Source: Candidatus Thorarchaeota archaeon (GTDB taxonomy: Archaea; Asgardarchaeota; Heimdallarchaeia; Hodarchaeales; Hodarchaeaceae). Taken from it: a DNA stretch of 64,000 nucleotides. The notes below the pieces were generated by a model. The model did not search any database and was not told where the DNA came from. It saw nothing but the letters and a program-made list of their open reading frames with translations. The position numbers and the translations under genes were made by a program. The stretch spans positions 25,485 through 89,484 of the forward strand of contig JBHLRO010000006.1 in the NCBI GenBank assembly GCA_048882505.1. The letters run 5' to 3'. The stretch's first letter is position 1. Every line of letters starts with the position of its first letter. This document shows, in pieces, positions 1 through 64,000 of the stretch.

Positions 1-122
1 TGGAAACTTTCTCTAGAGAGGCCTTTATCATTTCTAGAACTTCTGCAAATCCTTTTCACCCATAATAGCAGATTTTTGGGCAGGCTGCTGCCGTGCATAT
101 ACCGTGGGCCGGATGTATGTTC

Positions 123-716
123 TTACCGGATTTCAGGTGTGTGTTCAGCTCGTTGTACGAAAAAGTGCTTCTTGTATCTTAGAATGAGGAGGAGGGCTCC
201 GATTGCGAGGAATACGATCCCCAAAAAGTTAAGGTAAATGTCGAGGGCTGGAATTAGAGGGAGGGAAACTGATTCAGGTATCGCACGGGATAATAAAAAT
301 CCCGTAGAAAGCGAATAATAATAGACAGGAGGTTGCAAACTCTTATGGGTTACCCAGATTAGACTGGAAATAGCGGATATCCGAAATGCTAAAGCGCCTG
401 CTTGTTCGCGGGATTGAGCCCACTCTTCTTTTTCGTACATCAACGTCGATATAATTATCCCTAGGATAAAAATCCCAGTGACTTCGAGAAGGAGCATTTG
501 GTTTAGAGAACTGGTTAGGGCGGGGAGGGTGGGAGCTATAAGGCTTAGAATACCCATTTTAATTAGATTTACAGCGCTTACCATGGACAGGACTTTTCCC
601 AGGTATTCTTTGGGAAAAAAGAACCAAATAGCTGAAATTTCAACAAGAGAAATCAAAATCAAATCCAGTAATCCGATATTAGAAAAATACATTGGCGGAA
701 GCAACATCTGAATCAT
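123..716 (-). CDS. hypothetical polytopic membrane protein
   Basis: 197-aa ORF with 5-6 hydrophobic helix-length segments (e.g. LLDLILISLVEISAIWFFF, GIFILGIIISTLM, LGIVFLAIGALLLIL). No recognisable catalytic motif. Confidence 0.35.
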   Translation of the reverse strand: MIQMLLPPMYFSNIGLLDLILISLVEISAIWFFFPKEYLGKVLSMVSAVNLIKMGILSLIAPTLPALTSSLNQMLLLEVTGIFILGIIISTLMYEKEEWAQSREQAGALAFRISAISSLIWVTHKSLQPPVYYYSLSTGFLLSRAIPESVSLPLIPALDIYLNFLGIVFLAIGALLLILRYKKHFFVQRAEHTPEIR

Positions 717-1227
717 CTGCGCATAATGGTGTACCAGTTGCTAAAAAACCAAATTGTGTTCTCACGATCTGCTTGAGGTGTTTTTATCTACACCAATACC
801 AGTGTTTAGAGCTGATTTCTGGGAGTTGTAGGCTTCCCCCTTTTGCTCCGTTTCAGAATTTAATTGAGCATATGGAAGACGAGGCCATCATACAACTGTT
901 TCACTTTGTGTTGCGGAGGATGCTGGTAAGTCTGAGCCCAATCGATAGTTTGAGACGCAAGAAATCTGAATTCACTAGTTTTGCGGTGTGAAATTCGCCC
1001 CTTAATGGAGACGATACACTGGCGTTTTTCGTTCACTTTTATAAGACGGTGGATTCGGTTATACTCAGGATGCGCGAGGTTAACCTTATCTACCTACCCA
1101 GTTCTTTCGGAAATGTCAGCATTGCTGATCAAATCCTGCATTTTTATAATAAAGAACCTCTATCGCTTACCGATTCGGACTACATCCCAGCGTACCTTTT
1201 TTATATCTGAAGATGTTCACTTAGCTC

Positions 1228-2310
1228 CTAAAAGCTTCTGGGGGTCGGAGGAAATAGGCCATCTTCCGCTCTGGGATCATTCTGAAGGTGGGCATTGAAA
1301 TCTGTATAAGATTCTGTTATTCCTTCCCGTACAGGCCTTGGTTTGTTGTTTAAGATTGCTTCGATTCTTTCCAGGGTCTCACTCGTTAAGGCGGTATTTA
1401 CAGATGTACAGTTTTCCTCGATCCTATCTGGATTGCGTGTGCTCATCAATACTGTATCCACATGAGGAATTTGTAAAGTCCAGGCATGAACCAATTGAGG
1501 AAGGGTCAGATCCTGTTCTTGGGCTAATTCCAATAATCGGCCCACTTTCTCTAGCACCTTGGGATCCTTGCCTTTGTAACTGGAAACGTAACGTTTTTCT
1601 TCCTCTGGCAATTGACTAATATCTACATTATTGTACGCACCTGTCAAAACTTTTTCAGCAAGGATTCTATAAGCAACGACCCCAAATCCATAGTAATCGG
1701 CAGTGTAGGGCAGTTCCACTTCCACGGCATATCGTTGGAACATATTAAACTTCATCTGATCGCATATGGGGCCTCTTAAACCTAATTTTGACGAAATCCC
1801 AAAAACTCGTTCTAACTGAACTGCTCTCCAGTTAGATGTAGCCCAATGTAGAATTTTACCCTGGTCGATCAGATCATTCATAGCATAAAGCGTTTCATCA
1901 AGAGGTGTTGAAAAATCATATCGATGACAGTAATATATGTCAAGATAGTCGGTTTTCAATCGTTTCAAAGTCTTGGATATTGAGTCATGGATGTGTTTTT
2001 TACTTAATCCCCTATCATTCGCATTAATGCTCATTGGGAACATAACCTTGCTACTTATGACAAAATCAGACCGATCGTAATCTTGCAGAAATTTTCCGAT
2101 TATTGCTTCTGCATTTCCGTAGGCCCCGTAAATATCGGCGCAATCTAGGTAGTTTATCCCAGATTCATGGGCTTTCTGAAGACATCTGAGTGCATCCTCT
2201 TCGGACACAGGAAAATCTGTAAACTTGTATTGAGCTCCCCCATAAGCCATCGTTCCAAATCCTAGCAAGGATACATGCAGCCCACTATTTCCTAATTTCG
2301 TGTACTTCAT
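1228..2310 (-). CDS. aldo/keto reductase family oxidoreductase
   Basis: 360 aa. The N-terminus MKYTKLGNSGLHVSLLGFGTMAYGG is the classic AKR opening. It also has ...AHESGINYLDCADIYG... and a long C-terminal AKR-like body. Confidence 0.85.
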   Translation of the reverse strand: MKYTKLGNSGLHVSLLGFGTMAYGGAQYKFTDFPVSEEDALRCLQKAHESGINYLDCADIYGAYGNAEAIIGKFLQDYDRSDFVISSKVMFPMSINANDRGLSKKHIHDSISKTLKRLKTDYLDIYYCHRYDFSTPLDETLYAMNDLIDQGKILHWATSNWRAVQLERVFGISSKLGLRGPICDQMKFNMFQRYAVEVELPYTADYYGFGVVAYRILAEKVLTGAYNNVDISQLPEEEKRYVSSYKGKDPKVLEKVGRLLELAQEQDLTLPQLVHAWTLQIPHVDTVLMSTRNPDRIEENCTSVNTALTSETLERIEAILNNKPRPVREGITESYTDFNAHLQNDPRAEDGLFPPTPRSF

Positions 2311-2349
2311 TATCTATACCTCGAACTCTTCATTTTTATCACTAAAGAA

Positions 2350-3330
2350 TTAAACAACGATTCTAAGATCCCTAATTATTGAGTCTACCTCATTAATTAG
2401 ATTTTGGGGTGGCGGGTTTTTTAAAATAGATGCATTTTCAGTTATTTGTTCCACCGTCTTTGCTCCAGGTATGGGAACAGTGGTTCTACTTGTCAACCAC
2501 AGGTAGCTTAAAAAGATTTGAACAGGAGTATATATGGATCCTTCTAGCAATTCTTTAATTTGATCAATTCGCTTCATTCTTTCAAGGTATTTTTCATCAT
2601 CTACGAAGGCCCCATTATACCAGATGTGATCTTTTGATATCGATCGTACATATTCTTTGGTATACTTCCCTGTTAAGGTACCACTACCTAAGGGCGATCG
2701 AATCACGCCAGCTAGATCGTACTTTTCACATAGTCCAGTCATTTTAGGATTACTGCGGGTAATGTGAATCGCATATTGAACCGCAATGCAATTTTTCCCT
2801 TCAGCAAAGATTTGAGCCCTCTCCACATTATCTGTACTCCAGCCATATCCCCGTATTTTTCCTTCTGACGTCAGGTCTTCTAGGAGCGCGCGAACATTTG
2901 GTGCGCTCTCCAAATCATGTTGACTATCATGTAATTGATATAAATCGATGTAATCAGTCCGCAACCGATCTAGACTTGCATCTAGCGCTTTTCTAACATA
3001 ATTAGGAGATACATTCTTGCCAATGGCAGTTTTAGTAGTTTCATCAAACTCATTAGCGAATTTGGTGGCAATCACCAATTTTTTTCGGTCATATTCTTCT
3101 AAAACCTCACCTAGTATACGTTCTGAATGCCCACAACCATAAACATCGGCAGTATCAAAGAAATTAATCCCTAGTTCTATCGCTTTACGGATGGTCCTTT
3201 TAGATTCAGCATCATCGACAGGGCCATATGCTAGTTTACGATCATTCGATCCTTGAAATGGCCCTCCTATTGCATAGCACCCCATGCCTATCTGACTGAC
3301 CTTAAGTTTACTTTTGCCCAAGAGTTTCAT
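2350..3330 (-). CDS. aldo/keto reductase family oxidoreductase (paralog of the adjacent gene)
   Basis: 326 aa. Has MKLLGKSKLKVSQIGMGCYAIGG, ELGINFFDTADVYG and GKIRGYGWS, all AKR signatures. It lies in tandem on the same strand as 1228-2310. Confidence 0.85.
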   Translation of the reverse strand: MKLLGKSKLKVSQIGMGCYAIGGPFQGSNDRKLAYGPVDDAESKRTIRKAIELGINFFDTADVYGCGHSERILGEVLEEYDRKKLVIATKFANEFDETTKTAIGKNVSPNYVRKALDASLDRLRTDYIDLYQLHDSQHDLESAPNVRALLEDLTSEGKIRGYGWSTDNVERAQIFAEGKNCIAVQYAIHITRSNPKMTGLCEKYDLAGVIRSPLGSGTLTGKYTKEYVRSISKDHIWYNGAFVDDEKYLERMKRIDQIKELLEGSIYTPVQIFLSYLWLTSRTTVPIPGAKTVEQITENASILKNPPPQNLINEVDSIIRDLRIVV

Positions 3331-3601
3331 CTATATCACTTTAAGGATAGAAATAACATCCTATGAATCGTTAGATTTCCGAATTTACGTTTCAATATCT
3401 ATTTGAAACAAAACAGTTTTACGTTTCAATAGATACTTAAAACAAAATATTATTAAAATATTTTTCGAATAAGGCCATTGGGATTTTCGAATCGTCTTTC
3501 TTGTTGAGCAAACAGATTTAATTGAGGACCTGACGTATCTTACAAACGGAGACCCGATTTACATACCATTAGTTTCGTTTCAATTAAAGGTTGAAAGATT
3601 A

Positions 3602-4348
3602 ATGAATGATGGAAGTGAAGAAAGCTTAGATAAGGCAATCTTCGATGATCATTGGGAGTCGCTTCCTCCAGCAAAATCATTTGACATTAGAAACTACGAA
3701 GATCATCCGCTCCGATCAACAATTCTTCGTATATTATATGATGGGCTTTCTAATCAAGTACCAAGTGAGATCAAGAGAAAAAGGCATGTTCTCAACGCAT
3801 CTGAGATTCTTGAGGAACTCAACAAAAGAATTGAGGCGGGAAGGATAGTTGATTCCAAAAAAGGAAAGGAAACAACCTTAATAAAGCCTGTGAGTATTAC
3901 CAATCTCTACTTTCACCTAAATAAATTGATAGATTTAGGGCTTATCAAAGTAATAGCGGAATTACTTGAAGGATCCCACAAACGGAATAAAACAAAGTAC
4001 TATGGACGAGTGGCCAGGCATTTGTTTATCAGTGATGAAGAGGAATCCCTACAAAAATATAGACGTCTGTTTGACGCCTTTCAACGAGTCGTAATGGCTA
4101 TGGGTGTACCTCTTCCAGAAGATTATGAGAAACTACCAGTAAAATATCAAAGGATAAAAAACACTCGGTACAAGGCGATTGAGAACTGGTTCATCAAAAA
4201 TGAAAAGATTATATACGAAATCTCTGAACAAAACCGAGATTTAAGCGAAGTTTATGAGTTTTTGAAACTGATGGATTCGCATTTTAGTGATGCATACAGG
4301 GATCTATCATCCAGGTTTACGGAACTGATCCAACGAGAGCTTGGCTAA
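3602..4348 (+). CDS. hypothetical protein, possible winged-helix DNA-binding regulator
   Basis: 248 aa with no TM segments. The central segment ...SEILEELNKRIEAGRIVDSKKGKETTLIKPVSITNLYFHLNKLIDLGLIKV... resembles an ArsR/PadR-type wHTH (the 'HLxxL' recognition helix followed by a wing). This is a weak, pattern-only call. Confidence 0.4.
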   Translation: MNDGSEESLDKAIFDDHWESLPPAKSFDIRNYEDHPLRSTILRILYDGLSNQVPSEIKRKRHVLNASEILEELNKRIEAGRIVDSKKGKETTLIKPVSITNLYFHLNKLIDLGLIKVIAELLEGSHKRNKTKYYGRVARHLFISDEEESLQKYRRLFDAFQRVVMAMGVPLPEDYEKLPVKYQRIKNTRYKAIENWFIKNEKIIYEISEQNRDLSEVYEFLKLMDSHFSDAYRDLSSRFTELIQRELG

Positions 4349-4498
4349 ATCTGTACCCGTTTTTCTCCTCTCACTAAGGCCCCCACCGTCAGGTGAGCAT
4401 GGGTAAGAAGAAATTGTATATCTAGGTCTCACATACAACAAAAATCCCACCTCAAACTGGAGGTTTTAAGGATAGATAGTCCTCTGAAAACTAATGTC

Positions 4499-4975
4499 AT
4501 GATCAGAAACGCCCAGAGGAGCGATGCACAAGAAATACATCACATTCTATCCGAGGCATTTGAATCGTATCGTGAGTATTATACAGAGGAAGCATATAAG
4601 GCTACGATTCTTTCCCCTCCTGAAATCGCAACTCGAATTAGCACTAAAGAAATAGAAGTGCTTGTGGTCTTTTATCAGAATAAGATGGTCGGGACAGTTA
4701 CAATCAGATTGAAAAGAGCAGGCCAACTCCATATTCAAAGCATGGCGCTAAACCCTGACACTCAGAGGCAAGGAGTGGGGAATTATATGCTTGAAGAAGT
4801 GATTCGCTTGGGTAGGAAGAAACAAGTGAAAACTATCTCGCTTGAATGCTTTGAACCACTTAAGAAGGCCATAAACATGTATAAAAAGTTTGGATTCAAG
4901 AGAACGGGAAAAAAAAGAGATTTACATGGGAGTGAGGTCTTTGAGATGACCAAGACCCTAGAGTGTCATGGATAG
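4499..4975 (+). CDS. GNAT family N-acetyltransferase
   Basis: 158 aa. The acetyl-CoA-binding motif QRQGVGNYMLEEVIRLGRKKQVKTISLECFEPLKKAINMYKKFGFKRTG is the Q/RxxGxG/A core followed by the FGF motif. Confidence 0.75.
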   Translation: MIRNAQRSDAQEIHHILSEAFESYREYYTEEAYKATILSPPEIATRISTKEIEVLVVFYQNKMVGTVTIRLKRAGQLHIQSMALNPDTQRQGVGNYMLEEVIRLGRKKQVKTISLECFEPLKKAINMYKKFGFKRTGKKRDLHGSEVFEMTKTLECHG

Positions 4976-5701
4976 GAACAACTACCTATCAAGGGATCGC
5001 GGCCCCTGGTCCGTGTGATCTCAGAATGCAGCAGATCTGACAGTTTTCCTCGTGATCCTTATGCTTTTGGGCACCCCTCTTGTTACCGAAATGAATAGGT
5101 TGCTTCATCCCTAAGGAGATCCAAAGAACGAACAAGTATCAGTCAAGCTAATGCATCCCCATTAAAGGCAGAAGCAGCTCCTCCACGATGGAAATATCAA
5201 ACGGAAGGTGACATTTCCTTATCTAACCTTACGAATTTAGATACAGATGAAGACGAGACAAATTCGTGAAAAACTGAAACTAGAACGGTTCGCTGAAGAC
5301 ATCTAGAAGAAGATTTCAGGATTGAAAACCCGCATCTCTCTTTTTTTTAGCCCAAATATGCGCAATTTGTGGTTCAAATAAAGATAGATCACGGAAGTTC
5401 CTAACACAAACACACGGAATAGAGAGGTTTGGAATGCGGAGCCATGGATGATAATCAGATCCTAAACCGGAGATTGAGCGATGGTCTCTCCCTTGCTACT
5501 AGTCGACTTATATCTAGATACCTTTGACCATTCGGTGTTTGCTCTTCAATGCCTACCGGCTAACTCATCGCAAAGTGGGCGTTCTTAACTTTATACAGGT
5601 TTCATTATCCGAAAAATTTTTATACCATATCAGCCGTAAATGCGTGCATTTAACCGTTTTTTTTTCGAATGGTTAAATATGAGAGAAAGAGGTGAAACAG
5701 A

Positions 5702-6679
5702 ATGAAGTCCCAAAAAGTTATTCCAATAGCTTTTTTGATTGTGATCTGCTCTCTGGCGTTTGCTACGCAGATCCCAATGATGTTCGGCCTTCCAACCGAA
5801 GGAGGGGGGAGTGGCAGTCCATCATACCCAAGAGTTGATGGAAACACCTGGATGAATAAACAAACTAGACCAGGTGACGACCATTATGGAACCTATCTGT
5901 CTGGCGCCACAGGTTATATAAGCCCTTTGCCACACGTAGTTGAAGTCGATGGAGAAAATAGCCACGGGGCAATATCATTACAAGCTTCTATCGAACATTA
6001 TGCAGGTATTGGTAATTATGATGAAATTAGGGTTCGCTTTACAACATATTACAAATCAAAACTTCCTGATCCATCCTATCCCTCCGAAGCTGGCATTATT
6101 TACGGTCAAGGTGTCATAGTAGAAGAGGTGGAGGCAACAAATCTGCTTCAGGTAGTCTGGTTTCGTGATTATAACAAGGATCAATGGGCCTGGCCAAAAT
6201 ACTTGAAAAGCGGTCCCTCTTACGAGGCAGCTCGTATAAGTTTCAACCAGGAAGTCATAGATTGGGTAACGGGAGTAGCGGTGCTTCGTATACTTAGTCG
6301 TCTTGATCTTACTGGTATTGTTGAAACCGTGACAGATTATATTGTCGAAAGGACTGTCAAGGCAGCTTTTGAACCCCTTTTTGATGTTGGATATGCAGTA
6401 TATGGAAATTCTGGAGTAACTGGTTCAGATATCCAAGCACAATACGCTTTCATTAACGGAGGTGGCTATCCTTGGACCACCTATCAGTATTATGACCGAA
6501 ATTCCTATATAAACGAAGCTTCAACTCATCACTCTGCTGGTATTCGTATATTTGGAACCTTACCGAGCTATTGCACTCTGATCCGCGCTAAGGCGTATGT
6601 AGATTATTATCTCCCAAATTCCTATGGCGGCGGGATCGATACGATCTACTCCCCAATAATTCAGATATATCTGGTTTGA
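5702..6679 (+). CDS. secreted/extracellular protein of unknown function
   Basis: 325 aa. N-terminal signal-like sequence MKSQKVIPIAFLIVICSLAFATQIPMM, then a Gly/Ser-rich linker (GGGSGSPSYP), then a hydrophilic Tyr/Gly-rich body. An AGGAGA/GAGGTG ribosome-binding site lies upstream at 5686-5695. Confidence 0.5.
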   Translation: MKSQKVIPIAFLIVICSLAFATQIPMMFGLPTEGGGSGSPSYPRVDGNTWMNKQTRPGDDHYGTYLSGATGYISPLPHVVEVDGENSHGAISLQASIEHYAGIGNYDEIRVRFTTYYKSKLPDPSYPSEAGIIYGQGVIVEEVEATNLLQVVWFRDYNKDQWAWPKYLKSGPSYEAARISFNQEVIDWVTGVAVLRILSRLDLTGIVETVTDYIVERTVKAAFEPLFDVGYAVYGNSGVTGSDIQAQYAFINGGGYPWTTYQYYDRNSYINEASTHHSAGIRIFGTLPSYCTLIRAKAYVDYYLPNSYGGGIDTIYSPIIQIYLV

Positions 6680-6900
6680 TCAGGGCCAACATTTTCCCCT
6701 TTTTTTTCCAAACCTTTACGTACGGTTCAATGTAGGAATGAATTTCGACCGTTTGTGCTAGGTGTTGTTTAATCACGGCAGAGGTAGCTTGGCTGATTGG
6801 CTTTTGGGGAAACCTAAGTATAATTTTACTTTATTCCCTAATTGGAAGTCTCCTAGTTCGGAAGAGTCTGAAAGAACCTGAAAAACCCATCTATCTTCCC

Positions 6901-8298
6901 ATGTTTCTAGCAGGCCTAAGTCTATTCGCTTTTGCCGCGGTGGCCGTCTCGATTGTCCTACTCTATCTTCAAGAATTTCTTCTTAGATATGATCTAACAG
7001 AGGCTACAGCTATATGGCCTCTCTTCATTTGGTTAAGCAACCTTTTATTCACTAGTCTACTTCTCTTGTCACTTCTTAGTTATTATCATGGACCTAGGAA
7101 GAGTCCCGTAGTTATAGGACTACCGAGTATACTATTGCTCTTGGGATGTATGAATGGTTTTTGGGGTTTATCAAGATTCAATGTCTATTGGAGAGGCGGC
7201 AAAATTCTGGTTTATTATCTTGATAAGCAAGCAGAATTGATCAATTCTATCCTAATCATTCTGGCAATAGCAGGGAGCTTTTATCTGACTTCTAGCTCGT
7301 TTCTAGAGACAAAGGAAGATAGGGATCTTTGGTTGACGGTGGCCTTGCTAATCGCGCTCCTCGGTTTTTTTATCCCACGGACAGAAGCTTGGTCAATAAC
7401 GGATCCCGTCACAGTGAAAATATTAGGTTTTTTGGTTTATTATTCATTCTTGGGGTTTTTTATGATCGCCTGGCTGTATCCAAAACCCTTTGCTGTAAAA
7501 ACTAAGCAAATTATTGCAAAAATCACTCCAACATCCTTTAAAGACAATTTTCTCGACCAGTTACCTTTTCTCATTTATCACAAGAAAAAAATCCAAACCT
7601 TACTAATTATATCCACCATAGGCGTAGTGTTGACAATCTTTGGGCCGAGGCTGTTTGAAGGAAGCGTGAAAATTTACCTTACAGCAGCTCAAGCAGTAGA
7701 GGAAGGTCAAGCTTTCTTTCTTGGAATTGTTAATGGCCAACAAGTTTTTTTTCACACAATAGGAACTGTGGTTCCACTACTGGTTACCGCCGTTTTAATT
7801 ATCTTTGCTTTAGTAAGAGAAACACCGTGGCGTTCCGTGTTCTCTTATGGATTGAGTCTTTTCATTAGTCAAGTCTTACTTTCAATTTTCTTTAATCATG
7901 TCCTAAATCTGGAACGCGTAAATTACGAAGCGAATTCTCCTTTCATTTTGGGTTTTATTTTACCACCTTTGATAATTACCGTTTTAGTTTCATTTTTTGA
8001 CCCCATGGAAGATGAAACAATCTCGTTCTTCGAAAAGGTACGTCTAAAATGCATGCCTGAAGTTGTATATGGCTGCACGGTCTTATCTACGATAATGTTT
8101 GACACGTTCCTTTTTAATTCTCCTACTGGGAAGATACTGGTAGGGGGAGGAAGTATCACGGATGGAATCTTTGTACTACCGATTTTAAACGTCTTCCTGA
8201 TCCTGTTTACATATTCTCTTATCTCATTAATCATGGAAGTTATTTTCTCCAACAAAAAGGAAAACCAGGGGGAACAACCAAATCTTCGGTGTTCCTAG
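6901..8298 (+). CDS. polytopic integral membrane protein of unknown function
   Basis: 465 aa with at least 10 predicted TM helices and no soluble domain. Confidence 0.5.
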   Translation: MFLAGLSLFAFAAVAVSIVLLYLQEFLLRYDLTEATAIWPLFIWLSNLLFTSLLLLSLLSYYHGPRKSPVVIGLPSILLLLGCMNGFWGLSRFNVYWRGGKILVYYLDKQAELINSILIILAIAGSFYLTSSSFLETKEDRDLWLTVALLIALLGFFIPRTEAWSITDPVTVKILGFLVYYSFLGFFMIAWLYPKPFAVKTKQIIAKITPTSFKDNFLDQLPFLIYHKKKIQTLLIISTIGVVLTIFGPRLFEGSVKIYLTAAQAVEEGQAFFLGIVNGQQVFFHTIGTVVPLLVTAVLIIFALVRETPWRSVFSYGLSLFISQVLLSIFFNHVLNLERVNYEANSPFILGFILPPLIITVLVSFFDPMEDETISFFEKVRLKCMPEVVYGCTVLSTIMFDTFLFNSPTGKILVGGGSITDGIFVLPILNVFLILFTYSLISLIMEVIFSNKKENQGEQPNLRCS

Positions 8299-9033
8299 TG
8301 ACGAATTTTCGGATCACTAGTTCCATGATCTGAGTCTTTGTCAATTTAAGCAAGACCGATACCGATGAACGGGGCGGAGTCTGTTTAGAATCTAGTCTCT
8401 ATCATCGATATTACTCTCTGGAAGCAACTCTTTAATCTCTTGCAACTTCCAGAGAATTCTCCTGAGTATGTCAATAATAAATATGACAGAAACACCAAAA
8501 TATAGCAGGGCAAGAAGAAGCAGTGGATCTACAGTCATCGCGCTTACTCCTCTTTTATCTAATTACAGGTAATTAAACCTTCTAGTTTTATGAAAAGGGC
8601 AGCGTAGACAAGAACAGCCTAGCCATTCTGAATTATTCGCGAGTCTGGCAAAGATGTAGCGCCGTTAATTATAGCGATCAGAACAGATGCCCCCTCGGAG
8701 AAGCTCATAATAGAAGGTTTTATTAGAACTCCTCGTTGAAACTCCTTTATATGTTCCGCACATGATCCAGTTCTTGCTACGCCATAGATTTGATCGCCAA
8801 GTTTCGATTATTTGGAATTTCTTCGCAATTAATTATCTAAGGGGAATAGAGAAAAAAGATATTCTGGGACTACAAACTTTAAAAATGAAAATCGGATTAG
8901 TAGACTCGAATTGGCTTCGAAGAGAGGCCCAAACACGTCGTGGTTTTGATTCTAGCTGTGATCGTTTGACCAACAGACAGTATGAATAGATGGTAATGTC
9001 AAGTAGGGACCTTTTAAAGAAGGACAGAGGGCG

Positions 9034-10632
9034 TTGAAAAGAGGTATTTTACTTTCAATAGTGATTGTAGTTTTTATCAACACTGCTTATTTCCCTGCGG
9101 CATTGAGGATTGAATCCAGCGACCTAGAAACAAGCTCACTTGATTCAGTTCCCGTTTCCGGAAGGTTTGCCTTGCTTTCCCTCCAAAACCATAATCCCAT
9201 CTATATAACTGGAAATCAAGATTTTATTGCTCAGGCGACCGCGGAAGGGTGGCAAGGAAACGGCACTGAGGGTTCTCCTTATCTTATCACAGGATTTCAG
9301 ATTTACGGAACTGGCAATGGTATCCCTGGAGACCCTTTTAATCCTCCTCCTATTGATTATTCCTCTCCAACCCGATTTTTGATTAATATAAAGGATGTTG
9401 ACCTCCATTTTCGGATTACTGATTGCTCGTTGGTTGGAGCGGGGACTTATGGTATTTATCTCGAAAACGTGACACATGCTGCAATCCTTTCAAATAAAGT
9501 CACCCGAAGTGATAGGGATGGAATTCGTTTAGAAAGGTGTCTGAATAGTACAATAAATGACAATCTTGTGTATTCCAATAGTTTAAGAGGAATTGATCTG
9601 AGAGGAACGAATAGCAGCGAGATTTCAAACAATAGTGCGTATTCCAACGGAGTCAATGGCATTTATCTGGGGGGATCATGGAATAATACTGTATCAAACA
9701 ACGTTGCCCACTACAATCTCTGGCATGGAATCAGTATCGATTCCTTGGCCAATTATAACTCCATTATGAAAAACACAGTGTACCAAAATGCTAGAGTAGG
9801 AGTAGGTCTGTGGGGTCAGAGTAATTACAATGTCTTAAGCGAGAACTACATTTATGACAACGAGGAGAGTGGTATTTCCCTCTTTAGCTCCGATTATAAT
9901 GTTATTCTTTTCAATACGATACATGGCAACAATGAAGGATTTTCAAGTTATGAAACGGGCAGCAACACGATTAAACATAACGAAATCGCGTACAGCAACT
10001 ATACAGGTTTATATCTTTTCGAATCAAAAGACGCGATTCTCTTTAATAATACCGTTTTTGAGAATGAGGAAGGTCTTATCTTAAGCCTCGCATGGAATAC
10101 TTCGGTTTCCTTCAATCTTATATCCTTTAACCGACATAATGGCATGGTCATTGATGATTCGGAAAATAACAATGTCAACAACAACCAAATTTCCAACAAT
10201 GGAGAACATGGTGTGGTTATTAACGCTGAAGCTGTTGGTAACGTCATTACTAACAACGAAATCATGGGAAATGGGGGGTATGGGATTTGGACTGAATCAT
10301 TGGAAAATACGATTGCAGATAATGAAATAGCGGAGAATGGGGGTGAAGTTACCACTTATACTGTTATTTCCTCTCCCCAAATAGTACCTCCTCTTCAATT
10401 GTGGATTCTATTATTCCTAGTATTGATTGGTGGCTCTTCGGTTACCATTATCGTTTCTATCGCTCGCAGATCCCGTAGGTCTCCTGTCTATTCGTGGAAG
10501 CCCCCGTCTGAAACTCGATCTTTAAAATACCCAAGTGGGAGGGAAAACCATCCTAAATTTTGTCCTAACTGCGGGGTAGCAACTGCTCCTAAGGATATTT
10601 TTTGCATGTCCTGTGGCAGTCTCTTGGTTTAA
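9034..10632 (+). CDS. right-handed parallel beta-helix (PbH1/NosD-like) repeat surface protein with C-terminal TM anchor and cytoplasmic zinc-ribbon
   Basis: 532 aa with an N-terminal signal/TM segment (ILLSIVIVVFINTAYF). The N-terminal motif IYITGNQDFIAQATAEGWQGNGTEGSPYLITG is shared with the 36525 and 44263 ORFs. It carries at least 12 copies of the ~22-aa repeat 'N.I..N...GI.L..S..N.I' (e.g. NNSAYSNGVNGIYLGGSWNNTVSNNVAHYNLWHGISI). A TM helix LWILLFLVLIGGSSVTIIVSIA is followed by RRSRRS and a C4 motif CPNCG...CMSCG. Confidence 0.7.
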   Translation: MKRGILLSIVIVVFINTAYFPAALRIESSDLETSSLDSVPVSGRFALLSLQNHNPIYITGNQDFIAQATAEGWQGNGTEGSPYLITGFQIYGTGNGIPGDPFNPPPIDYSSPTRFLINIKDVDLHFRITDCSLVGAGTYGIYLENVTHAAILSNKVTRSDRDGIRLERCLNSTINDNLVYSNSLRGIDLRGTNSSEISNNSAYSNGVNGIYLGGSWNNTVSNNVAHYNLWHGISIDSLANYNSIMKNTVYQNARVGVGLWGQSNYNVLSENYIYDNEESGISLFSSDYNVILFNTIHGNNEGFSSYETGSNTIKHNEIAYSNYTGLYLFESKDAILFNNTVFENEEGLILSLAWNTSVSFNLISFNRHNGMVIDDSENNNVNNNQISNNGEHGVVINAEAVGNVITNNEIMGNGGYGIWTESLENTIADNEIAENGGEVTTYTVISSPQIVPPLQLWILLFLVLIGGSSVTIIVSIARRSRRSPVYSWKPPSETRSLKYPSGRENHPKFCPNCGVATAPKDIFCMSCGSLLV

Positions 10633-10790
10633 TTTAGGCATCTCTCTTCAATTTGTCAGTAAATTGTCATGATAGCAAGGGATTGAGAGGAATACAATTT
10701 TATTAGGGTAGGTTGTCAATGGAAATCAAAAACTGGAAGATTAGAGGTGATGAAATACTTTCGTTCTCCGAACCGGTATGTAGAAGCCTT

Positions 10791-11294
10791 CTACCTTAGG
10801 ATTTGGGCCAAAAGTCCGCCAAGTATTCCAAATAGTCCGAAAAACGGACCTGAGAAAACAGAGAAAGTAAAAATCATGAATTCAAAAATAAAAAGGGCTG
10901 CCAAAGGCGATCCAGAGTATGAAACGGACACAAGAAATAACGTCGCGTGAAAAAACACAAATGTAGCAAACAAGCCCCCCCAAAATGTCGGCTTGAATCC
11001 CTGTCGCCATTTTCCGATAACAAAACCTCCAAGGAGGCCACTGAGAATAATTGCACCCAAGATCATGCCAATGTGAAGAAATATTGAGTCCGAAGCTAGG
11101 GGATCTGGTAACGATAAACGAAGTAAAAGCCCAAATACTAGAAGAACAATTCCGACTATAAAAGTGATTAAAAAGCTGTTTATGTTCCTATCGAAAGTCG
11201 CGATGTATGTCACGGAAGATACGCTCGGAGGTTTTGGATCTACCACCGCGATTGTTAATTCGAGAATCCAAGGGCTGTGATCGTCTAGGCCCAT
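10791..11294 (-). CDS. small integral membrane protein (4 TM)
   Basis: 167 aa, almost entirely hydrophobic helices (FIVGIVLLVFGLLL, GMILGAIILSGLLGGFVIG, LFATFVFFHATLFLV, FGLFGILGGLLAQIL). Confidence 0.4.
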   Translation of the reverse strand: MGLDDHSPWILELTIAVVDPKPPSVSSVTYIATFDRNINSFLITFIVGIVLLVFGLLLRLSLPDPLASDSIFLHIGMILGAIILSGLLGGFVIGKWRQGFKPTFWGGLFATFVFFHATLFLVSVSYSGSPLAALFIFEFMIFTFSVFSGPFFGLFGILGGLLAQILR

Positions 11295-11402
11295 TCCCTA
11301 TATGAACTTTAAGATACCCGAAGCATCTTGAGCGACTTCCATGCAGTGAGGAGGACATCAAGATGTAAGGAATTCAAAGAAAATATTGTGATCCTTTTAA
11401 TT

Positions 11403-11777
11403 CTAATTTTCCGCTTTAGAGATCCTTTCAAGGAGGTCTAACTCATTATCCTCTGGATCTAAAATACTCGCAACCAAATACCCAAAACCCCCGTCGTGCA
11501 GATCTTTAGTGATTCTGACATTCCGTTCGCGGAGAGTTTGGATGCTTTCAGCAAGATTTTCGACTTCAAAATTGAAATGTATTCTGCCCTGAGAGGGTGG
11601 TATTTCGGATGAAGATGGCATTTGGTGGAGCAACAAATTCGTGTCCTTCAAGGCGAATTGAGCAAAGCCAGCATGTGAATGGACAAGGGGAAGCTCGAGT
11701 ATGTCCTTATAGAATTCAATGGTGTTTTCAACATTCCTAACATAAATTAAAACAGAATTAATCGCGCTAATTTTCAT
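11403..11777 (-). CDS. VOC/glyoxalase-bleomycin resistance family protein
   Basis: 124 aa. MKISAINSVLIYVRNVENTIEFYKDILEL and RIHFNFEVENLAESIQTLRERNVRITKDL...GYLVASILDPEDNELDLLE match the paired beta-alpha-beta-beta-beta modules of the vicinal oxygen chelate fold. Confidence 0.7.
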   Translation of the reverse strand: MKISAINSVLIYVRNVENTIEFYKDILELPLVHSHAGFAQFALKDTNLLLHQMPSSSEIPPSQGRIHFNFEVENLAESIQTLRERNVRITKDLHDGGFGYLVASILDPEDNELDLLERISKAEN

Positions 11778-12002
11778 ATTTATCTCATTCGTGTACTAGG
11801 AGTCAAGAAATGAGATTCAAAGCCTTAAATATATTTGAATGGCTATGTATCTCGAATTATGTCCAGTATTCCAGACTTATCACCTTTTTTTCGGACTGGG
11901 CATCCCACATATATGATCTGATGATGACTATATAGATCTGACAAGATTCCATATAACGCCGGAACGGCCTTCTTTCTGGTAATTGGATCTCCAACGAACC
12001 TA

Positions 12003-12509
12003 TTATCTTTCTTTATAAGGCCAAAGAGGTTTGTTCTGAAAGCTCCTTCCAAAATATCGCCTCATTATTGCAATTAAGGTGATAGTGCCAGCTAGCCCTC
12101 CTAAAACAATAGAAAGAAAATCTAATGGGAAATTAAAGACCATACTTACGGTAAGCCATATCGAGTAATAGAGCAGCCCCATAAATAGTGCATTTGCGTT
12201 TCTTAGCCAATCTTTATCAAAAATGCCAAAGGCCTCAATGGCAATGAGAGCATCATATCCCTGGGCAGTAAGTTCGTAATCCCCCTGAGCATTAGTTTGG
12301 ACAAGAACGCCAAGTTTGGTTAAATGATGACTCAGATTCCCACTGCTTGACAAACCCATCCTAGATTTTAGTTTTGAGAATCCTAGTGTCTCTTTTGCTA
12401 GCGATTTTAGTATTCGTATTCTAGTCGGGTGGGAGATAGCTTCAAAGAGTTCTGCTGCTATGCTTTCTTTTTCGAAGTTTCTTTGCTCTTCGGGTAGTTC
12501 ATCAGCCAT
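12003..12509 (-). CDS. ArsR-like winged-HTH transcriptional regulator with C-terminal membrane anchor
   Basis: 168 aa. The N-terminus ELFEAISHPTRIRILKSLAKETLGFSKLKSRMGLSSSGNLSHHLTKLGVLV has the ArsR/SmtB pattern (xxPxRxxIL ... SxHLxxL). The C-terminus has two TM helices (LLYYSIWLTVSMVF, LSIVLGGLAGTITLIAIM). Confidence 0.55.
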   Translation of the reverse strand: MADELPEEQRNFEKESIAAELFEAISHPTRIRILKSLAKETLGFSKLKSRMGLSSSGNLSHHLTKLGVLVQTNAQGDYELTAQGYDALIAIEAFGIFDKDWLRNANALFMGLLYYSIWLTVSMVFNFPLDFLSIVLGGLAGTITLIAIMRRYFGRSFQNKPLWPYKER

Positions 12510-12945
12510 ACGAGTTCACTCATACCTAGGTACGATCCATTCTCACAATTATATAATTCCTGATATCTTGACCTCTAGGTCAAACATTGAGGACAATGCT
12601 GGATAATTGCTGGATATTAAAGAGGGGATAAATCGGTATCCGTGAATGATATCATCAACGATCTAACTACGCAGGATGGGGCAACGTTGAATACAATGCC
12701 AATACATGCCTCTGTGTCTAATGTGGTGATCCAATTCTCGTTTATTTTGATGACGATTTTCTTTGTTTTAAAGATAGAGTCCCTAGTCTAATCATATCAG
12801 AAAAAAACCACGCTAGTTTTGGAAATGAACCGACCAATATAACCAACATAATGCGAAGTTTCTCTGACAGCATTTAAAACACGGAACACACTATCCAACC
12901 TGTACTGAAGCCTAGTAAGTTTAAAAAAACAAGGATGGCAATCTT

Positions 12946-13575
12946 ATGAAACTTGAGAGTAAAAATTTAACTGAGGGAAAGCCCATTCCAAGTAAACACG
13001 CGTTTTGTGTTTTAACACCTGAAGGTAAGGTGGAGATGGGTTTAAACAAGAATCCCGATTTTAGTTGGTCAAATTTACCAGAAACTACCAAGTCACTGAC
13101 CCTCATTTGTCATGATTCAGAAGTTCCCACATCTGCTGAAAATGTTAACAAAGAAGGTAAAGTTGTATCTAAAAACCTCGCACGAACTGATTTCTTCCAT
13201 TGGGTTCTGTATGATATCCCCGTTGAAATAGATGGGATTAAGGAAGGAGAATTTTCAAATGGTATCACTGCTCGAGGGAAAAACAGTAAAGATGCTCCCC
13301 ATGGCACAAAACAAGGATTAAATAACTATACAGAATGGTTTAAAGGCGATGAAAACATGGAAGGAGAGTACTATGGCTATGATGGCCCTTGTCCACCCTG
13401 GAACGACGAGCGAATTCACAAGTACCATTTTACGTTGTATGCACTGGATGTCCCCCATTTATTAGTTCCCTCGAGGACAGTTAATGGAGCGGATGTATTA
13501 AGGGCATTATACGAACATATCTTGGCCTCCTCGAGCATTACCGTAACTTATACCTTGAATAAAGACCTGGTTTAA
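12946..13575 (+). CDS. PEBP (phosphatidylethanolamine-binding protein) family, YbhB/YbcL-like
   Basis: 209 aa. Contains FFHWVLYDIP (the conserved HW motif) and ...GYDGPCPPWNDERIHKYHFTLYALD (the GPxPP...HRYxFxLYALD signature). Confidence 0.8.
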   Translation: MKLESKNLTEGKPIPSKHAFCVLTPEGKVEMGLNKNPDFSWSNLPETTKSLTLICHDSEVPTSAENVNKEGKVVSKNLARTDFFHWVLYDIPVEIDGIKEGEFSNGITARGKNSKDAPHGTKQGLNNYTEWFKGDENMEGEYYGYDGPCPPWNDERIHKYHFTLYALDVPHLLVPSRTVNGADVLRALYEHILASSSITVTYTLNKDLV

Positions 13576-13813
13576 GTACTCATTCAAATTAATCTGGAAT
13601 CCGTTTAATTCCTGAACATCAGGCTTTGGTCAAACTGCAATTTACCTCCTCCTGATTATTTGAAATCAGACTCACAATTGAGAGCCCTCAATTGATTTTT
13701 TGGAGAAATCCGGGTCAAGACTTAAATATCATAGTCTTGGGTTACAGATTTGAAAGCATCTACTAATTCACGTTTTTTTCGAAGTAAAACATAATCTCTG
13801 TTGCATTCTCAGA

Positions 13814-16720
13814 TTATTCTGCTTTCAAGATGTGGCTAATGTCCCGCTTCGATGCCAGATAGGCAGGAACCAGGCTACCGATGCTTGCGATTCCAACTAC
13901 ACCTAGGATTAAGGTACTTAGGAATTCCAAGGGTAAATCTAGAACAAACGGGACATTTTGGAACCCTACCGTAAATAGACGTAGAACTATCGTGGAATAG
14001 AATAGGCCCGTTATAAGTCCGATAACCACTCCAAACACCATAACCAATCCTCCTTCTAATATAAAAGATAATGCGAGTTGACTGCGTGTCATGCCTAGTG
14101 CTCTCTCAACTCCAATTTCCTGATTCCGTTCAATAAGGGTAAAGAAGGCAAACATGGTTATCGAGATCACGGCTATACTGATTCCGACTATGAGATTGGA
14201 ATTTAGTACCGAGAGCAGAAATCGTCGAAGAAAGGATCTCAGATAAGTTCGATATCGAAGAAGGGGAGATTCGATGTCCCAGTTCGTAGGGAGTCTGATT
14301 TGTGTGATCAATTCCGCAGGATCGGCATCAGGCTTCAAACTCATCAGATATCCACTAAACCAATATTCGGGTTCCAAGAACTGCGTCTTATTCAAGACAT
14401 CGAACAGTCCTAAACTGCCCACTCCCCAATAGTAGGTAGATTCCTCGGCGATTTCAGGATCGGCATCGAGCTGAGGCCAATAGAGGAATGTGCCTATTAT
14501 CCCTAAGGATATTGTCTCTGTTTCATTATCATCTGACCAGGTCAGGGGAAACTGTCTGCCGATTTGATATTTCGGGAACATTCTGGAATTTCCCTCATAC
14601 AAAATGATTGAGTTATTGTCCATGATTCCTTGCATGAGATCTGCCAAGGAGGCGCTTAAACCAAAATTATGTTCATCAAAATAAGCTGCTGATAAGAAAG
14701 TCGCGGGATCGACGAACAGGAAAGTCATACTTGGACTAGTTTTCCCAGAAGTAAATGTTCGGATGAACGCTGAAACAGAATCAATATTATTCGACTCGCT
14801 GATCTGGGTTTTTAATGTGTTATTAAGATAGGTGTAGTCTGAGGAAACCCGAACATCAGCACCAATCGACGAATAAGCAAACTGATAATTGAAACTATCA
14901 TAGAAATAAGAAAAACTCCCTAAAAACACGGTGTAGGTCAGGACCAGGGTAACAACTATGACCGTTCGGTTTGCAGGATACTTGTGACGCACTACATTTT
15001 TCAATGCAAATGCAGGAACGCCCCCAGAGAGCTTCCAAAGCAAGCCAGCCAAAAGCATACTCAAATAGGGAAAAACCCGCGATAAGAGAAAAATTCCCCC
15101 AATTAAAAGGAAAAAAGGGGCGGGGATAATTAGAAATGGAGCTATTTCGTACAAAAGAGCGGGTATTTGTTCCGGGCCCAGAGAAAACAAGGTAAAGATG
15201 AGGAACAATCCAGCCAGGCCGAGAGCAGTTGCCCAGATGTCCAAATAATATCGATTCCAAAAGGGAGCACGTTTTTCTACTGGATCTTCAGATCCTACGA
15301 TTGACATCCGAGCAAGACGGATTATGGTAAAAAAATGGGAGACAACCGCAAGTATAATTCCCCAAAATACCAAATCTTGAATACTTCTTTCTGAAACTCG
15401 TACCTCGCGCTCCTCGCCGATAAAATTGAAGAGATCGACCGATCTGACGGTTATTCCTGTTAATAGATATCCCAGGATGAGTCCACCAACCATGGCAAAC
15501 AGAATGCCCACCAGGGTCTCCCCGAGCAGCCCCATCAAAACCTGCCAAGACGTCCCACCCCGAGTTTTTATGATACCGATTTGTTTTTGTCGTTGTCGTC
15601 TAATCAGTCCGTATGAATAAACAACCAAATAAAGGGCAACCCCGAGCATGGGTATGGTGAAGACAAAGAATAGTGCTCCATACATCGAAATGGCATATCT
15701 AACTTGCGTCAATCGAGCTCTAAAGCGGTCTAAAAAACTGATTTCAAAGCCACTTCCGCCGAAACTCTCTTCAAGAGTAAGTTTGAACTTTTGAACCCTG
15801 ATAATTTCTTCATCTATCGCAAAAGCGTCAATCTGAGTATAATCCAGGAAAAGTTTCCCCTTAGCTGCACCTCGAATCTTGAGGGACCCATTTGTAGGAT
15901 TAAGATGATCGACTAGAGCGGTAACCAGCTGGGGGGAGGTGACAAGGAAATTGAGGGAATATTCAAAATCCCCCCTTTCCTCCCTAAAATAGTTATATAT
16001 CAAGATAGTTGAAAGATCAGGAGGAGTGGGATTATTCCACGGGATTTCCTGATATTCTAAAACCCCCACGACTGTTAGCGTCACGTTATGAGAAACGGGG
16101 AGCCCTGCAGATGGAGATAAGCTGATTTTGAAGTGCTGACCGATTTGTACCCCAGAAGGATAAAGCTTCTCCCAACGTGGACCCCATTGGAAGCCATCAC
16201 CTCCCATATAATTGACAAAAACGATTTCGCTATAGTTTTGGGGCCAGCGGCCCTTGAGGAACGATTGGACCTGGGATCTAAACTCTTGGTCAGGGATTTC
16301 TAAAGCTAGATCATAAGCAATTTCCTCCCCAGTTTGATTCTGGTAAAATAAATTAAAAACGTCAATGGTCGAATGCCAATACTGTTGGCGTAGATACCTT
16401 TGATAATTTGCATCGACAAGGGAATGGGTGGTCAAATCGCGTAATCCTGTAGTATTTGTCCAGGTACTAATCTCCGGTGGCGAGGATCGGGTCGCTTGGA
16501 TCCGAAGATCACCGATAAGATGGCCTCTTTCGCTCCAACCAAAGCTGGCCTCGGAAAAAAAATCTTGGCGGAATGAATTCAGTAACATAGTATCTTCTGA
16601 AATCACAGATAAAGCGATGATCAATCCGATGAGTGAGACTAGGACAGCTTTCCAACTCCCTCGAACAAAATCTGCTGTAAAAGAAATATGATCCATGAAT
16701 CGTGAAAGATTCCACCTCAT
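13814..16720 (-). CDS. ABC-transporter permease with two FtsX-like domains (MacB/YbbP-type)
   Basis: 968 aa. There are two membrane modules. One has ...LGVALYLVVYSYGLIRRQRQKQIGIIKTRGGTSWQVLMGLLGETLVGILFAMVGGLILGY. The second has ...ERNQEIGVERALGMTRSQLALSFILEGGLVMVFGVVIGLITG (FtsX 'EIGxLKAxGA' core). A large extracytoplasmic domain sits between the TM bundles. No ATPase gene is adjacent in the window. Confidence 0.7.
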   Translation of the reverse strand: MRWNLSRFMDHISFTADFVRGSWKAVLVSLIGLIIALSVISEDTMLLNSFRQDFFSEASFGWSERGHLIGDLRIQATRSSPPEISTWTNTTGLRDLTTHSLVDANYQRYLRQQYWHSTIDVFNLFYQNQTGEEIAYDLALEIPDQEFRSQVQSFLKGRWPQNYSEIVFVNYMGGDGFQWGPRWEKLYPSGVQIGQHFKISLSPSAGLPVSHNVTLTVVGVLEYQEIPWNNPTPPDLSTILIYNYFREERGDFEYSLNFLVTSPQLVTALVDHLNPTNGSLKIRGAAKGKLFLDYTQIDAFAIDEEIIRVQKFKLTLEESFGGSGFEISFLDRFRARLTQVRYAISMYGALFFVFTIPMLGVALYLVVYSYGLIRRQRQKQIGIIKTRGGTSWQVLMGLLGETLVGILFAMVGGLILGYLLTGITVRSVDLFNFIGEEREVRVSERSIQDLVFWGIILAVVSHFFTIIRLARMSIVGSEDPVEKRAPFWNRYYLDIWATALGLAGLFLIFTLFSLGPEQIPALLYEIAPFLIIPAPFFLLIGGIFLLSRVFPYLSMLLAGLLWKLSGGVPAFALKNVVRHKYPANRTVIVVTLVLTYTVFLGSFSYFYDSFNYQFAYSSIGADVRVSSDYTYLNNTLKTQISESNNIDSVSAFIRTFTSGKTSPSMTFLFVDPATFLSAAYFDEHNFGLSASLADLMQGIMDNNSIILYEGNSRMFPKYQIGRQFPLTWSDDNETETISLGIIGTFLYWPQLDADPEIAEESTYYWGVGSLGLFDVLNKTQFLEPEYWFSGYLMSLKPDADPAELITQIRLPTNWDIESPLLRYRTYLRSFLRRFLLSVLNSNLIVGISIAVISITMFAFFTLIERNQEIGVERALGMTRSQLALSFILEGGLVMVFGVVIGLITGLFYSTIVLRLFTVGFQNVPFVLDLPLEFLSTLILGVVGIASIGSLVPAYLASKRDISHILKAE

Positions 16721-17006
16721 CCTAATCGGCCCTCTGATTTGGCTTATGACATGTGGACTTCATGTGCACCCGATTTTAGATTTTCCCGCTCTTCGGTGAA
16801 TAAGACAACATTTGTTTCCTATCATCACAAGATCGGAGACCGCACCTTTCTGAACTAGTTAGCAGTACCCATAAGGCTTTATAAAACCATTCTTGTTGGA
16901 AGATAATGCTTGGATTCGCTAATGATTTTTCGCATTCCAGGCGAATAGTTTAAGCCTCACGACTCAAAATACTCCAGATGGTGTCAGAGGAAGTTCTTTA
17001 TCAGGG

Positions 17007-18959
17007 TTGAGGTATCTTCGAGGTGCCGTGGGTGAAGAACGGAGAGTGTTGGGTATGATTAAGAGAGAGTTACTGGGCAGCTTCCTACTGATCATGTTGA
17101 CTCTCTTTTGGATTCATTCCCCCTTCTTACTTGGAGACACTCAGGAAGGTCGGATTTTTCGAGATTACGAATGGTACTACGAGAATTTTACCACGGAGGA
17201 TCGCAAGAAAATCCGCCAAGCATTCGATTACTCGATTCCTCGAGTTCAAATCATCGAGGATCTCCTGCAAGGTATTGGGCAGGCCGTTGCGACACCCCTG
17301 TTGGCAAATCAATTGGGATATAACTCAACCATTGTGCCCAGGGATTTGAATAAGACAAAAGCCTTAGATCTTATGGAAGAGGTCTTTGGTTTCCGGTTCA
17401 ATGATTCGGTGGAAGACCCCGAAGATGACGACAGGTATTTTCAAATGGTCCTCATTACGTTGGCTACACGCCAAGATCGGATTAAATGGGCGGCTAGTAT
17501 TACGGAGGCACTTGGAGAAATCGGGGTAGAAATTTTTCTTAAATACGGGAATCGGAACGTTTTCGAACCCCGTGTTTTAGATCCAGATCCTGAAGTAGCC
17601 GGAAAAGACTATGCCCATGGCGGGATGGATGGGTATTTCATGGGCTGGGAAGTTAACTCCGATCCCGACCTTACACCTTGGTTTTTAAAGGCCGCTCAGG
17701 CACCAAACGGGCAAAATGCCCACTACATCGAGGATACTACCATAGAAGAGATCCTCAACCGAACATTGAGCAACCGTGACCCCCAAAAACGCTTAGATGC
17801 CCTCCAAGAATTCCAACAATGGTTTTTCAACGAGAGTCCATTCTATATGGTACGCGAAGGGATGAACATTATCGCTTCTGATCCGGCCCTGAGAGGCGTT
17901 GACATAAGTGGGCAGTTGTATCCCAACTACGGCAACTGGAGCCATGCCAACCAAACCACTGTGACTGTCCATTCCCTGGGAAGGTTCATCGATATAAACC
18001 CCATTGTGTCCATTTCGTATTTTGATAAACTTGCTACAGCTGGGGTCTTTGAAGGGCTCCTCGGTCGGTTCCCCGGGAAAGAGGAGCCTTGGCATGGGAT
18101 CCTCGCAAAAAGGTGGACGCACAGCCCTGATGACTTGGTCTGGGAGGTATCGATTAAGGAGGGTATTCAATTCTCCAATGGGGCCAATTTAACTGTAGAT
18201 GACGTGGTTTTTTCCTATCAGCGAGTACTTGATCCTGATGTAGGATCAGCACTCCGTGGAGCGTTCACTTTCTTCAATGAAGATGCCGTGGAAAAAATCA
18301 ATGCCACGGCCGCACGGTTCACGTTTAACGGGTTCTGGCCCTATGCAGAAAATTACTTGAGTCGTGTTCCGATCGTTTCCGAGGCAGAAATGAGCCAATT
18401 GAGCGATACTGGATGGGATTATGATTATATCAATTCGGAAAAGGCGCCCATAGGATCAGGACCATACAAAATAGACCCCTCTTATCTTTCAGCTCAGGAA
18501 GTTCATCTTGTCAAAAACCTTTACTACAACGCGACCTTACGGGGACACAATCCAGAAAATGGAATCTGGTACCCAAACCCTTCGATCGACACTATTGTGG
18601 TCAAATTCTACGATAAATTAACCACCGCAATCGGGGATCTCCAAAACGATACAGTGGACATCATTGATCCACACACATTTCTTGTCCCTTACTTGGACAC
18701 CATTAATGGCAGTAGTTGGGCGAAACTGAGTCTTACCCCTGCTTATGAATTCGAAGCCCTTTTTCTTAATCATTACAGTCCCATTTGGGGATTAAATCCC
18801 GCAGATCCGTGTGAGATGTATCCTGGATATTGTGATGATTACCCGTTTGATAGTCCGTTAATTGAGTCTTTCAATGCTTTATTAACGGGGGTACTTGTTA
18901 TTTTGCTCGTTAGCTATTTCGTTCTCGGGCTTTTTATGGTCAAAAAGCGCAGATCTTAG
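17007..18959 (+). CDS. ABC transporter substrate-binding protein, family 5 (Opp/Dpp-like), circularly permuted, C-terminal TM anchor
   Basis: 650 aa. Family-5 SBP motifs are present but in swapped order. The C-lobe motifs come first (KIRQAFDYSIPRVQIIEDLLQGIG, ITEALGEIGVEIFLKY, FMGWEVNSDPDLTPWF, DPQKRLDALQEFQQWFFNESPFYMV). The N-lobe motifs follow (WEVSIKEGIQFSNGANLTVDDVVFSYQRVLDP, GSGPYKIDPSYLSAQEVHLVKNLYYN, DTVDIIDP). The C-terminal TM helix is LLTGVLVILLVSYFVLGLFMV followed by KKRRS. The likely true start is the internal M at about 17055 (MIKRELLGSFLLIM...). Confidence 0.7.
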   Translation: MRYLRGAVGEERRVLGMIKRELLGSFLLIMLTLFWIHSPFLLGDTQEGRIFRDYEWYYENFTTEDRKKIRQAFDYSIPRVQIIEDLLQGIGQAVATPLLANQLGYNSTIVPRDLNKTKALDLMEEVFGFRFNDSVEDPEDDDRYFQMVLITLATRQDRIKWAASITEALGEIGVEIFLKYGNRNVFEPRVLDPDPEVAGKDYAHGGMDGYFMGWEVNSDPDLTPWFLKAAQAPNGQNAHYIEDTTIEEILNRTLSNRDPQKRLDALQEFQQWFFNESPFYMVREGMNIIASDPALRGVDISGQLYPNYGNWSHANQTTVTVHSLGRFIDINPIVSISYFDKLATAGVFEGLLGRFPGKEEPWHGILAKRWTHSPDDLVWEVSIKEGIQFSNGANLTVDDVVFSYQRVLDPDVGSALRGAFTFFNEDAVEKINATAARFTFNGFWPYAENYLSRVPIVSEAEMSQLSDTGWDYDYINSEKAPIGSGPYKIDPSYLSAQEVHLVKNLYYNATLRGHNPENGIWYPNPSIDTIVVKFYDKLTTAIGDLQNDTVDIIDPHTFLVPYLDTINGSSWAKLSLTPAYEFEALFLNHYSPIWGLNPADPCEMYPGYCDDYPFDSPLIESFNALLTGVLVILLVSYFVLGLFMVKKRRS

Positions 18960-19119
18960 GCCTTTCACCAAAATTTTTCTTTTTAATCCTCAATTTTGGT
19001 TAAAATTATCTGTGTGGGAAACCCGTGCAATAAGTCCCTCCACTTCATGAAATAGCAAAGTAGTTAGTGCAATTCCTTGCCCACAGACTTGGCCGAAAAG
19101 TTTTAGTATAAAAAAGGGA

Positions 19120-19491
19120 ATGGAAAGTATGTTGGGCATGTCAGATCTATTCCAAGAAGCTTCAAGAGTTTGGATAGTCACGTGGTTTGTTCTCACTGGT
19201 TTATTGATCACAATCTTCAATCTGTCGCTATATCTAATCGTACTTCCCTATTATTACAATCTGATTGATTTCCTATTCATGAACCTTATTACACTCGTTT
19301 TTTGGCCCTACTTGCTGTTTATCCTGTTGTTTGCTGGCGTACAGTTACTGGCTTCACTGCACTACGACCCCTTTTATATTTCTCTCTTACTCATCGTAAT
19401 CGACTCAAACCTCCTCTCGTTTCTAATTATCTACATCGTTCGAGTATCTTGGGAACACCAGAAGAGGAAAAAAGGAATGATCTCTGCATAG
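19120..19491 (+). CDS. small integral membrane protein
   Basis: 123 aa, with 3-4 hydrophobic helices. An AAAAGGGAATGGAAAG purine-rich stretch lies upstream. Confidence 0.35.
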   Translation: MESMLGMSDLFQEASRVWIVTWFVLTGLLITIFNLSLYLIVLPYYYNLIDFLFMNLITLVFWPYLLFILLFAGVQLLASLHYDPFYISLLLIVIDSNLLSFLIIYIVRVSWEHQKRKKGMISA

Positions 19492-19905
19492 AGCTTAGAA
19501 ATCCAACTTTAAGACACTACTCATCCAATATAGATCCATTGGACACTTGGACTAAAATCTAATGTAAAGCATATTTCTATATCTTGGTCGAGCAGTCAGG
19601 CTAGGTATGATGGCTCTTTTACACATAAAGCACTATTGATCCAGGATCCTGGAGAGTCGGATCATATTACCTTTTTATCCAGTTTAACGATGATTTGAGT
19701 CTCGTTATCGAGTTTCCTCTGAGACCGATCGGCCGTGAAGATGCTAAAAGATGCAGGATTTGGCAAAGTAGAAGTTAAAGAAGTTGATGGTGACGCATTC
19801 AACTATTATTACATAGCTAGGAAATGGTATCTGATGACACGGGACGGCAAGACCAACGAAAAAGATTGGGAATGGGAATCATCGGATCTTTGTCCCCTGG
19901 TACCT

Positions 19906-21408
19906 TCAACTAGGGAAATACTCGTAATCGTTACGAACTTTAATTGAGTCCGCAATATAATTTTCAATCATTGATTTCTCAATTTTTGTTCCGAAAGAAG
20001 AATTGGCAGCCACGATATTCTTCCATTCCATGTAGTTTTCTTGGATTTCATTTTTGATATGGACAATTCGTTCTTCTAGCCTTGCCTGACCTAGATTTTG
20101 AACCACTGACCTAGCCTCGTCTACTTTTTCAAGTGCTTTCTCAATGTTTCCACGAATCAGCCAGATCTGTGCCTTAATGGCGAGAATTTCTGCCAATAAA
20201 GAGTTAGATTTTAGGTTGTCCGCGATTTGATACATTTCGTCTGTTAGACCATGCAGTTCGTTAATGACTTCGTCATCCTCAGCGATCTTCAGTTCAAGGA
20301 TTAAGAGAGAACATAAATTGAGATAGATGTCTATCTTTTCATAAGCAGATAAATTCTGAATTGTGAGCAATTTCTTAAAAATTGCCTGGCTTCTAGCCAG
20401 GTTCCTTACTCTTTTCCCTTGCATCGTTAGAAGTGCGTCAGTAAATTCGCAGAAATATGCAATCCTCTCCGAACGTGTCTGATTATAGAGTTCCTTTAAT
20501 TGTTCGTATTGGAATTTGGCTCCATCTATATTATTCTGACTTAGCTCGATCAACGCCAAATCTTTCAGGTCGTATCCCACAGAGTGATACATTTCCGTGT
20601 CCATTCTAATTTTTTTCGCCTTAGTAATGAGTTCTGCGGCTCGTTCATTATTTCCTGCTTTGAAATAGACTCTACCCAGTACTTCATGATAACACGCAAC
20701 TGCCCAGAGGGTACATCGTTCTTCGACAACCTGTAACGCCTGCTCACCATATTTCAGTGCTTCATCAAGCTCTCCTTTTCGTAGATGGATTTCGGATAAG
20801 GTTCCATATTGACAACACAGATAAGGTTTCTCAGTAGTTAATGCGATTGCAATACTCTTATGAATGCTTGAAATTCCCTTTTCCAGATCTCCAATTTCAC
20901 AATACATATTCCCCATGTCATTATACAACTTGGTTAGGATGTAGGGAAGATCTGCTTTCTCTCCAATGGCAATCGCCTTTTTCATGTAGTTTATTCCATC
21001 TGAATATTTCCCTTCAGCAAGGGCACAAAATGCCCTCACTCCATACGCGGTTGCCGCCCAAACCATTCCCGCTCGGTCTTCTGGAAGCGGATTTTCTTCA
21101 ATTTGCTTTAACACACCATCAATCACCTTGGTTGCTTCAAATCCCTTGTATTCGCGGAGTAACACCCTGCTTTGGACGATTTTCAACATCAGGTTTTCGA
21201 ATGGCGGTAATTCTCCATACTCTCTGTTAATTATAGGTGCAATGAGACTCCGTACTGTTGTTAAATCTCCGTGTAGAATTGTGAAAAATGCGTCATAGAT
21301 ATCGCCCTTTATTTGGTTTTGTTTCTTCAGCTCCTCTATTCGGTCATATGCTTGATTAATATTTCCCCCCCAAAAATCGGAAAAGATGTGATATTCCAAC
21401 TTCATCAT
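19906..21408 (-). CDS. TPR/alpha-solenoid repeat protein
   Basis: 500 aa with repeated 34-aa-like helical hairpins carrying W/L/G/Y/A/F/A/P-type positions (e.g. AIAIALTTEKPYLCCQYGTLSEIHLRKGELDEALKYGEQAL; LGRVYFKAGNNERAAELITKAKKI). No TM segments. It is divergent from the Rab-like GTPase gene. Confidence 0.55.
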   Translation of the reverse strand: MMKLEYHIFSDFWGGNINQAYDRIEELKKQNQIKGDIYDAFFTILHGDLTTVRSLIAPIINREYGELPPFENLMLKIVQSRVLLREYKGFEATKVIDGVLKQIEENPLPEDRAGMVWAATAYGVRAFCALAEGKYSDGINYMKKAIAIGEKADLPYILTKLYNDMGNMYCEIGDLEKGISSIHKSIAIALTTEKPYLCCQYGTLSEIHLRKGELDEALKYGEQALQVVEERCTLWAVACYHEVLGRVYFKAGNNERAAELITKAKKIRMDTEMYHSVGYDLKDLALIELSQNNIDGAKFQYEQLKELYNQTRSERIAYFCEFTDALLTMQGKRVRNLARSQAIFKKLLTIQNLSAYEKIDIYLNLCSLLILELKIAEDDEVINELHGLTDEMYQIADNLKSNSLLAEILAIKAQIWLIRGNIEKALEKVDEARSVVQNLGQARLEERIVHIKNEIQENYMEWKNIVAANSSFGTKIEKSMIENYIADSIKVRNDYEYFPS

Positions 21409-21923
21409 TCTCCCATATTGAATTCTATTGCATGAAATTAACTAATGAGTACTTCTTCTTCCTTATTTGATGAAAGAGTAATGACTTAGGAAGAATTATA
21501 TGTCAATAAAATTATTATTCATTCTTATCTGAACTTCGTAATTAGATCACGATTAGTTCGCCTCTTCATGAAAACTTTTCAAATCGGATGAAAGGCTCGG
21601 GGTTCTGGCTGGTGTCGGAACTACGGCGCAAGAATTTGCAACCTCCAATAACGCTGGGAAAAGTTGGTGTGCGGACGGGTTGGGAGATAAACAAAGTTAC
21701 TCCGCGACATGAATTCAAAGCGTTTTCAACAGCTTCCGATAAAAACCGTTTTTAGCAAAGCATATGGATGAAAAAAGGTGATAGCTAGAGGAGAACGAAA
21801 AACAGTCTATCCTGGGCCTCGCAGGGTTATGGTAGAGCTAATGGGAAAAAATGCTAAACTGCGGCCCGTGATTATTGATTTGTTTCCATAGTTAAATCCA
21901 ATTCCTTCCTATTAGGAAGTAAA

Positions 21924-22553
21924 TTGGTAAAGGTTTTTGAAGGAGGAGAACCCCTCAAAATTGAACAGGTGGAAGAGCTGAACATAGACGAAATAATCCT
22001 CAAGATCTGCTCTATCGGTGATTACCAGGTGGGTAAAACCAGTCTTATTCACAGATATGCAGAGAATGTATTCAGTGAAGATTATTTACCTACCTTGGGG
22101 GTTGATATTACTACGAAACGTATTATTGTAGATGATACACCGATTAAATTGATTTTAATGGACACAGCAGGACAGGAACAGTTCGGTCGTATTCGTCGGT
22201 CGTATTTCCTAGGATGTGCAGGTTGTCTGATTGTCTACGATGTTACAAGGCGCGATTCTTTTGAATCTCTGGAACGATGGGTCAGAGAGTTTCGTTCCGG
22301 ACAACAACGAGAGAACAAGCCCATTGCGATTATAGGGAATAAGAACGATCTTAAGCAGGAGCGTCAGGTCGGGCGGCAGGAAGGGGAATCGTTTGCCAAG
22401 GTCATGGCAAATGTCTCCTTTTACGAATGTTCGGCGAAACTAGGGGGTCCTGAAATCCCCAGAATTTATGAAAATATTTCTCGTCAATACCTCAAATCGG
22501 TTCAATCGGGGCGGAATAGGGGGGACAAGGAACCGACTATGGTAACCCGATGA
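21924..22553 (+). CDS. Rab/Ras-like small GTPase
   Basis: 209 aa. Motifs: G1 GDYQVGKTSL, switch I LPTLGVDI, G3 DTAGQE, G4 GNKNDL, G5 ECSAK. The start is uncertain (TTG at 21924; a GGAGGAG ribosome-binding site sits at 21942-21948). Confidence 0.85.
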   Translation: MVKVFEGGEPLKIEQVEELNIDEIILKICSIGDYQVGKTSLIHRYAENVFSEDYLPTLGVDITTKRIIVDDTPIKLILMDTAGQEQFGRIRRSYFLGCAGCLIVYDVTRRDSFESLERWVREFRSGQQRENKPIAIIGNKNDLKQERQVGRQEGESFAKVMANVSFYECSAKLGGPEIPRIYENISRQYLKSVQSGRNRGDKEPTMVTR

Positions 22554-22885
22554 GACCATCGATTTCAAAGGCGGAGACTCCACGTACTACCAGCATTTTT
22601 TCGGCCGCTACACCGAGATCAGGATTGGATGGTTTCTATCACGGTTATCCGTAAAGCTACTCCCCTCTTGATTCGTTAGTTTTTATCAAATCCGCTTAAA
22701 TTACCTGATTGGTTTGTTTGCTTGGAAGATGAGCAAAGCGGCTTTGGAATTGGATCGACATTCAAGGGCGTCCTGCACAGAGAGCATCCAACAAAGCTCG
22801 GTTGCTCAAAGAATTCATCTTATGTCCTCTGCCAAGAGTACGTTGACTTTCCCCCTTAATCGATGTATCTGATCATTGAGAAATA

Positions 22886-23329
22886 TTAAGATAATTTTCT
22901 GACCTTCTTAAGAATTAAGACAAGAATAAAGGCCGTCAAACCTGAAATAAATCCGATTAAAATGATCGGTAAGTAGGATTGTGCCAATTTGGTGTAATAG
23001 ATTCCAAAAATATATGGGGAAGTCGAATCGTACAGAGAACCGACCATTTCGCCTGCAATAAGCCAACCTACTGTAATTAATGCGAATAATATCACAGGCC
23101 ACAAGACTGCGGAAAATATCGAGTGAACTATACTACCATTATTGATAGAAAATGAATTCCCACTGAGACTTTCAATAGTAATTGAGTCTGCAAGACTCCA
23201 AACTGATACCGACGGTTGCGCGAGGATGAAAAAATATAATATGCCGAGTAAGTACCATATCACAATCCATAAAGGCAATACAAAACCAATAGGTCGGTAT
23301 TTTATCGAAATATCTCTCTTCTCATGCAT
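22886..23329 (-). CDS. small integral membrane protein (4 TM)
   Basis: 147 aa with four hydrophobic helices. It lies between two GTPase genes. Confidence 0.4.
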   Translation of the reverse strand: MHEKRDISIKYRPIGFVLPLWIVIWYLLGILYFFILAQPSVSVWSLADSITIESLSGNSFSINNGSIVHSIFSAVLWPVILFALITVGWLIAGEMVGSLYDSTSPYIFGIYYTKLAQSYLPIILIGFISGLTAFILVLILKKVRKLS

Positions 23330-23676
23330 CTTGAACCCTTGAGGTAATTAACAAAAAACGGATATTTAAAGCATCCGCAAGTGTTCTTGGGCTCCCAAAG
23401 GGACTCCCTTTGAAATCCTTGAGCTACATCTGATTTTGGAGTTTTGAACAGCTACATGTGTCCAATACGTGCAATTATGATTCAATAGTTTCCATTAGAC
23501 CAATATGTCTATCCTTACTGTGTTCAAAACATATTAGAAGGAAAATAGCTTCAATTGGGGGAAAGAAATGGACAAAGAGGGATTCCATGCCTTTTTACTT
23601 ACTGGGATGAAATTGCTCCCCTCTGCATTGTTTTATTTGAGAATCTTAAAAAAATTGGACAATAAAACTAAACTAG

Positions 23677-24564
23677 ATGAGCAGGATGACCACTCCAAGT
23701 GGAATTTATAGCGTGATGATATACAGCCTAGAATCACGTCGCATTCTCATTCATCGAATATATTCTCGGGATGAATCTGTGGTTAATAATCTAGACACGC
23801 TTTATTCAACCATTGTGTCCTTTAAAGGTGAAAACGAGGGGAAAGAAGATGTGTCAACGTTTCCAATGAAAACTAGAAAAATCTTAATTACTTCCGCTGA
23901 AAACTTAATCTTCATGATTGTGGTTGCACCCCATTATGGAACTATCGAAGCGGAAAAAATCCTATCTCATATCAGGGCATCATTTTTCCGTAAATATCCT
24001 CTTGGTGATTGCAACTGGCATTTTGATGAACACATGAACTATCTCGTGGGATTTAAAGCCGTCATAGATGAGATAGTGGAACACTTCGGCGACCCAAAGA
24101 CCATAGTAAAAATCGTGCTGATGGGAATAGACTACGCGGGCAAAACGACGTTAACACATGCTTACGCGGGGAGTAATTATCGAGATTATCTCCCTACAAT
24201 GGGACTGGACATTCTAAGAATAGAATACAAGAATAAACACATTCGTTTATGGGATCTTGGCGGGCAAATGCTGTTTAGAAGCTTATGGCCTAAGTTTGCG
24301 AATGAAGCATCTGGAATAATTTTTGTCGTTGATTCAGCCACAACCCGGTGGAGCGAAACCAAAGAAGTATTTGAAATCTCTCTGCTGTTTAAATTACCCT
24401 ATATCATATTTGCTAACAAACAGGATATAGTAAAACGAGCACAAAGCATTAACTTCATTGCGGAGAGGTTACAAGTTCCTGAAGAAAAAATAGTAAAAGG
24501 GAGTGCTTTATTGAACAAAGGGATCTATGAAGTCTTAGATGGGTTACTGGATGAAATTGGTTGA
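23677..24564 (+). CDS. Arf-like small GTPase with N-terminal longin/roadblock-like domain
   Basis: 295 aa. The N-terminal ~135 aa show beta-beta-alpha-beta-beta-alpha-like alternation (IYSVMIYSLESRRILIHRIY / VVNNLDTLYSTIV / ILITSAENLIFMIVVAP / TIEAEKILSHIRASFF). The C-terminal G-domain has G1 GIDYAGKTT, switch I PTMG, G3 WDLGGQ and G4 ANKQD, which are the Arf/Arl-type forms of these motifs. Confidence 0.8.
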   Translation: MSRMTTPSGIYSVMIYSLESRRILIHRIYSRDESVVNNLDTLYSTIVSFKGENEGKEDVSTFPMKTRKILITSAENLIFMIVVAPHYGTIEAEKILSHIRASFFRKYPLGDCNWHFDEHMNYLVGFKAVIDEIVEHFGDPKTIVKIVLMGIDYAGKTTLTHAYAGSNYRDYLPTMGLDILRIEYKNKHIRLWDLGGQMLFRSLWPKFANEASGIIFVVDSATTRWSETKEVFEISLLFKLPYIIFANKQDIVKRAQSINFIAERLQVPEEKIVKGSALLNKGIYEVLDGLLDEIG

Positions 24565-24627
24565 GCACTTAATTGTCTAAATCAAAGAGGAAGTGAATGT
24601 TTTTAGCCATTAAAGGAAGGTCTAAGA

Positions 24628-26361
24628 ATGATGGAAACATCAGAAGTGGCTACGATTGAGAAATTGCAGGAAAAGCTCAAATTCCGTCGAAAAGTTGAAA
24701 GGGCGATTGGGGATATTTCGACTTATCTTGTTTTTTCAAGTAGTTTCAACCTGTCCATCGAATATTTCCTCTCCGAAATCGCAGAACTATACCATTTCTA
24801 TTTTGTAGATGGGGCAGCTGTTTGTTTATTTGATGAACCTTCTAATGACCAAATTTCGGTACTTGGATGGAATTCAGAAAAAAATATAGATAATCGTGTA
24901 AATCTTAAGGAATTTCCGATTGGAAATTTCATCTGGTTCCAAAACCAGATCAAAGCAGGGCGCGAACTTGTTCTCACTGAAACTTATGAATTCTCGAATG
25001 AGGCCCAACCAGAAAAAGCCTTTTTTAGTGAACATACTATCAAATCCCTCATCGCAATCCCTATCTTCACTCCTGAATATATTGCGGGTACATTTGTGCT
25101 GGTTAGCCTATCCAACCAGGTGTGGCAGGAGGAAGATCTTCGTACCCTTAGATTGTTCGCTGAACTTTTGGGTACAGCAATCTTTCGAAAAAAAACGGAG
25201 GAGACGCTTTCAAAGGCGAGAGACTATTTAAAGGCTCAAATTGACCGAAAAACTGAGGATTTAAGCACTGAAAAGCAAAGAATCGAATTGATCCTGAATA
25301 CAATAAAGGATGGAGTCATCGTACTTGATCAAGATGGGAAGGTGACCATGGCTAATGAAACCTCAAAGCGATTTTTTAATCTGATTATGGATTTGCCGCT
25401 GATTATAGGCGTTAACCTAGTTTTAAGCACTGGAAATACGTTTTTTAGAACCATAAGAGGTCTCTTTTTGTCGTTTTTTAAAAACGAAGTGACAATTGAA
25501 CCTAAAAAGGGACTCCATCTTCAAATTGCCTCGGCTCGGGGAAAATATCCTGCCCTTCATACCTCCGGCATGATAATTGAGCTTCGAGACGTTACAGCGT
25601 TTATAGAGTTTGACAATATGCGAAAGCGATTCGTTTCTACCGTGAGTCATGAACTTCGAACCCCGATTACGGTTATTAATCAGTCCATCAATAATTATGA
25701 GAAATATGGAAATAAACTGCCAGAAAAGACCAAAACGAAATTATTCTCTGCAATCGCACGGAATTCCCGACTGCTTTATGAACTGGTGGAGGACCTACTT
25801 TTGATTTCTAAAATAGATGAACGAAGGATCGATGAGAGAGGATTTGAGCTCCATTGGCAGGACTACGATATAAAACAGATTATAGATGAAGTCACAACGC
25901 AATTAGAGCCCAGGGCCAAGGCCAAGGATATTAATATCCTTAAATCGGGTTTTGTGAAAGCGCCTATGTTTGGGGACCCGAATCGTGTTGCTCAGATATT
26001 TCGTGCATTAATTGATAATGCCATCAAATATTCTGGCAGTTCAAGTATAATTAGGATTACAGGAAAGGATGATTATACGGGAAAATACAATACGCAGGGA
26101 ATAAATGGAATTCTTGTTAAAGTTATCGATTCGGGGATTGGAATAGACGGGGAGGATCTACCAAAAGTATTTAATAGATTTTTTCGGGCCAAAAGTGTAA
26201 GTCACATATCGGGAACAGGATTAGGGTTAGGTATTGCTCGTGATCTTGTGAAGATGCATAAAGGGGAATTGTTTGTTGAAAGTGCCTTAGGAAAGGGAAC
26301 TATTACGCTTGTGTTTTTGCCTAGAATCACCGAGGCCGAGTTAAGACCTGAAGAGAGCTAA
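24628..26361 (+). CDS. cytoplasmic sensor histidine kinase (GAF-like + PAS + HisKA + HATPase_c)
   Basis: 577 aa with no TM segments. PAS: LILNTIKDGVIVLDQDGKVTMANETSKRFF. H-box: VSHELRTPITVI. N-box: DNAIKYS. G1: DSGIGI. G2: GTGLGLGIARDLVKMHKGELFVES. Confidence 0.9.
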   Translation: MMETSEVATIEKLQEKLKFRRKVERAIGDISTYLVFSSSFNLSIEYFLSEIAELYHFYFVDGAAVCLFDEPSNDQISVLGWNSEKNIDNRVNLKEFPIGNFIWFQNQIKAGRELVLTETYEFSNEAQPEKAFFSEHTIKSLIAIPIFTPEYIAGTFVLVSLSNQVWQEEDLRTLRLFAELLGTAIFRKKTEETLSKARDYLKAQIDRKTEDLSTEKQRIELILNTIKDGVIVLDQDGKVTMANETSKRFFNLIMDLPLIIGVNLVLSTGNTFFRTIRGLFLSFFKNEVTIEPKKGLHLQIASARGKYPALHTSGMIIELRDVTAFIEFDNMRKRFVSTVSHELRTPITVINQSINNYEKYGNKLPEKTKTKLFSAIARNSRLLYELVEDLLLISKIDERRIDERGFELHWQDYDIKQIIDEVTTQLEPRAKAKDINILKSGFVKAPMFGDPNRVAQIFRALIDNAIKYSGSSSIIRITGKDDYTGKYNTQGINGILVKVIDSGIGIDGEDLPKVFNRFFRAKSVSHISGTGLGLGIARDLVKMHKGELFVESALGKGTITLVFLPRITEAELRPEES

Positions 26362-26449
26362 AAGATTTGAGTTTTGATAGCTTTTTAAGAACGGAAAGGA
26401 GAAGTCAAGTGAGTAGAGTACGGAGGCCCGAAGGATTTCAGACTTAATT

Positions 26450-26815
26450 ATGGTCGTAGAAGACAATCCTGATGTTTTGTTTAATCTAGTGGTAACGCTT
26501 GAAGCTAATGGATATGAAGCAGAAGTTGCCACAAATGGTAAGGAAGCCACAAGAGTTCTGTTGAAAAAAGATCCCGAATCACTACCAAGTCTAATAATCA
26601 GTGATATTATGATGCCGGAAATGGACGGGTACGAATTCTACCAATTTTTACAGGGGGATCAAGCATACAAGCATATACCCCTAATCTTTCTCTCCGCCCT
26701 CGCGACACCAGATGATATTCGCTTTGCGGAAATATTGGGTGCCAAAGATTACATAACAAAACCATATAATGAAGAAAAGTTGCTTACCTTGATTAGAGAG
26801 AAACTGGACGGGTAA
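26450..26815 (+). CDS. single-domain CheY-like response regulator (receiver only)
   Basis: 121 aa. MVVEDNPDVLFNLVVTLEANGYEAEVATNG...LIISDIMMPEMDGYEF...YITKPYN contains the phospho-acceptor Asp (DIMMP) and the conserved Lys (TKP). It lies 88 nt downstream of the HK gene on the same strand. Confidence 0.85.
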   Translation: MVVEDNPDVLFNLVVTLEANGYEAEVATNGKEATRVLLKKDPESLPSLIISDIMMPEMDGYEFYQFLQGDQAYKHIPLIFLSALATPDDIRFAEILGAKDYITKPYNEEKLLTLIREKLDG

Positions 26816-26822
26816 GTGATCC

Positions 26823-28067
26823 TCAAAATTCATAGAGGCCCCAACTGGCCGAGACTGTTCTCGGTTGTTGATCCACATGGATTCGTATGATTCTAGAGAA
26901 CCCGAAAACGTTTCCTAGACCTGTTAATAACCCTTCGATAACCCCTATAATTAGAAGTGAGCTTCCTTCTCGTGGTATCTCGATGTCTACCTGCATTCCA
27001 CCAGCAATATTACTTATTTCCACCCCAATTAGCTGATGAACTGGTTTATCCAGCATTTTACCTATATTTCCAGATAACCAATCCCTGAAGATATTGTTTG
27101 CCAGACTTTCGCCATAAGGAACGGAGAGCGCCTTAATTTTTTTCCAAAACTCTTTCGAGTCCGATTCAGGAGCTAGCTCTCCAGATAGGGTTTTCCATAC
27201 GTGGTTCTGAGTCTCAAAGAATATCGAACTTCTTAAAACATTGATCAATAGATCTTGGGGAATCATTCGGGCTAGAATTCGCATGAAGGCCAAGTAAAGA
27301 GAATCATCCAAGATGGAAGAAAGGAATACAGAATAACGGGGCCAGATAAACAGACCTTTAAAAGCCTTTAAGAAGTCTAAGAGATTGGGTTGGAGCTCGC
27401 TCACCTTGTTAGGATCATACTTATGAGCTAATAATCCGATGAAGGGCGATTCCTTCATTGCTTTGAGAACATTCATAATATCGGTTAGGTAAATGTACGC
27501 CTCTTCGAATTCGGCTGGGTTTTGGATATCAACCATGAAAATTAATGCTGTTAGGTTTTTCCACTTAAATTCGTCATAAACATGTTTTTTTACGTATTCC
27601 GTCTGTCCGCCTAAATCAAAAATGGTTAATTCAGTTTTTAAAACGTCTATGAACGAATTAAAAATAGAATAATCGACAGTTGGTCTGATCCTATCCAACT
27701 GTTCTTTGTTCCAGGAATCAAAAAATCCACGAATGGCTGTGGTCTTTCCTGCTTTTCTTAATCCTGCAACAACTATTTTAGGAAGTTTCCTCCTGGGTTT
27801 CTGAGAGGGAGGTGCGGGCAATTTGAATTCATGCGTAAACCATTCATCGAAAAACGAGTCAACTTTCTCTGTAACCTCAGGTGTAATGAAATCCAACTCT
27901 TGGTCTTTGAATCGCTCTTCAATACTATTCCCCAGATTTTCAATTATCGGATAGAGATCGTCCGAACTAGTACCTAGTGGAGTCATGACTGAGACCAGTA
28001 CAGAAGCGAACCTTTTTACATGTAGTTGGGAATTTGAAAAAACAAGCTCCTGAATGTCATCTTTCAC
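26823..28067 (-). CDS. Rag/Gtr-like small GTPase with C-terminal roadblock-like domain and N-terminal extension
   Basis: 414 aa. Motifs: G1 VVAGLRKAGKTT, G3 FDLGGQ, G4 LAHKYD. The HKxD form of G4 (instead of NKxD) is diagnostic of the Rag/Gtr family. The C-terminal ~150 aa carry a roadblock-like strand/helix pattern (VHQLIGVEISNIAGGMQVDIEI...SSLLIIGVIEGLLTGL). There is an N-terminal extension of about 95 aa. Confidence 0.7.
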   Translation of the reverse strand: MKDDIQELVFSNSQLHVKRFASVLVSVMTPLGTSSDDLYPIIENLGNSIEERFKDQELDFITPEVTEKVDSFFDEWFTHEFKLPAPPSQKPRRKLPKIVVAGLRKAGKTTAIRGFFDSWNKEQLDRIRPTVDYSIFNSFIDVLKTELTIFDLGGQTEYVKKHVYDEFKWKNLTALIFMVDIQNPAEFEEAYIYLTDIMNVLKAMKESPFIGLLAHKYDPNKVSELQPNLLDFLKAFKGLFIWPRYSVFLSSILDDSLYLAFMRILARMIPQDLLINVLRSSIFFETQNHVWKTLSGELAPESDSKEFWKKIKALSVPYGESLANNIFRDWLSGNIGKMLDKPVHQLIGVEISNIAGGMQVDIEIPREGSSLLIIGVIEGLLTGLGNVFGFSRIIRIHVDQQPRTVSASWGLYEF

Positions 28068-28548
28068 GATTTCCTTAGAGAACTGAATTAATGCCGAAAG
28101 AAATCCCGATATTAGCTGACTGTCATGGTCCAGAAAGAACGAGGGTTCAAAGTTTTTTTGATAAAGCTCTATCCCTGTGTCAATGTTTATGACTGAAATC
28201 CGTTTAATGGAAGATTGAGAAGGATCTGACGTCGTTGATTTCGCTCCAGTCTGCGAAGATTGAGGATTACAACTTACGTTATGAATACTTTAGTCGAGAA
28301 ATATCCCGTACAATGTATTTCCGAACTGGAATACTATGATGTTCATGTGACCGATTCTCCTTAAGGGTGAAGGAAATTCGTCTGATGCACTGAAACTTGT
28401 CAAACCATATTTATTAACTTAGTCATATTTATCGATTTCAGAAATTCTCTAGCAGGTTTTCAAATGTTCACTAAAAGCAAAATGTTTTGAAGAAGTATTG
28501 ATATGATAAAGAAAGCATAAGTGAACGATCCCCATTGGAGTGAAGTAA

Positions 28549-29268
28549 ATGGGAAAAGACAACAACGGTCAGGAATACGAATCGTTTTATGATCTTTGGG
28601 AACGTATAAAAAGCGAAGAATTAACTATTTTACCAGAAGAATCCAAAACCCATATTGAAGAGAATTTATTCCTTGATGAACAAGGAGGGGAGTATTTTAT
28701 GAAGATTGTATTAGCAGGGGATGGTGCCGTTGGAAAAACTTCCTTAAGACGAAGTTTTTTAGGCGAGGATTTTTCATTTGACTACCAAACGACAATCGGA
28801 GCCGATTTTGCCACCCATCGGGAACAAATAGCCAATCGATCCGTGAAATTTGTAATTTGGGATCTGGCAGGCCAACCCCAGTTTCATCAGGTAAGAAAAA
28901 CGTTCTATTCCGGGGCACACGGAGCACTTGTTGTATGTGATTTAACCAATCCCACCTCGTTCGAAAACCTGAAGCACTGGATAAATGAACTATGGCGATA
29001 CAATGCGGAAGGGCCCGTGCCCTTTGTCATTGTGGGAAACAAATGCGATCTTAGGGATTTGGGATATGCAAGAATTTCTGATAAAAAGATTCATTCTGTT
29101 ACAAAAATCATTAATGAAGAAACCTCACGGAAAAGTGGGTTTGGCGTCAAATCCATTACCACAAGTGCACGAACGGGGGAAGGAGTAATAGAAGCGTTCA
29201 AGCAGTTAGCTGTCCAAATTATTGCACATCGTAACTACATCAGGAGAAAGCGTCAAAAACCCGAGTAA
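28549..29268 (+). CDS. Rab-like small GTPase with ~50-aa N-terminal extension
   Basis: 239 aa. Motifs: G1 GDGAVGKTSL, switch I YQTTIGADF, G3 WDLAGQ, G4 GNKCDL, G5 TSAR. Confidence 0.85.
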   Translation: MGKDNNGQEYESFYDLWERIKSEELTILPEESKTHIEENLFLDEQGGEYFMKIVLAGDGAVGKTSLRRSFLGEDFSFDYQTTIGADFATHREQIANRSVKFVIWDLAGQPQFHQVRKTFYSGAHGALVVCDLTNPTSFENLKHWINELWRYNAEGPVPFVIVGNKCDLRDLGYARISDKKIHSVTKIINEETSRKSGFGVKSITTSARTGEGVIEAFKQLAVQIIAHRNYIRRKRQKPE

Positions 29269-29363
29269 CCTGCGCGTAACTAATGGACGAATTTCAGATG
29301 GTAATTCTGTTTAAGAAAAATTGCTGTCCATGGTAGAAAAGACTTCTACGAAACGTTCCGCAG

Positions 29364-30263
29364 CTAGCGTAAATTAGAGGAGGTAGTTGATAGAATTTTG
29401 ACAAAATTATCCCAGTTCAGATTCTCAGAGAACTGGTTTCCGTGCTTATAGTCTGTTGCCATCTTTTCAAATTCCTCCTTTATTCTGAGGGACGCGAGAT
29501 AGTTAATTTTCTGAGCTAGAAGGACGATCATAAATTGGCGTTTGCCCCCTCTAACTTCTGGATCTTCAATCGTATCAAAGTAAATATAGCCGTCTCGGTC
29601 GATGTTTGCGATTCGTAATAAAACCCCTTGTGGCTCATAATAATCCAGCTGGCCGTAGACTGAGACCGCGGTTTGAAACAGCTGGGTGCCAAGCTGGCGT
29701 AAGTCAAACTTAGTGTTGGAATCTGATGGAAAGATATCTCTTACTTTGGGACCATAAGCTTCATCCCATATCACATTAAAGAGTATAACTTCTCCTCTTT
29801 CACTTGGGGTCATTGAAGAACCGAGCTCATTTCGCAAGGATGTAAGCAGGTTTTTTTCGATTTGTTTACCCAGTTCTTTGTTTTTTATACTCCGCTGGAT
29901 CTTTCCGGCAATTGATGATAACAAATCCTTGTCGTTGAAGGGTTTGGTGATATAATCATCTACTCCAAGTATTTTGCCAAAACGTACATCCTCAGGAGAT
30001 GCTTTCGCTGTAAGAAAGATAAAAGGGATAAAACTCCACGCCGGGTTATCAGAAACACGGCTGAAAAATTCGTATCCGTCCATTTCCGGCATCATGATGT
30101 CACAGAGGAAGAGGTCTGGGGGTTCATCGAGTTCAGATAACATGTTGAAGGCTTCGATGCCATTTTTTGCGCCTATCGGCCTGTATCCATTGAATTCCAA
30201 CAATAATTCCAGGTTGTAGAGGATTTTAGCATTATCTTCAATGATAAATATTGTAGGTTTCAT
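29364..30263 (-). CDS. response regulator: receiver domain fused to C-terminal roadblock/longin-like alpha/beta domain
   Basis: 299 aa. The N-terminal REC is MKPTIFIIEDNAKILYNLELLLEFNGYRPIG...LFLCDIMMPEMDGYEFF...YITKPFN, with high identity to the 26450 receiver. The C-terminal ~150 aa show a beta-alpha-beta-beta-alpha pattern (EVILFNVIWDEAYGPKV / LRQLGTQLFQTAVSVYGQL / GVLLRIANIDRDGYIYFDTI / RQFMIVLLAQK / INYLASLRIKEEFEKM). It lies 52 nt downstream of the hybrid HK on the same strand. Confidence 0.75.
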   Translation of the reverse strand: MKPTIFIIEDNAKILYNLELLLEFNGYRPIGAKNGIEAFNMLSELDEPPDLFLCDIMMPEMDGYEFFSRVSDNPAWSFIPFIFLTAKASPEDVRFGKILGVDDYITKPFNDKDLLSSIAGKIQRSIKNKELGKQIEKNLLTSLRNELGSSMTPSERGEVILFNVIWDEAYGPKVRDIFPSDSNTKFDLRQLGTQLFQTAVSVYGQLDYYEPQGVLLRIANIDRDGYIYFDTIEDPEVRGGKRQFMIVLLAQKINYLASLRIKEEFEKMATDYKHGNQFSENLNWDNFVKILSTTSSNLR

Positions 30264-30315
30264 TTAATTACCCTGAATTGTCTCTAGATCACAGTTAAGT
30301 CGAGTTTTTCTTCCC

Positions 30316-32394
30316 CTAATTGACCAATACGGGGAGAAAAACTGAAAAAGTTGATCCTTTGCCTAATTCGCTGTCCACGAAGACTTCCCCGTTTTGAATT
30401 GCTGCTAATTCCTTTGCGATCGATAATCCCAGCCCGGTTCCAGGCACATCCTTCACATTGCTTGCTCTGAAAAAGCGATCAAATATATAGGGCATGTCCC
30501 TTTCACTTATGCCGATTCCAGCATCATTAACTTGAATTAATAGACCATCAAGTTTTTTCGGGTTGTATTTCCCCTGATAATCAGTTATAGCCCCAATCGT
30601 AACAGTCGTTCTTTCAGCAGAGTATTTAATGGCATTATCCATTAGGATGCGTAACATTTGGCCAAGTCTTTTCGAATCTCCCACTATTTCAACTGCAGGA
30701 GGTATATTGGTGCTAATTGTGATATTCTTTACCAGTCGTGCGGGCTCTAATTGGATTAATACTTCGCTTATAATGTCCCAAAGCGCATATGTGCTTACAT
30801 CCAGCTTCAATTCACCGCTCTCTATTCTGGATACGATCAAAAGATCTTCTATCATTTGATTCAGAACAGTAGAACTCTCTGCAACCATATCAACAATACT
30901 ATCAATCTGTGCCGCTGATAACTGGTCGCGGTAGTTCTGTAAATTCCTAATTGAGAGGTCAATCGCGGTAATTGGAGTTCTGAGTTCATGAGACACCATT
31001 GAGATAAATTGCTCTCTGAGTCGATCCAGTTCCACCAGAGAAGTCACATCGCGGACTGTGATTACAATGCCAATAGGAGGGTTTGGTGGATTTAATACCA
31101 TAGAGGAGGTAAGCTGAAGGAAAAGCCCTGGGTGAGGCTCGATGGTTTTGTATTCCTTCTTTTGAGAAAAAAATGCCTTGGCAATCGCCTCGCCAAATGG
31201 ATGTCCGATACTGGGGATATCGCGGAGGAGTGGAGGTAACTCCTTGTTATAAATCCTCTTGTAGAATTTCTTGAATATTTCATTAACATAATAAACTCGG
31301 CCTTCAGTGTTAAAAACAACGACCCCATCAGGGATGGTTTCCACAATCCTCTCAATTCGCTGTTTTTCTTCCGTTAAGTTTTGTGTGGCTATTTCGACTT
31401 TTCGTGCCAAGGAATCTTTGGTTCGTTTTAACGCTTCTTCAGCCATCTTCCGCTTGGTGATGTCTTCAAAACTGCCTTCATAGTATAATACCGACCCCTG
31501 TTCATCTTTTATTGCTTTCGCATTCTCCCGGATAAAGACCGTGGAGCCATCCAGTCTCTTAAGCTTCTGTTCAAACCCTCTAATCTCGTCTGCTCTCTCG
31601 ATCAATTCCCGAAAATCTTGTCTCGGATAGTCCATCTTGGTCGATAACTCATTCATATTAATGGCACGCATTTCTTCCAATGAGGAAAACCCCATCATTC
31701 GTATGAATTCGGCATTTGCTGCAAGTAGCTTTCCGCCTGGTGTCATTCGATAAAGTCCGATGGGCATACCTTCAAATAACGTGCGATACCTTTTTTCGCT
31801 TTGTTTAAGCGCTTCCTCCATTGATTGACGCTCAATGAGTTGATCTCGGAGTTTATTAACTAATTGCCTTCTTTCTTTCTCCAGATGCAGCCTCTCAAGG
31901 GTATCCCGGATCTTAATTAGCACATCCTGGACATCAAAGGGTTTAACTATGTAAGCTGATGCCCCCATGTTTAGGGCACCGATTGCTGATTCCTGTGACG
32001 CATATCCCGTTATGATCATCATCACAAGATCTGGTTGCAATTCCTTCATCACTTTTAACAAGCGAATGCCATCAAGATCAGGTAATCTAATGTCTAAAAG
32101 GGCAATATCGTATATTCTTTCTTTCAGCTTATCCATAGCATCTTTCCCAGTATATGCGGAATTCGCAATATATCCGGCTTTCTTAAAAATTAGTTTTAGT
32201 AAACTACATGTATTATCATCATCATCATCTACGATCAGAATTCTCCCTGTGATCTTATTGTAAGTACGTTGAATAGTTCGGGCAGATTCATCTAGAATGG
32301 ATTTGTCAAGTTCTTTAAGGTTTTCTGCGTTATTTAGAAGTAATGAGAAATCCTTTGGCGAATTCGTGTTTTGATGTTCCCTGTTATTTTCCAT
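30316..32394 (-). CDS. cytoplasmic hybrid sensor histidine kinase (REC + 2xPAS + HisKA + HATPase_c)
   Basis: 692 aa. REC: GRILIVDDDDDN...DIALLDIRLPDLDG...IVKPFD. PAS: KRYRTLFEGMPIGLYRMTPGGKLLAAN and QRIERIVETIPDGVVVFNTEGRVYYVN. H-box: VSHELRTPITAI. N-box: DNAIKYS. G1: NDAGIGIS. G2: GTGLGLSIAKEL. Confidence 0.9.
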   Translation of the reverse strand: MENNREHQNTNSPKDFSLLLNNAENLKELDKSILDESARTIQRTYNKITGRILIVDDDDDNTCSLLKLIFKKAGYIANSAYTGKDAMDKLKERIYDIALLDIRLPDLDGIRLLKVMKELQPDLVMMIITGYASQESAIGALNMGASAYIVKPFDVQDVLIKIRDTLERLHLEKERRQLVNKLRDQLIERQSMEEALKQSEKRYRTLFEGMPIGLYRMTPGGKLLAANAEFIRMMGFSSLEEMRAINMNELSTKMDYPRQDFRELIERADEIRGFEQKLKRLDGSTVFIRENAKAIKDEQGSVLYYEGSFEDITKRKMAEEALKRTKDSLARKVEIATQNLTEEKQRIERIVETIPDGVVVFNTEGRVYYVNEIFKKFYKRIYNKELPPLLRDIPSIGHPFGEAIAKAFFSQKKEYKTIEPHPGLFLQLTSSMVLNPPNPPIGIVITVRDVTSLVELDRLREQFISMVSHELRTPITAIDLSIRNLQNYRDQLSAAQIDSIVDMVAESSTVLNQMIEDLLIVSRIESGELKLDVSTYALWDIISEVLIQLEPARLVKNITISTNIPPAVEIVGDSKRLGQMLRILMDNAIKYSAERTTVTIGAITDYQGKYNPKKLDGLLIQVNDAGIGISERDMPYIFDRFFRASNVKDVPGTGLGLSIAKELAAIQNGEVFVDSELGKGSTFSVFLPVLVN

Positions 32395-32411
32395 ATAGTT
32401 TCCTTCTTAGG

Positions 32412-32813
32412 TCAACCGTAGTGTTCTATTCCTTCAGCTTTCACCGTTTGCCAAAGTTCCCTAAAGAACTTAGAATCACTTGCGCAGTATAGACGGTATA
32501 TTTTTCCGTCATCAAAGGATTTAAGGAAAAACGAGTGGCCCGACGTGATTCGCAAAAATCGTAGCCAGAACTGATGTAGAATCTTCTGAATGGGATTTGT
32601 TTGCCCATGAAATCCAATTGAGAATCTCGAGGTATTTCGTGGAACAAGAATTAAGCCATTAGATTCAATTTTAAAAGATTCAAACAAGTATAATGAGAAA
32701 AGGATAAGAATTAGGGGTATCCGTTGGCGATAAATTGTTCTTTCATTTCTATTAACTACCATGGCAACTTTGCTCCAGAAGTAGTTGTTACGGAAAAAAA
32801 TGGAGAAATGCAT
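32412..32813 (-). CDS. hypothetical small protein (weak)
   Basis: 133-aa ORF in an ~840-bp region that has no strong gene. It overlaps a + strand ORF (32724-33029). Neither has recognisable motifs. Confidence 0.2.
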   Translation of the reverse strand: MHFSIFFRNNYFWSKVAMVVNRNERTIYRQRIPLILILFSLYLFESFKIESNGLILVPRNTSRFSIGFHGQTNPIQKILHQFWLRFLRITSGHSFFLKSFDDGKIYRLYCASDSKFFRELWQTVKAEGIEHYG

Positions 32814-33238
32814 GCTTTGACTTTAAACATGCATCATCTTCACTTTGGAGGTGGGGGGGAAATTGGATCAGCTATTCCAAGAGTTACTGCCAGTAAGAGT
32901 AACGTGAACCATAAGGCTGTTACCAAGAGCTTAACGAGGAACGTACTGGATAGCACTGATGGTGTTCGAATATTGGTCCTTAGTTGCATAATCTACGGCA
33001 CCAAGGAATATCTCCCGATTATCCCCTAATTAGTGGGGCATCAACATTTTCATGTATTTTTTTCCCAATAGGTATCATTATCCTCTTCTGATGCCTATAT
33101 TTGCGAACTAGTGTATTCCCTCAAGGATCGTTAGAAGATATAGTCGCTAGTTTGAGACTGAATGGTTATTTAAATGAAGTATCGATAATAGTACCTAGCC
33201 AGCAATAATGGCTTAATATTTGCTAATTTTGAGTAAGA

Positions 33239-34684
33239 ATGATACATAGCAATTCCCAACAATCACCCGCAGTTCAACAAGTAGAACTATCGTTTATTAG
33301 TGATTTCACTAAATATTGGGACAAAATTAGGGATTTCTGTTCTGTTGAAAGGAGTACAGTTCGTTCTGTGTGTGCTAAACTATTTGAGGATTGGACAAAA
33401 CCTTTTTTCGAGAGGTGGTCAACAACAGAACTAATCAAACCTTACTTGGTTTGGCGAAGTAATTATGCTTCCCGATTTTCTTCCTTCGGTCTTCTGTATA
33501 ATGGGAAAATGCTGCTTATACCTCACAAACTCGTTTCTAATATTCTGGACTCCCAGGTCAGGGAGCATGTGTACTTTAGGGAGTTTACAGACATTAAAAC
33601 CTTCTTCTATTACCTATGGCAAGTAACTCAGGTTCAACAGAATTTTCCTCTAAATGCAAGTGATCTGAAACTTATCAGTTTTTATACGAGTTCGGGTTTT
33701 ATGAGAACTTCTGCGCGATTCCCCTCGCAAGAACTATTAGCCGACGTGCTTTCTTGTAACCCAAGAACCATTTCTACACGAAGTACGCGGTTGTACAACC
33801 ACTACATCCTAACACATACATATTTAATCGATGTTGCCAAACTGGGTTATCAAACCATGGCATTTCTCTCACAAGATCCTTCAGATATACACGGTTCTCT
33901 TACGAAATATTGCCTTGGAACCCTTCCGATTGACTTAGGATTAACTCGGGGAAATCTAAAGATTTTTCAAATTCCGTATTGGAAACATGATGTTTTTAAC
34001 GCCGTTACTGATAGTTTAGGCCCTGTTGCGGGATATAATTTAACCCAATTATCCATCAGTTGGAACCTCAGCCAGTTATCGACAAACCCAGACTCAAGAT
34101 GGTTAAACGAACCACCAGTTCTCGTTGGAATCGCCTGGGATGATACAGACATCATTCTGGAGGATATTGGGGTCGATCTTAATTTGGTTCCAGATATCCA
34201 ACAGAGTCCAGGAATCTCGAAATCACAAGCCAAACTATTGTCCTTTTACTATTCCCACGGCACAGTTCAAGATAAACAACTATCAGAATTCCTTGAATTA
34301 GACCCTCATAGTGTTTTTCGCCTTTGGCAAGACATTTTGGATAGAAACGTGGCGTACCCGTATACACACGTCAGCAATATAGGTTTAGATTTGTCTCTGT
34401 GGGTGATGCTTCTCGGAAAAACGAAGCAAGACAATTCGGATCTCGTTTCAAAAGTCGTTGCTCACCTTCGCTATTTCCCATATGCACGGACATTCTATTC
34501 CTCAGGGAATTCGAACGAGGGTACGTTTTTGGTTGCAGAGATTAGAATTCCGTCACTTTGGTATAAGGATTTTGCTACGCATTGGGACAACCTTACTAAT
34601 TACGAATTAATCCCCAAAGTGGGCGTATTAACACCCGAATTTCACTTGAAACGAAATATAAATGTTTTAGACACTCTTTTTTAG
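33239..34684 (+). CDS. hypothetical protein with two HTH-like modules
   Basis: 481 aa, soluble. Contains a repeated module: LKLISFYTSSGFMRTSARFPSQELLADVLSCNPRTISTRSTRL and AKLLSFYYSHGTVQDKQLSEFLELDPHSVFRLWQDILDRNV (LSFYxS...helix-turn-helix-like). Confidence 0.45.
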   Translation: MIHSNSQQSPAVQQVELSFISDFTKYWDKIRDFCSVERSTVRSVCAKLFEDWTKPFFERWSTTELIKPYLVWRSNYASRFSSFGLLYNGKMLLIPHKLVSNILDSQVREHVYFREFTDIKTFFYYLWQVTQVQQNFPLNASDLKLISFYTSSGFMRTSARFPSQELLADVLSCNPRTISTRSTRLYNHYILTHTYLIDVAKLGYQTMAFLSQDPSDIHGSLTKYCLGTLPIDLGLTRGNLKIFQIPYWKHDVFNAVTDSLGPVAGYNLTQLSISWNLSQLSTNPDSRWLNEPPVLVGIAWDDTDIILEDIGVDLNLVPDIQQSPGISKSQAKLLSFYYSHGTVQDKQLSEFLELDPHSVFRLWQDILDRNVAYPYTHVSNIGLDLSLWVMLLGKTKQDNSDLVSKVVAHLRYFPYARTFYSSGNSNEGTFLVAEIRIPSLWYKDFATHWDNLTNYELIPKVGVLTPEFHLKRNINVLDTLF

Positions 34685-34861
34685 CCATTCATTTTAAATT
34701 AGATTTCCGAAATTTCCTAAAAGGTCATCGCGAACTTTTCGGAACCGCTTCTTGATAAGGCTGAGGCGGTAATCTTTGTCGGATTAAAGGCAAAACCATC
34801 GTATGGTGGTTTTGATCGGAGGTGACAAGGAACGTGATGGATCCTTGGCCGTTCGATTGGG

Positions 34862-36046
34862 TCATAATGCCGAATACACGGGGACAACTGGGAACGTTTC
34901 GCGAACTATTCGATTTAAGGTTTCTGACTCTTCAGTAGAGGAATCCATCTCTGGAAAAGTTTTATATAATGACGCAATACGATTGGTTAAGATATCTAGC
35001 GAGTTTTTAAGAGCTTTAGAAGTGGTAGAAGTGACTATAATATAGCTAAGATTCTGTTGACGGTTTATTAAAAGGACTGAATCCTCCAGATGTAGTTCAT
35101 GAAGACCTGAGGCAAGAGCGTCAACTACTGCTTTCATTCCTGGAAAAAAGGCATCTCGATTGTGATGGGGAACTGTGATCCAACTGTACGAAAAGAGTGG
35201 TTCCGTAGTGTCCGTGCGGATAATTACGAGTCGTGAGGAGTGAATGGGTAATACAAACAATAGTTTGGGTTCTGAGACAAAGGCAATCATGAAGAGAAAA
35301 GATCCAAACAAATGGGCTATTTCTATAAGTCCAATGTCTTGACCTACCAGTTGGGTAAACAGCATAATGAGAGCAAGAAGATACACAAACGCTCCTATCA
35401 ATGCAATACTAGCCTTGTTCCTTATATCATCCGGTGCATTCAGGTAGAGAGTCCCCGTGTACAGAAGCAAGAGAAGGATTCGAAACCCCCAGAAGGAGAG
35501 CTGGATGTAATTTAGAAACACTGACACCGTCCTGGCCTCCACACCAGGAAGTAATGCGAAGACCACCATTCCAGTCGAGAGGATCGCGTATACGATTAGC
35601 TTAATGGGATCTAAGGATGGCCGATGCGCGGAATCGACAAAGATAACCAAGAATATGGTAAATCCAGTCAAAATGAAAAATCCCGCAAAACCAAGAACAT
35701 CTGCGAGGGTCATGGATAATACTTCCCCCTTACTCGTTACTTTATACAGAGGAATCCCAATATCGGTCATTAGAACATTTATTGATAGGCTATTGGGATC
35801 AAAACCAAGTAAAAGAATTTGTAATCCAAGTAACATAAACCAGGCAAACAAACCAGCAAAATCCAAGGAAAGCCACAAGAATTGCCTGTATTGCGTATCT
35901 ATCCATCTTCTAAATCCAAAAACAAGGATTATGGAGATTATAAAGGCATGAAACAATGATATCAAGGAAATAAAGAGGAAATCTGCCATTACTTTCAAGT
36001 CCTCTGGCATAGTAAGGATAGATTGCCCTTCCTTGCCCCCCTCCAC
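34862..36046 (-). CDS. polytopic membrane protein with C-terminal cytoplasmic roadblock/LC7-like domain
   Basis: 394 aa with about 8 TM helices in residues 20-290. The C-terminal ~100 aa show the pattern RLVIIRTDTTEPLFSY / FPGMKAVVDALASGL / SVLLINRQQNLSYIIV / KALKNSLDILTNRIASLY, matching roadblock beta-alpha-beta-beta-alpha topology. Confidence 0.5.
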   Translation of the reverse strand: MEGGKEGQSILTMPEDLKVMADFLFISLISLFHAFIISIILVFGFRRWIDTQYRQFLWLSLDFAGLFAWFMLLGLQILLLGFDPNSLSINVLMTDIGIPLYKVTSKGEVLSMTLADVLGFAGFFILTGFTIFLVIFVDSAHRPSLDPIKLIVYAILSTGMVVFALLPGVEARTVSVFLNYIQLSFWGFRILLLLLYTGTLYLNAPDDIRNKASIALIGAFVYLLALIMLFTQLVGQDIGLIEIAHLFGSFLFMIAFVSEPKLLFVLPIHSSRLVIIRTDTTEPLFSYSWITVPHHNRDAFFPGMKAVVDALASGLHELHLEDSVLLINRQQNLSYIIVTSTTSKALKNSLDILTNRIASLYKTFPEMDSSTEESETLNRIVRETFPVVPVYSAL

Positions 36047-36524
36047 GATTTTCTTGTCGCCTTAAAGTAGGACTTTTCGAGATTCGAATTTTTTGTTACC
36101 GATAGCTTTCGAATTCTTAGCGAGAGAAAACGTTTAACGAAACCACGCCCAAATTTGCATGAAAATCAAAGGGATATCCTTCAATCAGACGAGTATGGGT
36201 CTCGAGAACGACATCTGTGAAGGACTTGAGGAAGTTCCAAGGCGCTGGCTGTCCTTAGGGAGCCCAGCTGATCATTCCCTTAACCAGATTAAGGACCAAA
36301 CCATCATAGGATTGTCATAATTGGCAGCAGTGGGGATAATAGGAAGGTGTTACCACCTGTTGAATTTTCTGGCTCCTCTCAGGATTAGAATCTCACCAGA
36401 AAATTCAAATCTATTATCCGCTGGCAAAAAGAAAAGCAGATAGGAATGCGATGATGAGGAAGGTTTCGAGCTGAGAGCACCTGGAGTCCAGAAAATAACC
36501 GGAGGATGGTTAATCCTTCTCTTT

Positions 36525-39395
36525 TTGTTCATGCCAGTTTTTGCTCTGGATTCTACTGTGTATATCGTGTTTTCTGCGGAGCACTCGACATCCTATGAAA
36601 TACATGGGCCAATTTACATCGTTGGAAACCAAGATTTTCATACTCAAGCCAGTTCAGAAAATTGGGCGGGAAATGGAACACTAACCTCCCCGTACGTCAT
36701 CGAGAGCCTCTATTTGGTCGGCCAAGCTGACTTGATTCGAATAGAAGGTACGGATGTATTTTTTAGTATCAATAATTGCTGGATAGGATTCGGATCTAAT
36801 GGGATTTCCTTGGCTAATGTAACCAACGGGCGGATTATGGGCAATAACATCACCTATAACGACGGTTACGGAATTGATCTCTGGGCTTCCACAAATACTC
36901 TCATTTCGGGGAATACAATCACAAACAACAATAACATCGGAATAAATCAGAATTACCTGGAAAATACCACGATCTCAGGGAATATAATATCCAAAAACGG
37001 CGGGGGGGGAATAGATGGAAGTTTCTCTAATAGAAGTTCCATAATTGGCAATACTATTTCTGAGCATTGGGGAACTGGTATTCATATGTATATCTCGATT
37101 GGCAATATCATTGACAGTAATAACCTAACTGGTAACCGAATCAATGGCATCGGCCTTGAAGGGTCATCCAATATCACTATAACCAGCAATACCCTTACGA
37201 GTAACGGTGGATCTGGGATAAATCTAGCCTACTCTGGGAATAATCGCATTATTGATAATAGCCTAGTAAACAATGGTCTAAATATTGATGGCTGGGAGCT
37301 TGAGCACTATTTACAAACTGAAGTGGCCAATAATTCAGTTAATGGTAAGTTAATAGTTTATTGGCAGCAGATTACTGGGGGAACCGTCCCAACGGGCGCT
37401 GGCGAAGTTATTTTGGTGAATTGCACAGGAATCGAGGTTACTGGACTGACCATTGAGAATGCATCGACAGGGATCCGTGTTGTTTTCGGTTCTAATGTAG
37501 TAATACACGATAATAACATTTTCAATATGGTTAGATCTGGAATTGATATAGGAAACACACAGAATACTACGATAACGGGGAATACTCTTACCAATAATTC
37601 CGATGGCATCATTTTTCAAAATTCCATATCTGGAATCATCACTGGGAACAAAATTAGAAACAGGGGTGGTCGGGGACGGGGAATGGGAATAAGATTGGAT
37701 TATTCCCATAAAATTAATGTTTCAGGGAACATCATCAGCAATAACGAATACAATGGCATTTGGCTAGAATCATCTGATAGTAATCATATTGCAGCCAACA
37801 ATATCACTGATAACGGACACAACGGCATTCGTTTGGGAGCTTCCAGTAATAACACTATTTTGGGTAATAATATCCTAAATAACTCACACCATGGTATTCG
37901 TGTGAGGGATTCAGGAAACAGTACGGTTTTAGGCAATACTGTCGTTGCCAGCGGCGTGGATGGGATTAATATTGCTAACGCGGGCAGTTCGACCATTTCG
38001 AGCAATGCGGTGATTGATAATGAGAGAATTGGAATGCATTTTGTTTCTTCGGGAAATAATCGAATTACTGATAACATCCTTGTAAACAATGGCATGGATG
38101 TTGAAGGTGGGGCCCTCGAGGATTATGTACAAGCTGATGTGGGCAATAATTCGATTGATGGGAAACCGATAATTTATTTTCAGCAGGTTACCGGAGCGAC
38201 CGTCCCATACGATGCGAGTGAAGTGTTTTTGGTCGATTGTCATGACGTCGCGGTGATCGATTTGACCCTTTCGGACGGTTTGTTAGGTATGGTGGCTGCC
38301 TATAGCTCTAACTTGAGGATTTCCGGTAATAAAATATCCAGTAATGTAAGAGAAGGGATACGTTTGTATCGTACGGATAATAGCATTATTTCTGATAATT
38401 CTGTTAAAGACAACGGATGGGATGGTATTCATCTGAGTGCCGCAGGTTATAACGTTATATCGGATAACGATGTCATTAATAACGGAGGATGGGGGATTAC
38501 AGTGTCTGATTCCGAAACAAACATCATTTCAGGAAATTTGGTAACGCAAAGTACCGATGGTATTAACATAGACTCCTCGAATAATCCCATCATTACAAGC
38601 AATACCGTTAGGGATAACAGCGGATCTGGTTTACGGATAAGATTTACGCCAGGAAGCAATATTTCCACCAACACCATTACTAACAACGGAGCCTCGGGAA
38701 TATACTTGGAAGGATCTGGGGAGAGCATTATCGGAGAAAATTCTATTACGAGGAGTCATGAGGCAGGCGTCTATCTGCTTCAATCAAACGGTTGCAACAT
38801 TACCAGCAATATAATCATGGAAAATGAAGGGATCGGCCTTGATCTATTCTTTGCTGAGAATGCTGTCGTTTCAGGAAATGCAGTTGGTAATAACAACCTT
38901 TGGGGAATTATGTTACGTCATTCACAGGACAGCTTAATAATGGAGAATTCAGTAAACGATAATGAAGTCGGTGGCGTCTACCTGTCAGGATCTGGAAGTA
39001 CTAAAATTTTGGGTAATCTAATCGCCAATAACTCATATTATGGAATCTATCTAACCCAATCAGCCGGATGCGTTGTCGCTGGAAATAACTTCATTGGAAA
39101 CAACAGAGTGAATGAGCAAGCATTTGATGATAGCCCAAATAATACGTTTATTTTTAATTACTGGAATGACTGGACAGGCCCAGATACCAATCGAGACGGA
39201 GTGGTAGATCAACCTTACCGCATTGATGGAACAGCAAATAACTACGATAACTTTCCTCTGATTAACCCTGTCGTAGATCACGCAGTTGCAACCCCTGATC
39301 ATTTGGTTACTGTTTCCTTTCTGGTTCTCGTGATTCTTGGCGCTATAGGGTTTTCAACTCGGATTAAACGCGGGGACAAAACTGCCAGGATTTGA
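36525..39395 (+). CDS. large right-handed parallel beta-helix (PbH1/NosD-like) repeat surface protein with internal duplication and C-terminal TM anchor
   Basis: 956 aa. N-terminal motif IYIVGNQDFHTQASSENWAGNGTLTSPYVIE. Two homologous halves: HYLQTEVANNSVNGKLIVYWQQITGGTVPTGAGEVILVNCTGIEVTGLTIEN versus DYVQADVGNNSIDGKPIIYFQQVTGATVPYDASEVFLVDCHDVAVIDLTLSD. There are dozens of ~22-aa beta-helix repeats. Conserved C-terminal motif NNTFIFNYWNDWTGPDTNRDGVVDQPYRIDG. TM helix LVTVSFLVLVILGAIGFS. Confidence 0.75.
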   Translation: MFMPVFALDSTVYIVFSAEHSTSYEIHGPIYIVGNQDFHTQASSENWAGNGTLTSPYVIESLYLVGQADLIRIEGTDVFFSINNCWIGFGSNGISLANVTNGRIMGNNITYNDGYGIDLWASTNTLISGNTITNNNNIGINQNYLENTTISGNIISKNGGGGIDGSFSNRSSIIGNTISEHWGTGIHMYISIGNIIDSNNLTGNRINGIGLEGSSNITITSNTLTSNGGSGINLAYSGNNRIIDNSLVNNGLNIDGWELEHYLQTEVANNSVNGKLIVYWQQITGGTVPTGAGEVILVNCTGIEVTGLTIENASTGIRVVFGSNVVIHDNNIFNMVRSGIDIGNTQNTTITGNTLTNNSDGIIFQNSISGIITGNKIRNRGGRGRGMGIRLDYSHKINVSGNIISNNEYNGIWLESSDSNHIAANNITDNGHNGIRLGASSNNTILGNNILNNSHHGIRVRDSGNSTVLGNTVVASGVDGINIANAGSSTISSNAVIDNERIGMHFVSSGNNRITDNILVNNGMDVEGGALEDYVQADVGNNSIDGKPIIYFQQVTGATVPYDASEVFLVDCHDVAVIDLTLSDGLLGMVAAYSSNLRISGNKISSNVREGIRLYRTDNSIISDNSVKDNGWDGIHLSAAGYNVISDNDVINNGGWGITVSDSETNIISGNLVTQSTDGINIDSSNNPIITSNTVRDNSGSGLRIRFTPGSNISTNTITNNGASGIYLEGSGESIIGENSITRSHEAGVYLLQSNGCNITSNIIMENEGIGLDLFFAENAVVSGNAVGNNNLWGIMLRHSQDSLIMENSVNDNEVGGVYLSGSGSTKILGNLIANNSYYGIYLTQSAGCVVAGNNFIGNNRVNEQAFDDSPNNTFIFNYWNDWTGPDTNRDGVVDQPYRIDGTANNYDNFPLINPVVDHAVATPDHLVTVSFLVLVILGAIGFSTRIKRGDKTARI

Positions 39396-40005
39396 GGTTG
39401 AAACCTAGCGTATTCATGGAAATGTCTCTCAAATAGAGCATTCATGTTATATCTGAGTTTGATTGGATATTTCATTAGGGGACTTCTGATGGATTTAGTG
39501 GATTTCCTTAATACTTAAATCCAGAGACGGCAAAGGCTGTGGAGGAGAATTTCCAGGTTATCGAACTACCTTTAGTAAAAACATTAAGAAAAGAGTACAA
39601 ATCAAAATCCCTATTTGGTGGAAAAACAAGCCATCAACGACAGACGAAGGAAGCAGGATCTGAAAATACTTAGTCGTCTTGACAAAGTCTATTGCTGCAA
39701 CGCCCACTGGTCCTTTGGTAAAGATAAAGAACAAGTTGAATTTATTTTGAGGAAGAAGGAGGAGAGTGGGATAGTACCATGCCCATTACCAGGGCCAAGC
39801 TGTTGGATGGAATTTTAGGAAGGTACTCAAGATCATAAACGGAGTCCAGTGACCTCTCCGCGGCAGTTCTGACAAATAAAATGCATTAGACCAAACAATG
39901 GAAGAGATGTCAAATCCGATAAACACGTCTAGTCCTAAAGCCGCTGTGGAGATTAAAGAAGTTAGGTCTATTCCACATCAAAAAATGCCCAAAAGATATT
40001 GGGCC

Positions 40006-40248
40006 TCAAAATCGGTCCATCTTGGAATTTCGGGGTTCCGTTATCTGAAGATCTTTCTCAAAAGTTCTAGAGATCTCTCTCCTCTTGACATGGACGTTAC
40101 CACGTAGTCCTGTGTAAGCAGGTATGCTAGCCACCGCGAAAAGTAAAATATAACCAACTATGGAAACAGCTATGGAGGGAAACAATAACAGAGAAAGAAT
40201 TATACTTAAAAAGACTATTACGAGTAAAACCCCACCTTTTCTTGCCAT
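40006..40248 (-). CDS. possible small membrane protein (2 TM)
   Basis: 80-aa ORF MARKGGVLLVIVFLSIILSLLLFPSIAVSIVGYILLFAVASIPAYTGL... in a low-coding-density region. It overlaps an equally weak + ORF. Confidence 0.25.
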   Translation of the reverse strand: MARKGGVLLVIVFLSIILSLLLFPSIAVSIVGYILLFAVASIPAYTGLRGNVHVKRREISRTFEKDLQITEPRNSKMDRF

Positions 40249-41137
40249 TGCGAGAACCCCGACTCCAAATATTTTCCGAATTCATTGGCCCTGAACGGTC
40301 TTATTTACCTTTCCATTGTAGAATAGACACCTCTCTTAATCCAGGAAGCCATAATAGAACAAAGACAACCACCCACACCCATTCCTGACCTATCAGTAAA
40401 ATATCTACTCCTGGGAGGGGGATTGACGAAAGAAGAGAGACCAAATTTAATATCAGAATGAACAAAAGTCCTGTTTAATTTTGGTGCAATGCATTCAAAA
40501 CGCCCTGTTAAAATCCTCTGATTTGGCGCATCAAATTATAGGTGCGGATGTTTTCATATGCCCTTTCCTTTTCTTCTTCTAATTTACGCCTTTTGAATCC
40601 TCTTGATTCTTTCAACCGTCTATAGTTGTCCACCCTGTGTATCTTTAGAGTAAGAGGTTTGTCACTTCCCTTTATTTTCATCCGAACAAGATCTGATTTT
40701 CACGTTATTTAGGTTATGCATTGCTGGAAAGTTCGGTGCCTGATGGAGAGTTGTCGAAAGTACTCTTTCGTTCCCTCCTAGTCATCCTTCCAGTCGTTCG
40801 TCTTTCTCAGAGGGTGTGAAGGAGATTTCAGATCAGAGCTGAGTGAACGATATTGATTAAGATCTTTCTGGTCGTGTTGAGTTTCTTATTTCCATTCAGT
40901 CGCATAACTGGTAAATATCGAAGAAGAGCAGGGCAGACGAGACAAAAGTATCTCTTGCCACGCAGCTCTTCCTCCTTAGATTTTCATTTCGATAATCGGA
41001 GGGATAGGCCTTTAGGGCTAATTAAACTAGGTAAGTTAGTACAAATTGCATTCGAGGAGGCTTCGGAATGATTAATAGCCTCGACAGGAAAGAAACCGTC
41101 CTATTTGGGCTTTAGCTAGTAGCAAATGGTGTAATAA

Positions 41138-44100
41138 GTGATGAAACTTGAATGTAAGTCTTATTTTAGGTTTTTTATTATAAACATCGAGTTTTTGGTT
41201 TTGGTCAGTCTGATAACGATAACTATGATAACCTTGACACCACAACTGCAACCATCGAATTCTTATTCAAACACGGATCAGAAACAGTCCAGTTTTGAGA
41301 TAGATGAACCCTTGAATACTCCTGTGGATAGGGCAACACCTTCAAATCTCGATAAAACAGTTTCCTCTGCTTTATGGTCTGGATCTTTATCCTTTCAAGA
41401 AAATCAGGGGCAATTTGGAAATTCTGCTGTTCGATATTATTTTAACGGAAGGGATTTTGGAATTGCGTTTTCCAGGACCGGGGTGACATATAAACTAACA
41501 TCTGCCCTTGCTCAAGAGAAAAATATTCAGGCTTCTTTGTTTGATCTCGAATCAAGTTATGGACACGAACATCCATCCTTATCGTCTGGCCTGAGCACTT
41601 ATATTAACATAGTTTTCGATAACTCCAACGCTGTTCAGCCAATGGGTCGTGAAGTGCATACCCATATGAGAAACTACCTGATCGGAAATGCTCCCGACTC
41701 ATGGGTGACAGGGGTGAGGAGTTATGCTAGAGTTTTGTATGAAGAGTTATATTCTGGAGTCGATTTAATTTACTATTTTACTGCTGACGGACTCAAATAT
41801 GAGTTTAGATTGCAGAACGGGGCGGATCCCGCCATCATTCGTATGCGGTACAAAGGAGTAGACGAGCTTGAGATCGATGAACTGGGAAATTTGGTCGCCA
41901 GGACGGCTGCGGGCCCTCTCCAAGACCAGAATTTGTTGATTTATCAGAATACAGCTCATGGGCAGCATGAGATCCGGGGACAGTTTATCCTTTTGGATAG
42001 GTTGACTGTTGGCTTTCAAATACTCGAACCTTACGATCAAAACAGACCGCTTATCATCGATCCTCTGGTCTGGTCAACTTTCCTGGGCGGTGCTTCAGGA
42101 GACTTAGGGTATGCACTTGCACTGGACACGGCAGATAATGTTTACGTGACAGGGCACACAGCAGATAGCATTCCCGATTTTCCTACTACCCCAGGTGCTT
42201 TTAATACGAGCCACAGTGGTTTCGACGACGTATTTGTTGCAAAATTCAGTGCGAATGGGACTAGATTGCTCTATTCTACGTTCATAGGAGGAAGTGGACC
42301 TGATTTCGGCTATGCTCTAACACTGGACAATGCCAATAATACATACTTGACTGGACTTACGACAAATCATACCATCGATTTTCCCACTACTGCAGGGGCG
42401 GTTAATACTACCCACAACGGGAATTCCGACGTATTTGTTACGAAACTCAGCGCAGACGGAACCAGTTTGCTGTTTTCTACTCTTTTGGGGGGTAGCGGGG
42501 TCGATGTGGGTTATGCAATTGCGCTGGACCCCTCCAATAATGTCTACGTAACGGGATACACAGAGGACGCCGCGACCGATTTTCCTACGACGGTAGGTGC
42601 CTTTAACACGAGTCACAATGGTGGAAATGATGTATTTGTTACGAAACTCAGCGCGGATGGCACTAGCTTACTCTATTCCACGTTTTTAGGGGGTAGCGGG
42701 ATGGACGAGGGCCGTGCCCTGATGGTAGACGGAGCCATGAATACTTATGTGACGGGGCACACGGAAGATCATACGACCGACTTTCCCACCACTGTAGGTG
42801 CGATCAACACGAGTCATAACGGGATTTTCGATGTATTTATCTTAAAATTAAGCCCCTCCGGGGGAAGCTTATTGTATTCCACCTTTCTCGGAGGTAGTGG
42901 GGTAGATTTCGGTTATGCCTTAGCTATGGATGGTGCGAATAATGTTTATATTACTGGGTCAACAGATGACGCCACAACAGACTTTCCCACCACCGTAGGA
43001 GCAGTTAACACGACCCACAGCGGAGGTTCGGATGTATATATTGCGATAATCAGTGCAGACGGTACGAGCTTACGTTACTCTACATTTTTGGGAGGGAGCG
43101 GACTTGATCAGGGTAATGCTATCGCCTTAGATAGTGATAATAATATATATGTAACGGGATTCACGGAAGACCATACGACTGATTTTCCCGTTACTACGGT
43201 AAGTTATGACGGTACTCATAATGGAGCGGAGGATGTCTTTGTCAGCAAGCTTGACGCAAATGGTACGGCCCTGAGATATAGTACATTCCTGGGAGGCAGC
43301 GGAAGCGAACGGGGAAATGCCCTTGCGGTGAATGATGTAAATATGGTTTACGTTGGAGGTAACACAGGTGACGCCATTATCGATTTTCCTGCCACCCCAG
43401 GCGCCGTAAATACGACCCATAATGGTGGCACTGATTTATTTGCTTTCTTAATTCGAATTCCCACCGTGACATCCCCTCCAGTAGGATTATCTGCTGGTTT
43501 AGCTGGAAATCAAGGAGTTGTTTTATTTTGGAACGCACCTAGTAATGATGGAGATGCGCCGGTTACTTCATACCGCATTTATAGGAGTACAACGAGTGGA
43601 AGCTATGGGGTATTACTTGCAGAGACTTCAATCCTCAAACTCTGGTTCAATGATTCAACAGTGGTTAGTGGACAGACCTATTATTACGTAGCGACCGCGA
43701 TAAACGGGATGGGGGAAAGTGTTTGGTCAAATGAGGTCAGTATTACACTTCTTGCCGCAATCACTATCCCAGGCGTGCCGCAGAATGTTTCCACCTCTGC
43801 AGGAAGACACTTTATCGTAATTACTTGGGATCTGCCAACAAGTGATGGGGGATCCGCTATCATTCATTACAAAGTTTATCGGGGGACAATGAGTGGCGAA
43901 TACCTATTACTCGGTATCTCGATTAATCGTCAGTTCAACGATACTACAGCGGTCGGGGGGATAACCTATTATTATACGGTGACTGCGCTTAATGCTGTTG
44001 GGGAGAGTTTCCTTTCCATGGAGACCAGCAAGACAGCACTTATGGAAATGACTACGATTACCACTACAACAATCGTTACGACAAGCTCAACGACTGCCAC

Positions 44101-44185
44101 GCCAAGCGTATTTCCACAATTGCCACTAATATTGTTTTTTCTGTGCTCCCTTGTGATAGGGACTCATCGAAGAAGTAGAGTGTAG
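41138..44185 (+). CDS. surface protein: N-terminal domain + seven-blade SBBP beta-propeller repeats + two FN3 domains + Thr-rich linker + C-terminal TM anchor
   Basis: 1015 aa. Seven ~60-aa repeats of 'STFLGGSG.D.GYALALD..NN.YVTG.T.D...DFPTT.GA.NT.H.G..DVFV.KLSADGTSLLY' (SBBP-type). Two FN3-like modules (PPVGLSAGLAGNQGVVLFWNAPSNDGDAPVTSYRIYR...QTYYYVATAINGMGES and a second copy). Thr-rich stretch TTITTTTIVTTSSTTATPS. Anchor: FPQLPLILFFLCSLVIGTHRRSRV. Confidence 0.75.
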   Translation: MMKLECKSYFRFFIINIEFLVLVSLITITMITLTPQLQPSNSYSNTDQKQSSFEIDEPLNTPVDRATPSNLDKTVSSALWSGSLSFQENQGQFGNSAVRYYFNGRDFGIAFSRTGVTYKLTSALAQEKNIQASLFDLESSYGHEHPSLSSGLSTYINIVFDNSNAVQPMGREVHTHMRNYLIGNAPDSWVTGVRSYARVLYEELYSGVDLIYYFTADGLKYEFRLQNGADPAIIRMRYKGVDELEIDELGNLVARTAAGPLQDQNLLIYQNTAHGQHEIRGQFILLDRLTVGFQILEPYDQNRPLIIDPLVWSTFLGGASGDLGYALALDTADNVYVTGHTADSIPDFPTTPGAFNTSHSGFDDVFVAKFSANGTRLLYSTFIGGSGPDFGYALTLDNANNTYLTGLTTNHTIDFPTTAGAVNTTHNGNSDVFVTKLSADGTSLLFSTLLGGSGVDVGYAIALDPSNNVYVTGYTEDAATDFPTTVGAFNTSHNGGNDVFVTKLSADGTSLLYSTFLGGSGMDEGRALMVDGAMNTYVTGHTEDHTTDFPTTVGAINTSHNGIFDVFILKLSPSGGSLLYSTFLGGSGVDFGYALAMDGANNVYITGSTDDATTDFPTTVGAVNTTHSGGSDVYIAIISADGTSLRYSTFLGGSGLDQGNAIALDSDNNIYVTGFTEDHTTDFPVTTVSYDGTHNGAEDVFVSKLDANGTALRYSTFLGGSGSERGNALAVNDVNMVYVGGNTGDAIIDFPATPGAVNTTHNGGTDLFAFLIRIPTVTSPPVGLSAGLAGNQGVVLFWNAPSNDGDAPVTSYRIYRSTTSGSYGVLLAETSILKLWFNDSTVVSGQTYYYVATAINGMGESVWSNEVSITLLAAITIPGVPQNVSTSAGRHFIVITWDLPTSDGGSAIIHYKVYRGTMSGEYLLLGISINRQFNDTTAVGGITYYYTVTALNAVGESFLSMETSKTALMEMTTITTTTIVTTSSTTATPSVFPQLPLILFFLCSLVIGTHRRSRV
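42070..43450 (+). repeat. seven tandem ~180-bp coding repeats (SBBP propeller blades) inside the 41138-44185 gene
   Basis: Near-identical nucleotide strings recur, e.g. 'gatgtatttgttacgaaactcagcgc(a/g)ga(c/t)gg' at ~42430 and ~42640, and 'gattttcc(c/t)ac(c/t)ac' repeatedly. Confidence 0.6.
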
Positions 44186-44262
44186 CCCAAAATACGAAAT
44201 TTTCTTTAAAGGCGCGAACGAACCCCTAACAAGCATCACCGCCCAATAGCCCTTCAATAGCG

Positions 44263-45570
44263 ATGGAGGGCAATTGCTTAGGCCTAACTGAACGTATACG
44301 CAATGTCAAAGAGAAGGAATGGGAAAAATTCAATATGAGCATAAGAAAACGGCGCGAAATTTTTCACAATGGGATCATTCTAATTATCCTGGTCCTATCG
44401 CTGGTTGTTCAGAGTTTCACTAGTGTTTATACGTTTGCCCTACGAAGTTCAGACTCTTATATAGTTCATCCCCCAATCGTTATCGTCGGTAACCAAAATT
44501 TTTTGACACAAGCATCAACAGAGAACTGGCTGGGAGACGGGACACCTGCGTCTCCGTACACTATTGAAGGTTTAAATATCACCAGTCCGCTAGACACCAG
44601 CTTGATAGATATCAGAAATACGGATGTGTTTTTTCACATCGCCAATTGCCTGCTAGATGGTGGGGCATATGGTATAAAGCTGGATAACGTGACTAACGGG
44701 CAGATTTCAGGTAATGTTATCAACCATAATTTGGGAAACGGAGTTCAGCTAGATCTCGGAAAAGCTACCAACATATCCAATATCATAAGCGATAATCGTG
44801 GAAGGGGAATAGACGTAAATTTTTCGGACAATAGTACTATTACGGGCAATACAGTAGGCAATAACGGTGAACATGGCATACGTATGGATGATTCGCGTGG
44901 AAGTACCATTGCGGGGAACACTTTCAGAAATAATGGAGGTATCGGAATTGTAATAGGTACTTCTGGTAAGAGTACCATAGTAAACAATACCATTATCTCC
45001 AATGGAGCTGATGGTATTAGTCTAGAAGCTTCAGAAGATAGTGTTATAACAGGAAATCGCGTCGAAGATAACAGAGTCGGCATTCGCCTGTCGATTTCGG
45101 ATAATAGCTCCATTTGGGGGAATGTGATTACCATAAATCGGATTTCTGGCTTGGCTCTCGATAACTCGGATGATAGTACCATTTCAGGCAATAACATAAC
45201 TTTTAATCGTGGGTACGGTATCTACTTGGATGACACAGACAATACGATTGTCAAATGGAACTACTTCATCAGTAACAATTCAACAGGAGCCTCACAAGCG
45301 TTTGATGATGGTACTAACAATATTTTCGACAATAATTACTGGGATGAATGGATTAGGCCAGATAATGATCAGGATGGCGTGGTCGACCGAGCTTACCCTA
45401 TTGATGGACTAGCTTCCAATCAGGATGGCGCTCCCCGAGCATCACCTAAGGCCGCTTCCAGGGAGGGAATCCCTTCTCACATAATTCCAGCCTTAATTGT
45501 TTTAATGGGAATTCTCAGCTTTTTAGGAATTTCTGTATTGATCCAAGGACGAAAACGATCAGATCGGTAA
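44263..45570 (+). CDS. right-handed parallel beta-helix (PbH1/NosD-like) repeat surface protein with C-terminal TM anchor
   Basis: 435 aa. N-terminal TM/signal ILIILVLSLVVQSFTSVYTF. Motif IVIVGNQNFLTQASTENWLGDGTPASPYTIEG. More than 12 beta-helix repeats (NISNIISDNRGRGIDVNFSDNSTITGNTVGNNGEHGIRM...). C-terminal motif NNIFDNNYWDEWIRPDNDQDGVVDRAYPIDG. TM helix IIPALIVLMGILSFLGISVLI followed by QGRKRSDR. Confidence 0.7.
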   Translation: MEGNCLGLTERIRNVKEKEWEKFNMSIRKRREIFHNGIILIILVLSLVVQSFTSVYTFALRSSDSYIVHPPIVIVGNQNFLTQASTENWLGDGTPASPYTIEGLNITSPLDTSLIDIRNTDVFFHIANCLLDGGAYGIKLDNVTNGQISGNVINHNLGNGVQLDLGKATNISNIISDNRGRGIDVNFSDNSTITGNTVGNNGEHGIRMDDSRGSTIAGNTFRNNGGIGIVIGTSGKSTIVNNTIISNGADGISLEASEDSVITGNRVEDNRVGIRLSISDNSSIWGNVITINRISGLALDNSDDSTISGNNITFNRGYGIYLDDTDNTIVKWNYFISNNSTGASQAFDDGTNNIFDNNYWDEWIRPDNDQDGVVDRAYPIDGLASNQDGAPRASPKAASREGIPSHIIPALIVLMGILSFLGISVLIQGRKRSDR

Positions 45571-45712
45571 CATATGGCAAGGACCGATTTATCTGATGCG
45601 TTACCTTGATCAGATGCGCCAGGAGCCCCTCATACAAAAAAATCAAGGAAAGGCATGATCAAATCAGCTTCATTATTTGAAGCTGAACGGGGCATGGAAC
45701 CGCTTTGAAAGG

Positions 45713-46423
45713 CTACTTACTCAACGCGCCAAGATTAGATAACGTCAAAAAGTCCTCTGCTATCTGTAACCGATTTTCCATTACTTCTATGAAGCCTTTC
45801 TTCCGCAAATTTTTGATATAATAAGAAACCAATGCCCTACTGTACCCAGTAGACACAACAAGATCCTTTTGAAAGCAAGCTCCGTTTTTTTCTGTAATAT
45901 GAGTCAAAATAGTAACGATTTTGGAATTCCTCGTCGATGCTAACCATAATTTTTCTTTCATAGAATATCGTGCTGACCTTTCAAAGAAATGACGGCAACG
46001 TCCTAGTCTGAAAGATTCGATTTTTGTCTCATTCGATTCCAGATTACGAAGGTGATACTGGATCACACCCAAAGCGAGACTCGTTTCTCTTTGGAGTTCC
46101 CTAAGTGTGATACCTGGGTTTTGCACTATTTCTTCATGTAAAAGAGCTCTATTCTTGGGCAGCTTTGCATTTTCGCCTAATTGACCATGAAAATCCTGAG
46201 TGGCATTTGCACCTAAGAATATTGCCACCTGATGAATAGTAGCTGTAGAGGAGGAATACGGAGGTGTAATTGGATGAGAGAGTTCGGTTCCTGGTATACC
46301 AGATGTAGTTGATATGAAATATTGAAAATTGAAAAAGATACTGATAATCACGAACACGAAGACCAGTAATTGAAGAAATTTGAATAGACTCGTCCTCGTG
46401 AGTTTCGGAAGGATTGGCTCCAC
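45713..46423 (-). CDS. membrane-anchored transcriptional regulator with two winged-helix domains
   Basis: 236 aa. N-terminal TM helix LQLLVFVFVIISIFF. Then GITLRELQRETSLALGVIQYHLRNLESNETKIESFRLGRCRHFF and a second wHTH-like NSKIVTILTHITEKNGACFQKDLVVSTGYSRALVSYYIKNLRKKGFIEVM. Confidence 0.5.
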   Translation of the reverse strand: MEPILPKLTRTSLFKFLQLLVFVFVIISIFFNFQYFISTTSGIPGTELSHPITPPYSSSTATIHQVAIFLGANATQDFHGQLGENAKLPKNRALLHEEIVQNPGITLRELQRETSLALGVIQYHLRNLESNETKIESFRLGRCRHFFERSARYSMKEKLWLASTRNSKIVTILTHITEKNGACFQKDLVVSTGYSRALVSYYIKNLRKKGFIEVMENRLQIAEDFLTLSNLGALSK

Positions 46424-46576
46424 CCTATTTTGTTGACTTTCGGTTTCATTTAAATTCTTTTTCAGATAATGTCAAAAGATTGTACTACATCTTTTTTTGG
46501 GAAGTTAGACAGTACTACCTACACATTCTATACCTGGAATGACGTTTACAGCCTGTCAGGACCACCTAGGTTATTC

Positions 46577-47191
46577 TTACAGGTAGAAGCTCAAGATTCC
46601 AAACCTCCGATTTTCATCGTCTAGGATCTCAGTATATCGTTTCAGGATAGCTACACATATGAAGAGGCCAACCGCTGTTGTGAACACACCAAGGACCTGT
46701 GCGATCATAAGCAGCACCAGAAAACGTAGACCCCAGGATCTAGCCGATCGTAATTGACTTGATCGGTTATTGGATTTATTGTTGTTAATATGGGAAATCC
46801 TGTCAATCATAGAAAACCCGATCATTGGCAGCATTATCTGGATATCCGCAATTTCGGGATCCAGCTTGTTTAAGATTTGACGCAGAAAGTAGGTAGAGAA
46901 GCCTACGAAGATTAGATTATACATAATCCCTCTTGTCAGCCCCGAGAGTGGATTCACGGGACTGATCAATCCCCAATCACCGACCAGTGATTGGGGGGGA
47001 GCTAAGAAATAAGCAAGTCCGCCTACAGGAACATATTGTCCAGATATGGCGTCCCCTCTAAATGTTCCCAACAAATAAACCAGGATATCTGGCGAATTCT
47101 GGCCCCCACTTGTAAGAACATGCCAAACCAGCTGTGCCAGAAATGATAACCCTGAGAACATGACAGAAGTTATAATAACAGGAATAATCAT
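46577..47191 (-). CDS. integral membrane protein of unknown function
   Basis: 204 aa with 4-5 TM helices. It is co-directional with, and 27 nt downstream of, the 47219-48070 gene. Confidence 0.4.
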   Translation of the reverse strand: MIIPVIITSVMFSGLSFLAQLVWHVLTSGGQNSPDILVYLLGTFRGDAISGQYVPVGGLAYFLAPPQSLVGDWGLISPVNPLSGLTRGIMYNLIFVGFSTYFLRQILNKLDPEIADIQIMLPMIGFSMIDRISHINNNKSNNRSSQLRSARSWGLRFLVLLMIAQVLGVFTTAVGLFICVAILKRYTEILDDENRRFGILSFYL

Positions 47192-47218
47192 AAGATAAAG
47201 AATATTTCCCTGATACTC

Positions 47219-48070
47219 CTAGCTACGGTTCTCTTTTAGTCGGTTCTTGATGGCAATTGTGAACTTGAAAGCACCAAGGTAGTTTAGCAAGAGGAAAAAG
47301 ATAATAGTAACCAAAAAAGATAATAATGAATATGCAGGGAGGTTAAGGTTATTTTGGGGATCATATCGAAACAATAATGCCATTATTGCGGCAAACACGT
47401 CCTCATGACTGATCCAGGAAAGAAAGGCGAGTAAAAATCCTCGATTTGATAAAATGCCGCTTTTACCCTCTGAAACTGCTTGGATAGAAAAAAGGTACAT
47501 GAATAGATCAAGCCCTATTGTACTAAGGATAAATAAGGCTATACCAGAGCCATACCCCCAACCTTTGGCTACAACTTCATCTAGGTAGATTGCAATAATC
47601 CCCCCTATAATTAATTGGACAAAGATGCAAAGTTGCGCAGGTAACGGTAGTTTAGTGCCAAAAAATCCGCTGAACGTTACTAAAAGGGCGCCCAGGATTG
47701 TGAAAGTGATTGCCATACCTTTTAGGATTGCATTGTAGCTAATTTTTCCTCTTAAGGACTCCAAATCGTTTTCAGCGGTTTTTTTAAACAGGAGAAGTTG
47801 CATAACAAGGCCAGCCAGAAGAATCGGAAATATCCCCAGTGTTCCTATGTATCCCAAAGGCGGAGCATAAATCACCCTGAAGTAAGCAAAGGGATCTGCT
47901 TCTCCAACGTTTGCCAGAATTAATGGTATGGAAATCAAAAGGGAGTACCCTGTAAATGCCATGAATGTCCACAAAAGCTTCTCCTTAGGGGAAAGATCCT
48001 GTGAAGGGTGTTTAACCGTGGGAAATGTTGTCCCAATCCGTCTGAAAAATTCAAGAAACATCGGTATCAT
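47219..48070 (-). CDS. polytopic integral membrane protein of unknown function
   Basis: 283 aa with about 8 TM helices. Possibly forms an operon with 46577-47191. Confidence 0.45.
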   Translation of the reverse strand: MIPMFLEFFRRIGTTFPTVKHPSQDLSPKEKLLWTFMAFTGYSLLISIPLILANVGEADPFAYFRVIYAPPLGYIGTLGIFPILLAGLVMQLLLFKKTAENDLESLRGKISYNAILKGMAITFTILGALLVTFSGFFGTKLPLPAQLCIFVQLIIGGIIAIYLDEVVAKGWGYGSGIALFILSTIGLDLFMYLFSIQAVSEGKSGILSNRGFLLAFLSWISHEDVFAAIMALLFRYDPQNNLNLPAYSLLSFLVTIIFFLLLNYLGAFKFTIAIKNRLKENRS

Positions 48071-48695
48071 GTTTTTTCCTCACTAGGATATTTTCGACCG
48101 TCATATTACGAAAAAGATCTTCCCAGGATAAAAGACACTATCAACCGGACCAAGAATGAGAATAATCCAAAGACCGCAAGTCCAACTGCTGTTTTTTGCA
48201 CGAGCGTAATAACTTCTGATTTTGTCGGAGGATTGGAAATTAACAGAGGTTGTGAGTCCTCCCGAAGTGATCTGCGAGATGCCCTCTTCTCCTCTGAGTT
48301 TTCCATTGTCAAATACCTAATACTCTTGTTTTTTGGGAATAAATGTAATGACCTATTCACGAAAGGAGATTAATAACTTAAATTAATCTTGCGTTCCCAT
48401 ACAACGTCCAAATTAATTTATGATGCTGCTAAGGGCGTTATATTTTATTACTTCTAGTACAATAATTTGACATTGCCTTTCCCTGACGTTTTTCTCTGTT
48501 CCCATTTAATAGGGGCGCTATAATCGCTGATATGAAGATACACGGAGGCCCCGTGTTCCTAGCGGGGATAGTTGTTTACGTGTTCTGTTTTCTCTTTGGA
48601 TTCGTTTATTACAATATCAAACCGATCCCATATTAATCCAAAATTAGGTTCCCCCTCCAATTTGGAAGATGCCCTGAAAAATCCATATAATTGGA

Positions 48696-49715
48696 TTGAC
48701 GGAGGTTGGTTTTCACCAAAAACATGGAAATTTTATCATGAAAGCAATTGTTCTCCCCGAGTACGGAGATCCAGATGTTCTTCAGCTCAAAGAGGTAGCG
48801 GATCCTGTCCCGCGAGAAAATGAAGTTAATGTAAAGATCGTTGCAGCCTCCGTCAACGCCACGGATCTGGAAATTGTGAGGGGAGACTTCATCGTTCGTC
48901 TTTCAAGCGGATTACGACAACCTTCCAATACAAGACTCGGTTGTGATTTTGCTGGGCGCGTTGAATCAATTGGAAAAAACGTAACGCAATTTGAACGAGG
49001 CGATGAGGTTTACGCGGATTTAATGTACCAACGTCGCGCCTATGGCGCTTTTGCAGAATATGTCTGTATCCCTGAAAAATCATTACGATTGAAACCTGCC
49101 AGTATGACATTTGAGGAGGCTGCTACCATACCTCAGGCTGGGGTTCTCGCCGTACAAGGAATTCGAGGTAAAAAGCCACCTCTTTCTGGGCAAGAAGTGT
49201 TAATTAATGGTGCAGGTGGTGGTGTAGGAACCTTTGCGATTCAGATTGCCAAGTATTTCGGAACCAAAGTCACTGCTGTTGATAATGAGGTTAAATTGGA
49301 TATGATGCGTTCGCTTGGTGCGGATCATGTCATTGATTATACCAAACATGATTTTACAAAAAGCGGAAAACAATATGATCTCATTCTTGATGTCGTTGCC
49401 AAGCGAGGTATTTTCGCCTATAGACGTGCATTGAAACCCACGGGCATCTTCCGTATGGTGGGCGGAACCACTGGGCGAATATTCCAAATTCTATTTTTTG
49501 GAACCCTGGTTTCACGATTCTCTAGTAGAAAAGTAGGTGTTCTTATGGGAAATCCAAACAAGAAAGCAGATATGGATTTTTTAGCTGAACGGTTTGAAGA
49601 TAAAACGGTAGTGCCGATTATAGACAAAATTTATCCCTTAAATGAAGTTGCAGAGGCGCTTCGGTATCTTAAAGATGGATATGCCAATGGAAAGTTAGTG
49701 ATCAAGATGGAATAG
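48696..49715 (+). CDS. medium-chain dehydrogenase/reductase (NADPH:quinone oxidoreductase / Zn-ADH superfamily)
   Basis: The likely true start is the ATG at 48738 (MKAIVLPEYGDPDVLQLKEV...). Has the GroES-like N-domain and a Rossmann motif VLINGAGGGVGTFAIQIAKYFG. Confidence 0.8.
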   Translation: MTEVGFHQKHGNFIMKAIVLPEYGDPDVLQLKEVADPVPRENEVNVKIVAASVNATDLEIVRGDFIVRLSSGLRQPSNTRLGCDFAGRVESIGKNVTQFERGDEVYADLMYQRRAYGAFAEYVCIPEKSLRLKPASMTFEEAATIPQAGVLAVQGIRGKKPPLSGQEVLINGAGGGVGTFAIQIAKYFGTKVTAVDNEVKLDMMRSLGADHVIDYTKHDFTKSGKQYDLILDVVAKRGIFAYRRALKPTGIFRMVGGTTGRIFQILFFGTLVSRFSSRKVGVLMGNPNKKADMDFLAERFEDKTVVPIIDKIYPLNEVAEALRYLKDGYANGKLVIKME

Positions 49716-49813
49716 GCTGGATTATTGGGTTTCGTCAACCGTCTTCACTTATAATCTAAGCAATCCATCAATAATAACAGGTAAGATTTATAATCTAGAC
49801 GTGTGTTCGGTTT

Positions 49814-50662
49814 TTGAACAGTGTCTTGGCAGAGATGGCAAAGAGTGAAGTTAAATCCACCGTGATTTGTGTTTTACTGATAATTGTTTACTGGAATTTT
49901 CTATTTGATGTAAACGGAAATGACGACATACCTATAACTCCGAATGATAAATTCTTCACTCAATCAATTGACCTGTTTGATATTGATCCAGACAGCTATA
50001 GATTAGAGGTTAGTGGCGAAGTAGCCAATCCCTTAAGTTTAACACTTGACGAAATAAAATCAATGCCTGTAACCTCAGAAATTGTACGGTTGACGTGTGT
50101 TGATTATAAACAGGGAGCGCTCTCATTAACAGGAGTTGCTAATTGGACTGGCGTCAGACTGTCTCACATTTTGAATCTATCAGGGATAAATTATCTCACT
50201 GCAAAAGATATCTCCTTTTATACTCCTGATTTAAGTCCTTACGGATATACAACCAGTCTAGCATTAGAAGAGGCGTTTTGGGGTGATGTCATTCTTGCTT
50301 ATGAAATGAATGGAGAAATTTTGCCAAAGGAACATGGATTTCCTATACGACTTGTCTGTCCTCGATTTTTCGGATATAAATGGATCAAATGGATAACTCA
50401 TATCAACGTAACGACGATTGATTATCATGGTTATTGGGAGAATAGGGGTTATAACGATACACCTTATGTAGATGTACCTCTTCCTATTTATTATTCCCCA
50501 GTTGGATCAGACATACCAATCCCCGACGTAACATCCAGCGAGTCAATATCTAATCAATCAAAGTCTACACGCTGGCCAGGTATGGAGATAATCCTTCCTA
50601 TGCTAGCAATAGCTGCAATCACACGAGTAAAAATTGATCGAAGGAAGGGAAGACAACAATAA
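49814..50662 (+). CDS. sulfite-oxidase-family molybdopterin oxidoreductase (YedY/MsrP-like catalytic domain) with N- and C-terminal TM segments
   Basis: 282 aa. LTLDEIKSMPVTSEIVRLTCVDYKQG... contains the conserved Cys Mo ligand. EMNGEILPKEHGFPIRLVCPRFFGYKWIKWITHINV is the GxPxRLxxPxxxGxKxxKWxxxI signature. TM segments at residues ~14-33 and ~255-272. Confidence 0.65.
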   Translation: MNSVLAEMAKSEVKSTVICVLLIIVYWNFLFDVNGNDDIPITPNDKFFTQSIDLFDIDPDSYRLEVSGEVANPLSLTLDEIKSMPVTSEIVRLTCVDYKQGALSLTGVANWTGVRLSHILNLSGINYLTAKDISFYTPDLSPYGYTTSLALEEAFWGDVILAYEMNGEILPKEHGFPIRLVCPRFFGYKWIKWITHINVTTIDYHGYWENRGYNDTPYVDVPLPIYYSPVGSDIPIPDVTSSESISNQSKSTRWPGMEIILPMLAIAAITRVKIDRRKGRQQ

Positions 50663-50887
50663 GAGCATTTAGGGTTTTGAATCTTCCCAAGAGCTCAGGT
50701 CGGTTATGACTACGATATCGCTTTTCTGGAATCTTCCTCGATGGTTTCTTAATTCTTAACGGCCGATTTTCGATTGTAATAGGAACTCAAAGATTGGTTG
50801 GCTGGCAGGTGTTCCCCTAAGGTAGCCTGTTTTGCAGCAGCAACTTGTTAGGTACGTTTTAAATGGGTTTTAATTCCTGACGAAATT

Positions 50888-52069
50888 CTAGAGAGTCAAT
50901 GGAGGGATCTCTTCAGGAGATGCATATATCAACTCATAATCAGCTGTCCCGAGGCCTACGGCTTGGCAGAACTCAAATAGTCTCGAATCATCGAACTTAG
51001 TTTCTCCTGGTTCTTTACAGTTGAGTATGTCGGCTTCAGTCCCCATAATTCCTGCAGCCTTATTGACAAGATCTAGGGAAGCTCGATCGATCGCTACGGG
51101 GTCATTACTTACAAGAATACCGATGTCAGGAACGATAGGAATGCTATTTAACGATCTACAATCACAGCCCGTGACAATATCATATGCTACGTTGATGTAA
51201 GTGAATCTATCTTCACCTACTAGATCAATAACAGTTCTACTGATATCTGCAATATATTTCTGTAAGAGGACTTCACTATGTTTTCCTTCTGGGTAAAAAG
51301 CTTTCAAAGGACATAAACTCTTGCAATTTCCACAGAGAAGACAATACCTTTCATTAATTCGGGCCTTGTTGTTCACGATTTCGATGGCCGAAGGCGCTGG
51401 ACACTTACTGAGACAATTATCAGTACAACTACCACGATCGCACTTCTCCTTGTCAATGTGGAGGGGAGGGTCAAAATGAGCTAGAAATTTGCCAGTTTTT
51501 GTGGTGAGTCCAATACCCAGGTTTTTTAGAGATGCTGCAATGGATTCGCCACGAGTATAGGGAGAATGACCTTTAAAGTGAGAAAGACTTACTACATGAT
51601 CCATGTTTAAGATTCCCCGTGCTATCCAGGCTTCATCTAGAACCAGGCCATTGTTAACTCTAACCTTGACTCCGTCCACTCCCCAAAACCCGTCCAACAT
51701 TACTAATGGAGCTCTTACAGAACCAATAGTTAATCCGTGCCATGTTGCAGCCTCAAGATAGGCTTCTGCTGACTTTTTATGACCGAAGTATCCGTGTCCA
51801 CAGGTTTCGGCCAAGAAAGGGCGGCCCCCCGCCTGACGGATCACCTCAACAATGGTCCTATAGATAACTGGACGTAAGACATTCGGATTTCCAGGGTCCC
51901 CGAAGTTAGTTTTTATGCACACAAGGTCTTCATTGTTAATTTTTTCAGAAAATCCTGAATTAAAAAGGAGTTTTTGAAGTTTTCTAATAATACTGCCGCT
52001 TCTATCGCTCGGTTTTCGATTAGATAACCAAGCAGGGGAATAATATACCTTGCTGGCCAATGTTATCAC
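50888..52069 (-). CDS. Fe-S protein, DUF362-like with two 4Fe-4S ferredoxin-type cysteine motifs
   Basis: 393 aa. CDRGSCTDNCLSKCP and CLLCGNCKSLCP (CxxCxxCxxxCP-like). N-terminal ...DLVCIKTNFGDPGN resembles the DUF362 'IKPN' start. This is a pattern-level call. Confidence 0.45.
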   Translation of the reverse strand: MITLASKVYYSPAWLSNRKPSDRSGSIIRKLQKLLFNSGFSEKINNEDLVCIKTNFGDPGNPNVLRPVIYRTIVEVIRQAGGRPFLAETCGHGYFGHKKSAEAYLEAATWHGLTIGSVRAPLVMLDGFWGVDGVKVRVNNGLVLDEAWIARGILNMDHVVSLSHFKGHSPYTRGESIAASLKNLGIGLTTKTGKFLAHFDPPLHIDKEKCDRGSCTDNCLSKCPAPSAIEIVNNKARINERYCLLCGNCKSLCPLKAFYPEGKHSEVLLQKYIADISRTVIDLVGEDRFTYINVAYDIVTGCDCRSLNSIPIVPDIGILVSNDPVAIDRASLDLVNKAAGIMGTEADILNCKEPGETKFDDSRLFEFCQAVGLGTADYELIYASPEEIPPLTL

Positions 52070-52315
52070 CTTATTGCCTGATCGAAGATGATACGATTTA
52101 TAGAAGATAAGGTTTTTGAACGAATCTTTAAAAATTTTTATATATAAACGTCTTATGATTTAACAAATGTAAAAAACCATTCCTATTGGCGATCTTAAAC
52201 GCATAAAAGCGCCTAAAAAGGTATAGAATTACAGAAATTTATTGAAAGAAATATGTCGATTTGTTAAATAACAAAAAAAACTATCAAAGGTACTAACCAG
52301 AAAAATAATCAGGAG

Positions 52316-52726
52316 ATGAAGGTAATGGTTGAAATCACAGCTAATATGGAGAATTTTCTTCAAGAACAGAGAATGATTCGAGTCGCAACGGTGGCCCCCG
52401 ATGGATCACCTAATGTCGCCCCATTTTGTTTTTTTATGAATGAGGGTTCTGTTCACGTTTTGACAAGGCCAGAAACGAAGACAGTAAAGAATATAAGAAA
52501 AAATCCAGAGGTAGCTTTCCTGATAGATTCGTATGATGAGGATTGGAGCAAGAATAGATTTCTTATGCTCAAGGGTATAGCGACATTAATTGAGGATTCA
52601 AAGAAGACAGAGGAACTTCGGGCTGTTAGGAAGGCGAAATATCCCCAGCAAGCTGATGCGCCTCCTGACCGAAAGTGGACAGTAATCAGAATAAACCCTA
52701 CGACGATTTTTCCCTTTCGTATTTAA
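52316..52726 (+). CDS. pyridoxamine 5'-phosphate oxidase-like FMN/F420-binding split-barrel protein
   Basis: 136 aa. RVATVAPDGSPNVAPFCFFMNEGSVHVLTRPETKTVKNIRKNPEVAFLID matches the PNPOx-like split-barrel N-terminal pattern. AGGAG ribosome-binding site at 52306-52310. Confidence 0.6.
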   Translation: MKVMVEITANMENFLQEQRMIRVATVAPDGSPNVAPFCFFMNEGSVHVLTRPETKTVKNIRKNPEVAFLIDSYDEDWSKNRFLMLKGIATLIEDSKKTEELRAVRKAKYPQQADAPPDRKWTVIRINPTTIFPFRI

Positions 52727-52814
52727 TAGAAGAAGCATAAAATAATTATTGTTTAAAATAAAGTTCAAATTCTACTTCGTTTTGAAAACCTCGCTTATGG
52801 TGTGACCTAGGACG

Positions 52815-53267
52815 ATGTTGGATTCAAAGGACACTGAAATTCTCAAACTTTTGAAAAAAAACTCAAAAATACCTGCAAAAGAGATTTCAGATAAGGTTGA
52901 AGTCTCAATCCCCACGGTTTATTCACGAATCAAGAAAATGCAGGATAATCAAGTCATAAAGAATTTTACAATCGGGATTGATCATAAGAAGCTAGGAAAA
53001 AAGATTTGCGGCCTTTTGGGTTTAAATGTTCCATCTGCAAAAACGCATAAATTGGCATCCCAGTTCAAGGACTTAAAAGAAGTTTATGAAGTCTATATTA
53101 CAAACGGCCCAAGTAATATGATGCTAAAGATCCGAGTTAAAGATCTTGATGAGTTAAGAGAATTCGTAAGTGAGATTAGTAGAAATGGCGATATTCAAGG
53201 ATATCACGTTTATATTGTCATGGATACCATCCTTGATGAGTTTACGAGTTCCTTTAAAGGTGTTTAG
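52815..53267 (+). CDS. Lrp/AsnC family transcriptional regulator
   Basis: 150 aa. The HTH is DTEILKLLKKNSKIPAKEISDKVEVSIPTVYSRIKKMQDNQVIKNFTI, followed by a RAM-like C-domain. Its stop overlaps the start of the next gene (TAGATG). Confidence 0.8.
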   Translation: MLDSKDTEILKLLKKNSKIPAKEISDKVEVSIPTVYSRIKKMQDNQVIKNFTIGIDHKKLGKKICGLLGLNVPSAKTHKLASQFKDLKEVYEVYITNGPSNMMLKIRVKDLDELREFVSEISRNGDIQGYHVYIVMDTILDEFTSSFKGV

Positions 53268-54266
53268 ATGATGAGGGACGTTTTTGCTTGCCTTACTTTC
53301 GATTTGGAAAGAGACGTCAGTCGTATGCCCCCCACGTACAAAGGCATAGATGAAGCTCTTCCACTTCTTTTGGATATTTTCAAAGAACACCGGATAAAGG
53401 TAACGGGTAATCTCGCCACTAAGATCATTGAAGAAAGAGGCGATATTCTGAAAGAATTCTTTGCACAAGGTCATGAAATTTGCAACCATGGATATATGCA
53501 CCGCTTATACAAACAAGCCATTCGCTTACCGCTGTTGGAATACGAAAAAATCCTGTTTAAACAAATAGGCAGTCAAATAGATCTTCAAATCTTTTCAGGC
53601 TTTGATCCTATACCGTTTACGGATAAAGCTGAAGTCTTCAACATGATCGATGTCAGTACCGACCTAATTACAGATTTTTTTGGAAAGCGGCCGAATTCTT
53701 TTAAAATGCCTTTTCATTCGTTGGACTGGGATATACTGAGCTATCTGGACTCTAAAGACTATCTCGTTGATACTTCCATCCCCTATTGGAAATATTGGGA
53801 TTGGAAACCTCCTCATCATCCAACTTTCCATGAAATTGTGGACCAGGACGAATCCTTCAAGATTAGCGATAATGATAGAATGCCCTTAAAGCTCCTCGAA
53901 ATCCCTGCAAGTTTCGATCCGTCTCCAGATATCTTGGATAGCATGGAAGTAATCCATAGAACTCTGTCCATGCTTACAAGTAGAACATTGGGTATGAAAA
54001 GGGTTGAAAACCTTCTTGATCGGATAATAGAGAGAACTCCAGAATCTAATCCTGTGATTTTAGTATTTAAATGCTCTATATGGGAATTCACTGAACTAGG
54101 CCCTCTGGGTCCTATTGAACTTGAACAAAATTTTGGTTCAGCAGCTATTCGACTGTTAGAGGATTTATTTACCCTTTTAGAAGATACTCATAAAGCAAAA
54201 TACGTTACATTGACAGAATTAAGGGAATTTTGGGAAAGGAATCATTGTCCAGATCATACTTCCTAG
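53268..54266 (+). CDS. polysaccharide deacetylase (NodB/CE4)-like hydrolase
   Basis: 332 aa. FACLTFDLERDVS (a TFDD-like motif 1) and HEICNHGYMH (HxxxxH motif 2). Translationally coupled to the upstream Lrp gene. Confidence 0.45.
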   Translation: MMRDVFACLTFDLERDVSRMPPTYKGIDEALPLLLDIFKEHRIKVTGNLATKIIEERGDILKEFFAQGHEICNHGYMHRLYKQAIRLPLLEYEKILFKQIGSQIDLQIFSGFDPIPFTDKAEVFNMIDVSTDLITDFFGKRPNSFKMPFHSLDWDILSYLDSKDYLVDTSIPYWKYWDWKPPHHPTFHEIVDQDESFKISDNDRMPLKLLEIPASFDPSPDILDSMEVIHRTLSMLTSRTLGMKRVENLLDRIIERTPESNPVILVFKCSIWEFTELGPLGPIELEQNFGSAAIRLLEDLFTLLEDTHKAKYVTLTELREFWERNHCPDHTS

Positions 54267-54395
54267 TGTTATTTCTGTTCCGAAGCTTTTACCTAACAAT
54301 CATTGGTTTCACCGGTCCGACTCACGCTGTGAGGATTCTTGTTTTTGAAACCAAGAAACCGATGGATGATGGAACGGGAAGAGGGGCAAGTACAA

Positions 54396-55382
54396 CTATT
54401 CTATGAGCAAATTTCCGTTCCTTATGATGGGATCCCCATCAAGCGATATAGTTGGGTTTCTAGTCGACGAATCAATATGTGTGTTACTCTGGATAGTTCC
54501 CCCGAAATGTGTGTTTCCCCCGAATCCAATATGTCCTGAACCTGCAACTCTTTCATCTTCTATCAAATCTCCGATGTAGGTAGCTTTCGAGTTTGTCCCA
54601 CACCCTACTTCACAAATCCAATAAGAGTTTTCATCACCTGCAGATAGAATCTTACGAAATTGTTCCGCCTGTTCTGAGTCTCCTAGGATTTTTCCGATCC
54701 CATCGGTAACTTCGACAGTTATTGGTGGATCTATCAATCCCATGGATTGAATGCTCCCGTTGATTACCCATTTACCCTCTGCACAACCTTTTTGGAGAGG
54801 CACTGCGACTACCCCTGAAGGAAGGGACGTAAGTACCCCTTTCTCCTTGCACAGACCATCAAAATACATTGCCTTCATCCCTTTCAGGGAGAAATGGATA
54901 TCTGTACCTGCAGAACTCCTTACATCTGCTTCTTTCGCCTCAGAAAATCTTTTTGCCACTTCTCTGGTGATCTTAGACAGCCTGTCGTAATCAAGATCAA
55001 AGCAGCGTCGGATCATGCTTATATCGGCTCTACTCATCGAGAGGATTCTCGCGCCCTCATCCATTGCTTTTTTACGGGAGGAATGGGGAAAGAGCTTGGA
55101 ATTACAAATAACAATGAGATCGGAATGATTCATGAATTCTTGCAGGGCATCCGGAAGCATTTTCTCAGCTAAGAGGTCAGCGTGAGGCATAAACAAGATG
55201 GTTTTGCCTCCCAAACTTTCCGCTGCTTTTACAACAGACAATGGGATCTCTTCATTCTGTGAAAGATCCGAAATCACTAGTACGGACTCGCTTGGTTGAA
55301 GATTTGCACACTGTTTAAGATTTGACCTAATTATACCTTCTATTGACTTCATCTTTCTATAATCCAAACTAAATAGGTACAA
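54396..55382 (-). CDS. M29-family (aminopeptidase T/AmpS-like) aminopeptidase
   Basis: 328 aa. N-terminus IIRSNLKQCANLQPSESVLVISD...IPLSVVKAAESLGG parallels the M29 N-terminal 'LvnysL.vkkGekVlI...plvrav..ea.k.GA' pattern. C-terminus GSGHIGFGGNTHFGG...NTHIDSSTRNPTISLDGDPI matches the HIAxG / HxD metal-site region. Confidence 0.5.
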   Translation of the reverse strand: MYLFSLDYRKMKSIEGIIRSNLKQCANLQPSESVLVISDLSQNEEIPLSVVKAAESLGGKTILFMPHADLLAEKMLPDALQEFMNHSDLIVICNSKLFPHSSRKKAMDEGARILSMSRADISMIRRCFDLDYDRLSKITREVAKRFSEAKEADVRSSAGTDIHFSLKGMKAMYFDGLCKEKGVLTSLPSGVVAVPLQKGCAEGKWVINGSIQSMGLIDPPITVEVTDGIGKILGDSEQAEQFRKILSAGDENSYWICEVGCGTNSKATYIGDLIEDERVAGSGHIGFGGNTHFGGTIQSNTHIDSSTRNPTISLDGDPIIRNGNLLIE

Positions 55383-56802
55383 TAAGAGAATCGATAAATT
55401 CCCCTAGATCTTCAAGCTCTTCAAGGCGATTGACCTGCTCCCAGATCCTTTCGATGGATGGTGGTTCTAGGAATCCGTGTGTTAGACCGATAATTTTATT
55501 CTTCAAATCCTCATCAGACAATGGCGTATTAGGATCGCCTTTGGGGGATAGAACTGTGGATTCAACGGATCTACCATCTTGTAGCTTGACTTTTACAGTC
55601 GATGGCCATGGTCCTTGTTGAAGATTTCTTGTCATAAAGATTCTTTCAAACTCCTCATCCAGTTCTATTTTAGTGTGTTTGAGTAAATTGATAAATTTAG
55701 GATTTTGGACTTTTTCATGCCATTTGATGGGAAGATCGTGTTTGCCATCAACCAGAACCGAGACTACCTGGTATGGGTGGCTGAAAATCGCGTTAACATG
55801 TGAATGAAAAGAAAAAGTGGCCCGTCTGGCTGAATCGGAGTTTAATCGGATTATAACCTCCTCTATTTCATCTGGATGAACCCGCTCAACTTGAACCAGA
55901 TTCAATGCTGCTTCAATAGAAGCATGAAGAAACTTACATGCGGGCCAGGGTTTAAAATACCCCTCCTCTATTTTAAATCCTTTTGGGGTTCCTAATTTGT
56001 CCAAAAGCCCATTCCAGTTAACATCGCCAACAATTGACCTTCCTACGGCGGTTTTCCCTTCAAGAATATCTCTAGAGCCCAAAATACCATTTTTTGCCAA
56101 GAACGCGGATTGAACGGCCCTTCTTGATTCCTGCCCACATACCATGTCTTTTTCATGTCCCCCACTAATTGTATATTGGGCGCTTACTATTTGGGCTGAA
56201 GCAGCTAAACCCATTGCTCCAGCTATTTGTTCTTTAGTAAGGCCAAGAAGTTTGCCAGCGGGAATAACTCCCGCAAGCGGGGAAAGAACTACAAAGAACG
56301 GACTTCGCTTCGTAACCGTCAGTTCCGCAGACCGAAACAGGACATAAGCTAATCGAATATAGGCTTCATACCCAAGAGCTACTGCGGTCAGAAATTCTTT
56401 TCCGTTGGCCTGAACATTTTCAGCGACTGCCAGAGCTGTAGGAACCACACGATCATTGATATGTCCACCCATGAAATGTCCATCGCTAGCATCCAAAAAA
56501 TTCGAGAATACACTGTTGGCAAACGCAGCATCTTCACAGGTGGTTTTAAAACCAGTACCAAGAACTGTCGCTTCTTGATGACCAGCCTTTGTTCGAATAT
56601 ATGCTAAAAGATTTCTTATAAGAGAATGTTGAGTTCCATAACCTGCTAGTGCAATTCCTGCAAAATCAAAGATAACCTCTTTGGTTCTTTTGATGACTGA
56701 AGCAGGTAAGTCTTCAAAATCTGTGTTAATAACAAACTCCGCAAATTTTTCAGCAATAAAGCTGCTAGATTTTTCAGGTTCTGCAAGGACCATTATATCC
56801 AA
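55369..56802 (-). CDS. MmgE/PrpD family protein (2-methylcitrate dehydratase-like)
   Basis: 477 aa. The N-terminus SFIAEKFAEFVINTDFEDLPASVIKRTKEVIFDFAGIALAGYGTQHS is the canonical MmgE/PrpD opening. Confidence 0.8.
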   Translation of the reverse strand: MDIMVLAEPEKSSSFIAEKFAEFVINTDFEDLPASVIKRTKEVIFDFAGIALAGYGTQHSLIRNLLAYIRTKAGHQEATVLGTGFKTTCEDAAFANSVFSNFLDASDGHFMGGHINDRVVPTALAVAENVQANGKEFLTAVALGYEAYIRLAYVLFRSAELTVTKRSPFFVVLSPLAGVIPAGKLLGLTKEQIAGAMGLAASAQIVSAQYTISGGHEKDMVCGQESRRAVQSAFLAKNGILGSRDILEGKTAVGRSIVGDVNWNGLLDKLGTPKGFKIEEGYFKPWPACKFLHASIEAALNLVQVERVHPDEIEEVIIRLNSDSARRATFSFHSHVNAIFSHPYQVVSVLVDGKHDLPIKWHEKVQNPKFINLLKHTKIELDEEFERIFMTRNLQQGPWPSTVKVKLQDGRSVESTVLSPKGDPNTPLSDEDLKNKIIGLTHGFLEPPSIERIWEQVNRLEELEDLGEFIDSLIVPI

Positions 56803-56819
56803 CTCCTAAAGAGCTATGT

Positions 56820-57902
56820 TTAGTCATAGACAATTCGAGGATCCAACCACCCATAGATAATGTCTACGATTAGGTTAACAAACGCAAAGATCAGAGCGTA
56901 CCAGAGAATCACAGCCTGAATGACAGGATAGTCTCTGGATTGGATTGAATCTATCATATATTGCCCTAGGCCATTATATTCAAACACTTTCTCAACGATG
57001 ATGGAACCACCCAACATGGCACCAAAAGCAACTCCAGCTACTGTAATTACGGGTATCATGGCATTCTTTAGAGAATGATGAATGACGACCCTAGACCGAG
57101 GTGCGCCTTTTGCCTTAGCCGTTCTTATGTAATCACTGTTTAAAACCTCAAGCATGGAAGAACGGGTCTGCCGTGCAAGAACAGCCATTAGAAAGGCTGA
57201 TAGAGTGATGGCGGGCATTATTATGTGTTGGATCGAATTTGAAAGTTCATCAAAGAATTCTGAGAATGTTGAGCCTGGGGGAAAGAATAAACCTGGAATG
57301 AGAGAAAGAATTCGATCATAGTCCCCTGTACCAACAACAGGAAGAAGATCGAACACGACTCCAAATATCCACATCATCATCAAACCTAGCCAAAAAGCTG
57401 GTGCAGAAACTCCAACCATTGCTGCAATCATGGCTACATTGTCAGTTTTGGAATAAGGTTTTACACTAGATATCGTCCCTGCTAATCCTCCAATGATCAG
57501 AGCAATCAAAGTGGCTGAACTGGCTAGAACTACTGTGTTGGTAAACCGTGGTATTATTTCTTCGAGAACAGGTTGGCCAGTTCGAATTGAAGACCCAAAG
57601 TCACCTCTCAGAATGTTTATCATGAACGTTAGGTACTGTTCAAGAAAAGGCTTGTTTAAACCCCATCTCTCACGAAGAATTTCAACTTGTTCAAATGGTG
57701 CGTCCTCAGGAACGAGCAAGAGCGCAGGATCACCAGGAATCATGCGAACCAACATAAAAACTACGAAAGAGACAACAAAAAGGACTGGAATGACTAGAAA
57801 GATCCTTCGAATTAAGAAAGAGGTAAAAGGCAGGGTTAAATCACCATCGTGTTTAATCAGCCACCATACGAGGATCAAGAGCGTCTCTAAGACCATCTCC
57901 AA
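56820..57902 (-). CDS. ABC peptide transporter permease (OppB/DppB-like)
   Basis: FLIRRIFLVIPVLFVVSFVVFMLVRMIPGDPA and the EAA-loop region TAKAKGAPRSRVVIHHSLKNAMIPVITV. The annotated ORF overlaps the upstream gene by 50 nt, so the true start is probably internal. Confidence 0.85.
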   Translation of the reverse strand: MEMVLETLLILVWWLIKHDGDLTLPFTSFLIRRIFLVIPVLFVVSFVVFMLVRMIPGDPALLLVPEDAPFEQVEILRERWGLNKPFLEQYLTFMINILRGDFGSSIRTGQPVLEEIIPRFTNTVVLASSATLIALIIGGLAGTISSVKPYSKTDNVAMIAAMVGVSAPAFWLGLMMMWIFGVVFDLLPVVGTGDYDRILSLIPGLFFPPGSTFSEFFDELSNSIQHIIMPAITLSAFLMAVLARQTRSSMLEVLNSDYIRTAKAKGAPRSRVVIHHSLKNAMIPVITVAGVAFGAMLGGSIIVEKVFEYNGLGQYMIDSIQSRDYPVIQAVILWYALIFAFVNLIVDIIYGWLDPRIVYD

Positions 57903-58776
57903 CCAAGTTGAATGCCAAAACTGTCAATATGATGGCAAGGCCCGGGAACAACGATAGATGGATTTTCCCAGTCAAAAGGTAAAGGCGTCCTTGGTTCAAC
58001 ATGACACCCCATTCTGGAGTGGGTGGTTGTGCTCCAAGGCCCAAAAAACCTAATGCCGCCGCGGATAGAATTGCACTGGCAAAATTGAGGGTAGATTGAA
58101 CAATAAGGGGCCCTGCAGCATTAGGTAGGATGTGCCAAGCTAGAATCCTCCAATCTCGGGCACCCACCATTCGTGCTGCTTCGACATAATCGTTTTGTTT
58201 GATTGATATAACTTGACCGCGGGTTAATCTTGCATAAATAGGGATAAGTGCCATACCAACGGCAACCATTGCATTTTGTAAAGTAGGTCCCAAAATTGCG
58301 ATTATCATCAGTGCCAAGAGAAAAGCAGGGAATGCCATCATCACGTCGATTAATCGCATAAAGATATGATCGATCCATTTGCCATAATAACCACAAAGTG
58401 CGCCAATTATTGTGCCGATGACCAAGGCGATCGAAACAGAGACTAATCCTATTGTTATTGAAATCCGGCACCCAAGCATAATCCTGCTAAGCAAGTCTCT
58501 TCCAAGATCGTCAAGCCCTAGGAGATGTTGTGGTGACGGGGATTCACCTATTCGATCCAGACGTTCCGATGTAGGGAGGTGTCCATAGGGATCATAAGGT
58601 ACCAATAGCGGATTTCCCCATGGATCCACGGCAAAGATTGCGATAAGAAGAATTATTAGGAGAACTATAAGCCCAAATACCGCACGCTTATTTTTCTTAA
58701 ACTTATACAAAGTTTGGGGAAGTCTCGAAACCTTTGTCGTTTTGTCCATTACCTTTGCTGATGTTCCCATTTTCAT
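57853..58776 (-). CDS. ABC peptide transporter permease (OppC/DppC-like)
   Basis: 307 aa. N-terminal TM after KKNKRAVFGLIVLLIILLIAIF. Has the EAA motif EAARMVGARDWRILAWHILPNAAGPLIVQ. Confidence 0.85.
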   Translation of the reverse strand: MKMGTSAKVMDKTTKVSRLPQTLYKFKKNKRAVFGLIVLLIILLIAIFAVDPWGNPLLVPYDPYGHLPTSERLDRIGESPSPQHLLGLDDLGRDLLSRIMLGCRISITIGLVSVSIALVIGTIIGALCGYYGKWIDHIFMRLIDVMMAFPAFLLALMIIAILGPTLQNAMVAVGMALIPIYARLTRGQVISIKQNDYVEAARMVGARDWRILAWHILPNAAGPLIVQSTLNFASAILSAAALGFLGLGAQPPTPEWGVMLNQGRLYLLTGKIHLSLFPGLAIILTVLAFNLVGDGLRDALDPRMVAD

Positions 58777-58830
58777 GGACCTCGAAGGTTTAATACATCA
58801 TTTCACTCAAAGAGTGCTATTATAATGGAA

Positions 58831-59769
58831 TTAGTTTTGATCCAATGCCCAACAGGCGGCGTAATGTTCATTTCCAAGATCTAGGTAGGGGGGTTCTTGT
58901 TCACTGCATTTCGGAAATGCTAGCCAGCATCGGGGGTGAAATCTACATCCTGAAGGGGGATTTGCAGGGCTAGGGACATCTCCTTGGAGAATAATCCTTT
59001 TCCTCTTAGAATCAAGAGTCGGTTCAAGAATCGCTGACATCAGTGCCTTTGTATACGGATGTGCTGGATTTTGGAAAATATCGTCTGTTGGGCCATTTTC
59101 GACAATTTTTCCTACATACATAACCGCAGTACGATCGGACATATATTCAATAATTGATAAATCGTGAGATATGAATAAATAGGAAAGGTTAAAGTCTTTT
59201 AAAAGATCCTTAAATAGATTAAGAACCTGAGACTGGACTGATACATCCAGGGCTGACGTGGGTTCATCTAAAACTATTAAACTGGGATTTAATGCCAAAG
59301 CGCGCGCCACGCAGATCCGCTGACGCTGGCCTCCAGAAAATTCGTGAGGATGTCTATCCAGATGCTCCTCCTTAAGACCCACCTTGCTTAGAAGCTCTAG
59401 TACCCTATCCCTGATCTCTTGTCTTGGATAGATCCTATTAATGATAAGTGGTTCCCCGACTATTCTTTTTATGGTCATTCGGGGGTTTAATGAAGAGAAT
59501 GGATCCTGAAATACCATCATCATCTGCCTTCTCTGCTTTCGTAATCTTCCTCTATCCATCTGAGTGAGGTTTTTTCCATCAAATCTAATCTCCCCCGATG
59601 TGGGTTTCTCTAGCATCAAAACCACCCTTCCAACAGTGGTTTTCCCACACCCAGACTCCCCCACTAGGCCCAAAACTTCCCCCTTCCGGATTTGAAAGCT
59701 GATATCATCAACCGCCCTTACCCATCCAACTGTCTTTCTTAATACTCCAGCCCGGATGGGAAAGTACAT
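58831..59769 (-). CDS. ABC peptide transporter ATP-binding protein (OppF/DppF-like)
   Basis: Walker A GESGCGKTT, signature LSGGQRQR, Walker B LIVLDEPTSALD, and the C-terminal oligopeptide-ABC extension with CRFHPRC. Confidence 0.9.
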   Translation of the reverse strand: MYFPIRAGVLRKTVGWVRAVDDISFQIRKGEVLGLVGESGCGKTTVGRVVLMLEKPTSGEIRFDGKNLTQMDRGRLRKQRRQMMMVFQDPFSSLNPRMTIKRIVGEPLIINRIYPRQEIRDRVLELLSKVGLKEEHLDRHPHEFSGGQRQRICVARALALNPSLIVLDEPTSALDVSVQSQVLNLFKDLLKDFNLSYLFISHDLSIIEYMSDRTAVMYVGKIVENGPTDDIFQNPAHPYTKALMSAILEPTLDSKRKRIILQGDVPSPANPPSGCRFHPRCWLAFPKCSEQEPPYLDLGNEHYAACWALDQN

Positions 59770-59865
59770 TTTGAGGTTTTTAACCTCTAATAAAGTCTTT
59801 TGCGTGGTGAATCACCTTCTTCTGCTTCATGTAACCTGTAGCCCGATCTTGTTGAGAGAAATTTG

Positions 59866-60912
59866 TCATGCATATGAATTACAAGCTACAAAGTGTTCTT
59901 TATCGACTTCAATGAGTGTAGGTTTATTTTTTAAACAAACATTCCTTACTTGATCACAACGGGGATGAAATCTGCAGCCAAAAGGTGGATTTATTAAATC
60001 AGGGACAGTTCCTTTGATAGTGTTCAGTCTCCTCCCTCTACTTTCCCCTAGACGAGGAATGCATTTCATTAAACCGGAGGTATATGGATGAGTTGGATTG
60101 TTAAAAAGGGAACGAATGTCTGTGTATTCCACAACATTTCCCGCGTACATGACGGCGACCTGTTCGCACATTTCCGCAATCAATCCCAGGTGATGCGAAA
60201 TTAGCAAGAGTGAAATACCAAATTCTTTTCGTATTCTTTTGATTAACGCTAAAATCTGCGCCTGAATGGTGACATCAAGGGCTGTAGTGGGCTCATCCGC
60301 GATAAGAAGCTGTGGATTGCAAGCTAAGGCCATTGCAATCATAATTCGTTGTCGCATCCCTCCACTTAATTGGTGTGGATACCTGGTTGCGACCTTCTCG
60401 GGTTCTGGTATCCCTGTTAGATCAATGAGTTCAAGAGCACGTTCAGTTGCCTTCTGTTCAAGATCCCTATTTTCCAATTTGGATACGTCTTCTCTTTTGT
60501 TTGATTGTGAGAGTTCAAAGCCATACGTTTCTGGGTGAAGCAAGATAGCTTCAACAATTTGATTGACAATAGGAATAACTGGATTTAAAGATGTCATAGG
60601 CTCTTGAAAGATCATAGAAATGCTCTTCCCTCTAATTTCCTTTTGCATGTATTTCTCACTCTTTTGCAGGAGGTTAACACCATTGAACCAGATTTCTCCT
60701 TGAACAATACGTCCTGGTGGTTGAGGAATCAACCGCATTATAGACAATGCTGTCACGCTCTTTCCGCAACCTGTTTCTCCTACAAGACCTAGAGATCCAT
60801 TTCTACCTTTTATCTCAAGGTTAATGGCATCTATGGCTTTTACGTTACCTGAGTATGTAGAAAAATGAGTAGAGAGGTTTTTTACTCTTAAGAAGGGTTC
60901 TAATTCAGTCAT
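59866..60912 (-). CDS. ABC peptide transporter ATP-binding protein (OppD/DppD-like)
   Basis: Walker A GETGCGKS, signature LSGGMRQR, Walker B LLIADEPTTALD, and the C-terminal CRFHPRC motif. Confidence 0.9.
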   Translation of the reverse strand: MTELEPFLRVKNLSTHFSTYSGNVKAIDAINLEIKGRNGSLGLVGETGCGKSVTALSIMRLIPQPPGRIVQGEIWFNGVNLLQKSEKYMQKEIRGKSISMIFQEPMTSLNPVIPIVNQIVEAILLHPETYGFELSQSNKREDVSKLENRDLEQKATERALELIDLTGIPEPEKVATRYPHQLSGGMRQRIMIAMALACNPQLLIADEPTTALDVTIQAQILALIKRIRKEFGISLLLISHHLGLIAEMCEQVAVMYAGNVVEYTDIRSLFNNPTHPYTSGLMKCIPRLGESRGRRLNTIKGTVPDLINPPFGCRFHPRCDQVRNVCLKNKPTLIEVDKEHFVACNSYA

Positions 60913-61380
60913 TGATGTTTAACCACGGTTTTAAATTTTGAACAATCACAAAAAGCCCGACTTCGGTTGGAACATTCAGATATTGTTTCAGCATAAGGAT
61001 AATGCTCCTTATTTATCATGAGGGGGGTTTCCAACTGAAATTTACGTGAATCAATTAAAATTCGATTTGTTATTCCAGCTCTGGTTTACATATCTTTGTG
61101 TAATTATAGTTAATAGAAATAATCTCCGAAATCCACTTTTACTGGCAAGTTTATTGTTCCTATACCGCTAGGGGCATTAAAGTTGGACTAATTGGGACCT
61201 TGTTCTTTAACCCTGTAGTTATGACTAATTTGTACCTCACTAATCAATCGAAGCCACATCGAAATCTTACAAACCCGTTAAGAAGCCAATTTAGAAAAAA
61301 TTGTTGTCCCCTTTGAATCGGGGACAACGAACAACTAAGGTGGAGAATTCACCAAGGGATAACCAAGAAACCTTATGACT

Positions 61381-63108
61381 TCAGTTCTTTTTTTTCAATT
61401 TTCGTCCGAAGAAAGCTTTCTTGCCCATCATGAGGGCCAATGCAATCATCACCAATGGGAATTCAAAACTCGGAGTGACTTGTCCAGGCACGGGGTATCC
61501 GGCTTCGTCTAAGAGCTGTTTAGCCATTTCAATGTCCTGTTCGTAGCTCACATTACCCTCTTGAACTCCATAGGCGTTGGGAGCCATCATGGTATCAATC
61601 ATGGCGGAGCCATAGCCCGAGTAAAGCGTTTCAACCATTTTCGTTTGATTGACTGCGTAATTCAGTGCTTGTCTTACTTTTCTGTTTTTAAAGATTTCAA
61701 AGTCGTGATTCAAGCCAATGTGCATCATACGAACTGAAGCTGCTTTGATCATGTAGACTTCAGGATCCGCCATCAATGTGTCAATAGCAGTCGTCGGGGC
61801 TTGATGGATGTAGTCTACATCTCCAGCTAATAATGCTGTAACACGCGACGCGGAGTCTGTGATTTTCTTCATGATGACTGTCTGAAAAGCAGGTTTCTTA
61901 CCCCAATAGTTTTCATTTCGTTGCAGTGTGATGTGATCGCCTTTTACCCATTCTACAAATTTGTAAGGACCAGTGCCAGAGGGGTCAGTCTGGAAATCTT
62001 CACCAGGTACCGTCTCATTTGCCTTATGCAGAGCATCACATTGAGTTTTAGATACGATTTCGGATGGCTGATAATTGAAGAAGGGCATCAAGGCAGCGAA
62101 TCCGATTGTTTCAATCTTAAGCTGGTACTTGGAGAGAACTGTGATATTCTTTATTGGACCTGAAGGAGGACCAAATGATGATGACGCTAACGCACCGCTG
62201 TCAGGAGAAGCTAGACGATCCCAGAGGGTATATTTGACATCCTCTGCTGTAAGTTCACTACCATCATGGAAATAAACTCCTTGACGGATGTTGATAGTCC
62301 AATTCTCTGCGCTACTATCGGTCGACCAGGATTCTGCTAGAACAGGTACAACATCGCCCGTTTCCTGATCTAGTTTCACTAACGTTTCACAGACAAGACG
62401 TACGATTCCAAGATTTGACATTCCAGAAGTATGCTGTGGATCAAATTTGACTGGCTCTGTTCCCAGGGATAATGTAAGAGTATCATTTGACGTTTCTGAA
62501 TAGGCATCAAATATATCAACCGATTCGTCGTGATAAGTCGTGATTCCTTGCACTGATTTTGCTGCATGGAGATTAGGTTCGATTGCAAGAAATATCCAAG
62601 GTGCATCGGTCATAACGATGTCATTCATTTCTTCGTAGAGATCCATTAGGTTGGCTTCGTTGGCCTCCTTCCGGGATTGAACGAAAAGGTCATCGTAGTG
62701 TGTGTTATTGTAGAAGAGAGGTTCTAATCCTCGCTGGGAGATGAAATTCTTTAATGCCCCATCGGCATTCATCCACGGGTTTCCAAAACCGACAAACCAT
62801 GCCTGATAATCTCCCACTAATTTTGTTCGATTCGATTCCCTCTGAGCCGCTGCAAAAGAAGCCCAATCATGGGATTCTATCTTCATATTGATGTCTACTT
62901 CAGCTAGGAATGATTGAACAGCTTCTACTATCTGTTGGTCCATAGCGTAGCGCCCTGCACCGTAAAATAATGTGAATTCGAATCTATAATCCGCCGCTTT
63001 GACTGGTACTGTAGAAGCGTAGGGTACCAACAGCAAGAGCGCTAGGACTCCGATCTTTAGGTACGAAAATCCTATTTTCCTTCTATTAAACGGCAATACC
63101 GTCTTCAC
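61381..63108 (-). CDS. ABC peptide transporter substrate-binding protein, family 5, circularly permuted, C-terminal TM anchor
   Basis: 575 aa. Signal IGVLALLLLVPYASTVPVKA. Order of motifs: the C-terminal-type motifs come first (QQIVEAVQSFLAEVDINMKIE; WFVGFGNPWMNADGALKNFI; LYEEMNDIVMTDAPWIFL), then the N-lobe motifs (VLAESWSTDSSAENWTINIRQGVYFHDGSELTAEDVKYTL; SGTGPYKFVEWVKGDHITLQRNENYWG; KVRQALNYAVNQ...EMAKQLLDEAGY). C-terminal TM FPLVMIALALMMG followed by KKAFFGRKLKKKN. Confidence 0.8.
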   Translation of the reverse strand: MKTVLPFNRRKIGFSYLKIGVLALLLLVPYASTVPVKAADYRFEFTLFYGAGRYAMDQQIVEAVQSFLAEVDINMKIESHDWASFAAAQRESNRTKLVGDYQAWFVGFGNPWMNADGALKNFISQRGLEPLFYNNTHYDDLFVQSRKEANEANLMDLYEEMNDIVMTDAPWIFLAIEPNLHAAKSVQGITTYHDESVDIFDAYSETSNDTLTLSLGTEPVKFDPQHTSGMSNLGIVRLVCETLVKLDQETGDVVPVLAESWSTDSSAENWTINIRQGVYFHDGSELTAEDVKYTLWDRLASPDSGALASSSFGPPSGPIKNITVLSKYQLKIETIGFAALMPFFNYQPSEIVSKTQCDALHKANETVPGEDFQTDPSGTGPYKFVEWVKGDHITLQRNENYWGKKPAFQTVIMKKITDSASRVTALLAGDVDYIHQAPTTAIDTLMADPEVYMIKAASVRMMHIGLNHDFEIFKNRKVRQALNYAVNQTKMVETLYSGYGSAMIDTMMAPNAYGVQEGNVSYEQDIEMAKQLLDEAGYPVPGQVTPSFEFPLVMIALALMMGKKAFFGRKLKKKN

Positions 63109-63362
63109 CTCGTCATTTTACCTTGATTCTGCACGAAATATTTATTACAATTATTAGACGACTTATGTAGGGCCAATATTTAGACGGTTTAGACCTGCAT
63201 AAGTTAACAAATATTTTCGACAGATCGCAACTTCATGCTATTATTGACATAATAAACTTTCTGTCTGTTAAACCGATACTTATATACACTTAATAAAAAA
63301 TAAAAAATGGCAGTCATTATTAAGAAATCTCTAAAATTGTGATGCTTATTGGAGGATAAGAA

Positions 63363-64000
63363 TTGATTAGTCGTGAAGAATACCTCAAAATACCGCTTAA
63401 AGAGCGATTCATAAAGCTGGATAAAGTGGAAGAAGAACATGCGGAAGAACTGCATAGAAAAATTATAACCATCGATTTACACAGCCACATTTTATGGGGT
63501 GACTATTTTATTATGCCCCGTATTATGAATTCTGGCGTTTCCGGGTTTGTCGAAGCAGTTCCCGGGGTTTTTGGAGATTTTGACGTAGCAATGGCTTATC
63601 TAGGCCAGTTTCTTTTTCGCGTGAATAAACATGAGGTTTTTACGCCCGTATATCAAGCTCAGGACTTTAGAAGGGCCAAGAAGGAAAACAAGATCGGGGT
63701 GATGTTCCAACTAGAACCCCAACCGTTTGGAAGAAATCTAGACAATGTTGATATAGCCTATGGCCATGGTATCCGGATGGCCCTTCTGACGTTTAATACC
63801 CGCAATTATGTAGGTGATGGGTGCGGTGAAAGGACGGATGAAGGTCTGAGTTACTTCGGTTTAGATTTAATTGAAAGGATGAACAAGGTAGGAATGATGA
63901 TTGATTTATCCCATGTAGGGGTCAAGACAACGTTGGAAACAATCGAGCATTCCAAAGATCCTGTAATGTGTAACCATGTTGGAGCACGAACTTTATATCC
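63363..64000 (+). CDS. membrane dipeptidase, peptidase family M19 (N-terminal part; runs off the window)
   Basis: Open frame from a TTG at 63363, with GGAGGA at 63351-63356 and an in-frame TAA at 63357-63359. Translation: ...IITIDLHSHIL...GHGIRMALLTFNTRNYVGDGCGERTDEGLSYFGLDLIERMNKVGMMIDLSHVG...PVMCNHVGAR. This matches the M19 'DxHxD...LTHNxxN...GLSxxG..VVxEMNRLGMxVDLSH...SHS' pattern. Confidence 0.7.
   Translation, partial: MISREEYLKIPLKERFIKLDKVEEEHAEELHRKIITIDLHSHILWGDYFIMPRIMNSGVSGFVEAVPGVFGDFDVAMAYLGQFLFRVNKHEVFTPVYQAQDFRRAKKENKIGVMFQLEPQPFGRNLDNVDIAYGHGIRMALLTFNTRNYVGDGCGERTDEGLSYFGLDLIERMNKVGMMIDLSHVGVKTTLETIEHSKDPVMCNHVGARTLY

Follow-up and report, generated by a model that had tools for sequence, protein, structure and literature searches.

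Reversed block order in two membrane-tethered solute-binding proteins of an Asgard archaeon points to natural circular permutation

Results

Two family-5 binding proteins with reversed internal blocks

In a 64,000-nucleotide stretch of Asgard archaeal DNA (the window), we identified two ORFs that encode complete family-5 (cluster C) solute-binding proteins (SBPs) whose internal sequence blocks are reversed; these are the only SBP_bac_5 genes in the window. As modelled, both products are very probably extracytoplasmic, membrane-tethered "Venus flytraps" of cluster C (family 5, DppA/OppA/NikA) in which the mature domain is circularly permuted. ORF1, a permuted family-5 binding protein that we refer to as type A, spans positions 17055–18959 of the forward strand and encodes 634 residues from ATG 17055. 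The longest ORF opens at TTG 17007 and would encode 650 residues, but the ATG is the probable start, in line with the public annotation (P0001, 634 residues) and the family alignment. ORF2, the type B permuted protein, spans positions 61381–63108 of the reverse strand and encodes 575 residues. Hydrophobic segments are present at both termini, starting at residues 22 and 616 of ORF1 and at residues 11 and 544 of ORF2. In both ORFs, signal peptide and C-terminal anchor have kept their positions, and the swap is confined to two internal blocks.

A sequence-only reading of this DNA had proposed circular permutation for both genes, and the proposal holds: block order is reversed relative to Pfam, NCBIfam, PDB sequences and our own profile, none of which returned the collinear cluster C order (domain I/II, domain III, C-terminal strand of domain I). 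The cluster C motifs quoted for ORF1 in that reading were found at the residues it gave. Against Pfam SBP_bac_5 (PF00496; cut-off 32.4 bits), ORF1 scores 140.3 bits as two stretches in reversed order rather than as a single collinear match, and ORF2 scores 274 bits. Among NCBIfam models, ORF1 residues 66–304 match positions 316–547 of Opp4A and residues 345–591 match positions 42–252 of Opp5A. In PDB sequences, ORF1 residues 331–508 correspond to residues 23–188 of 5za4, and residues 65–125 to residues 259–319 of the same entry and also to residues 277–337 of DppA (1dpp). On a canonical reference profile built from 135 canonical homologues (518 positions), ORF1 residues 67–300 align with positions 288–503 (E 6e-23) and residues 313–554 with positions 30–247 (E 7e-29); these two fold segments are each present once, and positions 248–287 form a variable region. 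ORF2 residues 42–205 align with positions 351–517 (E 2e-40) and residues 204–545 with positions 29–351 (E 1e-113), so that its blocks tile positions 29–517 with neither gap nor overlap. The break points differ, lying between positions 247 and 288 in ORF1 and between positions 350 and 351 in ORF2.

The N-terminal signal/anchor segment of ORF1 (17055–17141, forward strand, as are all ORF1 features) was placed from hydropathy (core residues 22–40, ORF numbering), the family alignment and a modelled helix at residues 2–25. Block 1 (17169–17906; canonical positions 288–503) comprises, in order, a conserved W-Y-Y-x-N start, lobe 2 (domain III) and the final strand of lobe 1. The junction at 17907–17942 (approximately residues 301–312) joins the canonical C-terminus to the canonical N-terminus, and is followed by block 2 (17943–18806), which contains lobe 1 (domains I and II; canonical positions 30–247), then a hinge-bound strand, and then a conserved SPIWGxNPxDP and Cys-x6-Cys segment. 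The C-terminal membrane anchor (18852–18956), also recognised in the sequence-only reading, consists of a hydrophobic helix and a basic tail (KKRRS), and was identified by hydropathy and in the AlphaFold model.

In ORF2 (reverse strand throughout), a predicted signal peptide at 62992–63108 (residues 1–39, ending VKA/A) precedes block B at 62497–62985 (residues 42–204; canonical positions 351–517), block A at 61471–62496 (residues 205–546; canonical positions 29–351) and a C-terminal anchor at 61384–61470 that is composed of a PSF-E-F motif, a hydrophobic helix and a basic tail, and that corresponds to the PGF-type anchor of its relatives.

Predicted structures

Confident AlphaFold2 models were obtained for both proteins, with a mean pLDDT of 88.3 and pTM of 0.84 for ORF1, and 83.9 and 0.81 for ORF2. 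The junctions are ordered in both models (pLDDT 78–93 at the ORF1 junction), and the C-terminal segments of both proteins are rendered as helices. Foldseek matched the predicted bilobed fold to DppA, NikZ, AppA and others with a probability of 1.00. The matches to cluster C structures in the PDB span only 235–281 columns for ORF1 and approximately 346–400 for ORF2, and the in-order match to solved structures in this comparison covers at most about half of ORF1 and two-thirds of ORF2. Such partial coverage is what is expected of a permuted chain.

Conservation of the block order

The source DNA is a metagenome-assembled genome, which raises the question of whether the block order results from mis-assembly, contig chimerism or a gene call bridging two partial tandem genes. 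The ORF1 order is kept in at least nine homologues besides its own public entry (35–45% identity; NCBI, JGI, ENA, and Logan assemblies), in 11 loci of GTDB Asgard species genomes, and in about 23 full-length representatives of 50%-identity clusters. The ORF2 order is kept in five clusters at 76–78% identity on several contigs, with one of its relatives, P0055, found on six contigs. Four data sources and several Asgard lineages yielded independent assemblies with the same order, both ORFs run without interruption from a signal peptide to a terminal anchor, and ORF2 is under purifying selection. Relative to the P0055 gene, ORF2 shows 0.11–0.15 non-synonymous differences per site with synonymous sites saturated at 0.76–0.80, and this comparison shows that purifying selection acts on both blocks. 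The artefact explanation is effectively refuted, and the argument against assembly error made from the sequence alone is borne out by the conserved order across independent assemblies.

A predicted single-crossover hinge in ORF1

The ORF1 subfamily is the older of the two and, among the sequences surveyed, is confined to Asgard archaea; a profile search of a word-indexed protein collection returned no ORF1-type sequences past the first ten. The hinge of cluster C proteins consists of two strands flanking domain III (PMC7312458; PMC8566422), and in DppA the ligand residues include R383 and D436 (PMC12136057). The ORF1 cut maps to the first hinge strand (approximately residues 260–268 of DppA, transferred from the PDB sequence match). 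In the canonical-order relatives P0202, P0205, and P0208, the terminal motifs of ORF1 lie adjacent to each other ('...SPIWGFNPLDP...C..C...WFYNALTSTDRLAIRKA...'), which pins the cut to that hinge insertion. The chain would have been opened at the first strand of the hinge, within a subfamily-specific insertion. This position implies that only one covalent crossover, rather than two, would connect the lobes of ORF1, and that the membrane anchor would exit at the hinge. We also considered whether the N-terminal 'WYYEN' of ORF1 is a duplicate of the C-terminal 'LFLNHY' strand; this was rejected because P0202, P0205, and P0208 carry both motifs once, sequentially, in the hinge insertion.

Genomic context and possible role of the ORF1 subfamily

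Neither ORF1 nor any examined member of its subfamily is linked to permease or ATPase genes. OppB and OppC were absent within approximately 6 kb at all 16 loci analysed, 13 of which are type A (the window, L004–L006 and L009–L017; L018 and L019 are partial) and three related (P0202 at L022 and L023; P0180 at L024). A transport role for ORF1 is therefore without genomic support. Most likely, the subfamily represents a surface ligand-binding module uncoupled from transporter operons, which would either supply a permease encoded elsewhere or act as a partner of beta-helix surface enzymes.

A stronger version holds that ORF1-type proteins are transport-independent binding modules of the cell surface that work, in the manner of carbohydrate- or peptide-binding domains, alongside beta-helix (NosD-like) extracellular enzymes or as sensors. 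The consistent lack of OppB/OppC at the 16 loci agrees with this, as do three members (P0180, P0182, and P0197) that are fused to Beta_helix/NosD, CARDB, PKD or fn3 domains, two others (P0172 and P0173) that each carry two permuted modules in tandem, and beta-helix genes situated no more than 6.5 kb away in the window (9034–10632), L004, L009, and L013. However, this adjacency is seen in only four of about 13 type A loci, and the window holds three beta-helix genes, an abundance at which adjacency could be due to chance. Furthermore, it is common for orphan binding proteins to share a distant permease, and this genome encodes at least one DppBCDF-type system, located in the same window. On balance, we regard full independence from transport as possible but somewhat doubtful, and retain the broader assignment of a surface ligand-binding module.

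ORF2 and its canonical counterpart

The canonical-order proteins closest to ORF2 are P0057/P0058, from uncultured archaea (locus L001), which are 63–67% identical to it over both blocks. Canonical residues 384–548 precede residues 41–383 in ORF2; block B aligns with residues 384–553 of P0058 at 67% identity and block A with residues 42–390 at 63%. ORF2 and P0058 also have homologous signal peptides (36% identity), and both carry a PGF-type C-terminal anchor. The permuted genes (window, L002, and L003) and the canonical gene (L001) occupy one neighbourhood. The ORF2-type and L001 genes have in common a divergent M19 dipeptidase gene upstream and a DppD homologue (72–73% identity) downstream, and the window and L001 also share, at 78% identity, a 55-nucleotide stretch just past the downstream end of the gene. 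The dipeptidase arrangement of the window, where the partial Peptidase_M19 gene (63363–64000, forward strand) diverges from ORF2 and is cut at the window end, is repeated in L001 and L002.

This degree of identity to a canonical protein in the same gene neighbourhood indicates that the ORF2 swap is recent, contrary to the "ancient" fragment swap suggested from the sequence alone. ORF2 is only 15–25% identical to other proteins sharing its break, which, set against its similarity to the canonical protein, argues that the swaps were independent events. As judged from these sequence comparisons, ORF1 and ORF2 are members of different subfamilies that swapped independently and are not recent copies of each other. 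Accordingly, the second gene does show the inversion with a different break point, as had been noted, but is not "copy 2" of one permuted gene.

ORF2 heads a complete DppBCDF-type operon, with the ABC importer genes (56820–60912, reverse strand) directly downstream in the order DppD (59866–60912), DppF (58831–59769), DppC (57853–58776), and DppB (56820–57902); L002 and L003 show the same gene order. Most likely, ORF2 would still serve as the receptor for this importer, and a dipeptide or comparable small molecule is its probable ligand, judging from the neighbouring M19 dipeptidase genes. The ORF2 cut falls in a surface loop of lobe 2, after the 'dpekAkqLLaeAGYp' helix. The same break point is also seen in other archaeal proteins and in one bacterial lipoprotein. 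Proteins with this break also occur within ABC operons, as for P0279 in OppB-OppC-SBP-OppD-OppF, and the bacterial P0013 has an ORF2-type break in GntR-SBP-OppB-OppC-OppD.

Anchors and sorting signals

The C-terminal anchor is an ordinary feature of archaeal binding proteins of this class, and the anchor of the relatives resembles the PGF-type sorting signals Heimdall-CTERM and Loki-CTERM. The tail of ORF1 gave no match among the Heimdall-CTERM, Loki-CTERM, and PGF-CTERM sorting-signal models (cut-offs 24 for NF045529, 19.9 for NF033507, and 24.5 for TIGR04126), and that of ORF2 scored 12.1 bits (E 0.2), below the cut-off of 24. The tails of P0010, P0055, and P0058 reach 17–23 bits on the Asgard models, just below the cut-offs. 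The C-terminal 'SFEFPLV' of ORF2 was considered as a leftover duplicate of the N-terminal strand 'RFEFTLF' (DNA core 12/14 identical). We rejected this because close relatives have PGF[DE][FT] there, matching the PGF-type anchor of P0057/P0058; the DNA identity is due to shared F-E-F codons.

Origin of the swaps

In both genes, a canonical arrangement of signal peptide, block A, block B and anchor would have become signal peptide, B, A and anchor, with the native C-terminal tail fused straight to the native N-terminal tail and the new ends created elsewhere. Since the export signal and the anchor stay put as the blocks swap, the tether exits the protein at a different point. Duplication followed by deletion is the usual accepted route to natural permutations. 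Here, the internal blocks would most likely have been duplicated in tandem to give A-B-A-B, after which the first A and the last B were lost. The search for duplication intermediates found none, and no residual duplicated residues occur at any examined junction. The clean junctions and the missing tandem intermediate would suit a one-step swap, in which an internal segment was cut out and pasted in non-homologously, or half genes were split and fused again. Against this stand the general acceptance of duplication and deletion and the tandem two-module proteins P0172 and P0173 of the ORF1 subfamily, which indicate that in-frame module duplication occurs. We consider a one-step swap unlikely and favour duplication followed by deletion. 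For P0214 and P0316, overlaps of the profile matches at the C-terminus were inspected as residual duplication and dismissed as chance alignment of a Ser/Thr-rich linker/anchor.

A chimera, in which the C-terminal part of one SBP was fused to the N-terminal part of another and might not form the canonical fold, was raised by the authors of the TpMglB-2 study for their own protein, whose moved part is poorly conserved (PMC4990184). The ORF1 event is old, and a single source gene cannot be proven for it. However, P0202, P0205, and P0208 match both ORF1 halves comparably well (23–30% identity) with the end motifs contiguous, the ORF2 blocks are nearly equally similar to one protein, P0058, and tile it exactly, and AlphaFold yields single compact folds for both chains. 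A chimeric origin thus appears highly improbable, and permutation within one gene remains our preferred reading.

A neighbour-joining tree combined with parsimony gave about 10 order changes, with deep nodes at distances above 1.5 being unreliable; our inference on order changes uses nearest-neighbour evidence only, not this tree. An apparent separate break near position 405 was discarded, as all but P0196 of the proteins concerned are ORF2-type with weakly aligned first 60 residues. A broader reading would hold that archaeal family-5 SBPs were repeatedly and independently permuted, with the tether moved each time, and that the ORF1 type, having lost one of the two hinge strands to the cut, is a single-crossover "flytrap" no longer engaged in ABC transport but serving beta-helix enzymes as a surface binding module. 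Taken as a whole, we treat it as speculative and rather improbable. Within that reading there are at least four break points, one of which is reused by the ORF2 clade, a large Heimdall/Bathyarchaeia clade, and a bacterium. If true, it would mean that selection acted on tether position rather than on ligand, and would make ORF2 and P0058 a natural matched pair for comparing connectivity with hinge dynamics and permease docking.

Discussion

ABC-importer binding proteins serve as a textbook example of recognition by hinge bending and have been widely engineered as biosensors, often via artificial circular permutation. The swapped-order pair described here offers a natural test of how such a hinged protein tolerates rewiring. 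ORF2 and P0058, which share approximately 64% identity, a locus and partners but differ in chain order, would allow effects of connectivity and tether on folding, hinge dynamics, and docking to be tested. The natural break points mark at least two sites in the large cluster C fold that can accommodate new ends, and ORF1 suggests that a covalently cut hinge may be compatible with a conserved, selected protein. The ORF1 subfamily also represents a lineage-specific addition to Asgard surface proteins. Public databases label the permuted proteins as ordinary "ABC transporter substrate-binding protein" or "hypothetical protein"; because profile-based tools give two partial hits, recognising permuted SBPs needs annotation that is aware of domain order.

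ORF1 and ORF2 belong to the same sequence family (PF00496) as the canonical cluster C SBPs, including E. coli DppA, OppA, and NikA; all profile segments are present in both, and ORF2 shares the operon partners DppBCDF. They differ in chain order: in ORF1 it is III-I followed by I-II-I, and in ORF2 late III-I followed by I-II-I-early III. In addition, ORF1 lacks a link to a transporter operon and is predicted to have one inter-lobe crossover, in contrast to the canonical two-strand hinge (PMC7312458; PMC8566422). The layout of signal peptide, extracellular domain, C-terminal hydrophobic helix, and basic tail is common to ORF1, ORF2 and archaeal C-terminally anchored SBPs, namely those of the Opp/Dpp class and those with PGF-CTERM (TIGR04281), Heimdall-CTERM (NF045529) or Loki-CTERM (NF033507). 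Unlike in the canonical anchored SBPs, the anchor of ORF1 and ORF2 attaches to another part of the fold.

In the literature on natural permutation of OppA/DppA-class proteins, we found only engineered sensors and TpMglB-2 (Tp0684) of Treponema pallidum, the founding "cluster Bc" circularly permuted glucose-binding protein (PMC4990184). TpMglB-2 is, like ORF1 and ORF2, a naturally permuted, membrane-tethered ligand-binding protein of the ABC type, and its authors proposed a link between membrane tethering and altered topology (PMC4990184). It belongs to cluster B (type I), whereas ORF1 and ORF2 belong to cluster C; cluster Bc denotes a type I fold whose first three N-lobe strands have been relocated to the C-terminus (PMC4990184), which neither protein has, so that the permutation principle alone is shared. 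The permutation of TpMglB-2 adds a fourth hinge crossover (PMC4990184), whereas that of ORF1 would remove one. Finally, the moved part of TpMglB-2 is poorly conserved (PMC4990184), whereas ORF2 has a canonical counterpart at approximately 64% identity and the event recurs.

Results

Two binding-protein genes with reversed block order

ORF1 and ORF2 are the only family-5 binding-protein genes within the 64-kb window. The open reading frame of ORF1 at 17007–18959 (+) is real and encodes 650 amino acids counted from the TTG at 17007; its public annotation (P0001, 634 amino acids, in a metagenome-assembled genome of a Candidatus Thorarchaeota archaeon) begins with the ATG at 17055, a start supported because the first 16 residues are unconserved in the family alignment. 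ORF2 (61381–63108, −) encodes 575 amino acids. The sequence-only reading had proposed that ORF1 is circularly permuted and that a second paralog, ORF2, shows the same inversion with another breakpoint, and this permutation is borne out by Pfam, NCBIfam, PDB sequences and our own profile, all of which match in reversed order. The Pfam SBP_bac_5 model (PF00496, cut-off 32.4) scored 140.3 bits on ORF1 and 274 bits on ORF2, splitting into two stretches in each. Against full-length NCBIfam models, ORF1 residues 66–304 aligned with Opp4A 316–547 and residues 345–591 with Opp5A 42–252. Among PDB sequences, ORF1 331–508 corresponded to 5za4 23–188 and 65–125 to both 5za4 259–319 and DppA 277–337, and ORF2 210–540 corresponded to 5u4o 45–361 and 58–176 to 5u4o 376–489. 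On a canonical profile of 518 positions, made from 135 homologues with the usual chain order, ORF1 matched positions 288–503 first and 30–247 second; ORF2 matched 351–517 first and 29–351 second, the two blocks tiling it exactly, with the break between 'AGYp' (position 350) and the strand 'gfkltl' (position 351). The reversed order of both proteins is confirmed and their break points differ (247/288 in ORF1, 350/351 in ORF2). The description of the two as copies of one permuted protein held only in part: both are permuted, but by independent events in different subfamilies.

The order of ORF1 is common to nine more proteins (35–45% identity) from NCBI, JGI, ENA and Logan assemblies, to ~23 full-length proteins representing 50%-identity clusters and to 11 loci in the genomes of Promethearchaeota and Hodarchaeota species representatives, each of which has two or three paralogues. 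The order of ORF2 is common to five clusters at 76–78% identity, among them P0055, seen on six contigs. Non-synonymous differences between the ORF2 and P0055 genes amount to 0.11–0.15 per site in both blocks and synonymous sites are saturated (0.76–0.80), a comparison that indicates purifying selection on ORF2. This selection and the recurrence of both orders in homologues across independent assemblies effectively exclude misassembly, which the earlier reading had likewise argued against.

A recent block swap in ORF2

Sequence comparison shows a recent, clean block swap in ORF2. Beyond its small clade, the nearest proteins are P0057 and P0058, both of canonical order. ORF2 residues 1–39 share 36% identity with the P0058 signal peptide (1–39), residues 42–209 share 67% with P0058 384–553, and residues 205–553 share 63% with P0058 42–390. 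The C-terminal ends of ORF2 and P0058 both run from a linker through a PGF-type motif and a hydrophobic helix to a basic tail (anchor sequences: P0057 'IPGFGFEGALAAIALILGIGLLRRPKKRK'; P0055 'APGFETPIVLITMILVVSLG..RRKSKK'; ORF2 'TPSFEFPLVMIALALMMGKK..KLKKKN'). This block-wise match between the same end parts shows that the gene went from signal peptide-A-B-anchor to signal peptide-B-A-anchor, A and B being the internal blocks in canonical order. At the new B-to-A junction (DAY|SETSNDT), the native C-terminal tail is fused straight to the native N-terminal tail. Canonical order is ancestral for the ORF2 clade, because it is found in all of the more distant relatives, P0059 (45%) and about 100 others (30–40%).

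The canonical gene (locus L001) and the permuted genes (window and loci L002 and L003) occupy the same neighbourhood, with a divergent Peptidase_M19 gene upstream and a DppD homologue (72–73% identity) downstream. A 55-nt stretch 3' of the stop codon, ~38–91 nt past that of ORF2 (roughly window 61290–61343, −; L001 about 4088–4141), shows 78% identity in the comparison of the window with L001, whereas the coding regions are only ~68% identical. It is located between the gene for the binding protein and that for DppD and is possibly a conserved terminator or a regulatory element.

An older cut, probably at the hinge, in ORF1

The ORF1 swap is an older event in another subfamily. ORF1 shares about 30% identity with canonical proteins across each half, and its closest canonical-order relatives, P0202, P0205 and P0208, are 23–30% identical to both halves. 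In these three, profile positions 247 and 288 are separated by an insertion of 45–100 amino acids that contains a cysteine pair. Past the signal peptide, the ORF1 family starts with 'EWYYENFTTEDRKKIRQAFDY', and it ends with '...LNHYSPIWGLNPADPCEMYPGYC' followed by linker and anchor; since the two end motifs are consecutive in the three relatives ('...QEMGLNQRSPIWGFNPLDP..C..C....DEWFYNALTSTDRLAIRKAIDY...'), the ORF1 cut falls within that insertion. ORF1 residue 65 aligns with DppA residue 277, which places the cut at about DppA 260–268. With DppA domain limits that we take to be 1–33/183–262/479–507, 34–182 and 263–478, this would be the point at which the chain passes out of domain I into domain III. 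In cluster C proteins, domain III is flanked by a hinge of two strands (PMC7312458, PMC8566422), so that a cut at the crossing would leave the lobes of ORF1-type proteins with only one covalent crossover.

ORF1 and its homologues P0002 and P0004 also contain a C-x6-C pair ('DPCEMYPGYC'; window 18780–18806, +, ORF1 residues about 592–600) after a conserved NPxDP motif, and a similarly positioned pair is present in the hinge insertion of P0202 and P0208. The ORF1-family pair probably forms an extracellular disulfide loop.

Predicted structures

AlphaFold2 models, computed from alignments of natural permuted relatives only, had mean pLDDT 88.3 and pTM 0.84 for ORF1 and 83.9 and 0.81 for ORF2. The junctions are ordered in both, with pLDDT >90 for the SPIWG...Cys segment of ORF1 and a confident N-terminal strand RFEFTLFY (pLDDT 93) in ORF2. 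Foldseek searches of the PDB retrieved only cluster C proteins (probability 1.00), over 235–281 columns for ORF1 (target-normalised TM 0.32–0.44) and about 346–400 columns for ORF2 (0.46–0.59); such partial coverage is what a sequential aligner would yield for a permuted chain. No solved structure with either chain order was found in this search.

Recurrence of break points and route of the swap

The ORF1-family profile gave 665 matches at E <1e-30 against 1.84 billion cluster representatives. Block order was classified in 321 proteins, a biased sample comprising the best 150 of the 665 matches, earlier homologues, ORF1 and ORF2. Among these 321, 23 full-length proteins were of ORF1 type (break 247/288 in the canonical profile), 58 of ORF2 type (350/351), one (P0196) of a third type (401/407) and two (P0212 and P0246, the latter at L008 8001–9827) of a fourth (about 170–189); two more, P0172 and P0173, carried tandem ORF1-type modules. 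The nearest relatives of P0212 and P0246 include both the ORF2-type P0214 and the canonical P0220, at roughly 50% identity. P0212, on a short contig, has its break already at the second residue and is possibly truncated.

The ORF2-type break is present in Heimdallarchaeaceae (P0230), in Bathyarchaeia (P0214, P0291) and in P0013, a bacterial-looking lipoprotein with a lipobox and without a C-terminal anchor, encoded in a GntR-SBP-OppB-OppC-OppD operon. ORF2 is only 15–25% identical to these proteins as against 64% to canonical P0058, and P0013 has canonical proteins as its nearest neighbours; the same loop was therefore used at least three times independently. Because the ORF2-type P0279 lies within an OppB-OppC-SBP-OppD-OppF operon, permuted proteins are still transporter components in several lineages. 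Two canonical-order proteins, P0017 and P0029, carry PF01471 (peptidoglycan-binding) as an additional, inserted domain at about profile position 351, which suggests that this loop is generally permissive.

Permutations classically arise when a gene is duplicated in tandem and in frame and then loses both outer parts, a route that fits the clean junctions. Among the proteins collected, however, we found neither a duplication intermediate nor leftover duplicated residues at the junctions. We consider a one-step rearrangement the less likely alternative. Duplication followed by loss also fits with the tandem proteins of the ORF1 subfamily: P0172 (1524 amino acids) and P0173 (1217 amino acids), recovered by the ORF1-family profile search, each contain two complete permuted modules, so whole-module in-frame duplication does occur there. 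The P0172 cluster includes a protein annotated as Promethearchaeota. Three apparent overlaps were checked as possible duplication remnants and rejected.

Gene context and membrane anchoring

ORF2 heads a DppD-DppF-DppC-DppB-MmgE/PrpD-NicX-like operon on the minus strand, with a divergent M19 dipeptidase gene, and we infer that it is the tethered receptor of the downstream Dpp importer. These neighbouring genes suggest a dipeptide-like ligand for the putative receptor. MmgE/PrpD and NicX-like genes follow DppB both in the window (54402–56802, −) and at L002, the locus of an ORF2 relative (14194–17679), and the imported substrate is perhaps not a simple dipeptide. At L002, four M19 genes lie upstream; an extra, fifth dipeptidase gene follows DppB and precedes MmgE/PrpD.

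ORF1-type genes were always orphans at the loci examined, with no OppB/OppC within about 6 kb at 13 ORF1-type loci or beside the canonical-order sister P0202 and the fusion protein P0180. Fusions to NosD/beta-helix, CARDB, PKD or fn3 domains occur in three ORF1-type proteins (P0180, P0182, P0197). Beta-helix genes lie near ORF1-type genes at 4 of ~13 loci, including the window, where NosD/right-handed beta-helix genes occupy 9034–10632 (+), 36525–39395 (+) and 44263–45570 (+); the relatives' genes are at L004 10584–12845, L009 about 6065–7174 and L013 about 3619–5112. A functional link is possible, but such genes are abundant in this genome anyway. The orphan genes and the beta-helix fusions and neighbours lead us to predict that ORF1 is a surface-anchored binding module that may work with a distant permease or with the beta-helix enzymes.

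A few kilobases away from ORF1 there is a cluster of Ras, Arf and RagA-like small GTPase genes (window 21924–22553, +; 23677–24564, +; 26823–28067, −), and such genes recur at L005 (4188–5355) and L006 (2325–3525); two Ras-family genes directly adjoin that of the ORF1 homologue P0007. A DUF7347/HTH gene recurs likewise (window 12003–12509; L005 11092–11679; L006 9264–9821). These neighbours may reflect partial synteny or the mere GTPase richness of Asgard genomes. Divergent from ORF1 is the gene for a MacB-like protein of 968 amino acids that has two FtsX-like permease domains (window 13814–16720, −), with no adjoining ABC ATPase gene among the ORFs scanned.

A C-terminal anchor is nothing unusual for archaeal binding proteins of the Opp class; Elferink and co-workers reportedly described it for Sulfolobus in 2001, and TIGR04281 is a curated model for PGF-CTERM-anchored binding proteins. 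On the Heimdall-CTERM and Loki-CTERM models, the tails of relatives scored 17–23 bits, slightly below the cut-offs, that of ORF2 12.1 bits, and that of ORF1 gave no match.

Discussion

The family is very well known, and what is new here is its topological variant and no new kind of system. The value added lies in the independence of the ORF1 and ORF2 swaps, in the canonical counterpart of ORF2 at the same locus, and in a break point that recurs across lineages alongside a putatively hinge-cut, operon-free ORF1 subfamily. Our full-text search of a literature collection with few subscription journals turned up no account of a naturally permuted protein in the OppA/DppA/NikA class. Among ABC-type binding proteins, one natural case of circular permutation has been published, that of TpMglB-2 from Treponema pallidum, a cluster B protein for which a 'cluster Bc' was proposed; its authors considered the permuted homologues probably all tethered and mentioned a possible adaptation to tethering (PMC4990184). 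In the swaps described here the tether point is moved, and we speculate that this shift may be the selected trait. As proposed for the TpMglB-2 homologues, all permuted proteins described here are tethered, via a C-terminal anchor or a lipobox; unlike TpMglB-2, ORF1 and ORF2 belong to cluster C.

Follow-up and report, generated by a model that had tools for sequence, protein, structure and literature searches.

The 64,000-nucleotide stretch analyzed here (the window) carries every one of its GTPase, kinase and receiver genes at 21.9-32.4 kb, and this raises the question of whether these genes form one functional unit and how a phosphorelay might act on eukaryote-like GTPases. All ten open reading frames of the first-pass annotation were found in the sequence at exactly the coordinates it gave; it had recorded no strands, and 26823-28067, 29364-30263 and 30316-32394 lie on the minus strand. 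The occurrence of four GTPases per 10.5 kb has a Poisson P of ~4e-5 at the GTPase density of the Asgard strain MKD1, whose genome we take to be ~4.4 Mb. The count behind this density is the 74 small GTPases of that strain (PMC10933270). The genes are as follows.

TPR/MalT-like repeat protein: 19906-21408, minus strand, divergent from Ras209
Ras209: 21924-22553, plus strand, second Rab-like GTPase, peripheral
Membrane protein, 147 aa: 22886-23329, minus strand, three hydrophobic stretches
LArf295: 23677-24564, plus strand, Arf-like GTPase, first gene of the Arf-like/kinase/receiver run
HK577: 24628-26361, plus strand, soluble GAF-PAS-HisKA-HATPase_c histidine kinase
REC121: 26450-26815, plus strand, stand-alone CheY-like receiver
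Rag467: 26823-28232 (annotated CDS 26823-28067), minus strand, Rag/Gtr-like GTPase with three domains
Ras239: 28549-29268, plus strand, Rab-like GTPase, conserved cluster member
Receiver-X (REC-X): 29364-30263, minus strand, response regulator with REC, linker helix and GAP-longin-like output domain
HK692: 30316-32394, minus strand, soluble REC-PAS-PAS-HisKA-HATPase_c hybrid kinase

GTPases and two-component proteins

Pfam searches bore out the four small GTPases that had been recognized from the sequence (two Rab-like, one Arf-like and one Rag/Gtr-like with an HKxD motif). LArf295 matched Arf (1e-28) over residues 134-293, carries the motifs GIDYAGKTT, WDLGGQ and NKQD, and has Arf1, Arl2 and Arl3 as its closest PDB matches. 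Its orthologs are 58% identical, N-domain included; this conserved 133-aa N-domain, which yielded zero matches in Pfam, PDB and homolog searches, is possibly longin-like. Rag467 matched Gtr1_RagA (8e-18), and its G4 motif is AHKYD, with H215, K216 and D218 invariant in 22 homologs. The nearest solved relatives of both Rab-like proteins were Rabs: for Ras239 (Ras, 3e-40), which has a 50-aa N-terminal extension and lacks a C-terminal Cys, they were the Thorarchaeota Rab 7ezb, Rab1a, Ypt31/32 and Rab11, and for Ras209 (Ras, 2e-47) they were Ypt6, Rab2 and Rab7.

The two histidine kinases and two receiver proteins were likewise confirmed by Pfam, with GAF, PAS, HisKA and HATPase_c domains in HK577 and REC, PAS, PAS, HisKA and HATPase_c domains in HK692. 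The H-boxes are intact in both kinases (SHELRTP in HK577), and hydropathy revealed a convincing transmembrane segment in neither. The two kinases are paralogs (2e-86), as are REC121 (Response_reg, 1e-23) and the REC domain of receiver-X (5e-34); the phospho-acceptor Asp plus the T and K residues are kept in both receivers. HK692 and receiver-X are encoded on one strand, HK692 being upstream by 52 bp.

Domain architecture of Rag467 and receiver-X

The interval 26823-28067 had been taken for the full Rag-like coding region, but this region in fact reaches ~28232, 55 codons upstream of the annotated GTG start (28067). The Met of the homologs aligns with an ACG at 28232-28230, leaving full-length Rag467 without a canonical start codon in the window. 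Its domains, all on the minus strand, are as follows.

N-domain: ~27780-28232, minus strand, possibly longin-like
G domain: ~27273-27779, minus strand, carries the HKxD motif
C-domain: 26826-27272, minus strand, TRAPPC3/V4R/H-NOX-like in the model

The C-domain was modeled as four helices and a four-stranded sheet, and its fold matches, with modest scores, were TRAPPC3/5/6, Trs31, V4R (DmpR), H-NOX and BcsD/CeSD; it has no conserved Cys for Zn binding or His for haem binding. It thus looks like a TRAPPC3/V4R/H-NOX fold, and this model ruled out the roadblock domain previously assigned to the C terminus of the Rag-like protein. The matches overlap strongly with the structural relatives of Thor-TRAPPC3 (TRAPPC3/C6, PoxR V4R, H-NOX, AxCeSD and soluble guanylate cyclase) reported by Tran et al. 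2024, who described Asgard TRAPPC3 and longin-TRAPPC3 proteins. Rag467 differs from TRAPP and Asgard TRAPPC3 in that the TRAPPC3-like domain stands at the C terminus of a Rag-like G domain, and none of the papers examined describes a GTPase-TRAPPC3 fusion. As for likeness to the TRAPP core (Bet3-family and longin-family subunits; a Rab1/Ypt1 GEF), a Rab1-like gene adjoins Rag467.

In receiver-X, the Pfam match (Response_reg) covers residues 5-118 only, with D10, D55, T85 and K107 conserved in the REC domain, and a long linker helix (residues 111-146) leads to the output domain, the features of which are listed here.

Output domain: residues ~159-295, nt 29379-29789, minus strand, GAP-longin-like
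W166-D167 and G171-P172: nt 29748-29768, minus strand, WD and GP motifs
R238: nt 29550-29552, minus strand, candidate arginine finger

The AF2 model (pLDDT 81.5) orders the output domain as b160-167, b171-178, a188-203, b212-218, b223-233, b241-250, a255-273 and a280-292, and this modeled b-b-a-b-b-b-a-a order is the canonical longin, not the roadblock, topology. The receiver-roadblock-like fusion proposed for 29364-30263 therefore stands as a receiver joined to a roadblock/longin-superfamily domain, but that domain is not itself a roadblock. Since a fold search with the receiver-X model (Foldseek) returned receiver-domain matches alone, the longin assignment rests on topology and motifs. Conservation was counted over 169 family members with denominators differing by position, and W166 (131/137), D167 (108/138), G171 (133/139) and P172 (130/139), sited at the b1-b2 turn, were mostly retained, the GP motif being ~95% conserved. 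The W-to-G spacing of 5 is the same as in C9orf72 (W33-D34...G38-P39), and R238, kept in 127/156 members (81%), lies in the b4-b5 hairpin, on the edge of the sheet that also bears the GP motif. The sole PDB match of the output-domain profile was the longin domain of C9orf72, aligned from end to end, at a sub-significant E of 0.26, which weakened to 1.7 with the 169-sequence profile; hhalign gave P=5e-4 over 125 columns for the output domain, and Pfam Folliculin matched 3 of 13 isolated output domains weakly (~0.05).

These features suggest that the output domain resembles the "GAP-longin" type of FLCN, NPRL2, SMCR8 and C9orf72, with homology at a sub-significant level, and R238 would, by its position, be equivalent to the arginine finger of FLCN/NPRL2/SMCR8. 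Arf GAP activity is known to require W33/D34 of C9orf72 and R147 of SMCR8 (PMC12290439; PMC8213707). A distinctly less probable reading, which we still take seriously, leaves the cluster as it is and makes the longin a phosphorylation-controlled GEF, scaffold or effector-type platform, as are most longin/roadblock platforms (TRAPP, Mon1-Ccz1, Ragulator, MglB-like; PMC13408092). The sub-significant similarity to GAP longins, the incomplete invariance of R238 and the TRAPP-like parts of the neighboring Rag467 all fit such a role, but it accounts poorly for a GP motif that is reportedly confined to GAP longins, with TRAPP, adaptin and DENND longins lacking it (PMC12290439), and that is highly conserved here together with the WD pair and an Arg in the adjacent hairpin.

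Conservation of the cluster and natural fusions

Synteny was compared in eight independent loci (the window, L001, L003, L006, L007, L017, L019 and L020), which are of Hodarchaeales type with protein identities of 45-65% (lowest, ~45%). A seven-gene set recurs among them: the Arf-like gene, GAF-PAS kinase, CheY-like receiver, Rag-like gene, Rab-like gene, receiver-X and REC-PAS kinase. Receiver-X and its adjoining HK692-like kinase were present in 8/8 loci, the HK577 ortholog with REC121, the Rag467 ortholog and a Rab-like gene in 7/8 each, and the LArf295 ortholog in 6/8. The HK577 orthologs in those seven loci scored >600 bits, each adjoining a CheY-like receiver, and REC121, directly 3′ of the HK577 ortholog, is its presumed partner. 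L001, L003 and L007 have strong Ras239 orthologs (248-300 bits), and L006, L017 and L019 have weaker Rab-like genes. The LArf/HK577/REC121/Rag467 genes were contiguous in all six loci holding the four, with varying order and orientation. Given a gene set syntenic in eight independent loci, chance juxtaposition was not upheld, and the region is a conserved signaling supercluster of a Hodarchaeales-type Asgard archaeon.

Ras209 stands at the periphery and is not conserved as part of the cluster: among the compared loci, the only gene with Ras209 as its best match was a small GTPase gene (86 bits) in L015. That locus is an unrelated one of Heimdall LC_3. The TPR protein (Pfam TPR_2, TPR_12 and TPR_MalT) and the membrane protein, once put forward as candidate effectors, are not conserved partners across the compared loci. 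In L003 a TPR protein is encoded ~8 kb away from the cluster, and L001 has a TPR-kinase, but adjacency is not conserved among the compared loci, and the protein is a possible accessory. The hydrophobic stretches of the membrane protein were confirmed by hydropathy, although they number three (3-4 TM) and not the four segments described; with zero Pfam or NCBIfam matches and a homolog in none of the related loci, it is probably unrelated to the cluster.

Searching with the output-domain profile gave 296 clusters at E<=1e-3, in which fusion domains were assigned by Pfam. Single kinase-REC-longin chains exist (PAS-HisKA-HATPase-REC-domain and HisKA-HATPase-REC-domain; P0097 and P0103), as do fusions of REC, an Arf GTPase and the output domain (P0170 and P0184) and of the output domain and TPR (P0186). 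P0170 belongs to Heimdall LC_3, where the next gene in tandem, encoding 573 aa, has an identical REC and Arf Pfam content. These natural fusions support a functional link and, with the eight-locus synteny, the earlier view of the GTPases and two-component systems as one functional unit. Local paralog expansion, bringing the two together, perhaps with shared regulation but without direct interaction, is an improbable account: Asgard genomes do hold dozens of small GTPases (PMC10933270) as well as numerous kinases, the two kinases here are paralogs, as are the two receivers, and gene arrangement differs between loci, yet the same orthologous set persists through these rearrangements at such divergence, REC-Arf-longin and kinase-REC-longin single chains exist, and the window holds no such genes outside the cluster. 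Distant REC-longin family members adjoin KaiB/KaiC-like or RsbR/S/T-like genes, and for one of them a GTPase gene was absent within 8 kb; because of these other neighbors, the GTPase link may be subfamily-specific.

A PleD/WspR-like receiver-X with a degenerate GGDEF domain, signaling through a nucleotide second messenger or not at all, is effectively refuted: the NCBI product name ("PleD family two-component system response regulator"), an RGGxRQF segment resembling RxGGDEF and some REC-GGDEF structures among the Foldseek matches (long alignments, very high rmsd) are outweighed by an NCBIfam PleD model that covers REC residues 4-121 only (71 bits versus a cutoff of 474), by Pfam GGDEF matches in 0/13 output domains searched in isolation at a cutoff as loose as E<=10, and by a modeled strand and helix order different from the GGDEF palm fold.

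Proposed mechanism and related systems

Eukaryotic Arf and Rag GTPases require an arginine finger in trans, and the catalytic Gln (DLGGQ) is kept in the Arf-like and Rag-like proteins, the candidate substrates. The best explanation, which as a whole we hold with slightly better than even confidence, is that a pair of paralogous two-component systems in the cytoplasm is connected to the eukaryote-like small GTPases, with a phosphorelay gating a longin GAP that would act on the co-encoded Arf/Rag-like GTPases. By the two-component paradigm and the invariant adjacency of the pair, HK692 would autophosphorylate on a cytoplasmic cue and then phosphorylate receiver-X at D55, and phosphorylation could alter longin dimerization or exposure via the long linker helix. 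Motifs, fusions and synteny suggest that the GAP-type longin would then cup LArf295 and/or Rag467, an arginine, most likely R238, triggering GTP hydrolysis, and the phosphorelay would thereby set the GTP/GDP state of the switch. More speculatively, HK577-REC121 is probably a second input, with phosphorylated REC121 binding a GTPase accessory domain or competing for phosphoryl groups, and the N-terminal accessory domain and C-domain of Rag467 probably serve for dimerization, for ligand binding or as a platform for Ras239. A receiver bearing a folliculin/GATOR1/C9orf72-like "off-switch" domain points to a way in which eukaryote-like GTPases could come under phosphorylation control.

FLCN-FNIP2 (RagC/D), NPRL2-NPRL3 of GATOR1 (RagA/B) and C9orf72-SMCR8 (Arf) share with receiver-X the longin topology and a GP before beta2. 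Further features common to eukaryotic GAP longins and receiver-X are the WD pair of C9orf72 type and, in the neighboring hairpin, a conserved Arg. The candidate substrates, Arf-like and Rag-like, belong to the same two classes on which these eukaryotic complexes act. Receiver-X differs in having neither a DENN domain nor a large partner subunit, and its homology to them is statistically unestablished. Its longin shares a polypeptide with a receiver domain and has a histidine kinase as its partner, so regulation would run through His-Asp phosphotransfer and not through amino-acid or lysosomal cues.

The cluster had also been called an undescribed system, which goes too far. Liu et al. (bioRxiv 10.1101/2020.10.19.343400; 2021) reported many Asgard NPRL2-like longin/two-component fusions and proposed two-component-centered growth control in Asgard archaea, and a 2025 study in Traffic (PMC12290439) described GP-motif "Folliculin/SMCR8 longin" proteins there. 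Receiver-X is a protein of this kind, a GAP-type longin of an Asgard archaeon with two-component domains, and possible GAP activity was already proposed in this earlier work, the 2025 study explicitly leaving the partner GTPases open. Neither the REC-Arf-longin fusions nor the conserved cluster of seven genes, among them Arf-, Rag- and Rab-like GTPases, is described in those papers.

Since the output domain appears to be a GAP-type longin and not an MglB-like roadblock, GATOR1, folliculin and C9orf72-SMCR8 offer a better analogy than the MglA/MglB/RomR model invoked before. The Myxococcus MglA/MglB/RomR-RomX system likewise combines a small GTPase, a roadblock-superfamily GAP and a receiver-domain protein, but its receiver and GAP are separate, MglB is a roadblock and the MglA-type GTPase has an intrinsic Arg; the GEF role of RomR-RomX, on which the earlier comparison drew, is now contested (PMC13408092). 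The actinobacterial conservon (CvnA kinase, CvnB roadblock, CvnC and CvnD GTPase) resembles the cluster as a conserved operon of a histidine kinase, a roadblock/longin-superfamily protein and a small Ras-superfamily GTPase, and differs in its lack of a response regulator, its MglB-type roadblock, its MglA-type GTPase and its membrane-bound kinase (PMC4316618). Although they belong to another lineage and have a roadblock-related domain with no GTPase context reported, the thaumarchaeal REC-NitrOD3 regulators (Galperin et al. 2018) are, like receiver-X, archaeal response regulators with a Roadblock/LC7-superfamily output.

Gene content and linkage of the cluster

Within the 64-kb window, genes for GTPases, kinases and receivers were found solely inside 21.9-32.4 kb, flanked by genes of unrelated function (PEBP, FtsX permease, solute-binding protein and large beta-helix proteins). 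The first-pass annotation had described an island of small GTPases, two-component proteins and roadblock-like domains at 21924-32394, and every one of its ORF coordinates was reproduced by our ORF list, which is summarized below.

Table. Genes of the cluster and its immediate surroundings
19906-21408, minus strand: TPR500, Pfam TPR/MalT-like repeats
21924-22553, plus strand: Ras209, Rab-like GTPase, Pfam Ras family (2e-47)
22886-23329, minus strand: TM147, three hydrophobic stretches, no family match
23677-24564, plus strand: LArf295, Arf-like GTPase, Pfam Arf (1e-28) at residues 134-293, no Pfam family on the preceding 133 residues
24628-26361, plus strand: HK577, histidine kinase, Pfam GAF, PAS, HisKA, HATPase_c
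26450-26815, plus strand: REC121, CheY-like receiver, Pfam Response_reg only
26823-28067 (ORF), minus strand: Rag467, Rag/Gtr-like GTPase, Pfam Gtr1_RagA (8e-18)
28549-29268, plus strand: Ras239, Rab-like GTPase, Pfam Ras (3e-40)
29364-30263, minus strand: receiver-X, Pfam Response_reg at residues 5-118 of 299
30316-32394, minus strand: HK692, hybrid kinase, Pfam REC, PAS, PAS, HisKA, HATPase_c

Pfam and PDB matches agreed with the earlier assignment of two Rab-like, one Arf-like and one Rag/Gtr-like GTPase with an HKxD motif. The best solved-structure matches of both Ras-family proteins, Ras209 and Ras239, were Rabs, including a Thorarchaeota Rab, and both proteins end without the Cys of a C-terminal prenylation motif (endings …PTMVTR and …KRQKPE). 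LArf295 contains WDLGGQ and ANKQD and matched Arf1, Arl2 and Arl3 best in the PDB, and judging from its sequence it carries an Arf-type G domain. The stand-alone receiver and the two soluble kinases (GAF-PAS and REC-PAS-PAS) were likewise borne out by their Pfam domains, and hydropathy analysis revealed no credible membrane segment in either HK577 or HK692. The two kinases share the H-box SHELRTP and are paralogs (2e-86 in a comparison of the window proteins), as are the receiver domains of REC121 and receiver-X (5e-34), and residues D10, D55, T85 and K107 of receiver-X were invariant in the family alignments. With an acidic pocket, a phospho-acceptor Asp, a T/K switch, an H-box, an ATPase domain and adjacent genes, receiver-X and HK692 are predicted to form a two-component pair.

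Three ORFs beside HK692, at 32412-32813 (minus, 133 aa), 33239-34684 (plus, 481 aa) and 34862-36046 (minus, 394 aa), gave no Pfam match, the first two also gave no NCBIfam match, and counterparts were absent from related loci; the 394-aa product is strongly hydrophobic and multi-TM. Further on, 36525-45570 (plus) encodes three large proteins with NosD/right-handed beta-helix repeats or DUF7948, SBBP beta-propeller and fn3 domains, which are probably surface proteins unconnected to the cluster.

For the Asgard strain MKD1, a genome size of about 4.4 Mb is taken. The strain encodes 74 small GTPases (Tran et al., PMC10933270), and at this density the Poisson probability of four GTPases per 10.5 kb is ~4e-5. 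Synteny is more telling about chance than this figure. Loci around receiver-X and Rag-like homologs were fetched and every ORF was scored against the window proteins, which yielded eight independent loci (the window, L001, L003, L006, L007, L017, L019 and L020); L004 and L005 share the protein and gene order of L003, and L018 those of L017, and each such group was counted once. The named loci among the eight are Hodarchaeales/Hodarchaeota MAGs. Receiver-X with an adjoining HK692-like kinase was present in all eight loci, an HK577 ortholog (>600 bits) followed by REC121 in seven, a Rag467 ortholog in seven, a Rab-like gene in seven and a LArf295 ortholog in six, with the missing genes being mostly contig-end cases. 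LArf295, HK577, REC121 and Rag467 were contiguous in 6/6 loci holding all four, in variable order and orientation, and the receiver-X/kinase module lay no more than about 10 kb from this block. Since order and orientation differ and protein identities between loci are 45-65%, these data indicated retained linkage rather than recent common descent of one contig, and the recurrence of the set in eight independent loci speaks against random juxtaposition. The cluster is genuine, conserved and open to testing, and it is very probable that the seven core genes (LArf295, HK577, REC121, Rag467, Ras239, receiver-X and HK692) constitute one functional system.

By the same comparison, no conserved counterpart lay nearby in the other loci for Ras209, TM147, TPR500 or any ORF past 32.4 kb (a TPR protein lies ~8 kb away in L003, and L001 has a TPR-kinase). 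The proposal that the TPR protein and the membrane protein are partners of the GTPases was therefore dropped, as neither is conserved near the cluster in related loci. A DDE_Tnp_ISAZ013 transposase (L001, 1-560) lies a few kilobases from that cluster copy, and the metagenome sample ERZ25074855 yields both L001 and a second, different copy (L017). Close homologs with a name, which are 45-64% identical to the core proteins, all come from Hodarchaeales/Hodarchaeota, as do the two matches among species-representative genomes; the NCBI label Candidatus Thorarchaeota for the 165,639-bp MAG contig may be wrong.

The output domain of receiver-X

Residues ~135-299 of receiver-X alone matched nothing in Pfam and no PDB sequence. 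A word-indexed search retrieved 19 homologs, nearly all of which, besides short fragments, consist of a receiver and this output domain, and an exhaustive profile search with the output domain recovered 296 clusters at E<=1e-3. In its AF2 model (pLDDT 81.5), receiver-X consists of the receiver domain, a long helix spanning 111-146, and the output domain, the latter with strands 160-167 and 171-178, helix 188-203, strands 212-218, 223-233 and 241-250, and helices 255-273 and 280-292. The canonical longin order is b1-b2-a1-b3-b4-b5-a2-a3, and the three-layer roadblock fold, a-b-b-a-b-b-b, begins with a helix. The order modelled for residues 160-292 corresponds exactly to the canonical longin order.

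Two other readings of this domain were considered. A degenerate GGDEF/PleD domain was rejected on the modelled topology and zero GGDEF matches; the product name given by NCBI, "PleD family two-component system response regulator", has no basis, because the PleD model matches only receiver residues 4-121 (71 bits versus a cutoff of 474). The annotation of 29364-30263 as a receiver-roadblock fusion held for its receiver half; the roadblock half did not stand, as the modelled domain opens, like a longin, with two strands, and no ORF matched Pfam Robl_LC7. A Foldseek search of the PDB with the full receiver-X model returned receiver domains only. The best solved-structure match of receiver-X was 12aw_A, a 279-aa "hybrid two-component system protein", over query residues 4-154 (the receiver and part of the linker).

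The best-conserved residues over 169 family members were W166, D167, G171 and P172 at the b1-b2 turn and R238 in the b4-b5 hairpin. G171 was kept in 133/139 and P172 in 130/139 members, placing a GP motif at the start of modelled b2, and R238 (127/156) and R242 (64/163, plus 37 with K) both fall in the modelled b4-b5 hairpin, at the sheet edge of the GP motif. A GP motif just before b2, beside an arginine finger, is reported as specific to the GAP longins of FLCN, NPRL2, SMCR8 and C9orf72 and as lacking in longins that are not GAPs, and in C9orf72 the essential W33-D34 lies five residues ahead of G38-P39 (PMC12290439); Arf1 GAP activity requires C9orf72 W33/D34 and SMCR8 R147 (PMC8213707). The W-D-x3-G-P spacing of receiver-X equals that of C9orf72, and R238 is a candidate arginine finger that may be the counterpart of SMCR8 R147, FLCN R164 or NPRL2 R78.

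The sole match of the domain profile against the PDB was the longin domain of C9orf72, in an alignment that spans the full domain and keeps WD and GP in register (E=0.26), and enlarging the profile to 169 sequences gave no better match (E=1.7). An hhalign comparison gave P=5e-4 and a probability of 31%, and Pfam Folliculin scored ~0.05 in 3 of 13 members, under its cutoff. Homology to any GAP-longin family member did not reach statistical significance in the PDB profile, Pfam or hhalign searches. From the modelled topology and the motifs, we concluded that the output domain is a predicted longin bearing the motif signature of GAP longins.

Accessory domains of Rag467 and LArf295

Rag467 scored 65 bits with Gtr1_RagA (cutoff 22), its PDB matches include Gtr1/2 and RagA/C, and H215, K216 and D218 of its G4 motif AHKYD are invariant in homologs, which together identify a Rag-type G domain with an HKxD G4 motif. 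Its homologs are 467-470 aa long, compared with 414 aa for the canonical ORF in the window. Upstream of the GTG at 28067, 55 in-frame codons (28068-28232, minus) encode a conserved N-terminus (SQSSIKRISVINIDTGIELYQKNF...), so the real coding region is about 26823-28232. No in-frame ATG, GTG or TTG occurs between the upstream stop and that GTG, and the homologs' Met aligns to an ACG at 28232-28230; the start codon may be mutated or non-canonical, or the base may have been miscalled. The protein deposited at NCBI, MFW9854899.1, has the truncated length of 414 aa.

Profile searches with the N-domain (about 140 aa) and C-domain (149 aa) of Rag467 against PDB sequences and Pfam gave chance-level matches only. 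The AF2 model of the C-domain (pLDDT 76, pTM 0.73) is built of four helices and a sheet of four strands, arranged a-a-a-b-b-a-b-b, and Foldseek matched it to H-NOX (3e-3), TPC6, BcsD/CeSD and the TRAPP subunit chain 3kxc_C (probability 1.0, TM 0.49/0.53). Thor-TRAPPC3 likewise folds into four helices and a four-stranded sheet, and its structural relatives are TRAPPC3/C6, PoxR V4R, H-NOX, AxCeSD and soluble guanylate cyclase (Tran et al.), with which the matches of the Rag467 C-domain overlap strongly. Roadblock, LAMTOR, MglB and Rag-CRD (the C-terminal roadblock domain through which Rag GTPases dimerise) structures appeared in neither fold-search list. The model and the fold searches thus did not support the C-terminal roadblock-like domain that had been assigned to this protein, and with moderate confidence we predict a TRAPPC3/V4R/H-NOX-like domain instead. 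Binding of Zn or haem in the V4R/H-NOX style is not indicated, since the C-domain has no invariant Cys or His. The first-pass annotation is largely correct at the gene level, with two domains mislabelled as roadblock-like.

LArf295 lacks the N-terminal amphipathic (myristoylated) helix of Arf and has instead a conserved, globular-looking domain of 133 aa. Orthologs retain the N-domains of both LArf295 and Rag467, which show, by eye, a strand-strand-helix-strand pattern and lack a GP motif. A homolog search with the LArf295 N-domain alone returned nothing, and its profile found nothing above chance level in PDB sequences or Pfam. In hhalign the two N-domains aligned in register over 92 columns at a probability of 1.7%, which is not significant, and neither was the alignment of the Rag467 N-domain with the receiver-X longin. 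By analogy with published Asgard Arf-like (PMC11914678) and Rag-like GTPases that carry N-terminal longin domains (Liu et al.; PMC10933270; PMC11914678), longin/roadblock-like N-domains in LArf295 and Rag467 are plausible.

Fusions, proposed mechanism and the wider receiver-longin family

Pfam scans of atypical members of the output-domain family revealed the architectures PAS-HisKA-HATPase-REC-longin (P0097), HisKA-HATPase-REC-longin (P0103), HATPase-longin (P0138), REC-Arf GTPase-longin (P0170 and P0184) and longin-TPR (P0186). P0170 comes from Heimdallarchaeote LC_3 (L015, 4728-8212; MDVS01000037.1), where tandem proteins of 567 and 573 aa both have REC and Arf Pfam content and, of the two, only the 567-aa protein, P0170 itself, gave a longin match. 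As read from these architectures, single-chain fusions independently tie the predicted longin domain to a kinase, a receiver and an Arf-type GTPase. In L006 (1168-3042), L017 (17396-19270) and L019 (19075-20936), and also in L008 and L009, two receiver-longin paralogs of about 297 and 308 aa lie in tandem; the window has one copy. These pairs suggest heterodimeric longin pairs. A split of the SMCR8/C9orf72 kind, with the Arg in one paralog and WD in the other, was rejected because both tandem copies keep WD, GP and RGGxR.

We propose that HK692 would phosphorylate receiver-X and that phosphorylation would act via the linker helix on how the longin domain dimerises or is exposed. A longin pair could then cup an Arf/Rag-like GTPase, with R238 completing its active site in the way SMCR8 R147 completes that of Arf1. 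A second input would come from HK577 and REC121, and the accessory domains of Rag467 might serve in dimerisation, in ligand binding or as a platform for the Rab-like neighbour. A phosphorelay-gated longin GAP acting on co-encoded GTPases is the overall description toward which we lean; that the modelled longin domain acts specifically as a GAP is predicted tentatively. It is rather unlikely that the cluster represents a prokaryotic-style forerunner of Rag/Arf nutrient signalling in the form of a GTPase cascade, in which a folliculin/GATOR1-like longin GAP on Arf/Rag-like GTPases is under direct control of a His-Asp phosphorelay and a TRAPP-like platform of Rag467 (longin-like N-domain and Bet3/V4R-like C-domain) senses a small ligand and/or is the exchange factor for the Rab1-like neighbour. 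If it did, GAP, GTPase and TRAPP-like GEF would have been wired together before eukaryogenesis.

The small-GTPase expansion, longin/roadblock-fused GTPases and TRAPPC3 homologs of Asgard archaea are established (Liu et al.; PMC10933270; PMC11914678). Liu et al. (bioRxiv 10.1101/2020.10.19.343400) described Asgard NPRL2-like longins joined to two-component domains and suggested that growth control is centred on two-component systems, and Asgard longins with a GP motif and an arginine finger have been described, with their partner GTPases posed as a question (PMC12290439). The earlier statement that this is not a described system was thus overstated. Bacterial analogues are the conservon (PMC4316618) and MglA/MglB/RomR, and thaumarchaeal REC-NitrOD3 fuses a receiver to a roadblock-related domain. 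In the literature searched, whose incomplete coverage makes absence weak evidence, we found no description of the seven-gene cluster, no use of REC-Arf-longin fusions as partner evidence, and neither a Rag-type G domain with a TRAPPC3/V4R-like domain replacing the CRD nor any GTPase-TRAPPC3 fusion. Both prior lines stop before naming partners, and the cluster offers concrete candidates, namely one kinase, one receiver-longin protein and GTPases of the Arf-like, Rag-like and Rab-like kinds. They are inherited together across Hodarchaeales-type genomes, and in some of these genomes they are joined in single chains. A general idea, that eukaryotic GTPase regulators are older than eukaryotes and were originally controlled by the phosphorelays of prokaryotes, is in this way brought to a small biochemical system open to direct testing.

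More distant receiver-longin regulators had an adjoining kinase in every case and mixed neighbours otherwise, indicating that the family is a general two-component output module of which the tight GTPase cluster marks one subfamily. KaiB/KaiC-like clock-type genes neighbour the members in L022 (3023-8927) and L024 (133-3862), and RsbR/RsbS/RsbT/SpoIIE stressosome-like genes and a kinase lie alongside that in L025 (3495-8879), which points to further inputs into this output domain. A GTPase is present near the member in L022, and none occurs within 8 kb in L025.

Follow-up and report, generated by a model that had tools for sequence, protein, structure and literature searches.

Which process does a GTPase serve when it carries, in a single polypeptide, both an Arf-type G domain and an N-terminal domain of the kind linked to vesicle trafficking? 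The small GTPases and longin domains of Asgard archaea are frequently invoked as evidence of proto-membrane trafficking, and such a fusion is encoded in the window, a 64,000-nucleotide stretch of Candidatus Thorarchaeota contig JBHLRO010000006.1 (assembly GCA_048882505.1, positions 25,485 to 89,484 of the forward strand), next to genes for a histidine kinase, a receiver and further GTPases (see table).

Table. Features of the longin-Arf locus, in window coordinates.
Feature	Position	Strand	Basis or remark
Longin-Arf fusion GTPase ORF	23677..24564	+	295 aa; probable start ATG 23686, giving 292 aa
Predicted longin-fold domain, residues ~8-138	23698..24090	+	AF2 model, Foldseek, family Pfam matches
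Arf-family G domain, residues 142-295, G1-G5 intact, catalytic Gln197	24100..24561	+	Pfam Arf, PDB sequence matches, Foldseek
P-loop GIDYAGKT (G1), residues 150-157	24124..24147	+	G150, G155, K156, T157 invariant
Switch I PTMG (G2 Thr174), residues 173-176	24193..24204	+	P173, T174, G176 invariant
WDLGGQ (G3 / switch II, Arf-type), residues 192-197	24250..24267	+	Family-wide invariant
ANKQD (G4), residues 246-250	24412..24426	+	Family-wide invariant
SAL, residues 276-278	24502..24510	+	Motif located in translation
GTPase-kinase spacer, 63 nt	24565..24627	+	T5 run 24600-24604; SD-like AAGGAAGG 24613-24620
Sensor histidine kinase, 577 aa, GAF-PAS-HisKA-HATPase_c	24628..26361	+	Pfam; orthologs adjoin GTPase in 8 other loci
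Single-domain CheY-like receiver, 121 aa	26450..26815	+	Pfam Response_reg E=1e-23; orthologs 64-75% identity
Rag/Gtr-type GTPase, longin-like N-domain and extra C-terminal domain	26823..28291	-	Pfam Gtr1_RagA E=7.8e-18
Rab/Ras-like small GTPase, 239 aa, ~50-aa N-terminal extension	28549..29268	+	Pfam Ras E=2.6e-40

The real start of the fusion gene is probably the ATG at 23686 rather than position 23677, because the identical NCBI protein (P0001) is 292 aa long and the N-termini of homologs line up with 'MTTPSG...' in the alignment. Evaluation of the G domain bore out the Arf motifs PTMG, WDLGGQ and ANKQD that a sequence-only reading of this DNA had reported, with Pfam Arf (PF00025) covering residues 134-293 (E=1.4e-28, 100 bits versus a cut-off of 22.3, well outside the range of chance) and a complete G1-G5 set (GIDYAGKT, PTMG, WDLGGQ, ANKQD and SAL, after the Arf-type patterns GLDxAGKT, PTxG, WDxGGQ and NKQD) that is invariant across 23 homologs. 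PDB sequence matches of the domain were to Arf1, Arl2 and Arl3, and the top 50 Foldseek PDB matches of the full model comprised Arl2/3/6/1/13B, Arf1/6, GerdArfR1, HodArfR1 and one Rab1b, with Rag/Gtr structures absent from these 50. The domain also fell below the Pfam Gtr1_RagA threshold (16.7 bits versus a cut-off of 22), and its SRPRB match was weak (27.3 bits, versus 100 bits for Arf). Judged by its motifs and modelled fold, then, the G domain reads as genuinely Arf-type with a catalytically complete motif set.

The region before the G domain is about 135-140 residues long, in line with the ~135 aa reported earlier, and scored above no Pfam family's cut-off. DSSP assignment of its AF2 model (pTM 0.77) placed strands at residues 10-17, 22-28, 60-63, 68-74 and 77-83 and helices at 39-53, 89-106 and 120-137, which gives the order β-β-α-β-β-β-α-α with no helix before β1. 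The full-length model repeated this order, with a pTM of only 0.59 that leaves the orientation of the longin domain relative to the G domain uncertain. Foldseek comparison of the N-domain revealed VAMP7 as the best PDB match (4afi, E=2.3e-5, TMq 0.67), with further fold matches to the Sec22b longin, the sigma subunits of AP1/2/3, zeta-COP and TRAPP Bet5/Trs23; the 50 matches at E<=1e-3 (E 2e-5 to 1e-3, TMq 0.53-0.67) were mostly longin proteins, and SRX structures were absent from the top 50.

Profile searches gave a fainter signal of the same kind. Pfam Longin (PF13774) did match the window's N-domain, but below threshold (12.1 bits versus a cut-off of 26.2, E=0.18), as it did for 12 of 17 N-domains of the family (best E=5.4e-4), and the 101 relatives gathered with the N-domain profile included matches to Fuz_longin_1 (28, best E=2e-8), Longin (13), Clat_adaptor_s (7) and Intu_longin_1 (4). 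Against PDB sequences the N-domain profile returned nothing, even at E<=10, so the longin call must draw on something other than direct sequence homology to solved structures. A longin-superfamily fold is nonetheless supported by the predicted model, with the backing sequence matches being sub-threshold or transitive. The sequence-only reading had offered longin, roadblock and profilin likenesses together and had staked its case on resemblance to a longin, roadblock or SRX fold; the model does match solved longins, and of its three likenesses the longin one held. The roadblock order α-β-β-α-β-β-β is not that of this domain, which lacks the N-terminal helix and has two C-terminal helices, and LAMTOR and p14/MP1 ranked lower in Foldseek with alignments of only 100-113 columns. 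Profilin was ruled out by topology and by the ranking of fold matches.

An N-terminal amphipathic, myristoylated helix is the membrane-binding hallmark of eukaryotic membrane-cycling Arfs. In the predicted models that helix, which usually bears a myristoylated Gly2, is missing and its place appears to be taken by the ~138-residue longin domain, whose helix α3 (120-137) runs into G-domain strand β1 (142-149) through a linker of about 4 residues. Because this third longin helix occupies the stretch of sequence where Arfs have their N-terminal helix, one might speculate that the Arf interswitch toggle moves the longin domain rather than baring a membrane anchor.

These features bear on the idea that the protein is a membrane-trafficking Arf precursor, as had been suggested from the sequence, with the longin domain standing in for a coat- or SNARE-type partner in the manner of sigma-adaptin or zeta-COP. 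The G domain is clearly Arf-type, the AP sigma and zeta-COP fold neighbours of the N-domain are subunits of Arf1-recruited coats, and membrane binding has been seen for some Asgard Arfs produced in yeast (PMC11914678; bioRxiv 10.1101/2024.02.28.582541). Set against this, the longin domain replaces the very helix by which such Arfs are anchored, a transmembrane segment is not evident (averaged over 19 residues, Kyte-Doolittle hydropathy peaks at 1.46, at residue 69 within the longin-core strands), and a C-terminal lipidation motif is not apparent in a protein that ends '...LLDEIG'. Zhu et al. (PMC11914678) moreover regarded AArfs with extra N-terminal domains as probably not membrane-acting, and every conserved neighbour described below is a soluble protein of a signalling type, with no coat, SNARE or ESCRT gene among them. 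We consider a trafficking role very unlikely, and the earlier framing is weakened to that extent.

The kinase gene follows in the same direction after exactly the 63 nt that had been claimed, and its product has an H-box HELRTP whose first residue, at position 341, is the phospho-accepting His, as well as G-boxes; Pfam found no transmembrane-sensor domain in it, and the kinase is soluble. The receiver possesses the acidic pair E4-D5, the phospho-acceptor Asp in 'SDIMMPEMDG', the Ser in 'FLSA' and the Lys in 'ITKP', such that catalytic motifs are intact in GTPase, kinase and receiver alike. Within the spacer, the SD-like AAGGAAGG would favour read-through translation, and the T5 run might serve as a terminator of archaeal type or as a TATA-like element, leaving the co-transcription suggested by the sequence-only reading no more than possible in this genome. 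The window spacer and the 43-nt spacer of the sole other co-directional locus (L008) share no obvious signal, and for this reason their comparison is uninformative on co-transcription.

Beyond the receiver, on the opposite strand, lies a Rag-type GTPase gene that is annotated as 414 aa from GTG 28067, with the frame remaining open and conserved upstream to about 28291. The annotated form is thus truncated at its N-terminus, the full form in an ortholog being 467 aa long, and the gene of this genome apparently lacks a canonical start codon in the added stretch (28068-28291). As annotated (26823-28067) the protein scored 65.2 bits against Pfam Gtr1_RagA, and the best PDB matches of its family profile were 8yl2, 8zla, Gtr2, RagA and RagC. 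By profile comparison, its N-domain appears to be a distant relative of the longin domain of the longin-Arf protein (hhalign probability 77.5%, E=1.9e-5 against longin profile A2). Its C-terminal domain matched no Pfam family and no PDB sequence, which leaves a V4R/TRAPPC3-like guess unsupported; this region may be roadblock-like, because the whole-protein profile aligns past the G domain to 8yl2. Further along, the Rab/Ras-like small GTPase has orthologs (54-60% identity) near the longin-Arf gene in three other loci (L006, L010 and L011).

Evaluating the longin-Arf family across genomes, we recovered about 23 members, all from Asgard archaea and labelled Thor-, Hod- or Promethearchaeota. The taxonomic breadth of the family is probably undercounted, because the exact-pattern scan of GTDB genomes with the full-length alignment returned only two full-length loci. 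Among the 10 ortholog-bearing loci, 9 have kinase and receiver orthologs adjoining the longin-Arf gene (the window plus L001, L003, L004, L006, L007, L008, L010 and L011), and in all 8 loci other than the window the kinase orthologs are at 55-59% identity across roughly 570 aa and those of the receiver at 64-75%. Adjoining Rag-type orthologs (49-63%) occur in L001, L003, L004, L006, L010 and L011, and L008 holds a partial copy (45%) at the contig edge. The kinase neighbour is absent from L009, which encodes the most distant homolog (P0022), and this counts against a circuit; a kinase ortholog was found in none of the 31 loci that have the G domain alone in common.

Arrangement within these nine loci varies. 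Only two of them (the window and L008) have the kinase-receiver pair in the same direction as the GTPase gene, the arrangement being divergent in three and convergent in four, so that what is conserved is the linkage and not a shared transcript. Because the outer flanks vary and several loci show an inverted kinase-receiver cassette, the pattern points to selection on proximity rather than residual synteny, and the conservation of orthologous neighbourhoods strongly supports a functional linkage of the longin-Arf gene to the kinase. Some orthologs end in an additional GAF-like domain, which belongs to the sensor class also seen at the N-terminus of the kinase. The kinase GAF and the extension of one such ortholog (P0013) had no detectable sequence similarity (best E=0.44), and we therefore rejected the idea that the extension is a fragment of the neighbouring kinase GAF acquired by gene fusion or fission.

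Could the protein instead be self-contained, with the longin domain acting on the G domain of the same chain or of its dimer partner, either as a GEF (as in Mon1 or TRAPP) or as a GAP (as in FLCN or NPRL2), and the two-component genes being unrelated neighbours? In eukaryotes, longins do supply the catalytic GEF or GAP activity that acts on Rab, Rag and Arf GTPases (PMC12290439, PMC10933270). Among the relatives of the N-domain, many match Fuz_longin_1, the GEF-type first longin of Mon1/FUZ/HPS1, and R27 on β2 is nearly invariant in the family alignment. GAP-type longins (FLCN/NPRL2/SMCR8), however, conserve a GP motif just before or at the start of β2, beside the arginine finger (PMC12290439), and this motif is absent here, where the β1-β2 loop reads 'LESRR' and the family consensus is 'xxSGxT'. 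The G domain also retains its own catalytic Gln197, and the adjacency of kinase and receiver in nine of ten loci despite rearrangement is hard to square with unrelated neighbours, which together make this account distinctly unlikely.

A second possibility keeps the linkage and reverses the signal, such that the nucleotide state of the longin-Arf protein and of its Rag-type partner controls autophosphorylation of the kinase, for example via the kinase GAF, with the receiver signalling elsewhere. The conserved neighbourhood fits this direction equally well, the GAF-like domain of some orthologs could pair with the kinase GAF, and in conservons the interaction of kinase and GTPase hinges on the activity of both enzymes (PMC4316618). 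The dissimilarity of the two GAF sequences speaks against such pairing, and a receiver without an output that is encoded beside two GTPases most simply acts on them; we therefore regard the GTPases as an unlikely input to the kinase.

The genomic context points to cytosolic signalling over membrane trafficking, because the gene stays beside the same kinase, receiver and Rag-type GTPase in related genomes. The explanation that we favour, with moderate confidence, is that the longin-Arf protein is a cytosolic GTPase switch tied to a His-Asp phosphorelay and belongs to the core of a conserved module. Longin and roadblock modules are dimerisation and regulatory platforms for Rab, Rag and MglA GTPases, and the longin domain here would be a built-in platform of this sort that pairs the Arf-type GTPase with itself or with its Rag-type neighbour. 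The kinase would use its GAF and PAS domains to detect an intracellular ligand and would then phosphorylate the receiver. As the receiver has no output domain, it would most likely act by binding the longin-GTPase pair once phosphorylated, shifting its nucleotide state or choice of partner, and the GTPases would thereby be the output of the phosphorelay. We infer the physical interactions, the direction of the signal and any GEF or GAP role of the module proteins. The abundance of both GTPases and kinases in Asgard genomes counts against a reading based on linkage. So does the observation of Tran et al. (PMC10933270) that GTPases of MK-D1 generally lie outside the operons of their regulators, whereas the fusion of Asgard longin domains to two-component domains reported by Liu et al. 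(bioRxiv 10.1101/2020.10.19.343400) counts in favour.

A more ambitious version, which we put forward tentatively and hold to be doubtful, is a dedicated archaeal circuit in which the phosphorelay has direct control over the nucleotide state, or the pairing, of an Arf/Rag heterodimer held together by its N-terminal longins. If true, this would represent a prokaryotic forerunner of Rag-type nutrient signalling, with two-component chemistry in the place later taken by Ragulator, GATOR and TOR.

For the debate on trafficking origins, the longin-Arf family offers a concrete counter-example, namely an Arf-type GTPase in which a longin domain has been gained and the membrane anchor lost, and whose gene is linked in the genome to those of a soluble two-component system and a Rag-type paralog. 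It lends support to the position taken by Dey et al. 2016 and Liu et al. 2020, for whom many GTPases of Asgard archaea act as cytosolic signalling switches within prokaryotic phosphorelays. The tie of this family to one kinase-receiver pair and a Rag-type paralog is undescribed in the searchable literature, where we found nothing on Asgard longins together with histidine kinases nor on PDB 8YL2/8ZLA. With four named proteins, the interactions are testable in vitro without culturing the organism.

Such fusions have been discussed for Asgard archaea, as the sequence-only reading had rightly noted, with the architecture on record since 2016, and what appears new here is the conserved neighbourhood of an orthologous family. 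Longin-Arf-like fusions of Lokiarchaeum (Klinger 2016, as cited in Dey 2016, PMC4917890), L-G and L-G-RB architectures of MK-D1 (Tran 2024, PMC10933270), an AArf with an N-terminal longin (Zhu 2025, PMC11914678) and longin-Rag fusions (Liu 2020, bioRxiv 10.1101/2020.10.19.343400) all resemble the present protein in having an N-terminal longin fused directly to an Arf- or Rag-like GTPase without lipidation signals. The MK-D1 fusions of Tran et al. were classed structurally as Rag-like, whereas the G domain here is Arf-type by sequence and modelled fold. Among eukaryotic systems, the SRX domain of SR-alpha is likewise a longin-like (SNARE-like fold) domain that partners an Arf-like GTPase, SR-beta, but SRX and SR-beta are separate chains of a membrane-anchored receptor. 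In the Rag-Ragulator/GATOR1/FLCN-FNIP system, longin/roadblock platforms control GTPase pairs that serve cytosolic nutrient signalling, and the likeness here is that the neighbour is Rag/Gtr-type by profile and both module GTPases have longin-like domains. Rag GTPases, however, dimerise via C-terminal roadblock domains and not N-terminal longins, and this locus differs further in lacking the GAP-longin GP motif and a TOR kinase and in having a prokaryotic two-component system as upstream sensor.

Two bacterial systems share part of the logic. Actinobacterial conservons, including the mfp conservon, consist of a CvnA histidine kinase, a roadblock/MglB-like CvnB, CvnC and an MglA-like GTPase CvnD, with the GTPase being the proposed signalling output (PMC4316618, PMC13015309), and they resemble our locus in uniting a sensor histidine kinase, a Ras-superfamily GTPase and a regulator of the roadblock/longin superfamily. 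Conservons have a membrane-bound kinase, no response regulator, a separate roadblock protein, CvnC/DUF742 and an MglA-type GTPase, in contrast to the soluble GAF-PAS kinase, the ever-present receiver, the fused longin and the Arf- and Rag-type GTPases seen here; no CvnC-type Pfam family occurred among the scanned neighbours, such that the kinase-plus-GTPase logic alone is common to both and not the four-gene set. In Myxococcus, it is through the response regulator RomR that the Frz chemosensory system is coupled to the MglA/MglB GTPase/GAP module (PMC3441718), and in the MglA/MglB/RomR-RomX system as here a GTPase, a roadblock-superfamily regulator and a receiver protein join a His-Asp pathway to a GTPase cycle (PMC3441718, PMC9481161). 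There the genes are unclustered, RomR includes an output region, MglB exists as a separate homodimer of roadblock type, and the GTPase family and the domain of life are other. By analogy, the design of the archaeal module appears similar to those of the conservon and the MglA/MglB/RomR system.

Comparison of the window with the contigs of six diverged longin-Arf orthologs (49-59% identity) and with two GTDB loci, using tblastn with the window's proteins, revealed a conserved orthologous linkage among the longin-Arf gene, a histidine kinase, a receiver and a longin-bearing Rag-type GTPase, and this neighbourhood is the most informative result of the analysis. A kinase ortholog (55-59% identity over about 570 aa) adjoins the longin-Arf ortholog in eight of the loci with longin-Arf homologs (L001, L003, L004, L006, L007, L008, L010 and L011), all eight of which also hold an adjacent ortholog of the 121-aa receiver (64-75% identity). 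A Rag-type ortholog (49-63% identity) is adjacent in L001, L003, L004, L006 (two copies), L010 and L011, with a partial copy (45%) at the contig edge in L008. The only locus without the neighbour set is L009, which carries the most distant longin-Arf homolog (37% identity), and none of 31 GTDB loci sharing just the G domain has a kinase ortholog. Outer flanks vary by locus, with an SMC-ScpB-type set (SMC, two ScpB-like genes and one unassigned gene) in some and hydrolases or other kinases in others. The orientation of the kinase-receiver cassette relative to the GTPase gene varies too: it runs in that gene's direction only in the window and L008, diverges from it in L001, L006 and L010, and converges on it in L003, L004, L007 and L011. 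Adjacency has thus been kept through rearrangements while a shared transcript has not; the linkage between the longin-Arf and kinase genes is genuine and holds across loci.

Among side observations on these loci, an SMC gene, then the unassigned gene, end directly upstream of the longin-Arf ortholog on the same strand in L003, L004, L007 and L008, three of which have two ScpB-like genes; the set does not lie beside the longin-Arf gene in the window. The window is rich in signalling genes between 19906 and 32394, and its second two-component pair (29364-32394) resembles extra kinase/regulator pairs flanking the module in L001 and L006. L006, L010 and L011 have orthologs of the second Rab-like GTPase close to the module. 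The gene for a hydrophobic protein is divergent from the longin-Arf gene across 347 nt, and no counterpart was seen in the orthologous loci examined. A beta-helix protein further along the window appears unrelated to the longin-Arf finding.

Features of the window and of the longin-Arf protein (residues follow the 295-aa reading)
Feature	Position	Strand	Assignment or note
TPR/MalT-like protein	19906-21408	-	
Rab-like GTPase	21924-22553		one flank of module
Hydrophobic protein, 147 aa	22886-23329	-	no Pfam match
A/T-rich TTTATTTGAGAATCTTAAAAAAATTGG	23632-23658		about 20-45 nt 5' of candidate ATGs 23677 and 23686
Longin-Arf ORF, 295 aa	23677-24564	+	
a3-to-b1 junction	24034-24099		residues 120-141
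T5 run	24600-24604		spacer
SD-like AAGGAAGG	24613-24620		spacer
Histidine kinase	24628-26361	+	Pfam GAF, PAS, HisKA, HATPase_c
Receiver, 121 aa	26450-26815		Pfam and motifs
Rag/Gtr-type GTPase	26823-28067	-	Pfam Gtr1_RagA E=7.8e-18
Open frame 5' of Rag-type GTG	28068-28291	-	conserved N-terminus '...SSIKRISVINIDTGIELYQKNFEPSFFLDHDSQLISGFLSALIQFSKEI'
Second Rab-like GTPase	28549-29268		other flank of module
Response regulator, 299 aa	29364-30263	-	C-terminal half without assignment
Hybrid REC-PAS-PAS kinase	30316-32394	-	
Beta-helix protein, 956 aa	36525-39395	+	seven NosD/right-handed beta-helix repeats; Pfam Beta_helix E=3.6e-104
N-domain model, first half	residues		b1 10-17, b2 22-28, a1 39-53, b3 60-63
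N-domain model, second half	residues		b4 68-74, b5 77-83, a2 89-106, a3 120-137
GIDYAGKT	residues 150-157		
PTMG	residues 173-176		
WDLGGQ	residues 192-197		
ANKQD	residues 246-250		
SAL	residues 276-278		

The sequence-only reading had placed a histidine kinase gene 63 nt downstream of, and co-directional with, the longin-Arf gene, and the spacer is exactly that length. Within it, the SD-like element favours coupled expression of GTPase and kinase, and the T5 run could be an archaeal terminator or TATA-like element; the L008 spacer has neither feature. Co-transcription of the two genes, as the sequence-only reading suggested, is thus a possibility here, and it is not conserved across loci.

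An NCBI protein 100% identical to the longin-Arf product is 292 aa long ('ADP-ribosylation factor-like protein [Candidatus Thorarchaeota archaeon]'), and because homolog N-termini align with 'MTTPSG', translation probably begins at ATG 23686. The A/T-rich tract upstream fits, judged by eye only, an archaeal TATA/BRE and a transcript with no leader or a very short one. Both domains are conserved among about 23 full-length homologs (37-65% identity), whose named members are all Asgard-labelled (Thorarchaeota, Hodarchaeales or Promethearchaeota), with F79, L96, S97, H98, F103, W114 and F126 of the N-domain and all G motifs invariant. The orthologs P0011, P0013, P0014, P0015 and P0022 (loci L007, L004 and L009) reach about 470 aa through a C-terminal extension, which gives GAF/GAF_2 Pfam matches in P0015 and P0022 and no detectable similarity to the GAF domain of the neighbouring kinase; of their loci, L004 and L007 retain the kinase-receiver neighbours and L009 does not.

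The roughly 135-140 residues before the G domain fall below every Pfam and NCBIfam cut-off, and their profile has no sequence match in the PDB. An AlphaFold2 model of residues 1-140 from a 17-sequence alignment (pTM 0.77, mean pLDDT 78.6) predicts secondary-structure elements in longin order. Roadblock domains begin with a helix and have no second C-terminal helix. Foldseek of this model against the PDB gave 50 matches at E<=1e-3, headed by the VAMP7 longin domain (E=2.3e-5, TMq 0.67), with the Sec22b N-domain, AP-1/2/3 sigma and mu-N, zeta-COP and TRAPP Bet5/Trs23 also leading, and with LAMTOR and MP1/p14 roadblock proteins ranking lower in alignments of only 100-113 columns. Sequence evidence agrees with the model and is weaker: the window's N-domain scores 12.1 bits against Pfam Longin (cut-off 26.2), and 12 of 17 family N-domains match Longin below threshold (best E=5.4e-4). 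An N-domain HMM run on 1.84 billion cluster representatives recovered 194 proteins at E<=1e-3, and a Pfam scan of 101 of these gave Fuz_longin_1 in 28 (best E=2e-8), Longin in 13, Clat_adaptor_s in 7 and Intu_longin_1 in 4. A GTPase domain was present in only 6 of the 101, and the GTPase fusion is therefore a minority architecture in this larger set of longin proteins, the majority of which have no fused GTPase. Model and profiles together indicate a longin superfamily member, so that of the longin- or roadblock-like domain first proposed, the longin fold stands and the roadblock fold is rejected on element order and Foldseek ranking.

GAP-type longins, among them FLCN, NPRL2 and SMCR8, are characterised by a GP motif (PMC12290439), which is absent from the b1-b2 loop of the longin-Arf protein. 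We consider it quite unlikely that this is a self-contained GTPase whose longin domain acts in cis as GEF or GAP beside unrelated neighbours, against which stand both the missing motif and the conserved linkage.

The G domain is identified as Arf-type by sequence and modelled fold. Pfam Arf covers residues 134-293 (E=1.4e-28; 100 bits, cut-off 22.3), the motifs quoted earlier (PTMG, WDLGGQ and ANKQD) were all recovered, catalytic Gln197 is present, and the best PDB sequence matches (Arf1, Arf2, Arl2 and Arl3) cover only residues ~140-294. The nearest solved structures of the G domain in a full-length model (mean pLDDT 80.8, pTM 0.59) are Arl2, Arl3, Arl6, Arl1, Arf1 and the Asgard ArfRs GerdArfR1 and HodArfR1; since no Rag/Gtr protein is among its best 50 structural matches and Gtr1_RagA stays below cut-off (16.7 bits against 22), the domain is assigned to Arf. 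The defining membrane anchor of Arfs is an amphipathic or myristoylated N-terminus. No such N-terminus exists here, because longin helix a3 enters strand b1 through about 4 residues, and a3 therefore stands in the sequence where Arfs have their N-terminal amphipathic helix. Residue 134, the first in the Pfam Arf alignment, is already inside a3, and several of the Foldseek alignments reach ~180 columns on full-length Arl2/Arl3, longer than the G domain with its ~154 residues. Hydrophobicity over 19 residues peaks in beta strands of the longin core, and therefore no TM segment is seen; no lipidation motif was recognised at the C-terminus ('...LLDEIG'). The architecture is, with high probability, an Arf G domain that is catalytically complete but has no anchor, with a longin domain fused to it. 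That the protein is a membrane-trafficking Arf is very unlikely given the missing anchor and a neighbourhood that is purely signalling.

The kinase and receiver are catalytically complete by their motifs. In the kinase, the H-box (HELRTP, from residue 341) and G-boxes are intact, and the only sensor domains found by Pfam are GAF and PAS, both of cytoplasmic type. The receiver combines the acidic pair with a phospho-acceptor Asp in 'SDIMMPEMDG', Ser in 'FLSA' and Lys in 'ITKP', and it has no output domain. The Rag-type family profile best matches 8yl2, 8zla, Gtr2, RagA and RagC. Its N-terminal ~150 residues are related to the longin-Arf longin profile (hhalign probability 77.5%, E=1.9e-5, 102 columns from b1 to a2), and its C-terminal ~150 residues have no Pfam family or PDB sequence match. 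The gene is called at 414 aa from a GTG at 28067 (ORF list and NCBI P0121), and homologs reach ~467 aa. The frame stays open 5' of this GTG, with no in-frame ATG, GTG or TTG back to the stop at about 28292-28294; this points to a non-canonical or lost start codon or else to an error in the MAG. As annotated, the protein would have a longin-like domain lacking b1-b2-a1.

A functional link of the longin-Arf protein to the two-component system is very probable. The longin domain may be a built-in dimerisation and regulatory platform, as longin/roadblock modules are for Rab, Rag and MglA, and may pair the Arf-type with the Rag-type GTPase; the soluble kinase would respond to an intracellular signal through GAF and PAS by phosphorylating the receiver, which, because it has no output domain, would act by binding the GTPase pair. 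We propose this direction and mechanism tentatively, as possible rather than probable; the reverse order, with the GTPase upstream of the kinase, is compatible with the same data and is rated as unlikely.

Among Asgard archaea, such a fusion is nothing unusual. The catalogue of Tran et al. lists L-G, G-RB and L-G-RB architectures for MK-D1 (PMC10933270), Zhu et al. noted Asgard Arfs with a longin N-terminus and inferred that these proteins do not act on membranes (PMC11914678), and Liu et al. described longin-Rag fusions as well as two-component domains joined to NPRL2-like longins, proposing an Asgard growth control centred on two-component systems and 'eukaryotic' regulators (bioRxiv 10.1101/2020.10.19.343400); the architecture is therefore already known in kind. 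In the literature searched, no paper was found that combines Asgard, longin and histidine kinase, with the supplementary tables of large Asgard surveys checked incompletely, and the four-gene association may be undescribed. The initial observation is confirmed and its interpretation holds in part: the longin fold and kinase linkage were borne out and the roadblock fold was not. The conserved Arf/Rag and two-component module, a modestly new and testable lead, favours a signalling over a trafficking reading. The closest known systems in design are the actinobacterial conservon, with a histidine kinase, roadblock protein, CvnC and MglA-type GTPase and no response regulator (PMC4316618, PMC13015309), and the MglA/MglB/RomR module that Frz controls in Myxococcus (PMC3441718, PMC9481161). 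The logic is similar, but the module fell outside both in tests of membership: it has a soluble kinase, a receiver, a fused longin domain and GTPases of Arf and Rag type, and no CvnC-type protein was found.
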